Assembly: GCA_015680685.1 (NCBI GenBank)
Contig: MNCI01002561.1
Location: forward strand, 6,087-70,086
Direction: 5' to 3'
Length of the DNA: 64,000 nt
Source: Gnetum montanum
Taxonomy: Eukaryota > Plantae > Gnetophyta
Both the position numbers and the translations under genes were made by a program. The notes beneath the pieces are model-generated. The model was given only the letters and a program-made list of their open reading frames with translations. It did not search any database and was not told the origin of the DNA. This document shows, one piece after another, positions 1 through 64,000 of the stretch. How positions within the stretch are numbered: position 1 is the stretch's first letter; each line of letters begins with the position of its first letter.

Positions 1-2189
1 CTCATAGCCACCATATTGGCACATGCCATGAGAACATGTGAATTCTAAATGAAACCAACAATTATGTTGTTTCATTAGACCATAATAGAGAATGCAATCA
101 TGGATAAGAGAAAAGGATTCAAGGGGAGTTGAAACACTAAGCGTTTTAGAAAATTTAAAAATATTTAGGTGAATTCTTCCCTTGTCATATTTGATTTTAT
201 CATAAGGAATGGATGAATTCCACTATTTTTATGTCTCTCCAACTTAGGCATTACACTAGCAAGTTTTCAAGAGTCCATGCTTAATTTGTTGGTTACAATT
301 ACTTGTCATTTTACCACTACATTGTTCTACTCCATTAAATGTCCTAAATGTAACAATAGTAAGTTACTTATGTTCATTTGCTATTGTCATTTATTTAAAT
401 TAAAATATGCATTTCTTATATATGTATTTACATTTCATCCATCATTTTTCATAAATTTTTTCTATTAGTGTTCCAACATTCAAGGCTCTTTAGGAGAGAA
501 AAAGTTTTTTAAAATTTAATGATAATATTTACAAGGAATGAAATCACATCTTTACTATGTATCAAAATGGAACTATAGAATGTTGTTGCATGATTTACTT
601 GATGAGAACTTCAAGTAGAATAATCTTAAGTATTTGATAACTAATATACTTGGTCAACTACAAGATCTCATGCAACATGAAACAAAGATTTGTGTTGATA
701 TTATACTCAATAGACAAATGGGTTTCAAGCATCTCAAGGAAAACGATGTGCTAAGAAAGTCAATCATTAATGGGATGATCACTCTGGAGAAGAAATATGA
801 TCAAATGAAATAATCATATTCATTAAAGCTTGTTCTTATTTAATTTTTCATAGGAAAGGATTTATTTATTGATCATTGTATAGTCCTTAATGTGGAAAAC
901 ATTTGCATTAGGTATTGAATCATAATTGTTTAACATCTTTTAGTAAAAGACTTGATGAGTTTTTTAATATATTAATTAATACTATCTTTTTCTTGCATAT
1001 ATGAAAAATTGATAATTACATGTTCCTAACTCTTCTTGGAAATGTTGAGGTCTCAAAAGTAGAACTAACTCTTAAGCCTTTGGTTCAATCTATATTGCAT
1101 CAACACCTAATGTTTCTTATTTTAGAAGAGACAATGGATTCAATAACCTAGCTAATTAAAGGTATCTTTTGCTATAGACAAAATCCTAAGTTCATGGACC
1201 TAACACTAGTCAAATACTAGAAAAAATTCTTGTTCATGGTGAAATTAGTTGCTTGCTACATAGTATATTTTAAAAATGTAAATTCCAAGGAATCTTTTTT
1301 ATTTTTCAAACATTTATTTGACTTTGTTGAAAGGACAAATGTGATGTTCTCTATGATACTAATTAATACAAAGAAAGAAAACTATCATTTATTTAGAAAT
1401 TTTGTTAAGGACTATAAAAATTTTGTATATAACAACATCTTATTTATGTAATATGAAAGTTATTACTATAAGAGGGAAAACATGTATGTTTTTCTTTACT
1501 ATGTAATATCCATCCTACGTCACCTGGCTAGGGTAGAGTGATGCCTAGGATTGCTAGTGATAACATAATGAAAGCATGATAAACTAAAAGCTAATAGTGC
1601 ATAAACTACTATACATACATACATAGATATATATAGAAATATTATGAAAGGTCAAACTATACAAAAATCCATGCTAAACGAAGGACAAAGCATACATTTG
1701 ATTTTATAAAATTACATGTCTTTACATAAACTACAAATTAGTATTCCTCTCATAGGATGCATAAACATAAACATTATCATATACCTAAGAGTACAATGAT
1801 GGACATATAATATAAATACTCCATAATACTATACAAGGAAATATACATCAACTAATCCCCAAAAGTTTCCCTCTCCTCTTCTATCTCTTGTAGTTCTCAC
1901 CTATATCCCTATAGGTTCCACATGTAACTAAATAAAATTAGTATAAAACTCAGTGAAAAGCCTTTACATTTCCCTTGATAAATGGTCAACAAGTTTTTCA
2001 CTCGAGGAGAGGAATGGGATACAAGGAAACTTTTACTAACTATTAGTCTTTCACATGCTCTAAGTAACACATGTACATATGATATCATGAATATCACTCA
2101 CATAATCATTACTAAAGTAAATAGATCACTATTAAATAGTAATAGAAATAATCATTGTCAAACATAATCAAATATACATCCATTACACT

Positions 2190-2796
2190 TGTGACATCCT
2201 ATCCTTGGATGTCATGGAAAATTTCAAAATATATGATACATTAGACATTATGCATACAAAGAAAATATACCAATGCAAAATATAAGTGATATTCAACATT
2301 ATGTATAAAGGAAATAATAGGAAAAATGTAGAAAAAAGAAAGAAAAAAATGCTTTATTGATACGGAAAAGTGAATCCAGGTCATGCTCTAAGAGTGTTCC
2401 TTGGGGTTTTTTTCCTTTGGCATCTATCCCCTAGAGGCAATCCATCATTGCCACCATGGTTAGGCCTATAACCTGGCCAGAAGGGATGGCCAGTCCACAT
2501 CCTATCCCACTTCACCTAGCTTCCTATGACTTACATATACCAACTCACCACCCCATGACTTGCCTGTACTAGTGTTGCCATTCCCCATGTTTGCATGACC
2601 TCCAACCTTGGGTATAAATTCCTTTGGTCAAATCCCCAAAGGTTACCTCAAGAAACACATTTGTTATTACAACATGCCCTTTCAGGTCTTAATCACAACT
2701 ACCCTTTCTAGTCTTGTTAATATAACAATAAAATTTGGTATGAAGAGAAACCATCTTCATTAGGCAACTACATCATTTTGGAATGGGGGTGTGACA
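2190..2796 (-). repeat. 3' LTR (607 bp) of CCR4 element copy 1
   Basis: TG...CA termini, adjacent PPT, reverse-complement homology to 42790-43361. Confidence 0.87.
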
Positions 2797-3204
2797 ATCT
2801 ACCTCCCTTAGGTTTCATTCGTTCTCAAATGAGTCCACATTCTTTATATTTTTCTAGCTCCAATGCTTTCTTTTATGATCCTGTGCTCTAGTAATTTGAT
2901 TTATCCTTTGAACTTGAAGTTATTTCTTTCTTATTCTGCAAATAAGATATATTTGAGAAGGATTATATGGAAAATTAATTATTACTATCTTGATACCTCA
3001 TTTTCCAAGATAATGATAAGAAGTGATTTAGAGATCTCTGAACTATCAATCACTAGTTCTAACCAGGGTCACACAATGTGCAACTTGTATATGGTTATCC
3101 AAGTGGAGGCAGGGAAAATTCTTTACTCCCAAATTTCATTTCCTTATATATTTTATTAATCTAATTGAAATATAAAATAGAAAATGAATAAAATAATAAA
3201 ATCA

Positions 3205-4472
3205 TCAAATAAAAGTAAGAGTGAGATACTTCTTGACCTTGATCAACCTTATGAACTGATGGAAGTAATTATAATTCTACCATAAGTGGTATGTGATCAG
3301 ATGATCTTGTTTGGGATGGCAAAGCTTGATCTTGATTCTTCTCAACTTGTTCTTTAGAAATCAACTCTAGTAACTTGGTAACTTGAAAGAATTGGGCATC
3401 ATACCAAATATAGTCTAAGGTCTCATTGAAGAATGTTGTTGATTCATCCTCATTAATCATTGCAGAGTAATTTGTAAATTGTGGTTCTTGATGAGTGCTA
3501 TCCATCAACATAATCTATTCTTGAATTCTAAAATATGATTGATCTACTAAAGATTCAAAGTAAGCAAAATATGCACTGACATATGGAATCACATGTTGAA
3601 TTGATGAAAACATCTTTTTCAAGTCAGGTTCATCTTCCAAGGATTTCTTTACAAATCCATATTTTAAGAATTGATAAATGCTACTTCCAACTTTTGAATT
3701 GAAGTATCCACAAAGAATAAATGGAACTAGATTAGTATAACTTAGGAATAACTTCTTCTTGAAACTTTCTTCTATTTTCTTAATCAAGCATGCTTCTTGA
3801 TAAATTCTAACATCTAGATATGTTGGTTTGGTAATTAAATATGTGTTAACCATGCATACACATCTTCCTAATAGATGAACTTTTAGAATCACTGCAAGGC
3901 TATGTGATTTTTATAAAATCTTAATTGTTCTTTCTTGTCCATCTCTTGAAGTTCTAGAATTTCAAAAATCATATTTTCTAAACTCCATTCAAATCTTTGT
4001 ACCAATTCAAATTTGGATTCTTTATAAAAGATCACACAACCATACATGTTGTAATTTCTACAATATGCTAATCTATACAACTCAAAATAACTTTCATAGA
4101 AACTTTTTGCTTATAAATACGACTGTCTCCCATATTTTCTAAATTTGGTTGGAATTGGTATAGAAATTCCCATGCTAAGACTTCTTGTAAGCTCAACATA
4201 TTTGCATCCAAATCTTGTAATTTTTCTAAAATTCATGGGTATCAATATTCATGTCAATCCAAGGCCCATGATGGACATAGAAAATATCATTTCTCACTTA
4301 CTAGGGATCTTGCAACATGTTGTATATTGCAACTTTCATTCTGATTCTTGGATTCTTGTCTAGATCATTTCTCTTCATGAATATCATACTACTTATTGAA
4401 ATAAGATTTTGTGTCTCCATGTTTTTTTGCCTTATGTTTTGATTGTAGGATGGATTAATATATCCTTTTCAT
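3205..4472 (-). pseudogene. Intronless CCR4/nocturnin-family EEP-domain deadenylase pseudogene (~420 codons)
   Basis: Ordered family motifs across broken frames: MKVAIYNML, LCPSWAL, DANMLSLQEV, YGCVIFYKESKF, NTYL, ILCGYFNS (GDFN), SAY, EPQFTNY, TLDYIWY, PSQTRSSDHIPLMVEL. Possible ATG at 4472; end position inferred from copy 2. Confidence 0.88.
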
Positions 4473-5162
4473 GATGGTTGAAGATTGTTCTATTTCTTAA
4501 ACTAATTCTCCAACTAATACATCAACTGATCTTTAACTAATTCATCAACTAATAATCAACTACATCAACTAAATAACTATATTATCTATTTTTATAATTA
4601 TATTATCTAATTTTAGTAATATTTAATGACATCATATAATAATATGTAACTATATTATCTAATTTTACTAATATAAAATTACATTACCTGATTTTTAGTA
4701 ATATTTAACTATATCATTTTTTATGACCTTTCTACCCCCCTCGAGAACACTAACTCTCGCAATGTAACTAATAAGATGCCATAGCAATATTAAGACTATC
4801 TATAAGGGTTATATACTAAATCCTAAAGTCTAAAATGTTGAATTTATAATATCATTGAATTATAGGGTGGCTAGATGATAAATCTGACCTCACCATTGAG
4901 TCTAAAAGGGTGAAAATGTTAGAAATGACTATTTCTATTTTGAAAATGGACATCATATGCTCACGTTGTGTGAAAATTAAACTTTTGAGGATCTCAAGGA
5001 ACCATATTAGGCAAGGATTAAAAAATAATTTTTGGGGTTCCTTCAGATGGATCTGACTCCACCATTAAGCTTAAAAGGTTGAAATCTATAGGAAACGACT
5101 CTTTGTTGACTGAAAATGGTTTCTGAAATAAAAAATTATGGCTTTTGGAGCCTAAGTACTTC

Positions 5163-5240
5163 GGTGTAAAAAAAAAAGACTTCCTCACAGGTCACCCATC
5201 CCAATTCTACTCTAAAGCAAGCACACTTAATTGTGGAAAT
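5163..5240 (-). pseudogene. 5S rRNA-derived fragment (3' ~75 nt containing Pol III box A, IE and box C)
   Basis: Minus strand ttccacaattaagtgtgcttgctttagagtagaattgggatgggtgacctgtgaggaagtc aligns without gaps to plant 5S CTCCGCAGTTAAGCGTGCTTGGGCGAGAGTAGTACTAGGATGGGTGACCTCCTGGGAAGTC (recalled consensus); box C GGATGGGTGACC is exact. Confidence 0.85.
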
Positions 5241-5439
5241 TTATCTTTGTTGCTACCACTATGCCAAAATCTAATTTTGAAAACTAGTTTTGCAAGTTCT
5301 TAATTTAAACTAATAGTTTAATGGCAAAAATTTGAATTTTTAATTAATTGATAGAAATTTCAAAATTTTCCATTAGTTGATGAATAATTGAAAATTTTCC
5401 ATCATATAATAAAGAATTTGATGGTTTTTAGCTACATTG

Positions 5440-5670
5440 GAGACATTTAGTGGTGGTGCTAGAGGTAGTGATGGGTGGCACAAGAGGCAATGATGGGTAG
5501 CACAGAAGGCAGTGATGGGTGGCACAAGAGGTAGTGATGGATGGCACTTGAAGCAATGATGGGTAGCATTGGAGGCAGTGATGGGTAGCATAGCAGGTAG
5601 TGATGGGCAACATAGGAGGTGGTGATGAGTGGTGCAAGAGATAGTGATGGAAGGTGCAGAAGGCAATGAT
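5440..5670. repeat. 22-bp minisatellite, ~10 degenerate copies
   Basis: Unit agaggtagtgatgggtggcaca recurs at 5461, 5483, 5505, 5527 and onward. Confidence 0.85.
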
Positions 5671-7352
5671 TGACAATGTTATAGGTAGAGATGGGTAGTG
5701 TGTGTGGTAGGTAATGAAAAATTTGGCAAGGGTTTCAATGGTAGGTGAGGGTTTGTGCAGGCATGGATGATGTAACACCAACCAAGGGTTTCATCACAGT
5801 GGTAAGTAGCGATGGTAGAGCAAGGCATGGCATGTGGCGTGCTATCACAAGGAGTGGATAGTGGCTATCAGAAGGCTAGGATGTGGCATGTAGCAGTGGC
5901 TTTTTTAGTAGGCCATGCAATTTTTGTGAGGGCCTGCATGGCTAGTGCAAGGGTCTACATGTCTTTTTTCAGGACTTTCATGGCTAGTGTAGCGGCTTGT
6001 AGTTGACAATGGAGTGGTTAGTAAGTGGCGGCAACCACAGAGGCAAGGATGACCCTGTTGTAGTAGCATGTGGATCCGTGGTTCAATGGTAGCATGTCTG
6101 ACTCTAGATCAAAAGGTTGCATGTTTGGAAATAGGGGTGGCATGGGTGGCAAGGCTAATGGTGGTAGCAGAGGCACATTGGCATGGGATTAGGCAAGTAG
6201 TGGCATGGTGGGTGGGTAGGGGGTCATGGGTGTGGGCTTTTTTTTTTTGTTTTTTAGGGCCCTTTGGCTTGGCCCAAGGTCCAACCCTCTAGAATCATAG
6301 CCTACTAGTGGCCTGGTTGTTGCTTGCTAGCAGCCTGGCCATGGCTGGTAGCAAACCTGGCCATGGTTGGCCATGGTTGGCTATTGTTGGTCATAGGCCT
6401 AGCTGCAGTCCAATATTTTTTTAATATTATATATATATATATATATAATTTTTTATTTTATTTTATTTTCTAAGTGTTTAAATAAAAATCTTGGGGGCTC
6501 AGGTTTGAACGTGAGACTTCCTGGTTTTTTTTTCTAAACTTTTTATTATCATTTTATTTCACCTTGCCTCACTGGTTGACTTGTTGTTTTGGCTTATGAC
6601 AAGGTAAGGGTTTGGTATGGGTAAAAAATAATTCTAGATTGATTCCTAACCCTAAAATTTTGACAATTTTTTTTTGAAATAATAATTTAATAATTTAATA
6701 TTATTTTAATGCATGCATAATGAAAAACTTCAAATGTCAATATCTCCCAAATTGTAAGTTTGATTGAGACAAAGTTTGTATCTTTGGAATCATCCCAACA
6801 AGAACTACATGTTGGACATAGTTTTAGGATTGAAAAACGAAGTTGAATTTTTTAAAATTAAAAGGAGAAAATTAGCCTATTTTGTTGAACTAAAATTTCT
6901 AGGCTGACATTTGGTAACTTGGAATCTTCTAGATTTCTTGGATAGTAAATTTCAACAAAACAAGATCAATTTATGTCATGGTTACTAACTTTATTAAAAT
7001 ATATTTAACAAAAACCCTAATCAATTAATAATTATAGTATTAAGATGGATAAGAGTTACCTGGATTGATGTATCATCATCTTACCAACATCTTTTGTAAT
7101 TGATGAATTTTGATGAGGTGTGATCAAATCTTCATCGATTAATGATATTCATGAGAGAAATTTTGTTGGTTGGTAGGATCTAGATGCCTAATTCATTGTT
7201 TGTGAAGTCAATGGAAATAGATATTCTGACTTGCATCATAAATATAAGGTACATCTAGTGATGATCAATGGCATTCGATGTGTTGTGGCTTCAAGGTTCA
7301 TCATTAAGTTCATGCTATAGTTTGGCCCATTGTTTTGAATGGTCCTTAGGTC

Positions 7353-7625
7353 NNNNNNNNNNNNNNNNNNNNNNNNNNNNNNNNNNNNNNNNNNNNNNNN
7401 NNNNNNNNNNNNNNNNNNNNNNNNNNNNNNNNNNNNNNNNNNNNNNNNNNNNNNNNNNNNNNNNNNNNNNNNNNNNNNNNNNNNNNNNNNNNNNNNNNNN
7501 NNNNNNNNNNNNNNNNNNNNNNNNNNNNNNNNNNNNNNNNNNNNNNNNNNNNNNNNNNNNNNNNNNNNNNNNNNNNNNNNNNNNNNNNNNNNNNNNNNNN
7601 NNNNNNNNNNNNNNNNNNNNNNNNN
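7353..7625. other. Assembly gap (273 N)
   Basis: N run; hides the PBS and most of the 5' LTR of copy 1. Confidence 1.
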
Positions 7626-7707
7626 TTGTTAAGATAACAATAACATTTGTTATGAAGAGACACCATCTTCATTAGGCAACCGCATCATTGGGAATGGGGA
7701 TGTGACA
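7626..7707 (-). repeat. Visible end of the 5' LTR of CCR4 element copy 1 (rest hidden in the assembly gap)
   Basis: Close match to 2714-2796. Confidence 0.85.
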
Positions 7708-9844
7708 ACACCACATCACATACATCTCCACTATCATTTTCATGCCATCATACCCACTCCATGTCATCAAAGAACACATGTACCACATAATCATAGGTCA
7801 ATCATAAATTATATTATTCATGCTATGACTCATAAACCGATACCATCATTTACAGCTTACCCATGTGGTCACTAGAATATCAACACTTCATGTACCATGT
7901 GAAACATTATCATGAGTACTTATGAATAATCATTTCCTATAGGTAGTTTATTAGTATTTTTTCTCCAACTAGTACTATGTTCTGTCAACCTGTGATCCAC
8001 AATTACTAACCTTCTAGAGGACTCACTATAGGGATGAACACACCTATGTCATGTACTAGCTATAGGGACGAACACACCTATGCTCTCTCACTCTCAGGAT
8101 GAGGCCCGAGATAGGATCCTCATTAATGCATCATAGTGTGGGTCAATTCAAAACTACCTCTAGGATGCCTCAGCACCAACTAGTCCATACCTTTATGGTA
8201 GCACCACTTGTCAAGGATTTCTACAAGTATCATTGAGAACACATGTACAACACTAGGCTAGCATAAGCCAACACATGTTGCAAGCACAACACATCAAAAA
8301 TAAACATAATATGACCACATATATCCACATCTGATAGTCAAATTTGTTTCATGAGAACAATACCACAACTTGGTAAAACAAAATATTGCACCACAACCAT
8401 AATTAAACTACATATTGTTCTGTAAAAATAACCACTATTACAACCTCTAAGATGATATATGTCAAAAGAAAAAAAAAATTCCATGATTATAACGTACAAC
8501 TCAAGTTAATCCCAATGACACTTATTTCAACTCAATTGGACCCCTAGAAGCAAAGTTATGTGTGTTTAAAGTTTAATTAAATGACATAATAAATAATAAT
8601 ATTTAGTTATAGTGAGTGATAATTAAAACTCCTAGAAACTCCTACACAATGATAGGTCCCTAAAATATAATACTCAAACCATACCAATCTTATTGACATC
8701 ATGTCTAATATTCCACAAGCGCACATCATATCATACATTGCATATTTATGATAAATAATTTGCACCCAAAATTATAAAATTTCAGGAAATCTACAAAACA
8801 ATACATTCAAACTCAATCCTTTAACTATCTACCCTACATGCCCATATCACATGATCATATACACTTATTTGATATAAAAATATTGAAAAAAAGGCAAGGA
8901 CAACCTACCAATTAAAATTGTTGTAATAGAAAGTCTGAAACACACATGAAATCTTTAAAAATCTGACAAAACTCCATTTCACTCCAAATAAGTTCTGCAT
9001 TCACTTAGATACAACTATAATAATCCCAAATCCAACTTTAGTAAAAATAAAAATCCATTCACAAAGCTTAAAATTCAAGAAAAGAGTAGAATTAAAAAAT
9101 GAAAGAAAACTAAAGAAACGATGAAGAAGAAGCTCCAATATGATTTCTTTTATACAAGAACATAAAAAAATGAAATCAACTGTTATGGATAAGAAAAAGA
9201 TGGTGGAATAATAAGAAAAATATGTTTTATTTTTAAACAAAAATTATTCTTGAAGCATATACTTTAAAATAAAAAGAAAGATTCCTTTCCCATGTGTATT
9301 TCATGTCACATGCAAAAAACTATTTTTATTTTTAATTTTAAAAAAAAAACTAAATATTTTTTAAGTATATTTCTTTTATTCCTCTTCAATTAATACCTTG
9401 TATTTCAAACATGTATAAAAAACACACTTGGACTTCAAATCAAAATTTGTTTGAACTTATGATATCCATATCAAATGCTCTTCACATGTACATGCTAAAA
9501 TTACATATAAGTTTCACACAATATAGGGCTATAATTTAAATGCATAAATAATGAAATCACACATAAAGCATAAGTACATATAAAATAGGTGCTCTTGTAT
9601 CCCAATGCAACGTCCTTGTGAACCACAACACCTATTTAACACATCACATAGGGCTAGTGTATATAATCATGTTAGTTAAGCATGTAAAGAAATCATAATC
9701 ATAAAATACAGACTAAAGCATCATAATCTATAAAGTGTGATCATAACAAACTAACTCATCCCTAATAATCCATCGAGACTAGTTATGTAATGTATAAATA
9801 ATAATCATACTTTCATGGCAAAGGTCTCTAGAAGGGATATAACA

Positions 9845-9860
9845 CTCTCCCCTACTTGAA
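9845..9860 (-). promoter_or_regulatory. Polypurine tract of the chromovirus element
   Basis: Minus strand reads ttcaagtaggggagag directly before the 3' LTR. Confidence 0.75.
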
Positions 9861-9869
9861 AATCTTCCT

Positions 9870-9976
9870 TTCGAAAGATATTTGGATGAGCTACATTGAT
9901 CTTAGTCTCCATCTTCTAAGTAGCCTCTAAAGCTTCATGTCTACTTTACCAAATCTTGATCATAGGTACAAGTTTC
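9870..9976 (-). pseudogene. Chromodomain-like integrase C-terminal remnant
   Basis: Minus-strand translation ~KLVPMIKIW*SRHEALEAT*KMETKI..AHPNIF resembles the chromovirus tail VKVLW..H..EEATWE.E......P.LF. Confidence 0.65.
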
Positions 9977-12549
9977 TATAGCACCTAAAACATTTGGTTT
10001 CTTGAAAACCAAAAATTCTAGGTTGAATAGTTTTAACCCTAGATCCCAAGGGCCTCCAAGAAACAAGATCCAAGGCACTTTTTATGGTCTTGTTGATCAC
10101 CTAGGGAAATAGGAAGTGTAAAAAAGGTAAATAATTTGAATAAAAATGCAAGTCTAAATGAAAATAAAGCATAGAAATTAATCTTAAAATAAACTTGCAC
10201 AATAAATGAATCATAAACTTTATTGAGAACAATAAAATTATTGCAAAAGTAGAGTTTAAATATGTATAAGTTTTATATGTGAAGGTAGTAGGAGTTTCTC
10301 AGATGAAGCTTGAAGCCTATTAAAGCTGGTAGATTTTACTTTGTAGTTAGCCTCATGATCCAGATACTTCCCAAATTTGCTTGCTAAAGTCCTTGGAGGT
10401 TTTTAGCTTAGATCTGTAGTGTTGGTAAATAAAGGGGGAAGGGGTGTTTGACTCTTGATGCTATGGAACTATAGTGAGAGTATCCAATTCCTAGGTAGTT
10501 TTCAATCACTACAAAAGTCTTACAAAATGCTACAGGCTTTTTGGTGCTCAAGGTTGCAAAAGGGTTGTGAAGTTTGCTTAATAGAAAGAATTTCCAACTA
10601 TGGAATTGATCCAAAGTGTTTGAGATTGGCATTTATAGTTCTCATGGTTGGTTTTTGGCTACAAATGTTTGCCATGATTACTGATAGATTGATTTGATTT
10701 GTAGGTGTGACAGGCCATGACTTCCAATGTAGCTTTCCATTTATGGAAATTTTTGATGCACCCAGGCCACCAAAACCATGCTGGATACCATAAATAGTAA
10801 ACATACTTTTCTAACTACATTGGCTTCACCCATCTACACTACCCTCATGGGGATTGTGATAGCATCTTGGGATCCATGCTAAATTAATGGAGTAACACTA
10901 GAATTGTTGGAGCAATGTTAGCCTTGTTGGAAGAAAGAAAATCCCAACAACTCCAACACTAGCTTCATGAAGTAAATAGAAATCCATCAACTCTAACACT
11001 AACCTTGTGACATCCACACTATCTTTTGTGATAACTACTCTAGGCTTTGTTGGGAAAATGAAAATCCAACACCATCAACATTGGGTGTAGGTGGTTTCAA
11101 CGTAGTTTTGGTTATGCCTCACAAAAAACCCATGAAAATGCCAAATTTGATAGTTCCCATGGCATTTTTAGCCTTCCCAAGCCAAAATATAGATATGATA
11201 TAAATTTTTCCACTTGGGAGGTGAAGCTATGATAACTTATGAGGTAGTTTTTAGCCATAAAAGGTTATGGTATGTGAGATTGTATCTCATGGGCTACAAA
11301 CCTTAAATTTTATAATGAAAATCTAGCCTCAAGTGTAGGGGTGAAGGTTACAATACCAAAGGGTTGAAACATGAATTTTCTTGGTGGTGTTTCATTGATT
11401 CCTCTTCATTGATGTTTGGAGGATTGACCTGAGAAACATCAACAAAGAATGTAAAAAACCACTACAAATCCTTCACCAATGGTTGCTCTCCATGCTTGAT
11501 TTAGTAGTTGTTGAATAATGTCAAAGAGTGCTTGTGATGATGGGACAAGTGTTATGCTGAGATGATATCGATTAAATTCTATATTTAATGATAAGAGAGT
11601 GGTCACAAGAGTTAATAATGAGTTCAAAATGTTGACATCATGGCTACAGTATGGTAGTGACACTTTGGCTAATCAATGTGGTTTTTGTGCTTTGTGCTTT
11701 GAAGTGTTGATCACTCAGTAGTACTTTTGAGGAACCAACACTTCACTCCAAGGTTTCTTTGATTATTAGGCTCCCCCCTTTTCTTGTTCAGAGCCTTTGG
11801 TTTATCTTTTGCTCTTCATTGATCTTTCAACTTCTTGGAAATATGCTTCCTCAATTTTTTAGGGTGAAACCTTCATTGGGTTTCATTCCCAAGAATGGAT
11901 TTGATTTAGTTTTCCTTTTGAATGAGATGTGTTACATTCAATGGACTTGATGGTGGAGCATGATGAAGGAAATGTCATATGATCACAATGCATGAGTGTC
12001 AAACATTGGACATTATTCATGTTCAAGGTAAGAAAGGTCTTGATTAGGTGATGAGATTAAGCTTAAGGAATGGTAATGAAGATGATGTAAAACAAGCACT
12101 CTTGGTATAGCAAGATAAGCATACCAACTCTTGTAGATTAATTTCACATGATAACTTGCCGTTGTGATGAGTTATACCTCCAAAATGACTTTTGGGCTTC
12201 ATCTTGCAAGCACAACTCTAAGACAACAAAAAAATAAGACAAAAAAAAACATATTGTTATAATACAATGAATAGGGCCATACATGATAACTAGTAGAACA
12301 AGCCACCATAGGTTACCATTGTTACAACATAGAAAGATCTACACAATGTGAATTAGATTTACAAAGCCTAAAGTTTATTCATTTTGCAAAATAGAGAGGA
12401 ATTAAGAGCGATAAGTGGAGATCATGCAAGCTCACTTATTATAAAGGCCATTATTGTCAATGATTCATTTTTTCCTACATAGATGATTATGTTAAATATA
12501 ATAAGGCTTTAGGTAGGAATGGTTGACCAGATTGGCCAATTCATTCCCA

Positions 12550-15500
12550 TCCATGTTTGCAACTCTGAAGGCTCCATTGTTGTAGACCTTGGTGATTAGA
12601 AAAGGCCCCTCCTAGTTGGCTAAGAACTTATCTGCATGCTTGCAGATAGCCTTGATGACCAAGTCTCCTTCCTTTATCTTTTATTTTTTCAATTCATGGA
12701 AATGTTGTTGCTTCTACCTCTCTTGGTATCGCTTGATGTGAGCAAGCATTTGTATCCACTACTCTTCTACCAAGTCTAGGTTAATGGAACCTACAATTCA
12801 ATAGGTAAAATAGCTTCAAATTCATAAACTAGGTTATATGGGATTACACTAGTTGCAATTAGATAGGTTGTTCTATAGGTCTAAAGTATGTGGACAAGTC
12901 ACTCATGCCACTTGTGTTTGTTATTATTTAGCATAATTTTAAGCATGTTTATAATGGCTTTATTACTAGCTTCAACTTGTCCATTGGCTTGAGGGCAATA
13001 TGGTGACAAAAAAAAAATGCTTGATGCATAGATCTTGACAAAAGGTTTACATTTCTTGGCTACTAAATTCTGATCCATTATTTGTAACTATAGTCAAAGG
13101 TATGCCAAAATGGGCTACTATGTTATTGAGTATTAATCTACAAACTTGTTGAGATGTTATCTTCCTTAGGAAAATAGCTTCACCCAACCGTTATAAAGTA
13201 TTTGGTTGTAGTAATAATGAAGTTATGCCTTACAAAATACTTAGGTGTTATAATGTCAAGTCCCCACCATTGAAATGACCAACTTATCTAAGTAGTATAT
13301 AATTCAGTTGGTGGCATGTGTATCAAGTTTTCATGTCACTAGTAGATGTGACAATTTTTAACCTTCTATAGGAATTAATTTTCTATATAGCTATGATAAT
13401 AGCCTTGTTGCCTAATTTTAGTATCCATGGCTATAGTTTCTATATGTCCTCCACATATGTCCTCATGACTTGCTCAAGGACTATTCAGGCTTTAGTTTTT
13501 CCTAAGCACACTAATAATATACCATCATAGGATTATCAACATAATGTATTATCACCTAAAATAAAATACTATTTTAATCTTTTATGTATAATGTACTTTT
13601 GAGAAGTAGTCAGGCCTTGTGAAGATTCATCATGCATTAGGTAAAACTTGATATCATATATCACTTGTTTTGAGAAGTAATGTTGATAGAGGCTATAGAG
13701 TCACATTTAGTGTTATGTGTGATGGGAATAACACAAGTTACAATTAAGAAGGATAACTTGCTAAATACATTAGCTATCACACTTAGGGCTAAGGTCACAA
13801 TGGCATCTACTAACATGTTCTTGGTTCAGGGTATATGTTAAATACCAACATCTATAAATTATTGCATTGGTTTCTTGCCTAGATCACAATAAGGTTGAAA
13901 CTTTTTGGCTTGACATGCATAAACCTATGTTACTTGGTTAATCACAAGTTGAAAATTACCTTCTATCATCAACCAAATGATTCCTTGATCATGGAATACC
14001 ATCATTCCCTTGATCAATCCTTCATACTTTTCCATGTTGTTAGTACATGGGAAATCAAAATGATAGGTGAAGGTCTGGATTTGACTAGAAGGTGATATTA
14101 TGATGGTAGCAACACTATCCCCATAGGGGTTGAGGCTCCCTCAAAGTACATAATTTCCTCATATCCCTTAGGTACTTCACTAAAAATGTTGACATGCTCA
14201 TCAGGGAATTCAAGATTAATGGTTGCATGGTCTTCTAATGGGAAAATGGGAAGTTACATGGCTATAGCTTAGCCTTTTGTTGAAGCTTGGGATATGTAAT
14301 GGAGGTTAAACTCAACTGTTATGGCTTTCCCATAGGCTATACGACTACTTTCATAGATATTGGTCATTATAGCTCTAAGCATGTTATCCTTGCAAATGAT
14401 ATTAAATTGGCTCCTAAAGAGGTATTATCTTCACTTCTTTAATTAGAAGACTATGGCTAGATAATAATTCTCCACTTTAGTGTATTGGGCCTCATAAGCA
14501 ATTAAAGCATGACTTAGGTAGTATACCGGTAGCTCCACTTCATCGTCCTATTTCTAATAGAGTAGAGAGGCAATGGGCATGTTGGATATAGTAAGGTAGA
14601 TGTAAAAAGGCTTATCCTTTTGTAGCAGATAGATCATGGCTAGTTGTGCTGACTCTTAATTAAGGTTTTCAAAGATTTCTTAGCATTGAGCCATCCACTC
14701 ATAGCATACTCTTTTCTTAAGCAAGTGTTGTATGGGTTGTAATTTATCTATAAGCCTAGAAATGAACCTATGAATAAATCGTAATCTACCTTGCAATCCC
14801 CGAAGCTCCTTAAGGTTAGTTGGTATTTCCAAGTTGGATATGAACTTAATCTTATTAGTATCAACACGTATTACTACTTTGGATATTACAAAGCCAAGCA
14901 TCTTACTAGTTTTGATACCAAAAACATACCTCTTGGGATTAAGCCTGAGTTCATATTTAAAACATCATTTTAGCACAAGGTTAAGGTAATGTGCATGGTC
15001 ATTGGATATGTTTGATTTAATTGCTATATTGTCAAAGTATTCATTAATAAATCCTAGCATATAATCACTAAAGATATATATCATGACTCATTGGTAAGTT
15101 ATGCCTACATTCTTAAGACCAAATGAAATCATTGTGCAATAAAAGGTTTCCTAAGGGATCATTAAGGTTTTTAAAAGTTGATGCTTTGGGTTAATCCTAA
15201 CTTGGTTATATCTCAAGAATCCATCAATGAAGGATAACAAGGCATGTATAATCATAGTATTGATAAGTTGGTCAATACTAGGTAAAGGAAAATCATCTTT
15301 GATAGTAGTCTTATTCAAGTCTTAGAAATCAATAAAAATGTGTATAATCCCATTTTTCTTAGGGACTACCACTATGTTGGATACCCATTCCATGTAATTG
15401 ATAGCTCAAATGAAATCAACTTGATATAGTTTCTTGATTTCATCACAAAGTGCTAGGGCTAAATTTGGCCTACCCTTACAAACTTTTTACTTAACTGGTT

Positions 15501-15780
15501 TGATACTAGGGTCAAGTATGATGTTATGTTACACTATGCATGGGTCAAGACTTAGCATACCTTCATATGACTAGGAAAATACCTTAATATTATCTTGAAG
15601 AACCTTGGTGATGTCTTGAGCCTATTGAGTTTCAATGAGGAAATTAATTTTAGTGTTTTTTCCTCACCATTGTGTGTCATGATAGGAACCTCAACTGGAG
15701 AGTTCTTGGTAATGTTGCCAACCTTTAGGTTAAAGGTTTTAACTAGGTTTTCTAGCCGTTCAAGAGGTTTTTCTATCAAG
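12550..15780 (-). pseudogene. pol remnant: RT, RNase H, additional (archaeal-type) RNase H, integrase
   Basis: KDDFPLPSIDQL and FGLKNVGITYQ (RT); ELRGLQGRL (ORF 14680-14901); MYFEGAS and HIP*TKNMLVDAI (aRH, 13790-14160); HEDICGGH, YCPQANGQVEASNK and *EGPF (INT). aRH between RH and INT is a Tat hallmark. Confidence 0.87.
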
Positions 15781-16899
15781 GCTATGTGATTGAAGAGGCA
15801 CTCAAGCTTAAGATCTAAGTAATTAAGATTAATTATTCAACATTACCATGAGGTCCACTTAGAATCAAAGGAAAATTGATTTTCTCCCAAGTGTTCATAC
15901 TCCAATCTTGCATATCAACCATAAGAACATTAGGTGATCCATGTGTGATTAAATAAGCAAATAATGCCAAAATATTATAAAATACTCTAGAAATTATGCA
16001 TGGAAACATGTTTCATTAATGATCAAACAAAGTCACTAAAGGTTACAAGAGGTAGGGTAAAACAAGAAAGGTGAAACAAAAGCTAAATAAAGCAAAATGA
16101 GGTCGAACAATGGCCAAATGATGATAGAATGAAGCCAAATGAAGGCTAGATGATGGTCAACCTACATCCAATGATTTCAATTAAGGTTAAAGCATGGTCA
16201 ATGGAGGTCATAGAAGGGGAGTTAAGATAGGTGAGATGCACCAAAGGCCAAAAAACATGAAATTAGGCCAAATAAAGGCCAAATGATGGTCAAATGAGGC
16301 CAAAGTATGGTCTAATGATGATCAAGAACCATAAAATGATTTCAAAAAGGGTTAAAATGTAATCAAAAAGAGATCATAGGGTTTATGATAAGGTAGATGG
16401 GGTAAATTAAAGGTCAACTAACATGGAACAAGGAAAAATGGCAGCCAAATGATTATCAAATGGGATCAAATGAAGCCCAAATGATGGTTGAATGTAATCC
16501 AATGATGTTCTAGATGGTCAAAAAAGGTCATAGTGTGTCCAATGGTGTAAATTGATGTTAAAGCAAGTTTACTGAGGCCAAAAGACACCAATTGATAAAA
16601 ACATTTCACACTAACATTACAAAAATGAAGCCAAATGACATCAAATGATAGGATAATGAAGCTCAATAATACATACCAAGGTGAAATCAAGTTAAAAAAT
16701 AATGAAACAAGGCCAAACTAGTCAAGGTGGGTAACATAGGATAAAATGTGGTTAATATTGGTTAATCAAGGTTAGATCTTGCCAATTTTAGACCTTAGTA
16801 AACCATTGTGTGAGGCTACAAGATCAATGGAAAGGTTTGGCCACTTGGGAAGGTCATTTTGAGGCTATTTGAAGGTAAAAATAAAGCCACTTTTGGTAA

Positions 16900-18500
16900 C
16901 TGTAGTGGAACCATGCTGGGACTACTCTAGCCAATGTGGCTTTGGAAGGCCCTAGCATGGTTCCCAATAAAATGTAGATTCCTAGGTTATAGCCAATTTT
17001 GGATTCTACTAGTTCATAGTGATAGTGATGTGGAATAGGAGTGAAGATTGGTTAACTTTGGTATCATTGTGATCCTTTGGAAGCTAAAAATGCTACCAAG
17101 AACTTCCAACTACACTAGGACTATGCTAGCCAACATGGCCCTAATATAGTTCCATGAGAAAAATGAATTTGTGGAATCCCAAGATAAAAATTTGTGTTTT
17201 TTTGGCTTCCTATGGTAGGATAGAAGCATAAGGGTTGTAAATCATTCATTCGAAGGCCAAAATAGTCTTTTTAAGTAAAATTTGGAATCATTCCCCTTTG
17301 GACTACATTAGGAAGTGTAGTTGGGGGTATCCCTAGCATGGGTGGATAGAACTTGGACTTTTGACGATTAAAATATGATCAAATTATAGCTAGCTCTAGG
17401 GTCTTAAGGATCTAGGCTTTCCCAATTAAGTTTTGGCCCATTTGGAATGTGGTAATGTTGGTAAAATCCTTTTGGAATCCCTACTACGTTGGAGCCACAT
17501 TGGCTAGCATGGCTTTGACCTTCCTGAGCATAGTTACATTTGAGCCTTGATTTTTTATAAGTTTTGATGGTAAATCGACTAAGTTTTCAAGTTATTAGGG
17601 TTTCTGGTGTTCATGCTGAGGGTTTTGGCTTAGAATTTTTTATTATCTTGGTTATTTGAGATTTAATATGGTCATCCCCTTGGACTACACTGGCCAATGT
17701 AGTCCCAGCATGGATGGGAGGAATATGATGGGTTTTGGCTATTTTTGACTCAATTTCTAGAATTTGGTGGTTTCTAATGGCTCCAACAGGGTTTTGGAAT
17801 TAGGATGATGCACCTAGAGGTTGATTTGGCTTCTTTATGAGGTATTCTTAAGTTTCCATAAAGGAGCCATGCTAGGACTACATTGGCTAGCATAGTTCTA
17901 GGATTCCTCATTGTGGCTCTAAGGTTGAAGTAGGGTTTAACTTTTTTTTCTTAGTTTTTTAGCATTTTAGGATTATCAGAGACCCCAGAAAGATGTGAAG
18001 GCTAAGATTTGTCATTTTAAAGGTCATTTTTGGTAATTGGTAGTCAAACCTCAACCAATCACATTGGGACCATACTGGCTAGCATAGTTGGAATGTCCCA
18101 CAACATGGTTCCAAGCTTAGGGTTGGGTTTTGACTAATTTTTCTAGGTGATCTAACATTTTAGGATTACTAGAGGCTTCAAGAGAATGTAAGAGTTAAGA
18201 AATGTCACTTTGAAGACTATTTATGGTATTTGATGACTAAACCCCTATGAACCATGCTAGGAAAATATTGGCCAACATAGTTGGAGTGCTCCCTATGATG
18301 GCTCATCTAAAATACATGGTTTTTGAACATTTTTGTTAGGTTTTAGGAGCTTTCAGAGTTGTCAGAGGCTCTAACTAGGGTTTAGGGCTTGGAGTGGTCA
18401 TTTTAGAGTTTATTGGAAGATTAGTTGATGTTTGGAACCCCCATCCCTCTTGAAGCTACATTAGCCAATGTAGTTGGGGTCATGGCCAATGTAGTTCTCC
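16900..18500. repeat. Degenerate tandem array, ~190-bp period, ~9 units with a palindromic core
   Basis: Core ggactaca(c/t)tgg(c)caatgtagtcc and variants near 16915, 17120, 17300, 17491, 17682, 17875, 18067, 18260 and 18454. Confidence 0.7.
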
Positions 18501-20659
18501 AAATAGCTAATTTTTATATGGGTTTTAGCTTCCTCCAGTGTTTGGTACCTTCCAATTTCAATACCATGTTTATAATTTTGGTATGAGGACTTTTGGCTTC
18601 AACATGTTATGGATGGATGACTATGAAGTGGGTTTTGGTAGTACTTGAGGTTTGGGATTTGTCCCAAGGCTATTTAGGGACTTAATCCCAATGTAGTGAA
18701 TTAGGTTTTTTACTAGTTTATTTGGGAGGCACTTGGTGGGGCCCACCCAAGTTTAAATCCTTAAAATAAATTAATTTTCCCACTAACCTAGCATAGTTTC
18801 CACCTTTTAATTATGGGCATGAAGTTATGTGAAAGTTGTATGGTTGTTTTGGGAATGGGGTTTTGATCATCAATGCATAAGTTTGGGAGTAATCTTCACA
18901 TTATAATTTTGCTGAAACCAATTTTTTCCAACACATCCCTAGCATGAAGTGTAGAGAATTAGAGCTTTTTAAATAATTCTAGCTCTAGTCCTTGCCCATC
19001 CCAAGAATTACTTGATCATTCTACATCAAGAAGCAGTGTAGTTGCAAGGAGATTAAAGCATTTTGAAGATTTTTTGCATTGTTGATCAAATATGTCTAAG
19101 AGAAGGATGACTACAAGTAAAAATCTAGCTTTGGATGAGGAAAATTTTTCTATCAAATGGCTTTCAAGTATACCATGGCCTCTACTCAAAGAAGGATCCT
19201 CCACCATGACTGTCAGGTACACCATTCCTAGCCATTTTTCTGTAGTTTCTTGGCCTAGAACTAGGCATTTTGTGTCATATAGGCTTGTTTTTTGAATGAG
19301 ATTTGTTTTTGTAAAATTCCTATGTTATATCTAGGTTAGGGGTATGTGTTCATAATGTTTCTTTGGCCTTAGGGCTTACCCATGATCAATTTAAAATTTT
19401 TTATCCAAGCCATTTTATGTGTTTTCACCATTTTCTATTGAAAACGAAAATGTCTCTTTTTAAGTTTTTTATAACTAGGGCCATGGGGTTGTTGTGTGAT
19501 ATTAACTAGTGAATTAGTTATGAAATCACTAAATTCTGTCCTATGGTAAATTTTCTATGAATTTTTTTGTAGGCCAGTGGATAGTGAAATTTTGGGTTTT
19601 TATTGTTTTTTACCCCCTCAAAACTAAGTGTTGACATTGCAAAAATGTTTTTCTAACATCATCCTAGATTGCTAGGATTTCTAATGCTATTTTTAAGGGT
19701 TTGAAATTAGTTCTAGAAATCTAGAAAATTTTTTCATATTTTTTTCCAAGCTCTCATTGTAGCCATTTTTCTACAGTTTGGTTTTTTGTAAAATTCCTAC
19801 AATGATTTTAGGTTGTTGTATGAAATTTTTCTAAGTCTCAAATTATAGTGGTGATGCTAAATGTTTTTCGAATTTCACATATGTATAATTCCTACACTTA
19901 GAAAAAAAAATTTCATACAAATATATCATTTTGAAGTTGGTGTTAACTATCCCATACGGTTGTAGTTGTAATTGTTAGAACTACAAATCCCCCAAGCTGT
20001 ACGAGCAATGTTGGTCTATTTTTCGTAATTTTTATGGGTTTTTTAGGCCATTACTAGTTATTTCTATGTTTTGTATTATTTTTCAACATTTTTAAAAAGA
20101 TTTCAAAATTTTTAACTAGTCTCCCTAGAGTTTTGACTATAGCTAATTTCACTATAAACTAGGATTTCTAGTTGAAATTTTGTTAAATTCAAATTGGAAT
20201 TTGGTAACTGTTGTTGTAGGTTATATCTTAATATAAGCTAATTTCCATGGGTCTAATTTTTTACATAAAATTTATGCAATTTTTAATGTATATTTTCACC
20301 ATGAGATTTTCATCAATATTAATGGACCACTTGATTTTTTTCTCATTTTTTGCTAAGTTTTGTTTTAGGTTTTAATGGTTGTGAGTCGTGTATTTTATTT
20401 TTTGGTTTAGACAAAAATTTTGGAATTATGCTTATGATTGTTTTCTTCATAGTTAAAATTTTTATTATGGTCATATAAGGTTTTGATGGTTATGTTTGAG
20501 TTGTGTAGGGCCTTCTTGAAGCCTATCCTGGTAGTGATCAAACTGGTTGGGCTCTTGTGTTGCATTCACATACTAGGACCCAACACCCCACCTACTGACA
20601 TGGTGTTTGAATGTAGCTCCCTTTGGTTTAGGCTAGGGGAAAAGGAGTTTCTAGCCTTC

Positions 20660-23600
20660 CTGTTACAGAATTTTAGTGTGATGGTGTGATCATACTTGGC
20701 ATCTCATATAATGATCATTATTGTGGAAAGCTCATTGTACCAGCTTGATCATCAAATTTATAGTTAACGATCTTTGGACTCATGTTGAGGGTGAACAATT
20801 TGATAGCATATATACCAAAGTGACACATAAGTTGTTCAAAATCTAGGATATGCCCAAATTCATTTAGTATAATGCCAAAAACACATTACTAATTGGTCAC
20901 TACATTAACACATTATTTTAGAATCCTCCTAGTACCATTTACGATGTGGAAGGGTAGGCATAATTTTTAGTTTTTTCTTGTTTACTTTTGATTCTATTAA
21001 TCCACTTAGGTTTAATGATTTTTTCTTGGGTTAGCATGCTTGCAGATACAAGGTAGATGACCAAGGATTGATCAAGAGTGATTAGCTCTTAATTTTAGCC
21101 CAAATAGCACTAGCAGTCTTTTCCAAAAGCCTCGTAGTGATGGAGTAGCTCAAGGGTGACTTTGGCAGGTATAGTTTACACTATTTCTAGGCTTGCTATA
21201 GGTTCATAGCTAAAAAAATGACAAAATGTTAGTGGGATCAACCTAATTTTTGTGCACCAACATACATACCCATTAGGGTCCTCATGCTACGTTCATCAAG
21301 CAAGCAAAGTAAGAATGCTTAATTTTTGATTTATTTTTGTTTCACGCAATGTCAATGTTTTCTAGTTATGTGGTTATTGGGTTATGTGTGCCTTAACTAT
21401 TTTATTGGTTTTATCAGTGTGGCTACAAGTGTTATTTTTAATTTCTTATGTTTAATGTGTATCATTCTTTCTATTTTTTGATTTTGTATTATATGCCTAT
21501 GCCAAAGCTAATGTATATTTTTTTTTGTGTTGTAGGGGATGCACCATCATTTGCTATTTTTGTGATTACTTCATGACATAGTGAAGATACACTTATCCTT
21601 AAGTTTCATGAGGTGTATACAGTGCAACATTGGTTGGCCAGCCAAGCACATAGGGATATCCAAGCAAGGATTACTAGTGCAAGTTTGCTTGACTTGGTCA
21701 TGGCTCCTATCCTAATCATCCCTACTCCTGAGATGGTAAAAGTCATCGACTCCTTTAAAAAAGGAGTGAAGAAACTTATCACCCAAGTTCATGGCGTGCC
21801 TATCACCTTAGTTTTCAATAAATCCATTTTTAGTGACCTCTTTGGCATCCCTCATGAGGGGATGAAGATTATCACCAAACCAGGGAAAGAGGTGGACCAT
21901 TAGGAGGAAGTGGAAGAATAGCTAAATACTCATTGTAGCCACTTTGAATGGACTCTAAATAACTATTGTAGGTAATAGAGGCAAATGAGATATATGCATT
22001 GTTCAAATCCCAGGCTTTCCCAAAATTGTTGTCATAGAAAAAGATCCTATGCATTGAGTAGGCATGGATCATGAAAAAGATCCTCACTAAGGATGCTCAA
22101 TTCAACTAGGCTACTCATTTAATTTTTGGGCTATGAGGGGAGATTTTGAATCTTCAAGACAACCTTGATATGATATGCAACACACACTTTGCATTTTTTG
22201 CTATGTATCCAAGGTAGTTCGCAGAGTTCTTGTTTTTGAGGAAGGATGGACAATGGATAAGTAAAGTTCCATCCCAACTCTCTAAGCCTTGGGTGAAACA
22301 TGTTTTCCCAACCATGCAAGCTTAGAACTCACCAAAGGACATTGGGGAATCACTATTTGTTACCACTAAGCATTTTAATGATATGCATTATCCTTCCCTT
22401 GATAACATGAGGAGGGGGCACCAAGTTGCCCATGGAAATATTGAGAAGGCCAAGGAGTTATGTGCTAAAGTTAACAAGGTAGCTAGAGCAAAGTTGAAGA
22501 GGCCTATGGCTGAGGAGACAATACTCATTGAGTAGCCTATAAAGAGGAGGCTCATTATTAAACTTGGTCAAGCACATCATGTAGTTGCAGTTATGTTTTA
22601 TTTTTGTTTAAGTTATTTGGTGTCTATGTTTTATGTTATATGATTATGTTGTTATTTTGTTTTAGAAAAAAATATGATAAGTGATTCTATGTTTTGTCTT
22701 CACTATTCTTTTAGGTAAACAACAAGAACTGACACCCTAAGAAGTAGTAGTGGAGGTTGAATAGAAGTGCCTCAAGAAGGAGGTTCTACAATGGCATGAG
22801 GATGAGGGACTATCCAATGCCACATTGGATGCCTTTTACACCATATTCGATAGTTCATAGCTAGGTGAACCTCCTGTTATTATTCTAGATGATTTTCCAG
22901 GTAATTATGATTTTTTGTTTTATGTGTTACATTTTGTAGTTTTATTTTAGGATTTGGTTTTCATCATTATTTGATTATCATGATTGTTGTATCTTTTGAA
23001 CCTCAACCTAACACTTCAACCTCCATGTTTCACATGAAACCATGGGTGAAGGTTATAGATAAAATGGAGTTCATACGAGGGATGACTAAAGACATGATCG
23101 ATTGGTTATAACAGATTTCTCCTGATGTTGGTAATAATCTTAGTTAATTTTGCCTTTAATTTTTTTATTGATTGTATGTGATTTTATTCTATATGGATTG
23201 TTATTTGGTTAGCTTGTTATTTGTTGGTTATAAGATTTTATCTGTTCACTTCTTATATTTTTTATAGTGTCAAAGGTTGGATGGGATTATAACCATGCTA
23301 TTGAGATTGATGAACTACCTAGCCTACCATCTAAAGTACAACATTTTTCATGAAGGATATATGAAAGTGCCATTGAATGTGTACTTTCATGTGCTAGAAC
23401 CTCATGGAAATGCCAACGTTCTGATGAGTTCCTATGGGAATGACTTGTAATGTTGGAGAGGAAAAACAAGAAATAGGTTGATGAGATTAGAGATTTCAGC
23501 ATTGTAAGGAGCTTGTGGAAGCCCAAGTGGCTAACATGGACTCCCTATGAACCATAGAGATCAAATGGGTGCATTACTGGAATGCCATCCATGGCAAGGC

Positions 23601-24290
23601 TTCTCTTGCTAGGGAAATTGTGAAGTAAAAGCTGCAAATGGAATTGTTGGCTTGTAAGGCCAGGAAGTGAAGGGACTATTGTGCTTGGATTCTTGAGTGG
23701 GGCCAAGTACAAAAGAATCAGAAGAAAAAGTAAAAGTTTGAAAAAGAGAGCTACCTCAAGTGGCTATAGGAGGATTCAATCAAAAGGCACAAATTGAAGT
23801 TGTTCATGAGGGGAATCAACACTATAGATGTCTTCAAGTTGTTTGTAGGCTTTCTGGTGGTAGCTGATTCTCTAATTCCTTAGGTTACTACTACTTTCGA
23901 GAAGGATACTACCATCAAATTTTCACAAGAGACATCCACATGGATGGACATTGATAAGAGCAACATATTGACAATAATTAATCTTGGGGAAGTCGATTGG
24001 GCCCATATGACTAAAGACTAGATTCTCTACTATCTAGAGGCTTGTCTTCAGAGCTTCCCCGTAGAAGACACTACTTTGGAGTCTTTCCAAGTTTTCTTCC
24101 TTTTAATTAATTTCTTTTCTTTTATTATATTTTAGTTTGATTTAAGTTGTAATTTATTTTAATTTCTTTTTGTGTTGATTACCAATGAAAGTTTTATTAT
24201 GTTGATATAGGTACTAGGTAATAACAGAGGCCCCATAGGATGATGATGTTAAATATGCTCCTCCTCCACCTCCAATTGTACCCTAGTTCC
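20660..24290 (+). pseudogene. Decayed, probably spliced accessory ORF antisense to gag/pol
   Basis: Coding-like blocks alternate with T-rich gt...ag segments. ORF 21613-21903 (QVHGVPITLVFNKSIFSDLFGIPHEG) resembles accessory proteins of plant retroelements. Exon boundaries not resolved. Confidence 0.45.
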
Positions 24291-24899
24291 ATCTATTTGA
24301 TCATCTCTTTAGTTATTTTGTTGTTGATGTTTTTATGATGTTGTGGCTAGTCTTAGCCATTATTTATTTGTGAGACAATTTATTATATTTTTTCATGTTA
24401 TTGCTACATAGTTTAGCTATGGATATTGGAATTTTGTTTATTTTATATGACATTGTTGATTGAACTCTTATCACACTATGTGACTATGGCTACAAGTTAT
24501 GGACATTTTGACTATTATTATTTTAAAATTTTAATTTTTCTTATATGTTCTGGATTTTTAGTTTTATGCATTCTATGTGTTTGACATATTGTTCATGTTA
24601 TGAGCATATATGTTAGGCTACATCAGTTGAATCATGTGGTTATAAGGAAATATCCAGTATAGTAAAAATATAAATTAACTAGGTTCATTTTTAGCCCATG
24701 TGTGGTCTTGTTATCTTTGGCCATAGTGGCCATAGCTACATGGTTTCACCTCCCCTTGTCCTTATTCTTTTGCATATTTTTGTTTTTATATGCCATGTAG
24801 GTGGGGTCACAGTTGGCCTCAGTGACATCCTATACATTCTTGGTTTGGAAAAATACTTAACTAAATGACCATAGGTCTATTTAATAGAACTTGGAATTG

Positions 24900-25790
24900 A
24901 TAAAATTGTTAACCACCCCCTTGAAGATTGTTATAAGGTGGATTTTGGCTATGGATTTGGGAATATCATTTAGTAGAGCATTCCACCATTGGATGAACTT
25001 CTAAACTGGTTCAAAGGTCCCCTGTTTGATCTTCATTAGTTGGTCTAGGATGGCTTTTGATTTCAAGTTGTACTTGAAATGGCTCACAAATTATGATATC
25101 TAATCATCAAGTGAGGATATAGATGCTCATAACAATGTGTGGTACCAATCTAATGCCTTCCTCGTAAGAGACATAGGAAATATTATCATTATGGTATGAG
25201 GCCAAGCCTATAACAATAGGTACTTGGAGTGGAAGATGATAAGGTGAGCATTGGGGTTATCCTCACTATTATACTTGGTAAACTAGAGTATGGGGATGGT
25301 TAGGGAAATGATTATTTCTGAAACAAGAAGACTGATAGGGTCATCCTGATAAAATTCCATGATCTTAACTATTTGGATTGCTGAAGCTTTGAGCTTCTGT
25401 AAGTTCTTGGATCATTTGGGAGACCTGATCTAAGCCTTGGGACATCTCCATATGTTGTGGGGTTTGGATGTACGATTTTGGTATGAGTTGAGAGGCCTAT
25501 GGCCTCATAATGGATTATAGCACATAGGGAAGGGGTTGGGTAATCATTGTTGTAGGAGGGATGAACAATGAAAAGGAGGTTTATGTTGGCAGTTGTGGGA
25601 TGAATGGGAAAAAAGGTATATGTGACCCTTGGATCACTTGAGTTTCCACTATGGGATCCATTGGAATGGAGAATGGATGAGAAATGGTTATGACCATGGG
25701 TAATGGTAGTGTAGATTGAGGTTTCATGATGAATGAAATAGAGGAGAAAATAGGAGTTGTTTGGGGGCATCAATTATGCCTGTTGTGCCA
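24900..25790 (-). pseudogene. Retrotransposon gag remnant
   Basis: Minus-strand FSKYNSEDNPNAHL...FPMSLTRKALDWY...LMKIKQGTFEPV*KFIQWW, preceded by a Pro-rich stretch. Confidence 0.75.
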
Positions 25791-27489
25791 CTATGAAAGG
25801 TTCCATCCTAAACATGATAGGGTACATGAGAGAAGAGGGTTGAGAGACTTACCCTATGAAGGAGGTAGGAGTGGCTAAATTGGATGTGATGGCTTAGGGA
25901 GCTAAGTATTAGAAGAGTCCTCAAGATCCTTATTCACCTACTTAGCTTGACCATCAATTTGTAGATGACATGCCGAACTCATGTTCAGCTTTGTTCCCAT
26001 CTTCTTTAGAAATGCATGAAAAAAATGTGAGATGAATTGAGCATATCAATTACTAATAATCCATCATGGCACACCATGCAACCACACTATTTCTATAAGA
26101 AAAAGATGTAATATTTCTATTGCACTTACTGATGCTTATGTGGTAAGAAAATTGGTAAACTTGATCAACAAGTTAAAAAATTCTTGTATAGCATCATGAC
26201 CACTATGAGCCTGTAGAAGACTGATAATAAATCCATGCCAACGACATCCCATTTCCATTGAGAAATATCATGGGTGAAACACTAGAAAGAAAATCCATGT
26301 TGAAGCCCATTACCAAAATCACTTGTAATTTTGTGGAAAATAATGGCAAACACAATTGCCTTAGTTTTCCTATCAACTGGCACTGTAACCTTCATCACTA
26401 GAACTTAAGATAGAATTTTCATTGTAAAATGTGAAATTTTTAGTTCATATACTACAATCTCATATACCTTAACTTATGAAGGCTAAAAAATTATTCATAA
26501 GTTATGAATGCCTCATCTTCTAGGTAGAAAAACCTATATTTTGCATGTATCTAGGCATGGGAAGGTTGAAAATTCCTTACAGATCACTAAATTTTGACAT
26601 TTCTCAATTTTTATGCTAGCCATGGTAGTTTCTACATTGGAACACCTAAAAAGGAAGTGTATAAATTTTTGGCTATGGGTTTTTATGTTGGGCCTTGAAT
26701 TTTTGACATTGGAGGAGCCTACAAAGCTAGGGTATAAATTTGGGTGTTGATTTTTTATGCTGGACTTGGATTTTTATGTTGGGAAGCACATGAAGACAAT
26801 GTAAAAGGCATGAAAATGTTCAAATTTAATAAATATACTACCAAGGGATGTCCTACACATACTGAAAATTTACGAAAATTTTTTAGCAATCATGGTAGAG
26901 ATCTACAACAATGAATTAGTCACCAAATGATGTATTTAGACTAGATTTGACCACATTGAAAGGACTTTTGAAAATTTGCGTTTAGGCTAAATAAAGAGAC
27001 TTAGAGAAATTTAGATTTACTAGAAGTTCATAACCATCATCTCCAACGCATATGTTGTGACAAAGAAATTTGTAGTGAACTTCAAAAGTAGAAACTTGGA
27101 ACTACCAAAGAGCAAAGCTGATTGAAAAACATACCTTGCCGACTGAATCAAGCTCTAAGCATCCTACATTTGGCTTTTTTTGCATTCAAAGAACATAAAT
27201 GTATACTCATATAAACTTTGTTCTTGAAAATAATTTGATTATTTTAATAAAAAGTTGTAGTTTATTTGTTCAATGCAAATTTATTTTTAATTTTGCCACT
27301 TCTAGATCTGCATTTACAATTTTTATTCAATTGCATAGTTAACAAATTACAAGTATCAGAGTGATAAATAAGACCATCCAAGGAACTTTAGATCCTTTTG
27401 TTGAGGCCCATTGGATCTAAATCTAAGTTATTTAACTCTAAAATTTTCAGTTTTCTAGCATCCAATATTTTAGGCATTATAGTGGAAAT

Positions 27490-30450
27490 GCAAATATCCT
27501 GCNCAAAGCTTCTATCACACATAATCAACCATTCCTTTGTAACACATCATTACTATCCATAGATGATCTACTACCTTAATTCTTGATACTATGAATCATG
27601 CTATTTTTGCTGTTGAATCTACTCTTGCAAATATGATTGGATCATCAAGCTATTAAGTTTACTATTCATCCTTATCAATTCATAAACTACTTTATTAGTC
27701 TTGCCATGCATACATTTAATAGTGAAATCAAATTTAGCAAGCAACTCCACCCATCTATGATAACACAAGTTTAAATGAAGCTAACTCAGAAGATATTGGA
27801 GGCTCTTATGGTTAGTCCAAATAGTAACATTTTTCCCATATCGATAATTCTACCAAATCTTTATAATGAATACCATATCACCTAACTATAGATGCTACAT
27901 AGGATATCTAGTTTCATATGGCCTCAATTGACAAGATGCATAAGCCACAACCTATCCATCCCACATTAACACATAATCAAATCCATCCCTTGATGCATTA
28001 TTGCTAACATCGTATGGGTGTCTTGATTTAGAATATACTAACACTAGAGAGTAGTTACTAATCTATGCTTCAGCTCATTAAATGTAGCTTGAAATGCTAA
28101 GGTCCAAGAAAAACTAGTCTCCTTCCTCAAAAATTCAGTCATTGGAGATCCTATGTGAGAAAAATGTTCCAAAAACCTATGATAGTAACTTGCTAATCCT
28201 AAGAAGCTATGCACCTCTCCTACTGAGTGTGCTATAGGATAATCATGAATGACTATAAACTTTACAAGATCCATAAAGATACCAAATCTTGACATCATAT
28301 GTCTCAAGAACTCAATATTTTACTACCAAAATGAATACTTGGATGGTTCAGTGTATAGTTGGTACTCTCTTAAAGTCTATAATATCATTTGCACCTACTT
28401 TGCATGAAGCTACTCATCAATGGAATACATCAATATATCATCTATGAATACAATTACAAACTGATCTAGAAATGATTGCATCACACTATTCATGAGGTGC
28501 ATGAAAACTATGGATGCATTCATTAATCCAAATGGAAGCACTAGAAACTCATAATGGTCATATCAAGTTCTAAACACTATCTTTGACATCTATTATTCAT
28601 GAACCCACATTTGATGATACCTAGAATTGAGATCAATATTTAAGAATACATGAGCTCCCCAAAGTTGATCAAACAAGTCATCAATATGCAATAAAGGGCA
28701 TTTGTTTTTCATAGAAACTTGGTTTAGCTACCTGTAATCCATGCATAGTCACAAAATTCCATCCTTCTTTTTAAAAAATAGCACTAGTGCATCCCACAGT
28801 GATATACTAGGCTAAATAAGCCCTTTTTTCAATAATTTCTAAAGTTGGATTCTTAGCTCTACTAGCTCTGCTAGAGACATCTTATGTGGAGTCTTTGAAA
28901 TAAGCTCTATACCATGTTTAACTTTGATTTCAAAATTATTCCCTTGCCTTAGCAACAAACATAGTAATTCTAACTAAAATACATTATGAAATTCTTGAAA
29001 CATAGGGATTTGATCTATCTTCATGATATCTATTTTATACACTATGGACATAAATCATCCATGCCCCTTTTGAAGCATCCTATGATACATTCAAGAGGAG
29101 AACAAATCTAGGCTTATAGACCATGGATGAGTTTTTATCTTAATTGGAGCATCATCAACTAATGGTAATCTTAGGAGCTTTTGTTGATAGTCTAAACTAG
29201 CATTGAACTATGATAGACAATCCATCCCCAAAATTATATCATATACCCCAAGATCCATAACATGAAAATTATTAACCCATTGCACATATTTCAATTCTAA
29301 TGATACACCTACATACACTTGATCAACTTGAGTCTCATGACCCCTAGTAGAAGATACTATCAACCTAGGAAAAAGATAATGACATGCAAGAGCTACATGA
29401 TGTGTAATACTAGGATCTACAAAAGAATGGCTAGTAACTAGATCACTGTGTTTGGCTGCACATCCAATAGCTGGTCCATTATGGTGTACACCAATCTTTA
29501 GGTCCTTTGGTGCACTCCTCCTAGTTGAGCAATAGGTATTTGATGTTTATTCTAAATTGGAGGTCATTGTGTTTTGTCTCTACCTCCTTTGCTACTACCT
29601 ATCATTCTCAAGCACTCCCTAGCTTAATATCCTAGCTATCCATATGTAAAAAAATCTTGGCAATCCCTCTATAGATGGTCAAGCCACCCAAATCTATAAA
29701 AAATAATAGATCCACAAAGAACTCAAATAGTAGGATCAAAATCTAGTATTTGGAGCTCACCTCCATGTTCATGAACCTACTTAGAGAGGCTACGCCTACC
29801 TTTGAATGTTAGTCCTCTCTTCTACTCTTGTCACCTCTCTTCACGAGCTACATCCTCTTGTGGGAACCTCTCTAAATTCATAATAATTATTCTAGTCTCA
29901 TCATAGGATGTCAATCTAAGAGGTAATATCTGATCCTTTAAATATGGCCTCAAACCTCAAACAAATCTATTTGCTCATGCCTAAGCTTCTATATGCATAT
30001 GTGGTAAATAGCTATTGAGCTTAGAGAAATGAGCATCATACTCTACCATAGACCAAATATCTTGATACAAATAGTATAACTCATTCTCCTTTCCCTAGGA
30101 ATATTGGGTAAACATATAATAGGCTCTAAAAGATGTTAGAAAATCATCCCATGCCACCTTTTGGCTAGTCCATCCTTTGGCATGATCTTTAGTCATCGAC
30201 CAACACCAAGTAGTGCAATTCAACTAATATATTGCTAATCGAGTATGCTAAACCAATGAGTAGCTCATAAAATCATAAGTCTTTTGCAACTTCTACAACC
30301 ACACTATAGTTGTAGTATCATTCTTGGTGCCATTAGATTTTGAATATCCTAACTTCCAAAACTACTTTACCAGTTTCCTATTAATAGGCTTCCTATTTGA
30401 ATCTCCTAAGCCTCCACTACAACAACTACTTCTAACTTTCTTAATAGTGG
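27490..30450 (-). pseudogene. gag-pol remnant (gag, protease, RT, RNase H) of the chromovirus element; integrase core missing
   Basis: RT motif [13 protein letters not shown] near 28430-28460; ORF 28044-28307 VHSFLGLASYYHRF...FNELKHRL; RH motif near 27800 (WTNHKSLQYL). Many stops and frameshifts. Confidence 0.85.
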
Positions 30451-30674
30451 AAATGGAAGCATCTCTAGCTGCAACATGCTATTATAGAATTTGCAAAAGC
30501 TATTGAATAACATCTTGTTGTCCACTTGTAGGACTACTAGTAGATGCTTGAGGAAGTTGCACCTATCAAACTTTAGCCCCTCTAGAATTAGGACCACATA
30601 TACTATACATATTTATAACTTGAAATCACAAATTGGTAAGTACCCTAAACATCATAAAACATTGTAGTAAACTA

Positions 30675-30686
30675 GCTTTGATACCA
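30675..30686 (-). promoter_or_regulatory. Primer binding site (tRNA-iMet type)
   Basis: gctttgatacca is the reverse complement of TGGTATCAAAGC (canonical TGGTATCAGAGC), 3 nt from the LTR. Confidence 0.88.
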
Positions 30687-30689
30687 CTA

Positions 30690-31052
30690 TGTAACACTGC
30701 ACCTTACTACACCTAGCTAGGGTAGAGGGATGTTTAGGATTGCAAGTAATAATACAATGGAAGTATGATACACTGAAAGCTAATAGTACATAAACCACTA
30801 TATATATATATATATTATGGAAGGTCATACTACACAAAAATCCATGCTAAACCAAGGACTAAGCATACATTTCATTTCATAAAATTACATGTCTTTACAT
30901 AAATTGAAAATCTTTACTGCTCTCCCAAGATGCATAAACATGAACAACATCATATAACTAAGAGTATAGTGTGGGCCATAAAAATATGAATAGTTCACAA
31001 TATTATGCAAGGATATATACATAACCAATCCTTGAAAATTTTCCTCTTCTCT

Positions 31053-31088
<36 letters not shown>

Positions 31089-33542
31089 GGCTTGCTTACA
31101 GTACTGTAGTTTCCACCTATAACTAAATAAAGTTAGTATAAAACTAACTAAGAAGCCTTTATACTTTTCCTACTAGATGATCAACAAGTGCTACCCTAGA
31201 GAGGAGAAATGGGATACAAGGCAACCTATGCCAACTATCAGTCTTACACATGCTCTAAGCAACACATGTACATACAATATTATATGTAAGACTAGCATAA
31301 TCATTACTAAAGTAAATAGATGGCTATCACATAGTAATAGACATCATCATTGATAGACATAATCAAATATAAATCCATGATAACACACCACATACATCTT
31401 CACTATCATATTCATGCCATCATACCCACTTCGTATCATCAAACAACATATGTACCACATAATCCTAGGTCAATCATAAGATATATTATCCATGGTATGA
31501 TTCATAAATCGATACCACCATATACACCTTACCCATATGGTCACTAGCATATCCAAATTTAGCATGTGAAACATTGTTGTGACTGCTCATAAATAGTCAT
31601 TGCCTATAGGTATTTTATTCATATTTTATTTATCTAATTGGTGATATGGTCTATCAACCCATGATCTACAACCACTAGCCTTTCGAAGGACTGGCTATAG
31701 GGACAATGACACCTATGCCAAGTACCAGATCTAGGGATGAACACACCTATGCTCTTTCACTCTCATAATAAGAGATGAAATAGTAGCTTCACTAATGCAT
31801 CATAGTGGGGGTTAGTCCACAACGACCTCTAGGATTCCTCATCATCAAGCAACCCACATCCTTATGCTAGCATCACCCATCAATGGGAGCTACAAGTATC
31901 GTTATGAAGACATGTACAATTCTAGGCTAGCTTAATCCAACACATTTTGCAAGCATAACACATCCAAAGCAAACCTTTCCATCATCACATACATCCACAT
32001 CTAACAGTCACATTCGTTTCATTAAAATAATACCAAAACTTAGCAAAAAAAAAAAATTTGCATCATGACCATACTTCTTAAACTACATATAGTTTCATAA
32101 AAATGACCACTTTTGCAACCTCTAAGATGTTATTTGCCAAAATATAAAAAAACTTTCATGATTAAAAGATATGTCTCAAGATAATCCCAATGGCATTAAT
32201 TCACCTCAATTGGACTCTTGGAAGTAAAGTTATCTGCATTTAAAATTTAATTAATAAAATAATAAATAATAATATTTAGTTACAACAATATTTAATTGAA
32301 ACTCCTATAAGCTCCCTCACAATGATAGCTCCTTAAAATATAATATTCCAACCATGCCAGTCTCATCAACATTACATATAATATTCCATGAGTTCACATC
32401 ATATTATACATTACATATTTATTAATAAAAAATTTGCAACCAAAATCATAAAATTATAGGAAATATGCAAAACAATACATCCAAAATCAATCTTTTAACT
32501 GTCTACACCACATGTTCATATCACATGATCATGTACACTAATCTAGCACAAAAATACAAAAAAAATTTAAAGACAACCCACTAATTAAAATTGTTATAGT
32601 AGAAAGTCTAAAACAAGCATGAAATCTTTAAAAATATAGAAAACTCCATTTTTCTCCAAATAAGTTTTTCACCCATGTAGATATTACCATAGCAATTCTA
32701 AATCCAAGTTCAAAGCAAAGAAAAATATAGCCACAAAGCCTAAAATTTAGAAAAAGAGTAGAAAAAAAAAGTAAGAAAAACAAAAGAAACATCAAATAAG
32801 AAGTTCCAATATAGTTTCTATTCATATGAGCACACAACAAGAAAAAAAAGAAACCCAAATGTTATGGGTAGGAAAAAGATGGTGGTGTTTTCTTTTGGTG
32901 GTGGAATAATAAAAAAAACATGTTCATTCATTTGTTTTCCTTAAAAATTGTGCTCAAACCATATACTTTGAAATAAAAAGAAAGTCTTCTTTCTCACATG
33001 TATTGCACATCATGTGCAAAAAATTATTTTTACTTTTAATTTTTTTAAGAAAAAAACTAAACATTTTTAGAAATTTATTTCTTTTATTCCTCTTCAATTA
33101 ATACCTTACACTTCAAACATGCATAACAAACACACTAAGACTCCAAATCAAAATTTGTTTGACCTTATGAGATCCATATCAAATGCTCTTCAAATTCACG
33201 TGCTAAAATTACATCCAAGCATTGCACAATATAGTGCTACAATTTAATTGCATATATACCAAAATCACACATAAAGCATAAATACATACCCAATATGTGC
33301 TCTTGTATACCAATCTAATGTCCTTGCCAGTCACATCACCTATATAATACATCATATAGGGCTAGTATACATAATCATGTTAGTTAAGTATGTAAAGGCA
33401 TCATAATCATGCTAAAACATCACAACTTATAAAACACAATCATAACAAACTAACTTGTCTTTGGTAATACACTGAGACTAGACACATAATGTATAAATCT
33501 AATTGTACTATCATATCCAAGGTCTCTAGAGAGGATGTAATA
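30690..33542 (-). repeat. 5' LTR of the chromovirus element (~2.85 kb)
   Basis: Direct repeat of the split left LTR; starts tgtaacac, ends ggatgtaata; bordered by the PBS and the TSD. Confidence 0.9.
31054..31087. repeat. (CT)n microsatellite inside the 5' LTR
   Basis: Direct observation; the other LTR has only a short CT-rich stretch near 1870. Confidence 0.95.
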
Positions 33543-36149
33543 TACTATTTCTCACAATCATAGATATAGTAGAATTACCAAAGGCATTTGAGGAAGATGA
33601 CTATGATGTCAAGGATAAACATTTGGTTGATGTTGAGTCAATAATAGATGTCCCACCTGATGTTGTTATTCTAGAAGATGTTAGTCACAAGTCTTGTAAA
33701 TCAGTTGCATTCTAGACTAGGATAGTCAACTCAGTTCTAATAGATGATGAAGCTATTACTCAGGATGTATCCTTTATTGTATCACTATTTTATTGAAGCA
33801 ATCTATTGAAGGCATTATGACTATACATTGACATTGTTGTAATCTCTATTCATGGTGATGATCTATGCATCTTCCTATGGATTGAGACAATAAAATATTT
33901 AAACTCAATTGATGAGCACCATTATGCTAAAAAAATTTCATATCAACAATACATAAATATTTTTGAAACTAAGGATTCCTATAAAGATATTATAATATAT
34001 TTAAAGGATAGGTCTACTGACATAGGAAGTAATGCTATTAACAAGAAATTTTATGTTATCTTTATTGCTATTTTTTAAGAAAATATCTTTCCTACTTCTA
34101 ACACATTCAGCATTACTAGGATACTTATGTCTTAAATGATGACAATGACTTAAATCAAGAGGAAGCATTGAAACTTAACAAAATTGAAAAGTAGGTGAAA
34201 TTATAAATGATTCTTCTACAAATTTTTTTAAATCCTTAATATATCTATTAATATTTGAAATGTATGATGTTGAGGGAAAGGAAATTGAATTAGAGAAAGC
34301 TCATAAAGATTTCATGAGTCATGATAGTGAAACAAATAAGGAGGAGACAAAAATAGATAAGGACTTCATAACTATATATGAATAATTGAGATATTTACTA
34401 TGATTTGAAAGATTAAACAAAAAATTAAGAGTTATTACTTATCTTTACTATTTTAATTTTGAGACTCAAGAAACATTTACCTCATTTGAAAGTATTGGTC
34501 AAAGCATAGCACATAAAGGATCTATAATTAAGTGTAAGATAAGCATAATTTAGTTATTTGTTTATTATAATTGATTATTTAACTATCATTATATTAAATG
34601 GATTTTATTATTTATTATATAAGGAAAAATTCTAATAATCTTGAAGGAGTTGAAAAACGTTAGTGATAAGGCCTTAAAGAAATCAAAAACAAAACATTGC
34701 AACATTGAAATAATGTGTAGAATATGTTTCATCTCTTGTAATTTTATATTTTTTTATATACTCAGTTCTATATAAAATGTTTTGTAGGTTTGAAAAGATG
34801 AGAGTGAGAGTTCAGTCAAAGGTCCTAATAAATAAAGTATGAGATTATACTAATCATACTTTTATAACTTTATTTACCTCATGACTTTTATTCTTTTTAT
34901 GTTAAAATTGTATGACTATGAAACAACTATTATCTTAATATAGGCTGTGCACAATATATTGGTCCTTATCTTAATTTTTTTATTCAAAAGTATTCTTTTG
35001 AAATTGATCTAGTACATATAACATGTTTGTCCACATTAATTACATCAGATAAATTAAAAGATGATGTTAATTTAAAGAATTCAACCTTTCAATTAATAGA
35101 CAATTGTTGTTCAAATGAATTAAAAGAAATACTTTGAAGAGAGAATGATTTGAAATTTATGATTTAGTATTCTTGTAAAATACTATGGTGAAGTACTTCA
35201 TTCTATAGAAGATGATGTTATCAAAGGAAAAAAATTATCGTGTTTGAGATTGAAACAAAAGCTAGAGAACCTAATTTTTAGGTATTTTTTCAACAAGTTG
35301 TAGTCTATTTTAGAATTTCATTTACTATATTATTTTTTGATTTATTATTATTATTAAAATTGTATAAAATATATAAAGAGGAAGATGGGAAGTTAAAGTT
35401 ATGAAAAAGTATCTTAAGAGTGATTCAACAAAGAGATATTACATTAAGTAATTACTAAAAAAAAACATTTCTAGTAAACATCAATATTGGAAGACACTTG
35501 TTTCATTTGGTACTTATTGTTGTTGATAGGTTGGATAGCACAATATAAATAATGGATCCTCCTCATAGTAATATTAAATATAGCAAGAACATTAATATTC
35601 TGTAAAAGTACCTTTAGGAGGAACATAATTTTAGAATAGTGAAGGTCAATTTTATCAAGAACTATGGTGACACATATTTCAAAGAAATGGATATGACTAT
35701 GATGTTTATGTTCTACTTTATATAATATATATAATAACTAAAATAAAAATATCATTTAGAGCATCAAATGTACTAATGTATAGAAGGAAAATCTTTTGTA
35801 ATATATTAAATATCTCTGACTAGCATACAAGATGATTACAATGTTAAATTATTGTTAAAATATTTTGAGTTAAAATTTTCCATTGAATTATATTATTCAA
35901 AATTATATAAATTCATTAGCTATGTTATCTTTTTTAAAAATTTATTCTTTCTCATCTTAAATTATGCTAACTATTGTAGTTTATTATGGCTATGACATTT
36001 TGATGATTGATGTATAATTTTAGTTAGAATCTAAAAGATGTTGATGTCCATAGGTCAATTCAGTTATATCGTAAGTAGAAAAAATGATAATATTTTATGA
36101 TGTATGTATTATGAATAATTGAATATATGATTGAGAAACTAGAATGAAG

Positions 36150-36420
36150 AAAAGTAATTATATTCGACTTCAATGGTGTGCTTGTAAAGAATGTACAATT
36201 TTCAAATTTAGAAGAATTGAAGAACTATACTAGAAATTATGATGTTATGCTAGGAAAAAAGTACTACTTTATTAGAATTGATGTTTATGAGCTCTTAATT
36301 CAATAGATCAAAGAAATATTCAAACACACATTCTATTCATTAGCTTAGTTCACCAACATTGAAATAATAACAAGTTATCTTATGAAAGATTTAACTACAA
36401 AGCCAACATTCATTTAGTGC
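36150..36420 (+). pseudogene. Possible Mutator/MuDR transposase N-terminal remnant
   Basis: LVKNVQFSNLEELKNYTRNYDVMLGKKYYFIRID resembles the MuDR-domain pattern F.s.eel+..++.Ya; no catalytic region recognised. Confidence 0.3.
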
Positions 36421-37684
36421 CAAGCACAATGCCAGAAGCATTATAAAAAAGTATAGTGATTCCTATTTTTTAACAGACTTTAGACCATATCTTCCAAATT
36501 TATAGTATTCAATATGCACAATAGGATGTAATCATAGTTGATGAAAAAGATGATAAAATTCTAGATGAGGATAAGAAAAACCTCATACAAGCTAAAAAAT
36601 ATGATCTTAATAATCATGGTGATAACTAATTTCTTAAATAGTTATTAATATTGATTGTAATTCTATTAGGGATTAATTTACTTTTGAGAAACTATTAAGT
36701 TTCCCTAAATAGCTTGTAAATATAAATGTATATTTTTATTTTGAAATAAAAAAATATATTATCTTCTTGGAAATCTACTAACCTTAAATTTTATTCTTAA
36801 TTGTTGGCAATAGTTGATGATCACGAAACATTTCACATTCAATAATGTATGTAAAATATGTTAAATTATCAAACTAATCCTATTTAAAGCAATTGACATT
36901 TCTTTCAAATGATCATGGATAAGGATTTACATGATCATCACATACTTATCTAATGGTGCCATCACAAAATTATTTAACTTCTAACCTATAATGATAATTA
37001 AATATATATTGCTGCTAACACTATTTAAGGTAATCAAAATTTCTTCTAAATAATCATGAATAAGAATTTACATGATCATCACATACTTGTCTTATGGTAA
37101 AATTTGAAAATTATTTAACTTGTAATCAATAATGATAATTAAATATATATTGATTTGTAGAGCTTTATTTAAACATATAATAATTAATTGATACATGATT
37201 ACATGTATAAAGATATACTAAATTTATTAAAGTATAATAAAAAAATCTACAGATCTTTCAAAAATTTCATTAATTAATTATAACTTCAAGGATAAATAAT
37301 GTTCATTACAACATGATAGAAGATACTGACTAGAAGATTATGAGTAACTACTTTTTATAATAACATACTAATGTTAGAAAACAGATTTAAGATTCATGGT
37401 GTAATGTCTCCATTCCCAAATGGTGCTATTGCATAATGAATATGATGCCTCTTCATAACAAGTGTTATCATTATCGTAACAAGACTCAAAATGGCATGTT
37501 GTAAATAAGACCTGAAACGGTGCATTGTAATCATGGACATGTCTCTCAAGGTGACCTTTGGGGGTTTTACCTAAGGCATTTATACCCAAGCTTAGAGGTC
37601 ATGCTAGCATGGAGTTGTATTTTCTGTGATTATTGCTGAAAGTTCAATTTTTGTATGGATTATTTCTGCTAGCATGCTATTGTG

Positions 37685-38110
37685 ATTTCTGCAATATGCT
37701 AATTTGTATGGATTAAAAGAAGAACTTTAACAAGAACCTTTTTGCTTATAAATACATATGTATCTCATCTTTCCCAAGTCTAGATAGAATTGGGATAGAA
37801 ATTTCCATTGCAAGACTTCTTGTAGGAATAAGACATCAACATCCAAATCTTGTAACTCTACTAAGATGTGTGGGTATCGATACCCATGCTAGTCCAAGGC
37901 TCATGATGGACATAGCAAATGTTGTTTCTCACTTGTTAGGAATCTTGTAAGCATGGTGTATGTTGCAACTTTTATTCCTATTCTAGGATTTTCTTTGGGG
38001 TCATTTTGATTCATGGGTATCATACACCTTGTCAAAATGAGATTTTGAGGCTCCATGTTGTTCTACCATGTGTTTTAATTGCAAAAAAAATTGATATACA
38101 TCTTCTTGAC
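37685..38110 (-). pseudogene. CCR4-like 5' fragment in an inverted segment
   Basis: Colinear with 4050-4475 and a reverse-complement match to 41230-41540. Confidence 0.8.
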
Positions 38111-38739
38111 CATTTGAAGATAGTTTTGTTTCATATCTTCTTGACCATTTGAAGATAGTTTTATTTCATCAACTGATCCTCCAACTAATTTTGGTAATAT
38201 TTAACTACATTATCTAATTATTAAAAACCTTTCTACCCCATTTAAGACACTGACTCCAATAGTGTAACTAATGACTGTCTAGGATTTAGTGACATTAAGG
38301 CTATCTACAAAGGTTAAGCACTAAATCGTAACATTGCAAAAGGTTAAAATCATTAGTTCCAACATTTAAATTGTTAGGCATGATTAGTTGCCCTAAGTTG
38401 TCAACTTTTAAGGTACATTTGATGATGTGATCAAATTATTGGATGCTTGGATGATAAATCCTACCTCATCATTAAGTTTAGAAGGGTGAAATATGTTGGA
38501 AATGATTATTCATATGTTAGAAAAAAACATTGTATGCTTGCATTATGCTAAAATTAAGCTTTTGAGCATCTTAAGGGACTATGTTGAAAAAGGTATAAAA
38601 ACTAATTTTTGAGATTTCATGGAACATATTTGACTTCACGATTCTATCCAAAAGGTTGAAATCTATAGGAAAAAACTCTTTGTTCATAGAAAGAGACTTA
38701 CAAAATCAAAAGTTATGGGTTTTGAGGTCTAGAAGTTTT

Positions 38740-38815
38740 GGCATGAAAAATGAGACATCTTGAGAGGTCATCCATTCCAATACTACTCCACGATGAGTGT
38801 GCTTATTTGCAAAAT
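38740..38815 (-). pseudogene. Second 5S rRNA-derived fragment
   Basis: gaggtcatccattccaatactactc...gtgcttatttgc matches the reverse complement of the 5S box C/IE/box A region; same context as 5163-5240. Confidence 0.7.
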
Positions 38816-39384
38816 ATTTATCTTATTCCTACCAGCATGCCAATTTTATTTTTCTTAAAAAATTTTCACTTTTCTAATTTTAAACTAACATTCTTCTAAT
38901 GAAAATTTTAAATTTTCTGTTGGTTGATAGAAAAATCAGAATTCTTTGATAGTTGATGAAAACATTTTTCTATCATTCAGGCTAGGGAAATTACAGTAGT
39001 AAGAACATCAATAGCACTATGGGGGTACTAGAGCAATGAATTGGATGAGCCAAAAGAGTGCACTAGTGGGCAAGGTGCACCAAGAGAGGACAACGGCAGT
39101 GGACAATACTGGTACGCTAGGGAAGCTTGACAATGGTGATGATGATGACATGCTAAGAGAGTGCTTTATAGGGGCCAACAGAGCCTAGGTAGCCTAGTTG
39201 GCCCTTATTAGGGCTTTTGAAACTCCTTGTAGGGCCTATGTAGTCTAGGTAATGCCTACATGGCACTCACAAGGGCCTATGTAGCCCAGGCAGGGCTTGA
39301 ATGATCCACACAAGGGCTAGCATGGCACAAGCAACTAGCATAGCATAAGTGGCCAACATGTTGTTAGTGATGAGGTTTTTAGCA

Positions 39385-39780
39385 ACACCTGAGGAGGTGA
39401 TAATTTTTGGCATTAGTGGTATCTAAGGTCCACTAGAGGGTATGATGATCATTGCTACTAGTGATGTCCACAATGCACTAGAGGGGACAACAATCCTTGG
39501 TGTTAGTAGTGTCGATGGTGCATCAGAGGGCGCTATGATCCTTGATGCTAGCAATGTTCCCAATGCATTAGAGGAGGTGAAGATCCTTGATGTTCATTAA
39601 AGGGAATGATGATTCCTAGCACCATTGATGTCCACAAAGCACTAAAATGGGTAGTGATTCTTGGTGCCTACGGTGTTTGTGGAGTGCTAGAGAGGGTAGC
39701 GATTCTTGGTGTCAATGATGTTTGTGAAGTGTTGGAGTGGGCAAAAATTCCTGACATCAATGATATCCGTAAATCACCAT
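39385..39780. repeat. 45-bp degenerate tandem repeat
   Basis: ca(c/t)tagaggg-like starts at 39431, 39476, 39521 and 39566, with further units to ~39780. Confidence 0.7.
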
Positions 39781-41229
39781 GGATGACAAAAAATTAATGG
39801 ATTTTTAGCACTAGCAATGACAACTATGGTAGCAATGGTAGCATAGGTGATGGTGAAATCAACCCACACAATAGGTGATGAGAAATTCAAAGGCAACACA
39901 AATAGTTGATGAGGGTTTTGATGAATTTCATGGTGGACTTTATGGACAAGGGTATTTTGTGGGTAATAGTGGTACAAAGAATGTTATCAGGTAAGGGTTT
40001 CATTGAGGCTAGGTAGAAAGCACTAGTTGGCATCATAGTGGTGATAGCAATGGCCTTTTTTGGTATAGCAATGGTAGGAGGTGAAGCTTAGGTGTAGCCA
40101 TAGGCACGACAATAGGGTAGTCATTGATGGGCTTACATCGCCTCATGGAAGGCATTGCAAGCCTTTATAGTGGCTACACTGGCCCTTGTAGGGTCATTCA
40201 ATAGGAGGAAATGAGGTTAGGAACAAGGCAAGGTTTTGTTAGCAAAGGCACAACAATAGTTAAGGTGCAGTAATGGTGGTAGGTGTCAAGGTTTGAGAGG
40301 TGCAGTGTGGGGTCAGGCTACCCCAATATGGGCCAGCATGACCCCCATGCAGGGCTATGTGGCCCTTGATGGGTCAGTGTGACTCTAGGTACAGTGACAC
40401 GACCTAGAATTTTAAAATTTCATTATTATTATTATTATTATTATGAAGGTAGCGGTTGATGTAGCAACATTGGTTGGAGTAGGTAGAGTGGTGACAAGTA
40501 GATGGTAATCAATGGTGCTTGAGGTTTTATGTAGTGTGTGAAGTAGTAGAGGTGGTGGTGATGGTAGTGCATGTACCAATAGGTGAGAAAGGGAAAATTA
40601 CTTGCTATAAGAACTAAATGAGTAGTACTATCTAAGACATTTTCAATGATACTAATTTCATCACAATCCGACTTATGGTTTGGGTGATACAATGTTTCTT
40701 GGGTTGCATGTAATTTAAAATTAAAAATTCTTTTTTATTTTATTTTTAAAATTTAAATTTAATTTTATAAAAAAAATAAGGGTGAGAGAGCATCAGGTCA
40801 TGGGTTCAAACCTAAGCCTCCCTCCTGATTTAGGAAAAAGCATTTTAATTTGACTTATTAAAAAACAAATCCTAACCCTAAGGGAAGGCTACAACCCAAT
40901 GGTCAGCCTGCATTGCCCCTTTTGGTGCACCATGGACACCACCAGCACTAGAAATTGCTGCCCCTTCTAGTGCCCCATGTACACTGCCTACATTGGAAAT
41001 CATCACCACCTCCAACACTATTAAAATTGCTATCCTCACACCACTAAACAAGGCTACATGAATCCTAGCAAAGGTAGCATAGGCCCTGCTTGGGCCATGT
41101 TGACCCTAATAAGGTCCATGTGAGCCCAAGATAAAATAAAATAGTGAGAGGGATGCACAAGCCTAGTGCCATAATTTTCCACTAGCATTGTAGTTCACCA
41201 CTACCTACCACAACATTGGCTAGTGAAAA

Positions 41230-42382
41230 ATCCAAGAATGAGAATTGAAGTTGTAATATATAACATGCTTAAAAGATCACTAGCGAGTAAGAAATAATAT
41301 CTACTATGTCCACCATAGACCTTGGACTAGCATGAGTATTGATACCCATGCATCATAGTAGCATTAAAAGATCTAGATGCTAATGTCTTATGCCTACAAG
41401 AACTCTTACCATGGAAATTTCTATACCAATTCCAACTAGACTTAGGAATGATGGGATATAGAGAAATTTATAAGTAACAAGGTTATTATGGAAGTTCTTC
41501 TTTGAGCCATATAAATTACTGTATTGCAAAAATCATAAGATGGATGTTTGAATAATTTTTTTATAAAGAATCCAAGTTTTAATTAGTACAAAGATGTGAA
41601 TGGAGCTTAGAGGATATGATTTTTGAAATTCTACAACTTCAAGTGATGGGAAAGAAAGAATGACCAAGATTTCAAAAAGGTCACATAACTTTGGTAGTGA
41701 TACTAAAAATCTAGTTATCTAAAATATATGTATGTATGGTTAATACACATTTAATTGTCAAATCAACATGTCCAAATGTTAGATTATGTTAGGGAGCATA
41801 TGTGATTAAGCAAATAAAGGAATGTTTGAAGAATAAGTTATTCCTAAGATATACTAATCTAGTTCCATTTGTTCTTTGTGGAGACTTCAATGTGAAAGTT
41901 GGAAGTAATGTTTATTAATTCTTAGAATATGGATGTATAAAAGAATCTTTGGAAGATGAACTCGATTTGAAGAAGATGCTTTCATGAATTCAACATATAA
42001 TTTCATTGGCTAGTGCATATTTTGCTTCTTCAAATCTTCTATAGATAAATCAGATCCCAGAATTTAGGAACAAATGATGTTGATGGATAGTACTCATTAA
42101 GAACCATAGTTTACCAATCACTCTACTATGATTAATGAGGATGGATCAAAAACATTCTTCTTTAAGACTCTAGATTATATTTGGTATGATGTCAAATTAT
42201 TCCAAGTTACCAAGTTACTAGAGTTAATTTCTAAAGAAGAAGTGAAGAAAAATCAACATCAAGACCTTCCATCTCAAATAAGACCATCTAATCATATACT
42301 TATGGCAGAATTACAATTACTTCCATCAATTCATAGGGTTGATCAAATCAGAAAGTATCCCATCATTACTTTTTATTTATAA
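41230..42382 (+). pseudogene. Intronless CCR4/nocturnin-family deadenylase pseudogene, copy 2
   Basis: Motifs DANVLCLQEL, NTHL, VLCGDFNV (41872-41895), TLDYIWY and RPSNHIL; colinear with copy 1. Confidence 0.88.
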
Positions 42383-42789
42383 TCTTATTATTTTCTTCAT
42401 TTTTTAATTTACATTTTAATTAGATAAGTAAAATTTCTATGATAATGCAAGTTATAAATAAGAATTTACCCTAACTTCACTTGTATAACAAGATATGAGT
42501 TGCACTTTGTGTGACCTTGGTTAGGACTAGTGATTGGTGGCTGGTAGATCTCTAATTCACCTCTTGTCATTATCATAGAAAATGAGGTAAGTATTAATAA
42601 ATTAATATTTAAATTCTCATATATTCTTGTCACATATATTTTTTTTGCGGAATAAGCAAGAAACAATTTCAAGTTTAAAGGAGAAATCAAATTATTGGAG
42701 CATAAAATCATAAAAGAAGTACTAGAGCTAGAAAATGAATAGTGAATGTGGACTTGTTTGAGGACAAATGAAACCTAAGGGGGGTAGAT

Positions 42790-43361
42790 TGTAATGTCCC
42801 CATTTATAAATGGTGCTAGTACACAATGAATATGGTGCCTCTTCCAAATAGATGTTATTGTTATTGTAACAAGACCCAAAAGGGTGTGTTGTAATTAAAA
42901 CTGGAAAGGGTGCATTGTAATAATAGGCATGTTTCTTGAGGTGATCTTTGGAAGTTTGACTGAAGGCATTTATACTTGGACTTAGAGGTTATGCTAGCAT
43001 GGATTTTTGGATCCAGTAAAGGTTAGTAATAGGAGGTGGATGTAGTGGGATAAGAAGTGGACTAGCCATCCCTTCTAGCTAGTTATAGGCCTAACCGTGG
43101 TGGTAGTGCTGGATTGCCTCTATGGGAAAGATGTCGAAGGAAGAAAACCCCAAGGAACACTCTCATAGCATGATCCAAATACACTATTCCACATCAATAA
43201 AGCATTATTTCCTATTTTCTTATGCATTTTCCCTATTATTTCCTTTACACATAATGTCGAATGTCACATATATTTGATGTTTCTTACACTATTGTCTTAT
43301 GACTAATATCTAATATAACATATATTTGATGTTTTATATGACATATGGGAGTGATGTCACA
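42790..43361 (+). repeat. 3' LTR of CCR4 element copy 2
   Basis: TGTAA...GTCACA after the PPT; homologous to the reverse complement of 2190-2796. Confidence 0.87.
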
Positions 43362-46300
43362 CATGATTTTACTAAATTTAACATGCTTAGAATGAAAATG
43401 TTTTGAAAATAATGAAAACCTTTCTACATGATAAAGAAGGAAAATTCATTTGATCTTCTACATATGGATCTTATTAGGATAACTCTCACTATTTCAATAG
43501 GAGAAATAAATTATTTCATAGTCATAGTAGATAACTATTCAAGATATACTTGGACTTACAAATTGAAGAAAAAGAATGAAGCCATAAAATAATTTGAAAC
43601 TTTCCATAAACTAATTAAAATTTCCATTAATATTAAGATTAAAACCATCAGATCAAATAAAGAAGGTGAATTCATAAACAAATAATTTGATAAGCTATAT
43701 AAAATAAATGGTATCTTTGATAAAATCACAAGTGTATATAGCCCACAATCAAACATAGTAGCTGAAAGAAAGAATAAAAAAGTACAAGACATGGTAATAT
43801 GCTTACTAAAGCATGCTCAATGCCTAACCAATATTAGAGTATGGCCATCATAGTTATTTGTTACATTTCTAATTGAATCATCATCAAAATAAATGAAGAT
43901 AGATATCTATATGAAGTTCTATATAATATAATTCCTAACTTGATTCATATGAGAATATTTGAATGTCAATGCTATGTAAAGGCCCTAAAACAATTCATTG
44001 AAAAACTTGAAGATAGAGGAAAGAAATGGATCTTTCTTAGTTATGATTCTCACACCAGTGGATATAGGTACTACAACCTAATGAAACAAAAACGACATGT
44101 TTCAAGTGATGTTATAAAAAGGTTATTGATTGTAAGTGGTTGTACAAAACAAAGAAAGATAAAAAGGAGAGTCACAACACATAAAGCAAGACTTGTGGGA
44201 AAAGGGTTCAAACAAACAAAACACATTGACTATGAAAAAATGTTTACATCAATGGCCAGATTTAAAACCATCAATCTCATTCTCTCCATAGCAATACATG
44301 AAGATCTAAAGGTTCAATAAATATATGTCAACTCAACATTTCTAAATGGATACATAAAAGAAGAATTATACATCTAAAGTAATTCCATGAAGCAAAATAA
44401 TTTCTTGGTTATTATGACTTCATAATAAATAACCTAATAAAATTTATATTTTTTAAAATCTTATAAATTTATCTATAATTTGAAAATAATAAGTACTACA
44501 AAAGATATCTATAAGATAAGGCTATGTTAAGTTTTTGATAATAAAAAATCATGGTAATTTTAGTAGTGTGATTTGAGAGATAACAACTTAAATGTTGCTG
44601 AGTTTCTGATATGAAAATTTTAACTCTTTCAAAGATATTAACATTTAAATAAATCTATAATCACATCAAATTATTGTAAGATGAGAGAAAAATAATCTAA
44701 TCATTTTCCATTATTCATTCTAGAAAAATTTGAGGATTGAAAAATTATACCAAATCTCAAAGCTAATGTTTGTCAATCCACAATAGATATTATGATGAAA
44801 TTTTGTTTAGTCATAACCACATATTCTAGCTTTCAAATAAATATATAATAACTAAAAAAATATTATGAAATGACTAAGATATGATTAAAATAGTGAATTT
44901 TCCACAATTTTGACTATTCAACTTATAATATTGAGTAAATAATGATTAATGATGTTGATGAATTGATGAATTTCTAAAATATTTATAAATTGATGATGAA
45001 ATAGAAAAACTATTGTTGAAATTGCATTGATGATTTCTCAATAAAAATTTCCAAGACATGCCTATATATATATGTGTGTGTGTGTGTGACAAGTAAGACA
45101 AAGTTTACTAAAGATAACACAATATCGCTTGAATGATAAAATAACCCTAAAAGCTATATATATGGATTGGGGCCAAAATAAAACTATAGCTACTCATCAA
45201 TCCAAAAATTTTCTATATTTTATTAAAATAAAATCTTGTTAAATAAAAATAATAAATTATTTTCTTTTACCAAAAAAAAATCAACAATCCCTCCTTAGAG
45301 TGGAAGGCAATCTTCATTCTTCCTCTTTACTTTCTTCTTTCTTTTTCATGCTCTAAATTCTTATACATTCATTAAGAAACTTGATCCTTCCTTCACTTAT
45401 TGCTTAATGAAATAGTATTTGATGTCAATATGTTTGGACATTTTGTGATGCACATAGTCTTGGGATAGTTGGATTGCTATAGTATGGTCACAATACAAAT
45501 TTTTAGGAAGATCAACTTTAAATTCTAAGTGTAAGAGAAGTTTATTTAGTTAGATTATGTGTTGGAGGCATTTAGCCATGGTAATAAATTTTGCTTCACA
45601 AATAGGTAAGCTGATGAATGATAGTTTCTTTAATTTCCAATATATAGGATTTTTTCTATGCACAAGGAGAGCTCATAATGTGGATTTTGTATCATCATTG
45701 ACTCCTACCCAATCAAAATCTAAATATACATGAAGCTTATTATCTACTTTATTGAATTGAATCCCAAAGATGTAGGTTTCTTTTATATACTTTAGAAGAT
45801 GTAAAACTACTTGCAAGTGAGATTTTCTTATGGTCTAATGTGGTAGAGAAACTAAAATGATCCAATCATGGTTCTATACATGATTGCATCTATGAGAGGA
45901 GTCTTATCGTTGCTAGTTAACTTTAAATTGTATGGTAAAGGACTATTGACTACCTTCTTATTTTATAGATTGAATTTTTTAATGATAGAATTTGCATATT
46001 TGATTTGCTGAATATTCATTGTCTTCTCATTTTGGTTCACTTTAATTCCTAGGAAGTATTTAAGTTCTTCAATATTGTTCATTTTAAATTCAATTTTCAT
46101 GTCATTCTTAAAATCTTCTACTATCCTTTTATTGGTGGTAAAAAAGATAATATCTCTACATATAGTGATATGATGATGAGTTCATCTCTTTCCTTCTTCA
46201 AATATAGTATTGGTTAAAACATGCAATTTCGATAATTTTTTCAAGTGATATAGTTATTAATTCTCTAAACCATGCCCTAGGTACTTACTCTAGGTCATAT

Positions 46301-47263
46301 AGAGATTTTTTGAGTTTTTACACTTTGCTTTCTTTTCCTTTAATAACATAACCTTCAATTTGGTAGATGTATACTTCATCTTTGATGTATGTATTTAGAA
46401 ATGCTATGTTGGCACCTATTTCTTAAATATTTAGATCTTTATGTGTTGCTATGAAAAGAGTGAGCTTGATGCTTTCAAATCTAGTCATCAGTGCAAATAT
46501 TTCTTTATAGTCAATGTATTTTCTTGAATCCTTTTATTACAATTCTTGCTTTAGATGTTGTGACTTCTCCTTTCTTACTATGCTTTGTTTTATATAAACA
46601 CTTATAATCAATAATGATCTTGTCTTTTCATTTTTCCACTAATTTCAATGTGTTATTTCATAGGATGATATTGTACTCTTTATCCATGGTTTTTTTTTCC
46701 AAACTTTTAATTTCATGGCTTCATTGACATTTGTTGGTTTACTTGAGACTGTTAAATATGTCATATTTGTAATATTGTGAGATCTTGTGATTCTTCATTT
46801 AAAATATGTATCCAACATTTTAGTGCAAGGATGGTCTCTTTGAATCTAATTTTTTTTCTATTTAAAAAAATGACTTGTACTAAACTTTGTCTCATCAAAT
46901 ATAACATCTCTTAAAATGTGTCATTTCTAATTTATTAGGTTGTAGCACTTGTATCCATTGGTGTGTGAATCATAACCAAGAAAGATACATTTCTTTCCTT
47001 TATATTCAAGTTTTTGAATGAATTATTTTAGGATCTTTTCATCGTAATGACACTCAAATATTCTCATGTGACTTACATTTAGAATTTTTTCATATAGAAC
47101 TTCATATGCAGATTATTATTTATTATTTTTTATGATGATTCGATTAGAAATGTAGGAAGTAGCTATGATGGCTGTAATTCAATATTGGTTAGGTAATGAG
47201 GCACTCTTTTGTGAGCATTCTGTTATGTCTTGTATTTTTTATTTATTTTAGCTATTTAGATCT

Positions 47264-50200
47264 TGATGAGCGATGAGCTATCCCTACACTCAAGCATACG
47301 AATACAAGCATACACGCATGATCCGGTCAAATTTCAAGGACTAAGTGCCTATGCGCCTTATGGAACAAGGATGGGTTGGTTGATCGTTGTCTTCCCAAAC
47401 TTACTTGTATGTCACAATTGTATGGTTAAGTAAGCTTAAGGCACATGATTTTTATAGCTTTTATGTTTTATATCTAGTGCTAGTAAGGGAGGAGAGAGAG
47501 ATAACTAAGTGATTAAATTAACTTAACTACTCATTAACTAGACTTTGATTAATCCTAATACCAGTATATGTTTCACTTACTTTACACATCTTAAACCAAT
47601 GCAACACTACTGGGATTACCAAATGCTAATTGTTACTAGGTCACCAAGCGTTACACACATGCTTGAAGTGATCGTACTAAGTGTATTTACTTAGGAGAGT
47701 TGTAGGGTGAGAGAGGGAGAGAGAGGGAGAGAGAAAATTAATTAACTAAGAAAGTATTTAATAACATCAATTAACACTAATTAATCTATTCTAGATGCTA
47801 CAAGGTTTATCATAAAGTTTATATTTATTTCCATACACAAAGTGTGCTTAGGTACACCATGCTCAAATAAAGATCCGTTCACTTTATGACTTCTACTATG
47901 GGCACACAGAAATAATTTTAACTCTAGGCAGGAGAAAAGGTAAGAGTTTGGCTAAGGGACTAACTATCTATTGCAAAACCAAATGCACCTACCTCTTATT
48001 ATAGGCAAGAAGGCAGGCCCCCATATTGGGTATCCAACATTGCATGGTAGGCTCTGATATGGAAGATGTGATATTACCCTTTATGCCCTTTATGCCCTGA
48101 CAAACCCAAAAAACAAAGAGTCCGTAGGCTCTAGGAATGTCATTTGGAAACAAGAGTTAAGGACTTACCCACAAGAATTTATCAAAGAAAAACAATGCAT
48201 CAACCTAGAAATGAACCAATGATAAAACTAGAAATGAGGTGGAAAATGGGAAGAAACATGAAGAGGAGAGAATGGAATGGAATCCAAAAAACAAGGTTGT
48301 GTAAAGTCCCTTGTGTATTTCATGGTTAATGTGACTGAGTAGAACTCATCCCAAATCCAGACTCATAAAAACCACATTTAGTGACCTTACATCAATACAC
48401 CTGGCCAATCCATCCTCTTGAAGCAACAAGAATGGCCCCACAAAGAGTGACCACCATCCCAAGGAGAGCGAGATGGAGAAGAAGGAAGCAAGAAAGGGCC
48501 TTAGTTAGAGGGAACCTTTAGGCATGGTTAACATGTCTTTCTAGTGCCATAACCAATGCTTGTAGCCCATATTACTTTATTATGTCTAAGGGGTGTGCTT
48601 TGAATTCTCACTTTTTTTCTGTGAGAACCACACCATGAAAAGACTTATTTTTATTCACTCAGCTTCCTGATATTTGAACAATGTCAGAATGGCAAAAAAT
48701 CCAAGAAAAAGCATCTAAGAATCCAAGAGAATAGCCAGTACAAATGCATCAAATCCCCTTGAAGTCACATCCTTTTCATCCTTTGAGTCTTTCCTTAGTT
48801 TAAAAAATACCCATCTATCAATTTATGAACAAGTTTGCTTAGAAAAAGAAACTATACAGTTCCAAGCCAAAGGAAACCAAAGAGTTGTATGGATGAGTGG
48901 ATGACGTGGACTCATTACCTATTTTACCTAAAGAACTATACCTTAATATGAACATCATAATTCAAAGGTAAAAACCAAACATTAGCAATCAATATGATAT
49001 AATTCAATTCACTATCATGAGCACTTATTGGATGATGAAGAAAAGTAAATTAAGCAAACAAAGAAATGGTAAAAATATGAATGATGGTATAAAAAAATAA
49101 GAAAAGTTGGAAAAATGTTTAAAACAAAAACATGTAAAACAAAAATGTGTAAAAAAAATTCAAAAAGAATTGAGGGCTTAGAATAGTTAGCATAGGTGGC
49201 CATCTCCCCCATAATTGAGTTGGAAGGAGGAGATCCAAAATAATGAGCAAGGTTGTCCATCAACAAAGGTAGCATGTGCATTGGTTGTCCTAAGCTCATG
49301 GAAAGGTTTGGTTTGTTGCACGTTGACCAATAGTTTCCTATTTGGGCTCTCAGGTTTGTATATTGTCATGGTCCTTGAAGGAAAAGTTGCATAAATAATA
49401 TAAGATCCTTCCCATAGTGTTTGAAATTTAGTATGTTGTGGCACATGTGTGGGATTCTAGTAGAGAACCTTATCTCCTGGTTGATATTTAACTTTCCTAG
49501 TCCTTAGGTCATGACGCTGTTTATTGAATGCCTTATGCAATTCGTTAGATGATAGGGTAGCTAGTCATTTTTTTCTAGCAAGTTACCATTGTTTCTGTGC
49601 TAGATCAAGGTCAAGGTTGATGTCACATGTCGTGGATAGTGTACAAAGCTCCATTTGAATGGGAAGAGTTGGTAATTTACCATACACTAAATCATAGGGA
49701 GAGTAGCCTATAGGGAGTTTCCATGTGGAGCGGTATGCCCAAAAAGCATCATTCAATTTAGTGCTCCAGTTTTTCCTAAAGTTGCTAAATAGTTTTGGTT
49801 CATATTTTCATAATCTCCTTGTTGGTGACTTCATCTTGACCATTTTCTTGGGGGTGGTATGGTGTTATTAGTTTGTGTTCAACCCCTAACTGTTGCATTA
49901 ATTTTCAAAACGTTGCACCTATGAAGTGGGTATCATTGTCTGAAATAAGTGCATGAGGCACACATAACCTTTTTATGATTTTTTGCTAAACAAATCATGT
50001 AGCTATAGATGATGTAGAATCCTTAACGGTAGCTGATTTGGCCCATTTTGTTAGGTAATCAACAGTAACAATAATATAAGCTTTCTGATTGGACATTGGT
50101 GTAATTGGTTCCATAAAATCAATTCCCCAAATGTCAAACGGTTCTAACGGTTGGATCCATTGTTGTGGACCCTCCATTCTAGCAGTCATTCCCCCATCAT

Positions 50201-53200
50201 ATTGATAGCACTTACAAGATTGGATGAGTTAATGGACATCCCAAACAATGTAGGCCAATAATATCCCACAAGAAAGATCTTAATGGTTGTTCATCTCCCA
50301 GCATAATGACCCCCACAAGGACCCTCATGAGCATCTTAGAGAACTCGTAGTTGATCTATATTAGGAACACACCATCGAACCAAGCTATCGAGGCACACTT
50401 TGTAAATTTTCCCATTGATCTCGATAAAGTACTTGGCTTGGTGAAGAAACTGTTGTTTCTTCTTAAGGTTTAACTCTTGTGGTATTTTTAGGGTGAGGAG
50501 ATAGGTAAGAATGCTATTTTACTAGTTTTCCTTCATAGGTGATTGATTATTCACTACACCAGCAAAGAGGAATTCATAGGGAAATAATTAGAAATTAGAT
50601 ACTCATCCTCTTTTTTTTCCAATCGCAACCGAGATAAATGATCAGCAACTATGTTCTTGGTGCCTTTATGATCAATCATCGTAAGATCGAACTCTTGTAA
50701 GATTACAAGCATTCGTATGATACAAGGGCTTACCATTGGCTTATTCATGAGGAACCGGATCGCACTATGATCTGTATGTATATATACTTTATATCCCAAT
50801 ACATAGTGTCTATTCTTTTCTAGTGCAAACACTACAGTCATTAATTCCTTCTCTGTGGTAGTGTAGTTAAGTTGTGCACCAGTGATACTTCTACTTGCAC
50901 AATGGATGTAATAAGGATGCTTCTGGTCATCGTACTATGTAAGGATGGCTCCTAAGGCATAGTTGGACATGTTAGTCATGATATGAAATGGTTTGGACTA
51001 GTTAGGAGCTTGTATAATGGGTGTTTCTACTAGCTTCTACTTCAGAAGTTGGAAAGCTACTTCGCATTCCCTAGTCCATTTGAAGGATACGTCCTTTTTT
51101 GTTAATTCCTTCAATATTTGGCAACTTTTGAAAAGTTCTCAATAAATCTCCTATAGTAGCCAGTGTGTCCAAGGAATGATTAAATGCTTTGATAGTTTCT
51201 AGTTGATGGGTAATTCCTTGGATAACTTTGATTTTCTTGGGGTCTACCTCTATCCCTATGTATGAGATTTTGTGCCCTGGTACTATGCCTTCTTGGATCA
51301 TCAAGTGGCTTTTCTACTAGTTGAGCCTCAAATTGGTTTCTACACATCTTTTTAGCACTTGCTCTAACTAGTTCAAGGCTTTATTAAATTTTTCTCCATA
51401 AGTGGAGAAGTCGTCCATAAAGACCTCCACACCATTTCCTATTTGCTATTGGAATATTCTTAGAAGTAGTCATTCAAATGTTGTAGGCGCATTGCACAAG
51501 CCAAATGACATCTATTTGTATGTAAACATTCCCCAAGGACTGGTGAACATAGTCTTGGCTTGGTCTTCTAGAGCTATTTGTATTTGGTTATATCCACTAT
51601 ATCCTTGTAGAAAACTATAATAGCAATGCCCTATGATGGTGTCTAAGACTTGGTCAAAAAATGGCAATGGAAAGTGATCTTTGAATGTTTCCATATTCAG
51701 TAGCCTAAAATCTATGCACACCAAGCATTTGCCTCGCTTTTTAGGCATAATAACTAAGGGGCTAACCCATTCTCTATCAGCAATGGGATATATGAACCCA
51801 GCCTTGAGAAGTTGTTTGATTTCTTTCTTAACTACTTTCTTCAACTTTGGGTTCAAACACCTCTGCGGTTGTCTTTAAGGCTTCATGGAGGGGTCGGTGT
51901 AAATCCTATGTTGGCATATCCTAGGATCTATTCTAGTTAATTCAGGATATGACCAAGTGAAGGCTTTCAATCATCTATTTATCACTTTCAGCAGTTTCTA
52001 TTTTTGTTGCAGAGCAAGCTTATCATTAATAATTATCAATTTTCCATTTTAAAGAAACATGTATTCCATACCGGTGGGAAATGGTTTTAGCTCAAGGGGC
52101 TCCTACTTAACTTTCTCATGGATTTTGAACTTCCCTCAATTAATATTTTCAAGGTTAAGACTTGGAAGTTGGCGGTGGACTTACTCTAATGCATCTATGT
52201 TGTCAATGTAAGTGCAAGTTAAACCCTCAGTTGGTTACATGCATATGATTGAATTGCTTTCTTGATCAGCTATCAGCCACTGGGTGCCTTCTTATTGTGT
52301 GGCTACCACATACAGGCATCTTTGTATGTTGATAACCTGTGCACACTAATTGCATTCAGGCAATGTTAAACTTTTCACAACCCATGACCTTTGCATGTAA
52401 GTACACCCTGTGTCACTGTATGTGATGCATGGAACTTTATTTTTCTTGATCTTTTCAAATGTGTTTTCCTTTGATATTTCCAAGGAAAGATAGCAGATTC
52501 CTAGGCATGTGTTGACAGTGCTTAACCATGCTCTTCTCATTATGATTGGGAAGTTCCCCTTACCATTGTTTACTTGAATCACTAGGAAATTAGCTGGGTA
52601 TGACCACCCACAAACAATGGTAATAATATCCTCCACTAGTCCCAATGGGATAGTGATGGACTGGTTGGCCAGCTCTAGACGAATGTTGCTTTTTTTCAAT
52701 GGAGGTAGGTCCCAGGCCTTATACATTTCTTGAGAAATCAAGTTAACACTAAAACATAAATCTAAACGAGCCTTGCATGGTTCATTTCCAACAATTTGTG
52801 AGTATATCAAAAGACTCCCAGGATCAGAGAATTTCCTAGGAAGATGGCCAGCTTTAATCCAATCGGTGACAACATGTGTTAGCATGACCATATGCATTGA
52901 GTGTAGTGGTTGAGTTGAAGGAGGCTCTGAAGTTTTGATTGATGCTGAGGCATCTAAAGAATTAACTTCTTGTGATTGCAAGGGATTGGTTGGACTACTA
53001 GTTCTAAAGAAAGGTCTTTTCTTCATGTGGTTGTTAGAACCAATAGTAGTTTGAGAGTTAATAGCCCTTGTGGCATTACGTTGTTGTGGTTGGGTGGGGA
53101 TTTCACCCTACATAGCTAGAGTAGGTGGTAATGGAGCTATTGGTGGAAGAGATTTGGCCAAATGAGAAGGATGGTATGTTTGTGAAACATCGCCCCTAGG

Positions 53201-56200
53201 AGAAAGAGTCCTATAATACTCATGAGCTTGCTAGTTAGGTTGAGGAGTAACGTGACTGATACAGTCATGTGGAGACACTAGCTGCTGCATGTAATATGCA
53301 TACAAGTAAGGTTTCTGGTAAGGATACTATTGCCTTGGTGGTGGCATTCTCCATGATTTTGGGTATTGCCATTGTTGATGCTGCTCAATTGGTTGTGGTG
53401 GAGTTCCACTTGGATAATACATTAAGGGTTAGTGGAACTATCTTGGGTTACCTTGGGGATAAGTTAACCTTTGGGGTGTTTGAAATTTATTTAATCTAGG
53501 GTTGAATGCATACACCCCAGACTCCTACAGATGTGAGATCATAGGGCAACATCCCTTAGGATGATCATATTGACATATCTCGCATCCACTATCATTGTCT
53601 GTTTTTGACTCTACAACCTATTCAATGATGACAACCTTTCCCTTACCCTTTATATGTGCATGTTCAGCTTCTCTTTTTTTTTCTTTTTTTGCAATCACTA
53701 CCTTAATCTCTAGACTCTTCTACTATTTTAAGAAAAATTTGAAATCTATTGTCTAGGGAATCCCACATTTGGTCTACCTTTGCTGATACTTCTAATGTCA
53801 TCTTTTGGATAGGCAAAGTTTTCCTATTCACCATCTCTTCAAGTGGTGACTCTTCTTTATCCTCACAAAATCTTACTCCCCTCTTTTGGAGGGAAGGATC
53901 TTGGTTATACTCTTTTGCACTTTCTCTTTTCCATAGCTCACCTTCTTCCTTAGCAACTTGCTCCAATAATATTTGAATTTGATGGGACCTAAGCTTGGAT
54001 AGTCTTCCTTGGGTATAAGTTCAAAGGGTTCTTCTCGTTTCATGCCTAAGCCCATCTACAAGATGGCGTAGCTGATCCCTTTGCGAATAACCATGGCTAG
54101 GACAACTATGTAGCAGTGCATAGTATTGGCCCATGGTAGCATCCAAGGGTTCATCTCCTCCTTGTTTCTAGCCTTGGATTTGCTTTCACAGGTTGGACAC
54201 TTGGGAGTACATTTGGTTCTTATCATTGAACAACTCTAATATGGTACTCTACCTATGAATGAATTCCAGTTCTAAGGACTAGTACCAGCTTTCCTCTTCT
54301 TTAATTAGTGTCCATGGGGAAAACTTAAGTTTTTGCCATTCGTTATCTATGTTTTCTAAGGCACACACATCATGGAATTCTTGTAAGTGATTCTGAGGAT
54401 AAGCATTGTATCCCCCTTTAAATTGTGGGATGTTGTTCATATCTAGTCTCTTGATCCTACTATGTTTTTGCTACCTTGTTAGATTTCTAATAGCCTTAGT
54501 TATGTCTAACATACTTTGAGTAGCAAGTAGGGGTTCATCGTGATTGTCTCGTCCATGGCATCTATGATGCCTACATTGTTCCCTACTCTCCCTTCTCATA
54601 TGTTGTGATTCTCTAGAGTGTCCTCATCCCCTTTCTTGGTTATTTCATCTACAACTTCCAATTTTCCTACCTTTATTCCCATGGTATTTTTCTTTATGAC
54701 TGCATCTGGATACTTAAAGAGAGGGTGATGAAATGATGAAGGTGAAGAAGAAGGAGAACCATCACCATGATGGTGTCTACTACCTTCTCTTTAGTGGTAA
54801 TGGCCTCAATTATGAGTACAATCAGAATGTCGTTCTTTATCATGTGTCTTTGTTCCTTTTTTGGACCCTTTGTTCCCATGCGTATCAGAATCTAGGTTAT
54901 GAATAGTGGAATGAAGATTCTAATACACAACCCCTTGGCCAAATTCAAGGGGAGGAATATCATTATGTGGACGACTGCCTGAGGTATGTTCACCACCCTC
55001 ATTTTTGCTTAAGACATGTGGGACATCCTGGGACCACTTACCCATCAAAGACTTATGATGTGTTCCCTGTTGCAAGTCCCTTTGACATTGTACCTCCATG
55101 GGATATTATTTTCTCAAGTCATGGTCTTGCATAACGTATTCTGCATGTAAGTGCATCATGCCAATTCATGTAAGAGCACGAAGAAGCCTTCTTGGGACTA
55201 AACAATCAGGAGGTAACACTATGTTACCTTCTGAGTCTCACCAATGCAGTTGTTCATCTTGATGGAGGATAAAGGTGAAGTCTGGTATATACTCGCTGGG
55301 ATGAATATATACCACTCAAACTTGTTGAGGGATTGGCAGATCAATGTCATGTTTATTTTTTCGTCGATGGTTTCTTGTTTCAGACCTAGGCAATGAAGTG
55401 CTTTTGTATGAAGAAGGAGACATATTTGTCTATTTAGTGTGTAATGTATTATTTTCTTTTTCTCAACCAATCCTAAGGGTTTGTTCCAATGATGTGAATG
55501 ATTTCCTAAGTTTTAATTAGTGCACAAACAACTAAGTCCCCAGCAAGGATGCCAATGATGAGTAGCGAGGTATCCCTATGCTCAACCATATGAATACGAG
55601 TGTACATGCATGATTCGGTCGAATTCCAAGGACTAAGTGCCTATGCGCCTCATGGAACAAGGACAGGTTGGTTGATCATTATCTTCCCAAAGTTATATGT
55701 CACAATTGTATGGTTAAGTAAGCTTAAGGCATATGATTTTTATAGCTTCTATGTTTTATATCTAGTGCTAGTAAGGGAGGAGAGAGAGATAACTAAGTGA
55801 CTAAATTAACTTAACTACTAATTAACTAGACTTTGATTAATCCTAACACCAATATCCATTCTCACTTTCTGTACACATCCTGAACTAGTGCAACACTACT
55901 GGCATTGTGAAACACTAATTGTTACTGGTTACCAAGTGTTACATGCATGCTTGAAGTGATCATGCTAAGTGTATTTGCTTAGGAGAGTTGTAGGGTGAGA
56001 GAGAGAGAGAGAGGGAGAGAGAAAATTAATTAACTATGAAAGCATTTAATAACATCAATTAACACTAATTAATCTATTCTAGATTCTGCAAGGTTTATCA
56101 TAAAGTTTGTCTTTATTGCCATACGTAAGGTGTGATCAAGTACACAATGCTCGAATAAAGATCTATTCATTTTATGACTCCTACTACAGACACGCAGAAA

Positions 56201-56417
56201 TAATTCTAACTTTGGGAGGGAGAAAAGGAAAGAGTTTGGCTAAGGGAATAACTATCGATTGCAAAACCAAAGGTGCCTTCCTCTTGTTTATAGGCAAGAA
56301 GGAATGTCCCAATATTAGGTATTCGACATCGCATGGTAGGCTTCAATATCGTGGATGTGATATCGCAGACCCGATATCGTGGATCCAATATCACAGGTGC
56401 GATATCGTGGTTCATCA
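47264..56417 (-). mobile_element. Athila-type Ty3/Gypsy LTR retrotransposon
   Basis: LTRs 47264-48751 and 55556-56417 (TGATG...CATCA); perfect TSD GATCT; PBS tggcatccttgctgggga (55537-55554, cf. TGGCGCCGTTGCCGGGGA); PPT at 48752-48764. Confidence 0.9.
49250..54700 (-). pseudogene. Athila gag-pol remnant
   Basis: gag IPQFKG..PQNHLQEFHDVC; protease DPGS...LDLCFSVNLI (52346-53026); RT WVSPLV..KDHFPLPFFDQVL (51512-51856); RH YIHTDHSAIRFL; INT FDIWGIDFM and LWEGSY. Confidence 0.92.
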
Positions 56418-59400
56418 GATCTAAACATGGTTCTTGGAGATGGGGGATTGGGGCAACTAGAGGTCTCTCCCTATAGGCACTAGATTAGTACAATACCCAA
56501 GATTTAGCTTTATATGTAAACCATAGATAGAGGATTCCCTCACTAAATGTGTGGGTTATATCCACATGTAGTATAATGAAAGATATCATTTTCATTATAG
56601 AACTTGTTAAATTCTTTATTTATAAATTCACCTCCTTTATATGATTTGATGTCCTTAATTTTGACATTCATGAAGTTTTCAATTAATTTGTAGAAAGTTT
56701 CAAAGTATTTGATGACTTCATCCTTTCACTTCAAATTGTAAGTCCAAGAATATCTTAAGTAGTCATTTGCTATGACCATGAAATAATTTCTTCCTCCTAT
56801 TGGAATAGTTAGCATTGGCCCAAAAAGATCCATGTACAAAAGATCAAATGGTTTTTCTGCCTTTATCATGTGAGAGTTGTGAGAAAAATTAGTTTTCTTT
56901 CCTTGTATGCAAGTCTCACATTTTTCTTAAGGAATATCCAAAATTTTTACTTTTGTAACTTTTTCATATTTGATAATTCTTTTAATTTTGTGATAGGAGG
57001 TATGACAAAGCATTATTCTTTTTCTTGACTTCATCTTTATTTAGCATTGATTAGTTTTTATTATGAGTCCATGCTTTTCTTCAATAGTATGATTGGTCAT
57101 GATGTCTCTTTCCTTTATTGACATAGTCACATTCAAGGAAATATATTATATTATTTTAGGCTTTTATTTTTACAATTTTTTCACCATTGAATTTGTCAAT
57201 AATGTAGAAAATTTCTCTTGAAATTGATACTATTTCCTCCATTAGAGACTTGTCCAATAGAGGTGAGAGGATTAGAAAGACTAGGAATATAATACACATT
57301 GGAAATGGTGACCTTTTTATATATTGTTTAATTTAACCACAAAATATTCTATTTCTTCTATGAAAAATTATTTTCCATCTACAATTTTGATGTTGCCAAG
57401 ACTATTATTTGTTTTATAATTTAGAAGATAATTTTTAAAGGATGTCATGTGATTTAAGAATCCACTATCTACAATTCATGAATCTTTCTTTATTCACCTA
57501 ATTAAATTGAAGGCTACATAGTTTCTTGGCTCTTCTTCTTTAGTATCATTTTGAGATGATGAGAGAATATCTTGTTCCATTTTTGAAGTTTATCCATGTA
57601 ATTTTTCAAACTCAATTTTTGTCTAGCATTAGTTAATGATATGACCTTTTCTTTTGTGGAAGTTACAATACGATACTAAGTATTGATCATCTCTTTGTCT
57701 TTCAAATTGATTTCATTTTCCTCTTCCTCTAACTAAACCTATTCCTCTTTCTCTTATATTTTGACCATCATTTTCTTCTAAGTTTGTTTCTTAATCTCTA
57801 TTATGATAATTGATTCTTTCTCTCCCTCTAAATCTTTCTTACTTGCCTCTTTCTATTTGGTTAGTTGTGTAGGCTTGATTATCTTCACTAGATTGTTTGT
57901 AATTTTTCATAATTCATAGAGTTCTAACTTGATCGACTAATTCATTGATACTAATCATGTTGAAGTTCTTTAAAAGAATAATATTTTTCATCATGTTTTC
58001 AAATCTTGGATCTATGTATAAAGCATGAATAACTTTTTGAACTTTTTTTCTATTGGTATATCCATGGTCATATTCATCTATTTTTGTAAGTTGTCATAAA
58101 TTCTAATAAAGAATTCTTTGACACCTTCATTTCTTCTAATTCCCAAGGTATTGAATTTTTGTTTGTATATTAGTTACTGTAATTGTTAACTTTCCAAGCT
58201 TTCCTTATATCCTAATTGGAGATTATTTCATAATTCTTTGGCAATAGTATGAAGACTGTATCTACTAGAAATAACTTATGAGACATTAGTCAATAGCATC
58301 ATGAGAACCAAATAGTTATTCTTCTTCTTTGTTTCATATTTTTTTATTTATAATTTGGTAAAATCTTCAAAATCATGAATGAATTTGAAACCTATTAAAA
58401 CTATTTTCCAATACTCACTATGTTTAATGAGGCCTTTCATCATCCTTGTCCATAGGGTAAAATCTTAATAGCCATCAAAGATGATGGAGAATCTAGCTAT
58501 GTCTTTTGTTCTCATTTTTGTAGATGAACCTAGTGCTTTAAAACCAAGTCAAGTAATTTCTAGGAGTAAAGGAATTGCTTGGCTGTCCTGACTTCATAAT
58601 GAATAAGCTAATAAAAGTTTTATTTTTGGAAATATTGGAAATTTATCTATAATTTGGAAATAAGAATTTCTACAAAAAAATATCCAAAAGTTGAGGTTAT
58701 ATTATGTTCTTTTTAACCTATCAAAAATCATAGTAATTAAGGTAGTGTAAATTTGAGAGATAATAACTCAAAAGTTGTTCATTATATTATGCTAAACTAT
58801 TAAATGAACATTTTCATAGATTTTAATGTTAAAATAGCTCTATAATCATATCAAATCATTCTAAGATAAGCAAGAAATGATCCAATCATTGACCACCATT
58901 CATTCTATTAAAATTTCAAGACTTAGAAAATATACCAAATCTCAAAGTGAATATGTTCCAATCCATAATAGGTATTGTAATGGAATTTTATATAATCATA
59001 GCCACCTATTCTAGCTTTTAAATAGATTTATAATCACTAAAAAATACTATGAAATTACTAAGATAAGATTAAAAGAGTGAATACCCTCTAATTCTAATTA
59101 TTCAACTTCCAAGATTAAGTAAATAATGATAAATGATGTTGATGAATTGATGTATTTTTGAAAGGTTGAATAATTGATAATGAAATAGAAAAATTCTTGC
59201 TAAAATTATATTGATTATTTCTTAATGAAAATTTATAAAATATTCCTTGAATATATATATGTGAGAAGTGGCACAGAGTTTACTAAAAATAATACAGTAT
59301 AGACCCAATGATAGAATAATCCAAAAAGTTATATATATGGATTACCATTATCCTTCAATCCTAAAATTTTTTATATGTTATTAAAATCAACTTGTATTAT

Positions 59401-62400
59401 CTAAAAATAATAAATTATTATCTTCTACTTTAAAAAACCAACAACGTCTACCAACCTGAAGATTATGTTATTAAATGAAAAGAGAACAAAGTATCCAAAC
59501 TTAACAAAGCTCTGTATGGCCTAAGGCAAGCACCAAAGGCATAGTTCTAAAGAATTAATGACTATATTATTGGAAAGAATTATCAAAATTTCATGTTTGA
59601 ACCAACATTATATTTCATGAAAGAAGATGAATTCATCATCCTATCATTATATGGAGTTGGCATTAACTTTATTACCACCAATAAAATGCTACCAGGAGAT
59701 TTCAAGAATGACATGAAAACTACATTCGAAATGAAGGACATTGGAGAACCCAAATACTTTCTAAGAATTGAAGTGAACCAAGATAAGAAGGAAATGATGA
59801 CTCATCAAACCAAACATGCAAATTCCACCATTCAAAAATTAAATTTAAAGAATGAGAAGATAGTTAGCATTTCTTTACAATATAGTTTAAAGTTAACCAT
59901 CAAATATTAGACTCCTCTAATAGATGCAATCATGTATAGAATCATGATCGTATCACATCAATCTCCTTGTCACATCAAATCATATTTAGAATATGTGACA
60001 TCATACTTATCCAAATTCATGTAAGAGCTAAGACAATCTCACATGTAAGCACTTATGCATATCCTCAAGTATGTTAAAGGAACTTGCAACTTTAAAATCT
60101 AATTTAATAAAGGAGATAATAAGCTTCATGCATATTTAGATGTTAATTGGCCAAGAGACAATGATGATAGAAAATACACATTAGGAGCTCTCATTGTACT
60201 TGGAAAACATTCCAATATATCAGAAATCAAAGAAATAATCATTCACTAGCTTATTTACTTATTAAGCGGAATTTATTGCCATGTACAAATGCCTCCAACA
60301 CATACATGGGCTAAATAAACTTCTTTGATAATTAGGATTCAAAGTTGATCTTCCTACAAATTTGTGTTATGATAATATAGCAGCAATTCAACTATCCCAG
60401 GAGTATATGAATCATAAAAAATCCAAACATATTAACATCAAGTACTATTTCATCAAGTAAGAAGTCAAATAAGAAACCATCAAACCCATTCACATTAGTT
60501 TAAAAGATCAAATTTTTGACTTACTAATAAAAAATATTTTATATCATAGGATCAAGTACCTCAATGAATATATAGGAATTCAGAGCATGAAAAAGAAAGG
60601 AGAAAGCAATGATGAAGAATGAAGATTACCTTCTACTCTAAGAAGGGATTATTAGCTTTTTAGAGTAGAAGATAGTAAATTTTTATTTTTATTATACAAT
60701 AGGAGTTTATTTTGATAAAATATAGGAAATTCCTAGATTTATGTGTATTTTGTAATGTTATTTTTATGTCAATCCATAAATATATATATCATTGAGGCTA
60801 TATTATATTATTTTTAGAAGACATTCCCCACTTGTCATATATTTACATCTAAGACATATATTGGAAATTGGTATTATAAAATTATCAATATAATTGTATT
60901 AATAATTTGACTATTTTATCAACAATTCACCAATTTATTAACATCATTTATCATTATTTATTTAATCTTAGAAGTTAAACTATCAAAGTTAGGAACACTA
61001 ACTATTTTGATCATATCTTAGTCATTTTACAATATTTATTAGAGATTATAGATTTATTAAAAACATGGAATAAGTTACTAATCATAGCTAAATTTTTAGT
61101 TCAATATCTATTGCGACTTCAGACAAATTAGCTCTATAATTTGGTAGATTTTCTAAATCGTAAATTTTCACTAGAATGAAGGATAGTTAATGATTAGATT
61201 ATTTCTCCCTCATCACATAACTATTTGATGTGATATTAAATTTATTTAAAATTTAATATCCATAGAAATGTTCAATTAAATGTTTAACATCATAAACTTA
61301 ACAAATTTTGAGTTATCATCTCTTAGACTTACACTACTAGAATTATTATGATTTTTGATAGATTAAAAATGAAATAATATAACATCATATTATGGGTATC
61401 TTTTGTATTAATTACTTATTTCAAATTTTATATAACTTTCTAATCTTTTTAAAAATAAAATATTAATTAGTCGATTTTTTGTGAATTCTAGATAACCAAG
61501 AAATCCATAGATTGCCTAAAATTCCTTAAATGAAGATGTAGGAGTATTGTTTGTTTGGATGTAAATCAAGGTACAATATATCAATTTTTCCATTGAGATG
61601 TTTTGTTAGTTCAAATATAGAGAAGAAAGGTATGATAGCATACATGTATTTGTGTTCATTCCATTGATATTTTGAGTATAGAAGTTATCAAGTCACTTAG
61701 GATAGTTAATTGATGTATTTCATAGCCTTGCCACCACCAATGTTTCTTATTTGATATGTTGAAATTAGTTTTTATTTTTGGCTAAACTAATTTAAATTTA
61801 GATGTATCTTTTCTCATGAGTTCTAAGTTCACTTATGAAGGATAATTGCATTTTTAATCTTACTTTTTTCAAAGCTAGCACCAATGGTGAGTTCAGTAGG
61901 CTATTAAAAGCTTTGAAGTCATAGTTTAACTTATCTCTATTATGCTACAGAAATGTGGCTCTTGTATATTAGGCCCCAACCCAAACAATATAGAGATAAT
62001 TTCTTTGATTTAATTTTTAGCATCTCAGGACTTTATAAGAGTAGCAATTTTATAGGTTTATCTACCAATACGAACATGAAATTCATGTGTTAAAGGTTCA
62101 TTCATGGTATTCGAATGGATCTTGTAAGTTTAGACTTTTCGAAATGGACCAATGAAATGTAAAACTATAAATAAATAATATTTTAGATATGGATGACTCT
62201 AAGAAAAAAATTACAACATGATTCACATTAAGTGCGTGATTCTAGCTAACAAAGCTCTTTGATGATTATTAATGGTGGCGTTAGGTCATATTGCAAATTT
62301 GTAGGTTGTAGGTTCACTCATGGGTATATTGTATGTATTTTCACTTGTGCTTTACTATAATCAAGATACTTGTATGCTTGATCGATTGACATGCTTGTAG

Positions 62401-62445
62401 AATGCTATCCTTGAACTAATATCAAGCTCTAAGATTATCCCTACG

Positions 62446-62530
62446 CGATGAGTAGTGAGTATTTCCTATACCCAACCATACAAATCACAAGCATGTACAT
62501 GCAATCTTGTCAAATTTCTATGGAAGTTTG
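62446..62530 (-). repeat. Terminal fragment related to the Athila LTR
   Basis: gatgagtagtgagtatttcctatacccaaccatac matches 55557 gatgagtagcgaggtatccctatgctcaaccatatg; extent beyond ~85 bp unclear. Confidence 0.6.
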
Positions 62531-64000
62531 GGGGTAGTAGAATCTTAGATAACTAGGCATTATGTTTATGCTTATTATGTTCCCACTCATCACTTATTCT
62601 AACATAGCTGGTATGCTAAAATGTTCATGAACATTATGCATTCAAATAAAAATCCATTCAATCAACTCAATCCACACTATGAGTACTCAAAGGTAAATTT
62701 CGCTAAGTCCTATGAAAACAAATTGGAAGATTTTTTTTCTAAATGAAAAAATATGACATAAATGCATATGTTCTACATATTTATATAAGCTTAGGATGGG
62801 ATTATGTCATTGCATATTCATTAATATATCAAAAGATACATCAACGAGGCTATGTCAACTTTATGATACTTTATCATACCACTACGACTAACTAAACATT
62901 CATACTTAAGTAAATAAAAGTGATTAAATTTATAAAATTTAAGGAATATTGAATTAACTATTGGCTAATTAACAATTGATAACTCTAAGTTCTACATTAT
63001 AAAATATTTGAGTATTTAAAATTTATGATCATTTTTTGCACAAAAATTAGCTAGGATGAAGTCATCACACTGTTCCTAGAGGTGGATGCTCGTATGGCTT
63101 GGATGGTTCTTCTTCACATCTTGGCCCAACTAGTGATCTTGGATTTCTTAATACTACATTTGAAAATTTGAATTCATTTAATAATGTTATCATTTTTTCC
63201 TATTTTTTCTATCATTTTTTAATAGTCCAAGTAGCATCACCTAGACTGAGAGGTGTTGGTATACTCCATGGGAAAGGAAATGTATGAAACATATCTTTCA
63301 TGTTGATGAACCAAGATGCAAACTACTTTTGGCCAATGTTGAATGTCCTTAAAAGGTTTTGAAGCTCTTGGTGATCCACCATTCTTTTGGTCATATTCTT
63401 ATAAATTGATTGTTGGTCCTTGAAATTGCTCTTGAGAACCTCAAGCTCTATATTAGCCACTTCTATCTTCTTCTTTTTCTTATGGAGCTTGAACTCTAAC
63501 ACATAGAGGAGGTAAAATCTAGCCACCTAATTTTCCAGTTCTAACCTAGACTACCTTGTAGTTAAAATCACCATGTTGACATATTAGATGTTGGCTAACT
63601 TTTTATATTCAATTATTTCCTCAATTTGCAACATTTTTAGATGGATTTCTACTTAATTGTATGCATTGAGTCCATCAAAGTTGGGCTTCCATGCATCATC
63701 TCTTTTTTGGAGTTACTTTCATTCACCTTAGCCTTTGCCAACTTAATCTCCTTCTCATTCACCTGCTTAAGCATTTTCACATAGTCTCTATAGTGATTCT
63801 TTACTTCTTCATACTTTAGAACATCATTTTTTTAGGTAGTGATCTTAATGATAATCTTCTAGTGAATGGCCTAAACCTCCTCCATTAAAATATTTCTATT
63901 TTTTTAATCAACCTCCTACATCATCTTGATGAGTTATTCTTGCTACTATTGAACATATACGAAGAGTTTCTCATTTTATGCTTAGATCTTCTGTAGGTAG

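Follow-up and report, generated by a model that had tools for sequence, protein, structure and literature searches.

The DNA analysed here, a window of 64,000 nt from Gnetum montanum, raises the question of whether an LTR retroelement family can carry a CCR4-type mRNA deadenylase in place of gag and pol. The favoured reading is an old, high-copy LTR family, likely helper-dependent, whose ancestor likely carried an open CCR4a/b-derived gene and likely kept it under selection as an active enzyme that trims poly(A); it is given a probability of about 0.5.

Structure of the insertions

The original prediction of two separate insertions is borne out by a polypurine tract (PPT), TG...CA ends and target-site duplications in both elements, although the duplications match at four of five positions (Table 1). 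The chance of such a 4/5 flank match is about 0.024 for each element (ACACT/ACACC and CATGG/CATGA). The flanks of element 1 are continuous as one repeat at an empty site elsewhere in the window and are absent around element 2. A segmental duplication with shared flanks had been considered as the alternative; it was rejected because the empty-site repeat is present and the flanks of element 1 have no counterpart at element 2.

LTRs of about 600 bp had been predicted for each insertion. This length holds for the 3' LTRs (607 and 572 bp), whereas the 5' LTRs are stubs of 82 and 217 bp. In element 1, 525 bp of the 5' LTR are still missing against a gap of 273 N, and the gap size is therefore unreliable. 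Element 2 extends over 5,962 bp without a gap and is rearranged, its 217-bp 5' LTR stub being followed by an inverted third copy, which is the third fragment anticipated in the window. A weak extension of this inverted copy to about position 40830 is possible. The LTRs of element 2 differ from each other by a K2P distance of 0.245 and from those of element 1 by 0.21–0.32; as they are no closer mutually than to element 1, it is only by their termini and the target duplication that they are paired. The primer-binding site lies within the N gap in element 1 and was removed by the rearrangement in element 2. No tRNA genes were found.

Table 1. Positions of the element features within the 64,000-nt window
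Feature	Position	Strand	Remarks
Element 1, left target-site duplication (ACACT)	2185..2189	.	4/5 match to 7708-7712; empty site ~31378-31384
Element 1, 3' LTR, 607 bp	2190..2796	-	TG...CA; 78-81% to 3' LTR of element 2
Element 1, PPT	2797..2809	-	precedes 3' LTR
CCR4a/b-type EEP gene, copy 1, ~400 codons	3239..4426	-	6 stops, 3 frameshifts
5S-rRNA-derived core	5178..5237	-	A-box to C-box region, then T run; element sense
Element 1, 22-bp tandem array (5461-5650); G-rich stretch of this copy only (~5700-6540)	5461..6541	-	depth 27-153 vs tens of thousands elsewhere
Element 1, 5' internal region	6542..7352	-	family-wide; no Pfam domain; depth 4,000-23,000
Element 1, assembly gap, 273 N	7353..7625	.	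covers most of 5' LTR and primer-binding site
Element 1, visible 5' LTR stub, 82 bp	7626..7707	-	90% to 3' LTR over 82 columns
Element 1, right target-site duplication (ACACC)	7708..7712	.	
Empty-site paralog of element 1's host repeat	30686..33540	+	1498-2183 and 7712-9842 match 30686-31378 and 31384-33540
Element 2, left target-site duplication (CATGG)	37395..37399	.	4/5 match to 43362-43366
Element 2, 5' LTR start, 217 bp	37400..37616	+	79.7% to 42790-43006
Inverted third copy	37617..38960	-	EEP gene 5' third (37670-38062), upstream region, 5S-like core (~38754-38813)
CCR4a/b-type EEP gene, copy 2	41238..42346	+	without first 20-odd codons; 15 stops, 3 frameshifts
Element 2, PPT	42777..42789	+	precedes 3' LTR
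Element 2, 3' LTR, 572 bp	42790..43361	+	TG...CA
Element 2, right target-site duplication (CATGA)	43362..43366	.	

Pfam searches of the sequenced internal regions, covering 18 of 18 frames, detected no gag or pol domain, no reverse transcriptase (RT) and no Chromo domain. Because the gap hides the 5' end of element 1, the proposal of a deadenylase "instead of gag/pol" is valid for the sequenced parts only, and it is limited by that gap and by the rearrangement of element 2. No autonomous partner with the same LTR ends occurs in the window. The PPT end presumably resembles that of Tekay elements. The family is likely dependent on the gag and pol of another element.

State of the CCR4-type gene

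The EEP gene lies in sense orientation to the element, with its stop end about 430 bp upstream of the PPT, and copies 1 and 2 are 80% identical. The predicted gene, its orientation and its place near the PPT were found in both elements, but it comprises about 400 rather than 420 codons and is no longer open. All three copies in the window are now broken. Stops interrupt 6 of 388 codons in copy 1, 15 of 365 in copy 2 and 3 of 130 in copy 3, against a chance expectation of about 32 per 370. The three copies have no identical stop codon common to all of them and share no frameshift, and one stop of copy 1 is absent from about 80% of the mapped depth (run X1). Since the lesions differ between copies and stops are few, the common ancestor likely carried an open frame of about 400 codons, which upholds the expectation of an open ancestral frame.

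For each of the catalytic motifs YN, LQE, NTH, GDFN, LDY and SDH, at least one copy retains the intact form. Neither copy has the full set, as copy 1 reads GYFN and copy 2 reads LQEL and SNH; the originally named motifs (YN, LQEV, GDFN, LDYI, SDH) thus stand one by one, but not together in either copy. Copy 2 matched Pfam Exo_endo_phos with an E-value of 0.009, which falls short of the cut-off. The N-terminal zf-C6H2 domain (PF15801) of canonical proteins had no match upstream of the gene, and single-sequence structure prediction of the product was uninformative (pLDDT 35).

Identity and origin of the gene

The motifs and the PDB matches (CCR4, Angel2, PDE12 and nocturnin, with scores close together) confirm membership of the CCR4/nocturnin/Angel/PDE12 EEP group. 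An apurinic-type endonuclease of LINEs was rejected, as none was among the 11 and 12 PDB matches (E ≤1) and no RT was found. The motifs LASAY, EPxFTN, LLELI and ALPSxxxSSDHI are those of plant CCR4a/b and of the intronless group and do not match PDE12, and BLAST gave 118–150 bits to plant CCR4 compared with 61 to PDE12. Identity to the best protein matches is about 30%. Among 1.84 billion protein representatives, no close relative was found at an E-value of 1e-30 (best 2.7e-21), and when the C-terminal piece was run through a word-index protein search, none of the 30 candidates was significant.

The first tree included 94 of 152 candidate proteins, namely those with a near-complete EEP domain, and later trees used 40 and 32 hand-picked reference rows. 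Without PDE12, the element was placed on the green-plant CCR4 side (93/98, not starred) with a stem of 2.18 changes per column. With PDE12, it was placed near the root beside PDE12 (82/74, not starred), and plant placement was not rejected (p-AU 0.26–0.28). Across the trees, the stem measures 1.2–2.2 changes per column, far above the branches of the intronless group. These findings suggest that the gene is likely derived from plant CCR4a/b, with an unstable tree position, and that its branch would be several times longer than any sampled host CCR4 line.

Intact intronless plant-type CCR4 genes occur at two metagenome loci (L003 and L006) without LTR ends. Both were rejected as LTR-borne CCR4 genes because their repeats have neither TG...CA ends nor target duplications, and blastn of the window against 80 metagenome loci gave no match. 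As intact intronless CCR4 genes exist outside LTRs, the lack of introns does not prove mRNA capture by the element, and intron absence is weakened as a sign of capture from a spliced mRNA.

Selection and decay

With codons at frameshifts and stops masked, dN/dS between copies 1 and 2 was 0.81 (95% interval 0.58–1.15). Pairwise omega among the copies was 0.81, 0.82 and 1.23, every interval spanning 1, and invariant columns were conserved between copies no better than other columns (p = 0.88), which indicates that the copies decayed neutrally. A disrupted consensus with dN/dS near 1 had been named as the mark of passive cargo; the ancestor was apparently open, but selection was undetected between the copies. 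Among near-invariant CCR4 columns, either copy agrees at 51 of 62, whereas among variable columns the figure is only 14 of 100. At about 30% identity, this retention shows long purifying selection in the ancestry, exerted on the element or in the host donor, with the element side likely. Because no selection is seen between the copies, the conserved core could predate capture and have been shaped in the host donor.

Private changes amount to 0.10–0.11 per site in each of the three copies in a star-like pattern, which is consistent with a burst from one ancestor and decay after insertion. Before these changes, GC content was about 0.34 in the element gene compared with 0.44 in the intronless group. 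The AT-rich amino-acid make-up was discarded as evidence that the gene had long resided on the element, because 12% biased decay largely reproduces it.

Copy number and transcription

In two public runs, 44,515 and 49,702 contigs matched element 1 at ≥80%. Depth was 32,510 and 53,584 over the gene and 47,604 and 69,453 over the LTR (ratios 1.46 and 1.30), and the near-equal depth implies that the gene travels with the family. Family depth is about 540–670 times that of the copy-specific stretch of element 1; mapped depth is no copy number, and a family size of hundreds to thousands of copies is likely. Together with the empty site, the near-LTR depth of the gene sustains the view that the family is mobile and high-copy and took its cargo along, as opposed to a one-off retrocopy. 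RNA reads across the gene are few (depth ≤4.3 per direction, X22), and 623 of 709 mapped reads are less than 90% alike.

5S-rRNA-derived core

The 5S-rRNA promoter core upstream of the gene is new in this analysis. It sits about 750 bp upstream of the EEP gene, a distance of about 2.4 kb separates it from the 3' LTR, and its C-box matches the canonical one at 9 of 10 positions. The Rfam 5S model gave 12.6 bits on copy 1, far under the cut-off, and no hit on copy 3 or in the whole-window scan. Up to 2,877 RNA reads lie on the core of element 1, running on into 5S letters. The core would recruit Pol III factors; the T run that follows speaks against transcription of the EEP gene from this core.

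Alternative explanations

Under the favoured reading, the CCR4 gene would have been captured into element RNA during reverse transcription and would have evolved for long on the element before the burst and decay. In the most speculative step, rather unlikely taken by itself, the enzyme would have operated independently of the CCR4-NOT complex and in trans, with host or helper RNAs as its targets instead of the element's own RNA; this idea is drawn from the suppression of plant retrotransposons by host CCR4 deadenylation. A fuller version, below even odds, is that a helper-dependent element captured CCR4, the host's own retrotransposon-restricting enzyme, evolved it over a long period as its only protein, a free-standing deadenylase directed at host or helper RNA, and reached thousands of copies with a 5S Pol III promoter core adjacent. 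Alternatively, a fast-evolving intronless host CCR4 paralog may have been captured shortly before the burst as passive cargo of no benefit to the element, the conserved core reflecting host selection. This possibility, also below even odds, accords with the neutral divergence among copies, with intact intronless CCR4 paralogs that score highest against the element gene, at about 30% identity, and with capture of gene fragments by transposable elements, reported to be very frequent in the giant genomes of gymnosperms (PMC13477047). However, protein searches found no donor-like protein, the element stem far exceeds the intronless-group branches, the earlier GC content differs from that of the same group, and the entire EEP domain occurs at roughly LTR-level depth.

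It is improbable that an autonomous Ty3-type lineage has this gene as an extra ORF, located after pol and before the 3' LTR, with the window copies being deletion derivatives or pol lying in the gap. Retand elements are described with long pol-to-3' LTR regions, tandem arrays and extra ORFs (PMC11963269), element 1 has a Retand-like array, the gap estimate is smaller than the missing LTR part, and the orchid elements discussed below offer a precedent (PMC9289625). Against this stand the 18 of 18 frames devoid of gag/pol domains, the gap-free 5,962 bp of element 2, a 273-N estimate that probably would not conceal 5 kb or more and, weakly, one contig row that links position 7322 to LTR sequence. 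A substrate other than poly(A), namely 2',3'-cyclic phosphate (Angel), 2'-5' oligoadenylate (PDE12) or NADP(H) (nocturnin), is very unlikely. The close PDB scores of Angel2, PDE12, nocturnin and CCR4 and the place beside PDE12 in the best tree that includes it would allow such a substrate, but the four lineage-typical motifs and the BLAST scores favour plant CCR4a/b over PDE12.

Relation to known systems and significance

A literature search found no precedent for a CCR4 gene carried by an LTR retroelement, in line with the original statement that no such family was known. Host CCR4a is reported to suppress an LTR retrotransposon in plants (PMC12501189), and deadenylation by CCR4 has recently been described as a means by which plants defend themselves against retrotransposons (PMC12501189; 10.1101/2023.03.23.533991; 10.1101/2024.08.23.608929). 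Plant CCR4a/b (CNOT6-type) deadenylases share the EEP domain and lineage-typical motifs with the element gene, whereas the latter has no recognised zf-C6H2 (PF15801), has a very long branch, and is LTR-borne and broken. Orchid Ty3/Gypsy elements of about 25 kb, found through RT, are reported to encode an AlkB m6A RNA demethylase shown to be active (PMC9289625). As described there, they too are a plant LTR lineage with a host-derived ORF for an RNA-acting enzyme whose catalytic residues are kept; the present family differs in its CCR4-type EEP cargo, in that pol is unseen and in that all three window copies are broken. LTR retrotransposons of bdelloid rotifers are described with a DEDDy 3'-5' exonuclease as ORF3, its activity given as undemonstrated (PMC5408684). 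They resemble the CCR4 family in a 3'-5' exonuclease-type gene without clear departure from neutrality, but there the fold is DEDDy rather than EEP, the host is an animal, the elements have gag and pol, and full-length copies are scarce.

Host coding sequence likewise lies in sense between LTRs in maize Bs1 and in LTR-mediated gene transduction or retroduplication (PMC7264820; see also PMC5664825 and PMC5131818). Transduced ORFs are reported in PMC7264820 to occur in one or few copies, whereas the EEP gene occurs at about LTR depth and shares only about 30% identity with its best protein matches. Cassandra TRIMs are described as non-autonomous LTR elements with a 5S A-box to C-box core of about 70 bp, and as absent from gymnosperms (10.1101/2023.07.14.548913). 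Compared with that description, the core found here is internal and not in the LTR, and the element is at least 5.5 kb long with a protein gene.

RT-based domain screens would miss pol-less families such as the one carrying CCR4. If the gene was passive cargo, the family would still represent a host pseudogene amplified on a very large scale, though of modest interest. The many copies make selection on the element versus passive cargo a testable contrast. If the favoured reading is true, the family would show directly how an element appropriated an RNA-decay weapon of its host.

Structure of the element family

The window is AT-rich and crowded with decaying remnants of LTR elements, which would suit a plant with a large genome, perhaps a gymnosperm. 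Two of its insertions, elements 1 and 2, belong to one LTR family carrying a CCR4-type EEP gene. The 3' LTRs agree with the LTRs of ~600 bp originally described for each insertion, whereas the 5' LTRs are visible as stubs only. Element 1 is a true insertion, because its flanks (4/5 bases alike) continue as a single unbroken repeat at 30686-33540. The LTR pair of element 2 differs by a K2P distance of 0.245, and each LTR is no nearer to its partner than to the LTRs of element 1. An inverted duplicate of the 5' third of the gene (37617-41220) differs from copy 2 by 0.246, matching the LTR pair. Two origins would account for it: nesting of a third element that deletions have trimmed, or a switch of strand during insertion.

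Features of the CCR4-bearing elements and of neighbouring repeats
Feature	Coordinates	Strand	Description
Element 1	2190-7707	minus	
Element 1 3' LTR		minus	complete, 607 bp; purine tract adjoining
Element 1 5' LTR stub		minus	82 bp, 90% identical to 3' LTR; adjoins 273-N gap
Gene copy 1	3239-4426	minus	
Element 2	37400-43361	plus	3' LTR 572 bp; 5' LTR just 217 bp, then inverted third internal-region copy
Gene copy 2	41238-42346	plus	
5S-rRNA promoter core, then T run	5178-5237 and ~38754-38813		inside element; occurs twice (72% alike, 88 columns)
Tandem duplication	36880-37152		141 bp, directly left of element 2
Separate LTR element	47264-56363	minus (RT and RNase H remnants)	LTRs ~810 bp, 88% identical; no match to CCR4-family LTRs
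Copia-type fragments	43426-47254 and 56550-61504		SH3; RVT_2 at 43877-44320; direct and inverted repeats, including inverted pair 58574-59444 / 60649-61504

The 5S-rRNA promoter core was absent from the original prediction. Its C-box matches the canonical C-box at 9/10 positions, and the core is present again in copy 3, the inverted gene fragment within element 2. Its Rfam score of 12.6 bits is by itself not significant. The public RNA run X19 places as many as 2,877 reads on 5178-5232; these continue into 5S sequence in which a published 5S rDNA primer is found as its reverse complement. DNA depth in the 5S-core bin is inflated by true 5S arrays. A Cassandra element was considered and rejected because the 5S core lies outside the LTR; the core is at most comparable in working to that of Cassandra.

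Abundance and expression

The element was found in 18 DNA runs under six organism labels, which hold 0.05-0.47 of its sampled words. In two of these runs, 44,515 and 49,702 contigs were placed on region 1900-8200 of element 1 at >=80% identity, most of them <95% alike. Mean depth was 32,510 and 53,584 over the gene, 47,604 and 69,453 over the LTR, and 48 and 99 over the G-rich middle, a stretch specific to element 1 (~5700-6540). Read depth itself is no copy number, and these values are taken to mean a family numbering from hundreds to thousands, mostly with the gene, in line with the high copy number suggested earlier. The RNA run X22 gave no sign of an abundant young copy (709 reads of 12.6 million; none at 99% alike).

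Identity and decay of the gene

PDB matches to pieces taken from copies 1 and 2 are yeast CCR4 (E 8e-10), Angel2 (1e-10), PDE12, nocturnin and CNOT6/6L, with no LINE endonuclease among them. Each catalytic motif is intact in at least one copy, confirming the assignment to the CCR4/nocturnin family. No counterpart was recognised of the N-terminal domain through which plant CCR4 joins its complex. Both elements carry the same gene as predicted, but it spans ~400 rather than ~420 codons and is no longer an open frame. Stops number 6/388 codons in copy 1, 15/365 in copy 2 and 3/130 in copy 3, and copies 1 and 2 have three frameshifts each. The ancestral frame was probably open, because stops are far below the random expectation (~32/370), the frameshift positions all differ, and the single stop position common to all three copies does not have an identical codon.

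Either copy matches 51/62 near-invariant, 45/111 intermediate and 14/100 variable columns of the CCR4 reference set, at a best overall identity of ~30% among the proteins compared. Invariant columns kept at such low identity show a gene lineage that evolved far under purifying selection. Between the copies, no signal of such selection appeared: transition-corrected omega was 0.81 (0.58-1.15), 0.82 and 1.23 (uncorrected 0.51, 0.54 and 0.88), and invariant columns were not additionally conserved (43/62 vs 143/211 others, p=0.88). Second codon positions had somewhat fewer differences (p=0.02). With 0.10-0.11 changes per site private to each copy, the pattern reads as a burst followed by decay.

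Origin and relatives

A profile search of 1.84 billion protein representatives gave 571 matches at E 0.001; 36 of them remain at 1e-10, and none reaches 1e-30. The top matches form a divergent clade, kin to plant CCR4a/b, with no NCBI-named genome members among them; lineage-typical motifs of the element gene agree with plant CCR4a/b. Two clade members are intact and intronless and lie within ~10-kb metagenome units that are circularly permuted and have no LTR ends, so the absence of introns is no proof of spliced-RNA capture by this element. These units (contigs L001-L003, ~10.2 kb; L004-L006, ~9.9 kb) each hold one plant-type CCR4 gene, measuring 442 and 541 codons between stops, and are likely tandem arrays or circles; in L003 the final 153 bp of its gene occur again.

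In the tree with PDE12, the element fell near the root (stem 1.21) and a plant placement was not rejected (p-AU 0.26-0.28). Without PDE12, a mixture model placed it on the green-plant side (93/98, not starred; stem 2.18). Amino-acid composition, considered as further support for evolution on the element, adds nothing.

Proposed mechanism and alternatives

Beyond the observed anatomy, abundance, conserved core and decay of the family, a host CCR4-type gene may have been captured during reverse transcription and mobilised by an unseen helper element. Selection of the gene on such a helper-dependent element is given a probability of about one half, and evolution on the element is preferred mainly because of the long stem. 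The earlier purifying selection may instead have acted on a host donor, as the data fit both; passive cargo, with which the neutral divergence between copies is consistent, is a lesser but real prospect. The gene is improbable as an extra ORF of an autonomous lineage: Pfam detected no gag/pol domain in 18/18 frames of the sequenced internal regions, where the sole match was a weak zinc-finger (E 0.21). A mobile family without gag/pol had been predicted; the family is real and abundant and putatively non-autonomous, the 273-N gap in element 1 and the inverted copy inside element 2 limiting the negative result to the sequenced parts. An element-level function is likewise putative.

For selection on a helper-dependent element, deadenylase action in trans is weakly favoured. 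Arabidopsis CCR4a shortens the Evade RNA tail and suppresses Evade transposition (PMC12501189; 10.1101/2023.03.23.533991), and CCR4 promotes RDR6-dependent siRNAs (10.1101/2024.08.23.608929). Trimming of its own RNA would therefore likely harm the element, hence the suggestion of action in trans. Some other substrate for the enzyme seems very unlikely.

Relation to known elements

Orchid and rotifer LTR elements likewise carry captured RNA enzymes, AlkB (PMC9289625) and DEDDy (PMC5408684), respectively. Extra ORFs of LTR elements have been reviewed (PMC7264820, PMC11963269), and gene capture in gymnosperms is massive (PMC13477047). The main text and two supplements of the latter do not contain 'CCR4', and deadenylation-dependent decay occurs in two GO rows; PMC11516051 is not relevant. 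No description of a CCR4-bearing LTR family was found in the literature searched, in which coverage of subscription papers is thin. The family is real and abundant, and appears to be an undescribed variant among LTR elements with cargo; in the window it is dead.

Follow-up and report, generated by a model that had tools for sequence, protein, structure and literature searches.

Two insertions of one LTR retrotransposon family

The window, by which we mean the whole 64-kb stretch of Gnetum montanum DNA analyzed here, is full of decayed retroelements. Two of them belong to one LTR family whose internal region carries a segment derived from 5S rRNA and an ORF of the CCR4/CNOT6 type (Table 1). Read along the minus strand, element 1 begins with the start of the 5' LTR and an N gap, continues through AT-rich and GC-richer repeats with the 22-nt array to the 5S segment, and then passes through two units of about 150 to 170 bp, the ORF and the polypurine tract into the 607-bp 3' LTR. 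It sits within an LTR of another family, which it splits. The N gap (7353-7625) covers the rest of the 5' LTR together with the primer-binding site, and if this LTR is whole, the true length of the gap exceeds its 273 N; in element 2, the primer-binding site was lost with the truncation of the 5' LTR.

Table 1. Coordinates of the two elements and of their features in the window
Feature	Position	Strand	Remarks
LTR retrotransposon element 1	2190..7707	-	5-bp target duplication ACACT/ACACC; from self-BLAST and junctions
3' LTR of element 1	2190..2796	-	607 bp, TG...CA; polypurine tract at ~2797-2812 before it
5' LTR start of element 1	7626..7707	-	first 82 bp; 89% identical to 3' LTR start
CCR4/CNOT6-type EEP nuclease ORF, copy 1	3269..4472	-	decayed (stops, frameshifts); start approximate
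Two diverged ~150-170-bp units between 5S segment and ORF	4858..5160	-	common to copy 2; nowhere else in the window
5S rRNA-derived segment, copy 1	5169..5237	-	5S nt 45-113; nhmmer E 4.3e-11
A box equivalent, copy 1	5220..5231	-	5S nt 51-62; ungapped register to 5S; box limits assumed
Intermediate element to C box equivalent, copy 1	5192..5212	-	5S nt 70-90; canonical C box as given in bioRxiv 10.1101/2023.07.14.548913
T10 run, copy 1	5168..5177	-	putative Pol III terminator; replaces 5S nt 105-114
22-nt tandem array, GC-richer internal region upstream of 5S segment	5461..5650	.	element 1
LTR retrotransposon element 2	37400..43361	+	target duplication CATGG/CATGA; internally rearranged
LTRs of element 2	truncated 5' LTR 37400-37616; 3' LTR 42790-43361	+	from self-comparison and junctions
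CCR4-type ORF, copy 2, 5' part	37667..38135	-	minus-strand arm of element 2
5S rRNA-derived segment, copy 2	38749..38810	-	5S nt 48-110; nhmmer E 6.2e-5; then T5 at 38750-38746
CCR4-type ORF, copy 3	41220..42339	+	PF03372 E 0.0013; Angel2, PDE12 and CNOT6 matches; no upstream region or 5S segment

Both elements have direct TG...CA LTRs, the 5' ones being incomplete owing to the gap in element 1 and to truncation in element 2, and in both a polypurine tract precedes the 3' LTR. Within each element the target duplications agree at four of five positions, with a C/T or G/A mismatch. The duplications differ between the elements; therefore, these are two separate insertions, and finding two of them in 64 kb suggests a high copy number of the family. 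The copies have diverged from each other by about 20 to 30%. No gag-pol was seen in the three-frame translation of the readable part, element 1 being partly hidden by the gap, and Pfam returned no match for one frame of 7053-7352.

Element 2 has one target duplication around two opposed internal arms, which share the ORF start and are 77 to 79% identical, an arrangement such as an inverted duplication would give if it accompanied insertion or closely followed it. Its minus-strand arm holds the 5S segment and the ORF start (copy 2); in the plus-strand arm, the GC-richer repeats run directly into the ORF (copy 3), and the 5S segment with its surroundings is missing. The 5S segment is thereby retained in two of the three ORF-bearing segments, so its presence in copies of the family, as the sequence-only reading supposed, is borne out.

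The internal regions of both elements also have telomere-like heptamer boxes (6647-6655 and 40872-40881) near a motif that resembles a tRNA T loop and is no better than chance. The B-box-like tRNA motif near 40800 and 6500 was dropped, given no Rfam tRNA match and two consensus matches against 1.39 expected. ARAGORN found no tRNA genes.

Identity and extent of the 5S-derived segment

Reference 5S sequences came from at least 154 metagenome loci, collected with a motif taken from the copy 1 segment. With matches near locus ends dropped, 189 of the motif matches listed had a full 120-nt context, and among these 168 were full-length 5S (132 distinct) and 21 were partial. An nhmmer profile of the 132 distinct full-length plant 5S genes among the matches listed recognized copies 1 and 2 as the sole significant matches in the 64-kb window (next match, E of 0.39) and found none in the LTRs at 2190-2796 or 42790-43361. 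The 5S origin of the stretch at 5163..5240 is thus confirmed, as is its recurrence at 38740-38815 as part of a repeat family, the two copies lying in separately inserted elements. Scored outside the search motif against an L088-type reference, copy 1 ranked first (26/37) and copy 2 second (21/37) of about 128,000 window positions; with L142 as the reference, copy 2 was not outstanding (18/40).

Copy 1 is identical to the L088-type 5S at 47 of 60 positions over nt 45-104, and a weaker likeness continues to about nt 118, at 5164. The match had been described as covering only box A, the intermediate element and box C, which proved too narrow. In neither copy was there a match to 5S nt 1-44 (9/44 and 14/44). 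The segments correspond to the 3' portion of 5S rRNA genes, from nt 45 to about nt 118. Closest to both copies is a minority 5S type (8 of the 132 references listed), which we take to be the conifer type: on average, one copy or both agree with it at 54.1 of 63 positions, and with the other 124 references at 49.6. The sequence by itself would thus point to a probable gymnosperm host.

The check with the Rfam 5S covariance model (RF00001) that the sequence-only reading proposed came out negative, an outcome which that reading had listed as refuting it. This model was not among the whole-window scan results, in which the one match at E up to 1 was not 5S; on small regions, copy 1 gained 12.6 bits (E 3.5 to 9.3) against a gathering score of 38, and none of the five Rfam matches around copy 2 was 5S. 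Three full-length reference loci scored 112 to 114 bits, and four other partial 5S pieces reached only 18 to 27 bits, so missing significance says little where only a fragment is concerned. We rejected a functional 5S rRNA gene at copy 1 on the basis of its bit score and the unmatched nt 1-44.

Partial 5S pieces in several other settings were seen among the collected loci. One (L002:560-625, the same as L024) comprises about nt 41-93 with a T run behind it; it occurs on two contigs of 30 to 42 kb, where the surrounding DNA is repeat-like and not rDNA, and its flanks are unrelated to the Gnetum 5S module. L084 and L128 have partial 5S cores in an AT-rich context, L084 with termini that we take for those of a Cassandra-type LTR. 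In L019 and L050, a 5S pseudogene has an inverted 5' quarter.

Sequence change within the 5S segment

Between the copies, the 5S segment is identical at 39 of 60 positions (65%), compared with 105/147 and 232/320 (71 to 72%) in the flanks. The segment is richer in methylatable C/G than the flanks, in a window of 33% GC where CpG stands at 0.14 of expectation and CHG is depleted too. C>T or G>A accounts for 8 of 13 changes in copy 1 and 12 of 19 in copy 2, a majority as expected of decay after insertion. By three-way distance, the common ancestor of the copies lay about 0.10 from 5S, and over nt 45-107 the closest 5S type is still matched by one copy or both at 55 of 63 positions. Both copies are decayed and probably inert.

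As for the boxes, the region of the intermediate element and C box (5190-5212) is identical between the copies at 20 of 23 positions, and damage is seen in the copy 2 A box, where 8/13 positions are shared. Sites with changes other than C>T or G>A fell within narrowly drawn boxes in 1 of 10 cases, these boxes covering 40% of the length (P = 0.046, two copies only); with wide limits, 6 of the 10 lay inside (P = 0.49). Because the box limits were assumed and the test was made after the fact, this box effect is a hint only. At nt 65-67 both copies differ from 5S. This is the MotIE position, where Cassandra elements are described as drifting too (bioRxiv 10.1101/2023.07.14.548913).

Oligo-T runs and the fate of a putative Pol III transcript

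In copy 1 a T10 run and in copy 2 a T5 run occupy the same place, in lieu of the 3' strand of 5S helix I, and G-to-T changes common to both copies form this oligo-T in the old 3' stem. The sequence-only reading placed a T run of 10 right after the C box; the run exists (5177-5168), but it begins at 5S nt 105, 14 nt past the core C box. Between the 5S segment and the ORF there are a further 10 and 11 runs of at least four T in the respective copies (2 and 5 runs of at least five). Pol III stops at oligo-T, and its RNAs are uncapped. A Pol III transcript would, by this layout, end after about 110 nt. The predicted fold of such a short RNA was no better than those of shuffled sequences (z of -0.07 and 0.83).

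These data bear on whether, as in Cassandra, Pol III might read from the 5S promoter through the CCR4 ORF or the whole element, a role that had been suggested on the sequence alone. The 5S segment does lie on the ORF strand some 0.7 kb upstream, which agrees with the earlier description (691 nt from the ATG at 4472). Cassandra, moreover, is reported to be transcribed from its own 5S promoter (PMC10886601). Against this stands the anatomy. Transcription of CCR4 by Pol III is unlikely because the adjacent oligo-T and 10 to 11 further T runs precede the ORF, and because the promoter lies outside the LTR, it could not yield a full element RNA as in Cassandra; an uncapped product argues in the same direction. 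We therefore regard read-through as largely refuted and very improbable.

In both copies a TATA-like hexamer precedes the predicted start by about 27 to 28 nt; we did not count it, the region being about 75% AT.

A CCR4-type nuclease ORF as cargo

For homology searches, the cargo ORF was read with X at stops. PF03372 gave a weak match in one of two ORF pieces, and structure matches (11 sequences) named Angel2, PDE12, CNOT6, CNOT6L, yeast Ccr4 and Nocturnin. An ORF profile run against 1.84 billion representatives returned 1,061 matches with E values no higher than 0.001, of which plant CCR4-like proteins were the best. In a second profile search, nine divergent proteins of 327 to 537 aa ranked above canonical CCR4, with a query that itself included three of the nine and three close cluster members. 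Like the plant CCR4a/b (CNOT6) poly(A) nucleases of family PF03372, the ORF has EEP homology over the whole nuclease domain; it differs from them in being nearest to the nine divergent proteins (best identity, 39%) and not to canonical CCR4. In a quick tree, the copy 1 piece grouped with the nine (SH-aLRT of 100); the tree of the copy 3 piece gave no firm placement (83/34). Each piece forms a very long branch.

The nine proteins come only from Logan, JGI and ENA contigs. These proteins (P0005-P0007 and P0190-P0195) and their clusters make up a divergent plant CCR4-like clade of single ORFs with a shortened N-terminus. The contigs are metagenomic ones, of up to 40 kb, and short ones from Logan; among the members listed, none is from NCBI or UniRef. 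Retrocopies lacking introns are one possible explanation of these proteins, living relatives of the element cargo another.

All ORF copies in the window are broken, and each presumed catalytic motif is kept in at least one of them. The raw dN/dS of these broken copies is 0.48. Context-matched shuffles gave P values of 0.016 to 0.12 for copy 1 against copy 3 and 0.83 for copy 2 against copy 3, and one of six non-coding controls in this test reached 0.08. A word-seeded protein search with the C-terminal piece of copy 1 yielded no related sequence among 24 candidates. Viral contigs gave no related locus by motif and none of 11 stretches by protein, and none of 244 stretches from metagenome contigs was related; prokaryote genomes contributed only 16 distant bacterial EEP loci, at 25 to 30% identity.

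Relation to known 5S-promoter elements

Cassandra TRIMs resemble the Gnetum elements in being LTR elements with a 5S core of about 70 bp over box A, the intermediate element and box C and with drift just before the intermediate element (bioRxiv 10.1101/2023.07.14.548913). However, their core lies in mid-LTR, and they are 565 to 860 bp long with no coding cargo (PMC10886601, bioRxiv 10.1101/2023.07.14.548913). The Gnetum core, in contrast, is internal, absent from the 607-bp LTR and followed by a T run, and the elements measure at least 5.5 to 6 kb with a CCR4-type ORF, whereas Cassandra/Ajax-type miniatures are under about 1.3 kb. That the layout departs from Cassandra, with the 5S piece internal and coding cargo present, had been recognized correctly from the sequence. 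Ajax TRIMs of nemerteans (TRIMp3) share the retention of only the promoter part of 5S, the lack of a predicted 5S fold and a 5-bp target duplication, but they are 421 to 434 bp long, carry the piece in their LTRs and live in animal hosts (PMC10886601). We rejected assignment to Cassandra/Ajax (TRIMp3): the A/IE/C core is present, but it is not in both LTRs, and the elements are neither miniature nor noncoding.

SINE3 elements likewise use a 5S internal promoter and have a diverged 5' part (PMC10886601), but the Gnetum piece is not the 5' end of a free-standing element, and oligo-T follows it. Plant SINE3 is not reported (PMC10946416). SINE3 membership was also rejected, since the window holds the module inside the LTR family and nowhere else.

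The Gnetum elements share with gene-capturing, non-autonomous LTR elements their LTRs, polypurine tract, tandem repeats, host-derived intron-free ORF and lack of visible gag-pol. We take this class to be what are called LARD-like or retrogene-bearing elements. Full-text literature searches, with subscription journals, Repbase and supplements outside their scope, found neither an internal 5S piece nor a CCR4 cargo described for any LTR element; the layout appears undescribed, and its function is read from two decayed copies.

Origin and possible role of the 5S segment

We tentatively prefer, at a probability of about 0.45, a single capture of the 3' part of 5S, likely by a reverse-transcriptase template switch, with the piece likely kept as a self-contained Pol III/TFIIIA-TFIIIC module that does not transcribe CCR4. 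One such event at the RNA level would have brought the piece into the element, and a capture route described for plant LTR elements is abnormal switching of templates among RNAs packaged together (PMC13317346). In active copies, TFIIIA/TFIIIC would bind the A, IE and C boxes. The product would be an RNA of about 110 nt with a non-5S 5' head, ending at the adjacent T run; alternatively, the bound complex might be the only output and would form a chromatin boundary on the upstream side of the cargo gene. Expression of the CCR4 ORF itself would fall to Pol II. The sequence shows a 5S origin, sense orientation, a position between the LTRs and, in two separately inserted elements, an oligo-T at corresponding places. 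In favor of the module are the 5S match in both copies, the LTRs, polypurine tracts and two target duplications, the common ancestor about 0.10 from 5S, the hint of spared narrow boxes, the MotIE drift, the shared G-to-T changes and the T runs ahead of the ORF; against it are the two copies only, both about 20 to 30% diverged, the lower identity of the segment than of its flanks, the loss of the box effect with wide limits, the damaged A box in copy 2, the unremarkable fold of the short RNA and the ORF copy 3 segment that lacks the 5S piece.

Almost as likely is a neutral passenger, that is, a 5S fragment (nt 45 to the 3' end) copied by chance shortly before amplification and never functional. 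Any 3' fragment of such size includes the boxes, the similarity extends past them, and we saw neither an overall excess of conservation nor a box effect with wide limits. The ORF copy 3 segment without the piece is in keeping with this. 5'-truncated 5S pseudogenes are known in Ephedra (PMC3692318), the 21 partial pieces make up part of the 189 full-context matches among those listed, and about 400,000 captured gene fragments are reported per gymnosperm genome (PMC13477047). A passenger, however, would not lead one to expect that the non-deamination changes avoid the narrow boxes and cluster at the MotIE position, or that shared transversions build the oligo-T. The segment starts at nt 45, immediately ahead of the A box, a 5' boundary that fits both readings alike; it needs no selection, because a natural break of human 5S rRNA at about nt 46 is known from LINE-1 chimeras (PMC13174262).

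The independent capture that was proposed earlier is plausible, and given two copies, descent from a SINE3- or Cassandra-like element is its alternative. A smaller 5S-promoter element would then have inserted in the ancestor of the LTR family, the 170-bp units representing its body. The core is the same as in Cassandra and Ajax (bioRxiv 10.1101/2023.07.14.548913, PMC10886601), the MotIE position has drifted, and Ajax and Cassandra are themselves proposed to stem from SINE3 insertions (PMC10886601). We nevertheless judge this origin improbable: neither the rest of the window nor the loci collected (at least 154) hold the flanking modules, comparison of the flanks with three other partial-5S loci gave no convincing match (12 comparisons; lowest P = 0.045), and the T run stands directly behind the boxes. 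A 2024 review, in addition, reports neither a 5S SINE from plants nor Cassandra from gymnosperms (PMC10946416).

Beyond the captured Pol III module, a wider and rather doubtful extension is that an abundant, non-autonomous gymnosperm LTR family co-opted a 5S Pol III promoter with a new terminator, together with a deadenylase-family nuclease directed against host RNA control. The 5S unit would then serve as a small-RNA unit or as a TFIIIC chromatin barrier inside the element. The LTR elements described with a 5S promoter, Cassandra and Ajax, are miniature and self-transcribing, with the promoter in the LTR (PMC10886601). An internal, terminator-closed 5S module, if true, would add another transposon use of the Pol III machinery, as a boundary or for a small RNA, and the co-option, if true, would amount to a 5S-promoter retroelement of new layout in a plant group without reported Cassandra. 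A transposon-borne CCR4-type nuclease would be a candidate factor acting on host RNA or on that of the element. Copies of such elements would also yield false annotations of 5S rDNA and CCR4.

Other retroelements in the window

A second LTR family, with LTRs of about 2.85 kb, is present at 1502-2184 plus 7713-9844 and at 30690-33540. Behind one of its LTRs lie a primer-binding site and decayed gag-pol, with RVT_1 at 28500-29099, and by its motifs the family is presumably chromovirus-like. Further decayed pol remnants, with approximate limits, lie at ~12400-15700 and 50000-53100 (both minus strand), 44377-46370 and 58551-61504; among these we take one with an extra RNase H-like stretch to be Tat-like, another to be Athila-like, and pieces arranged as inverted repeats to be Copia-like.
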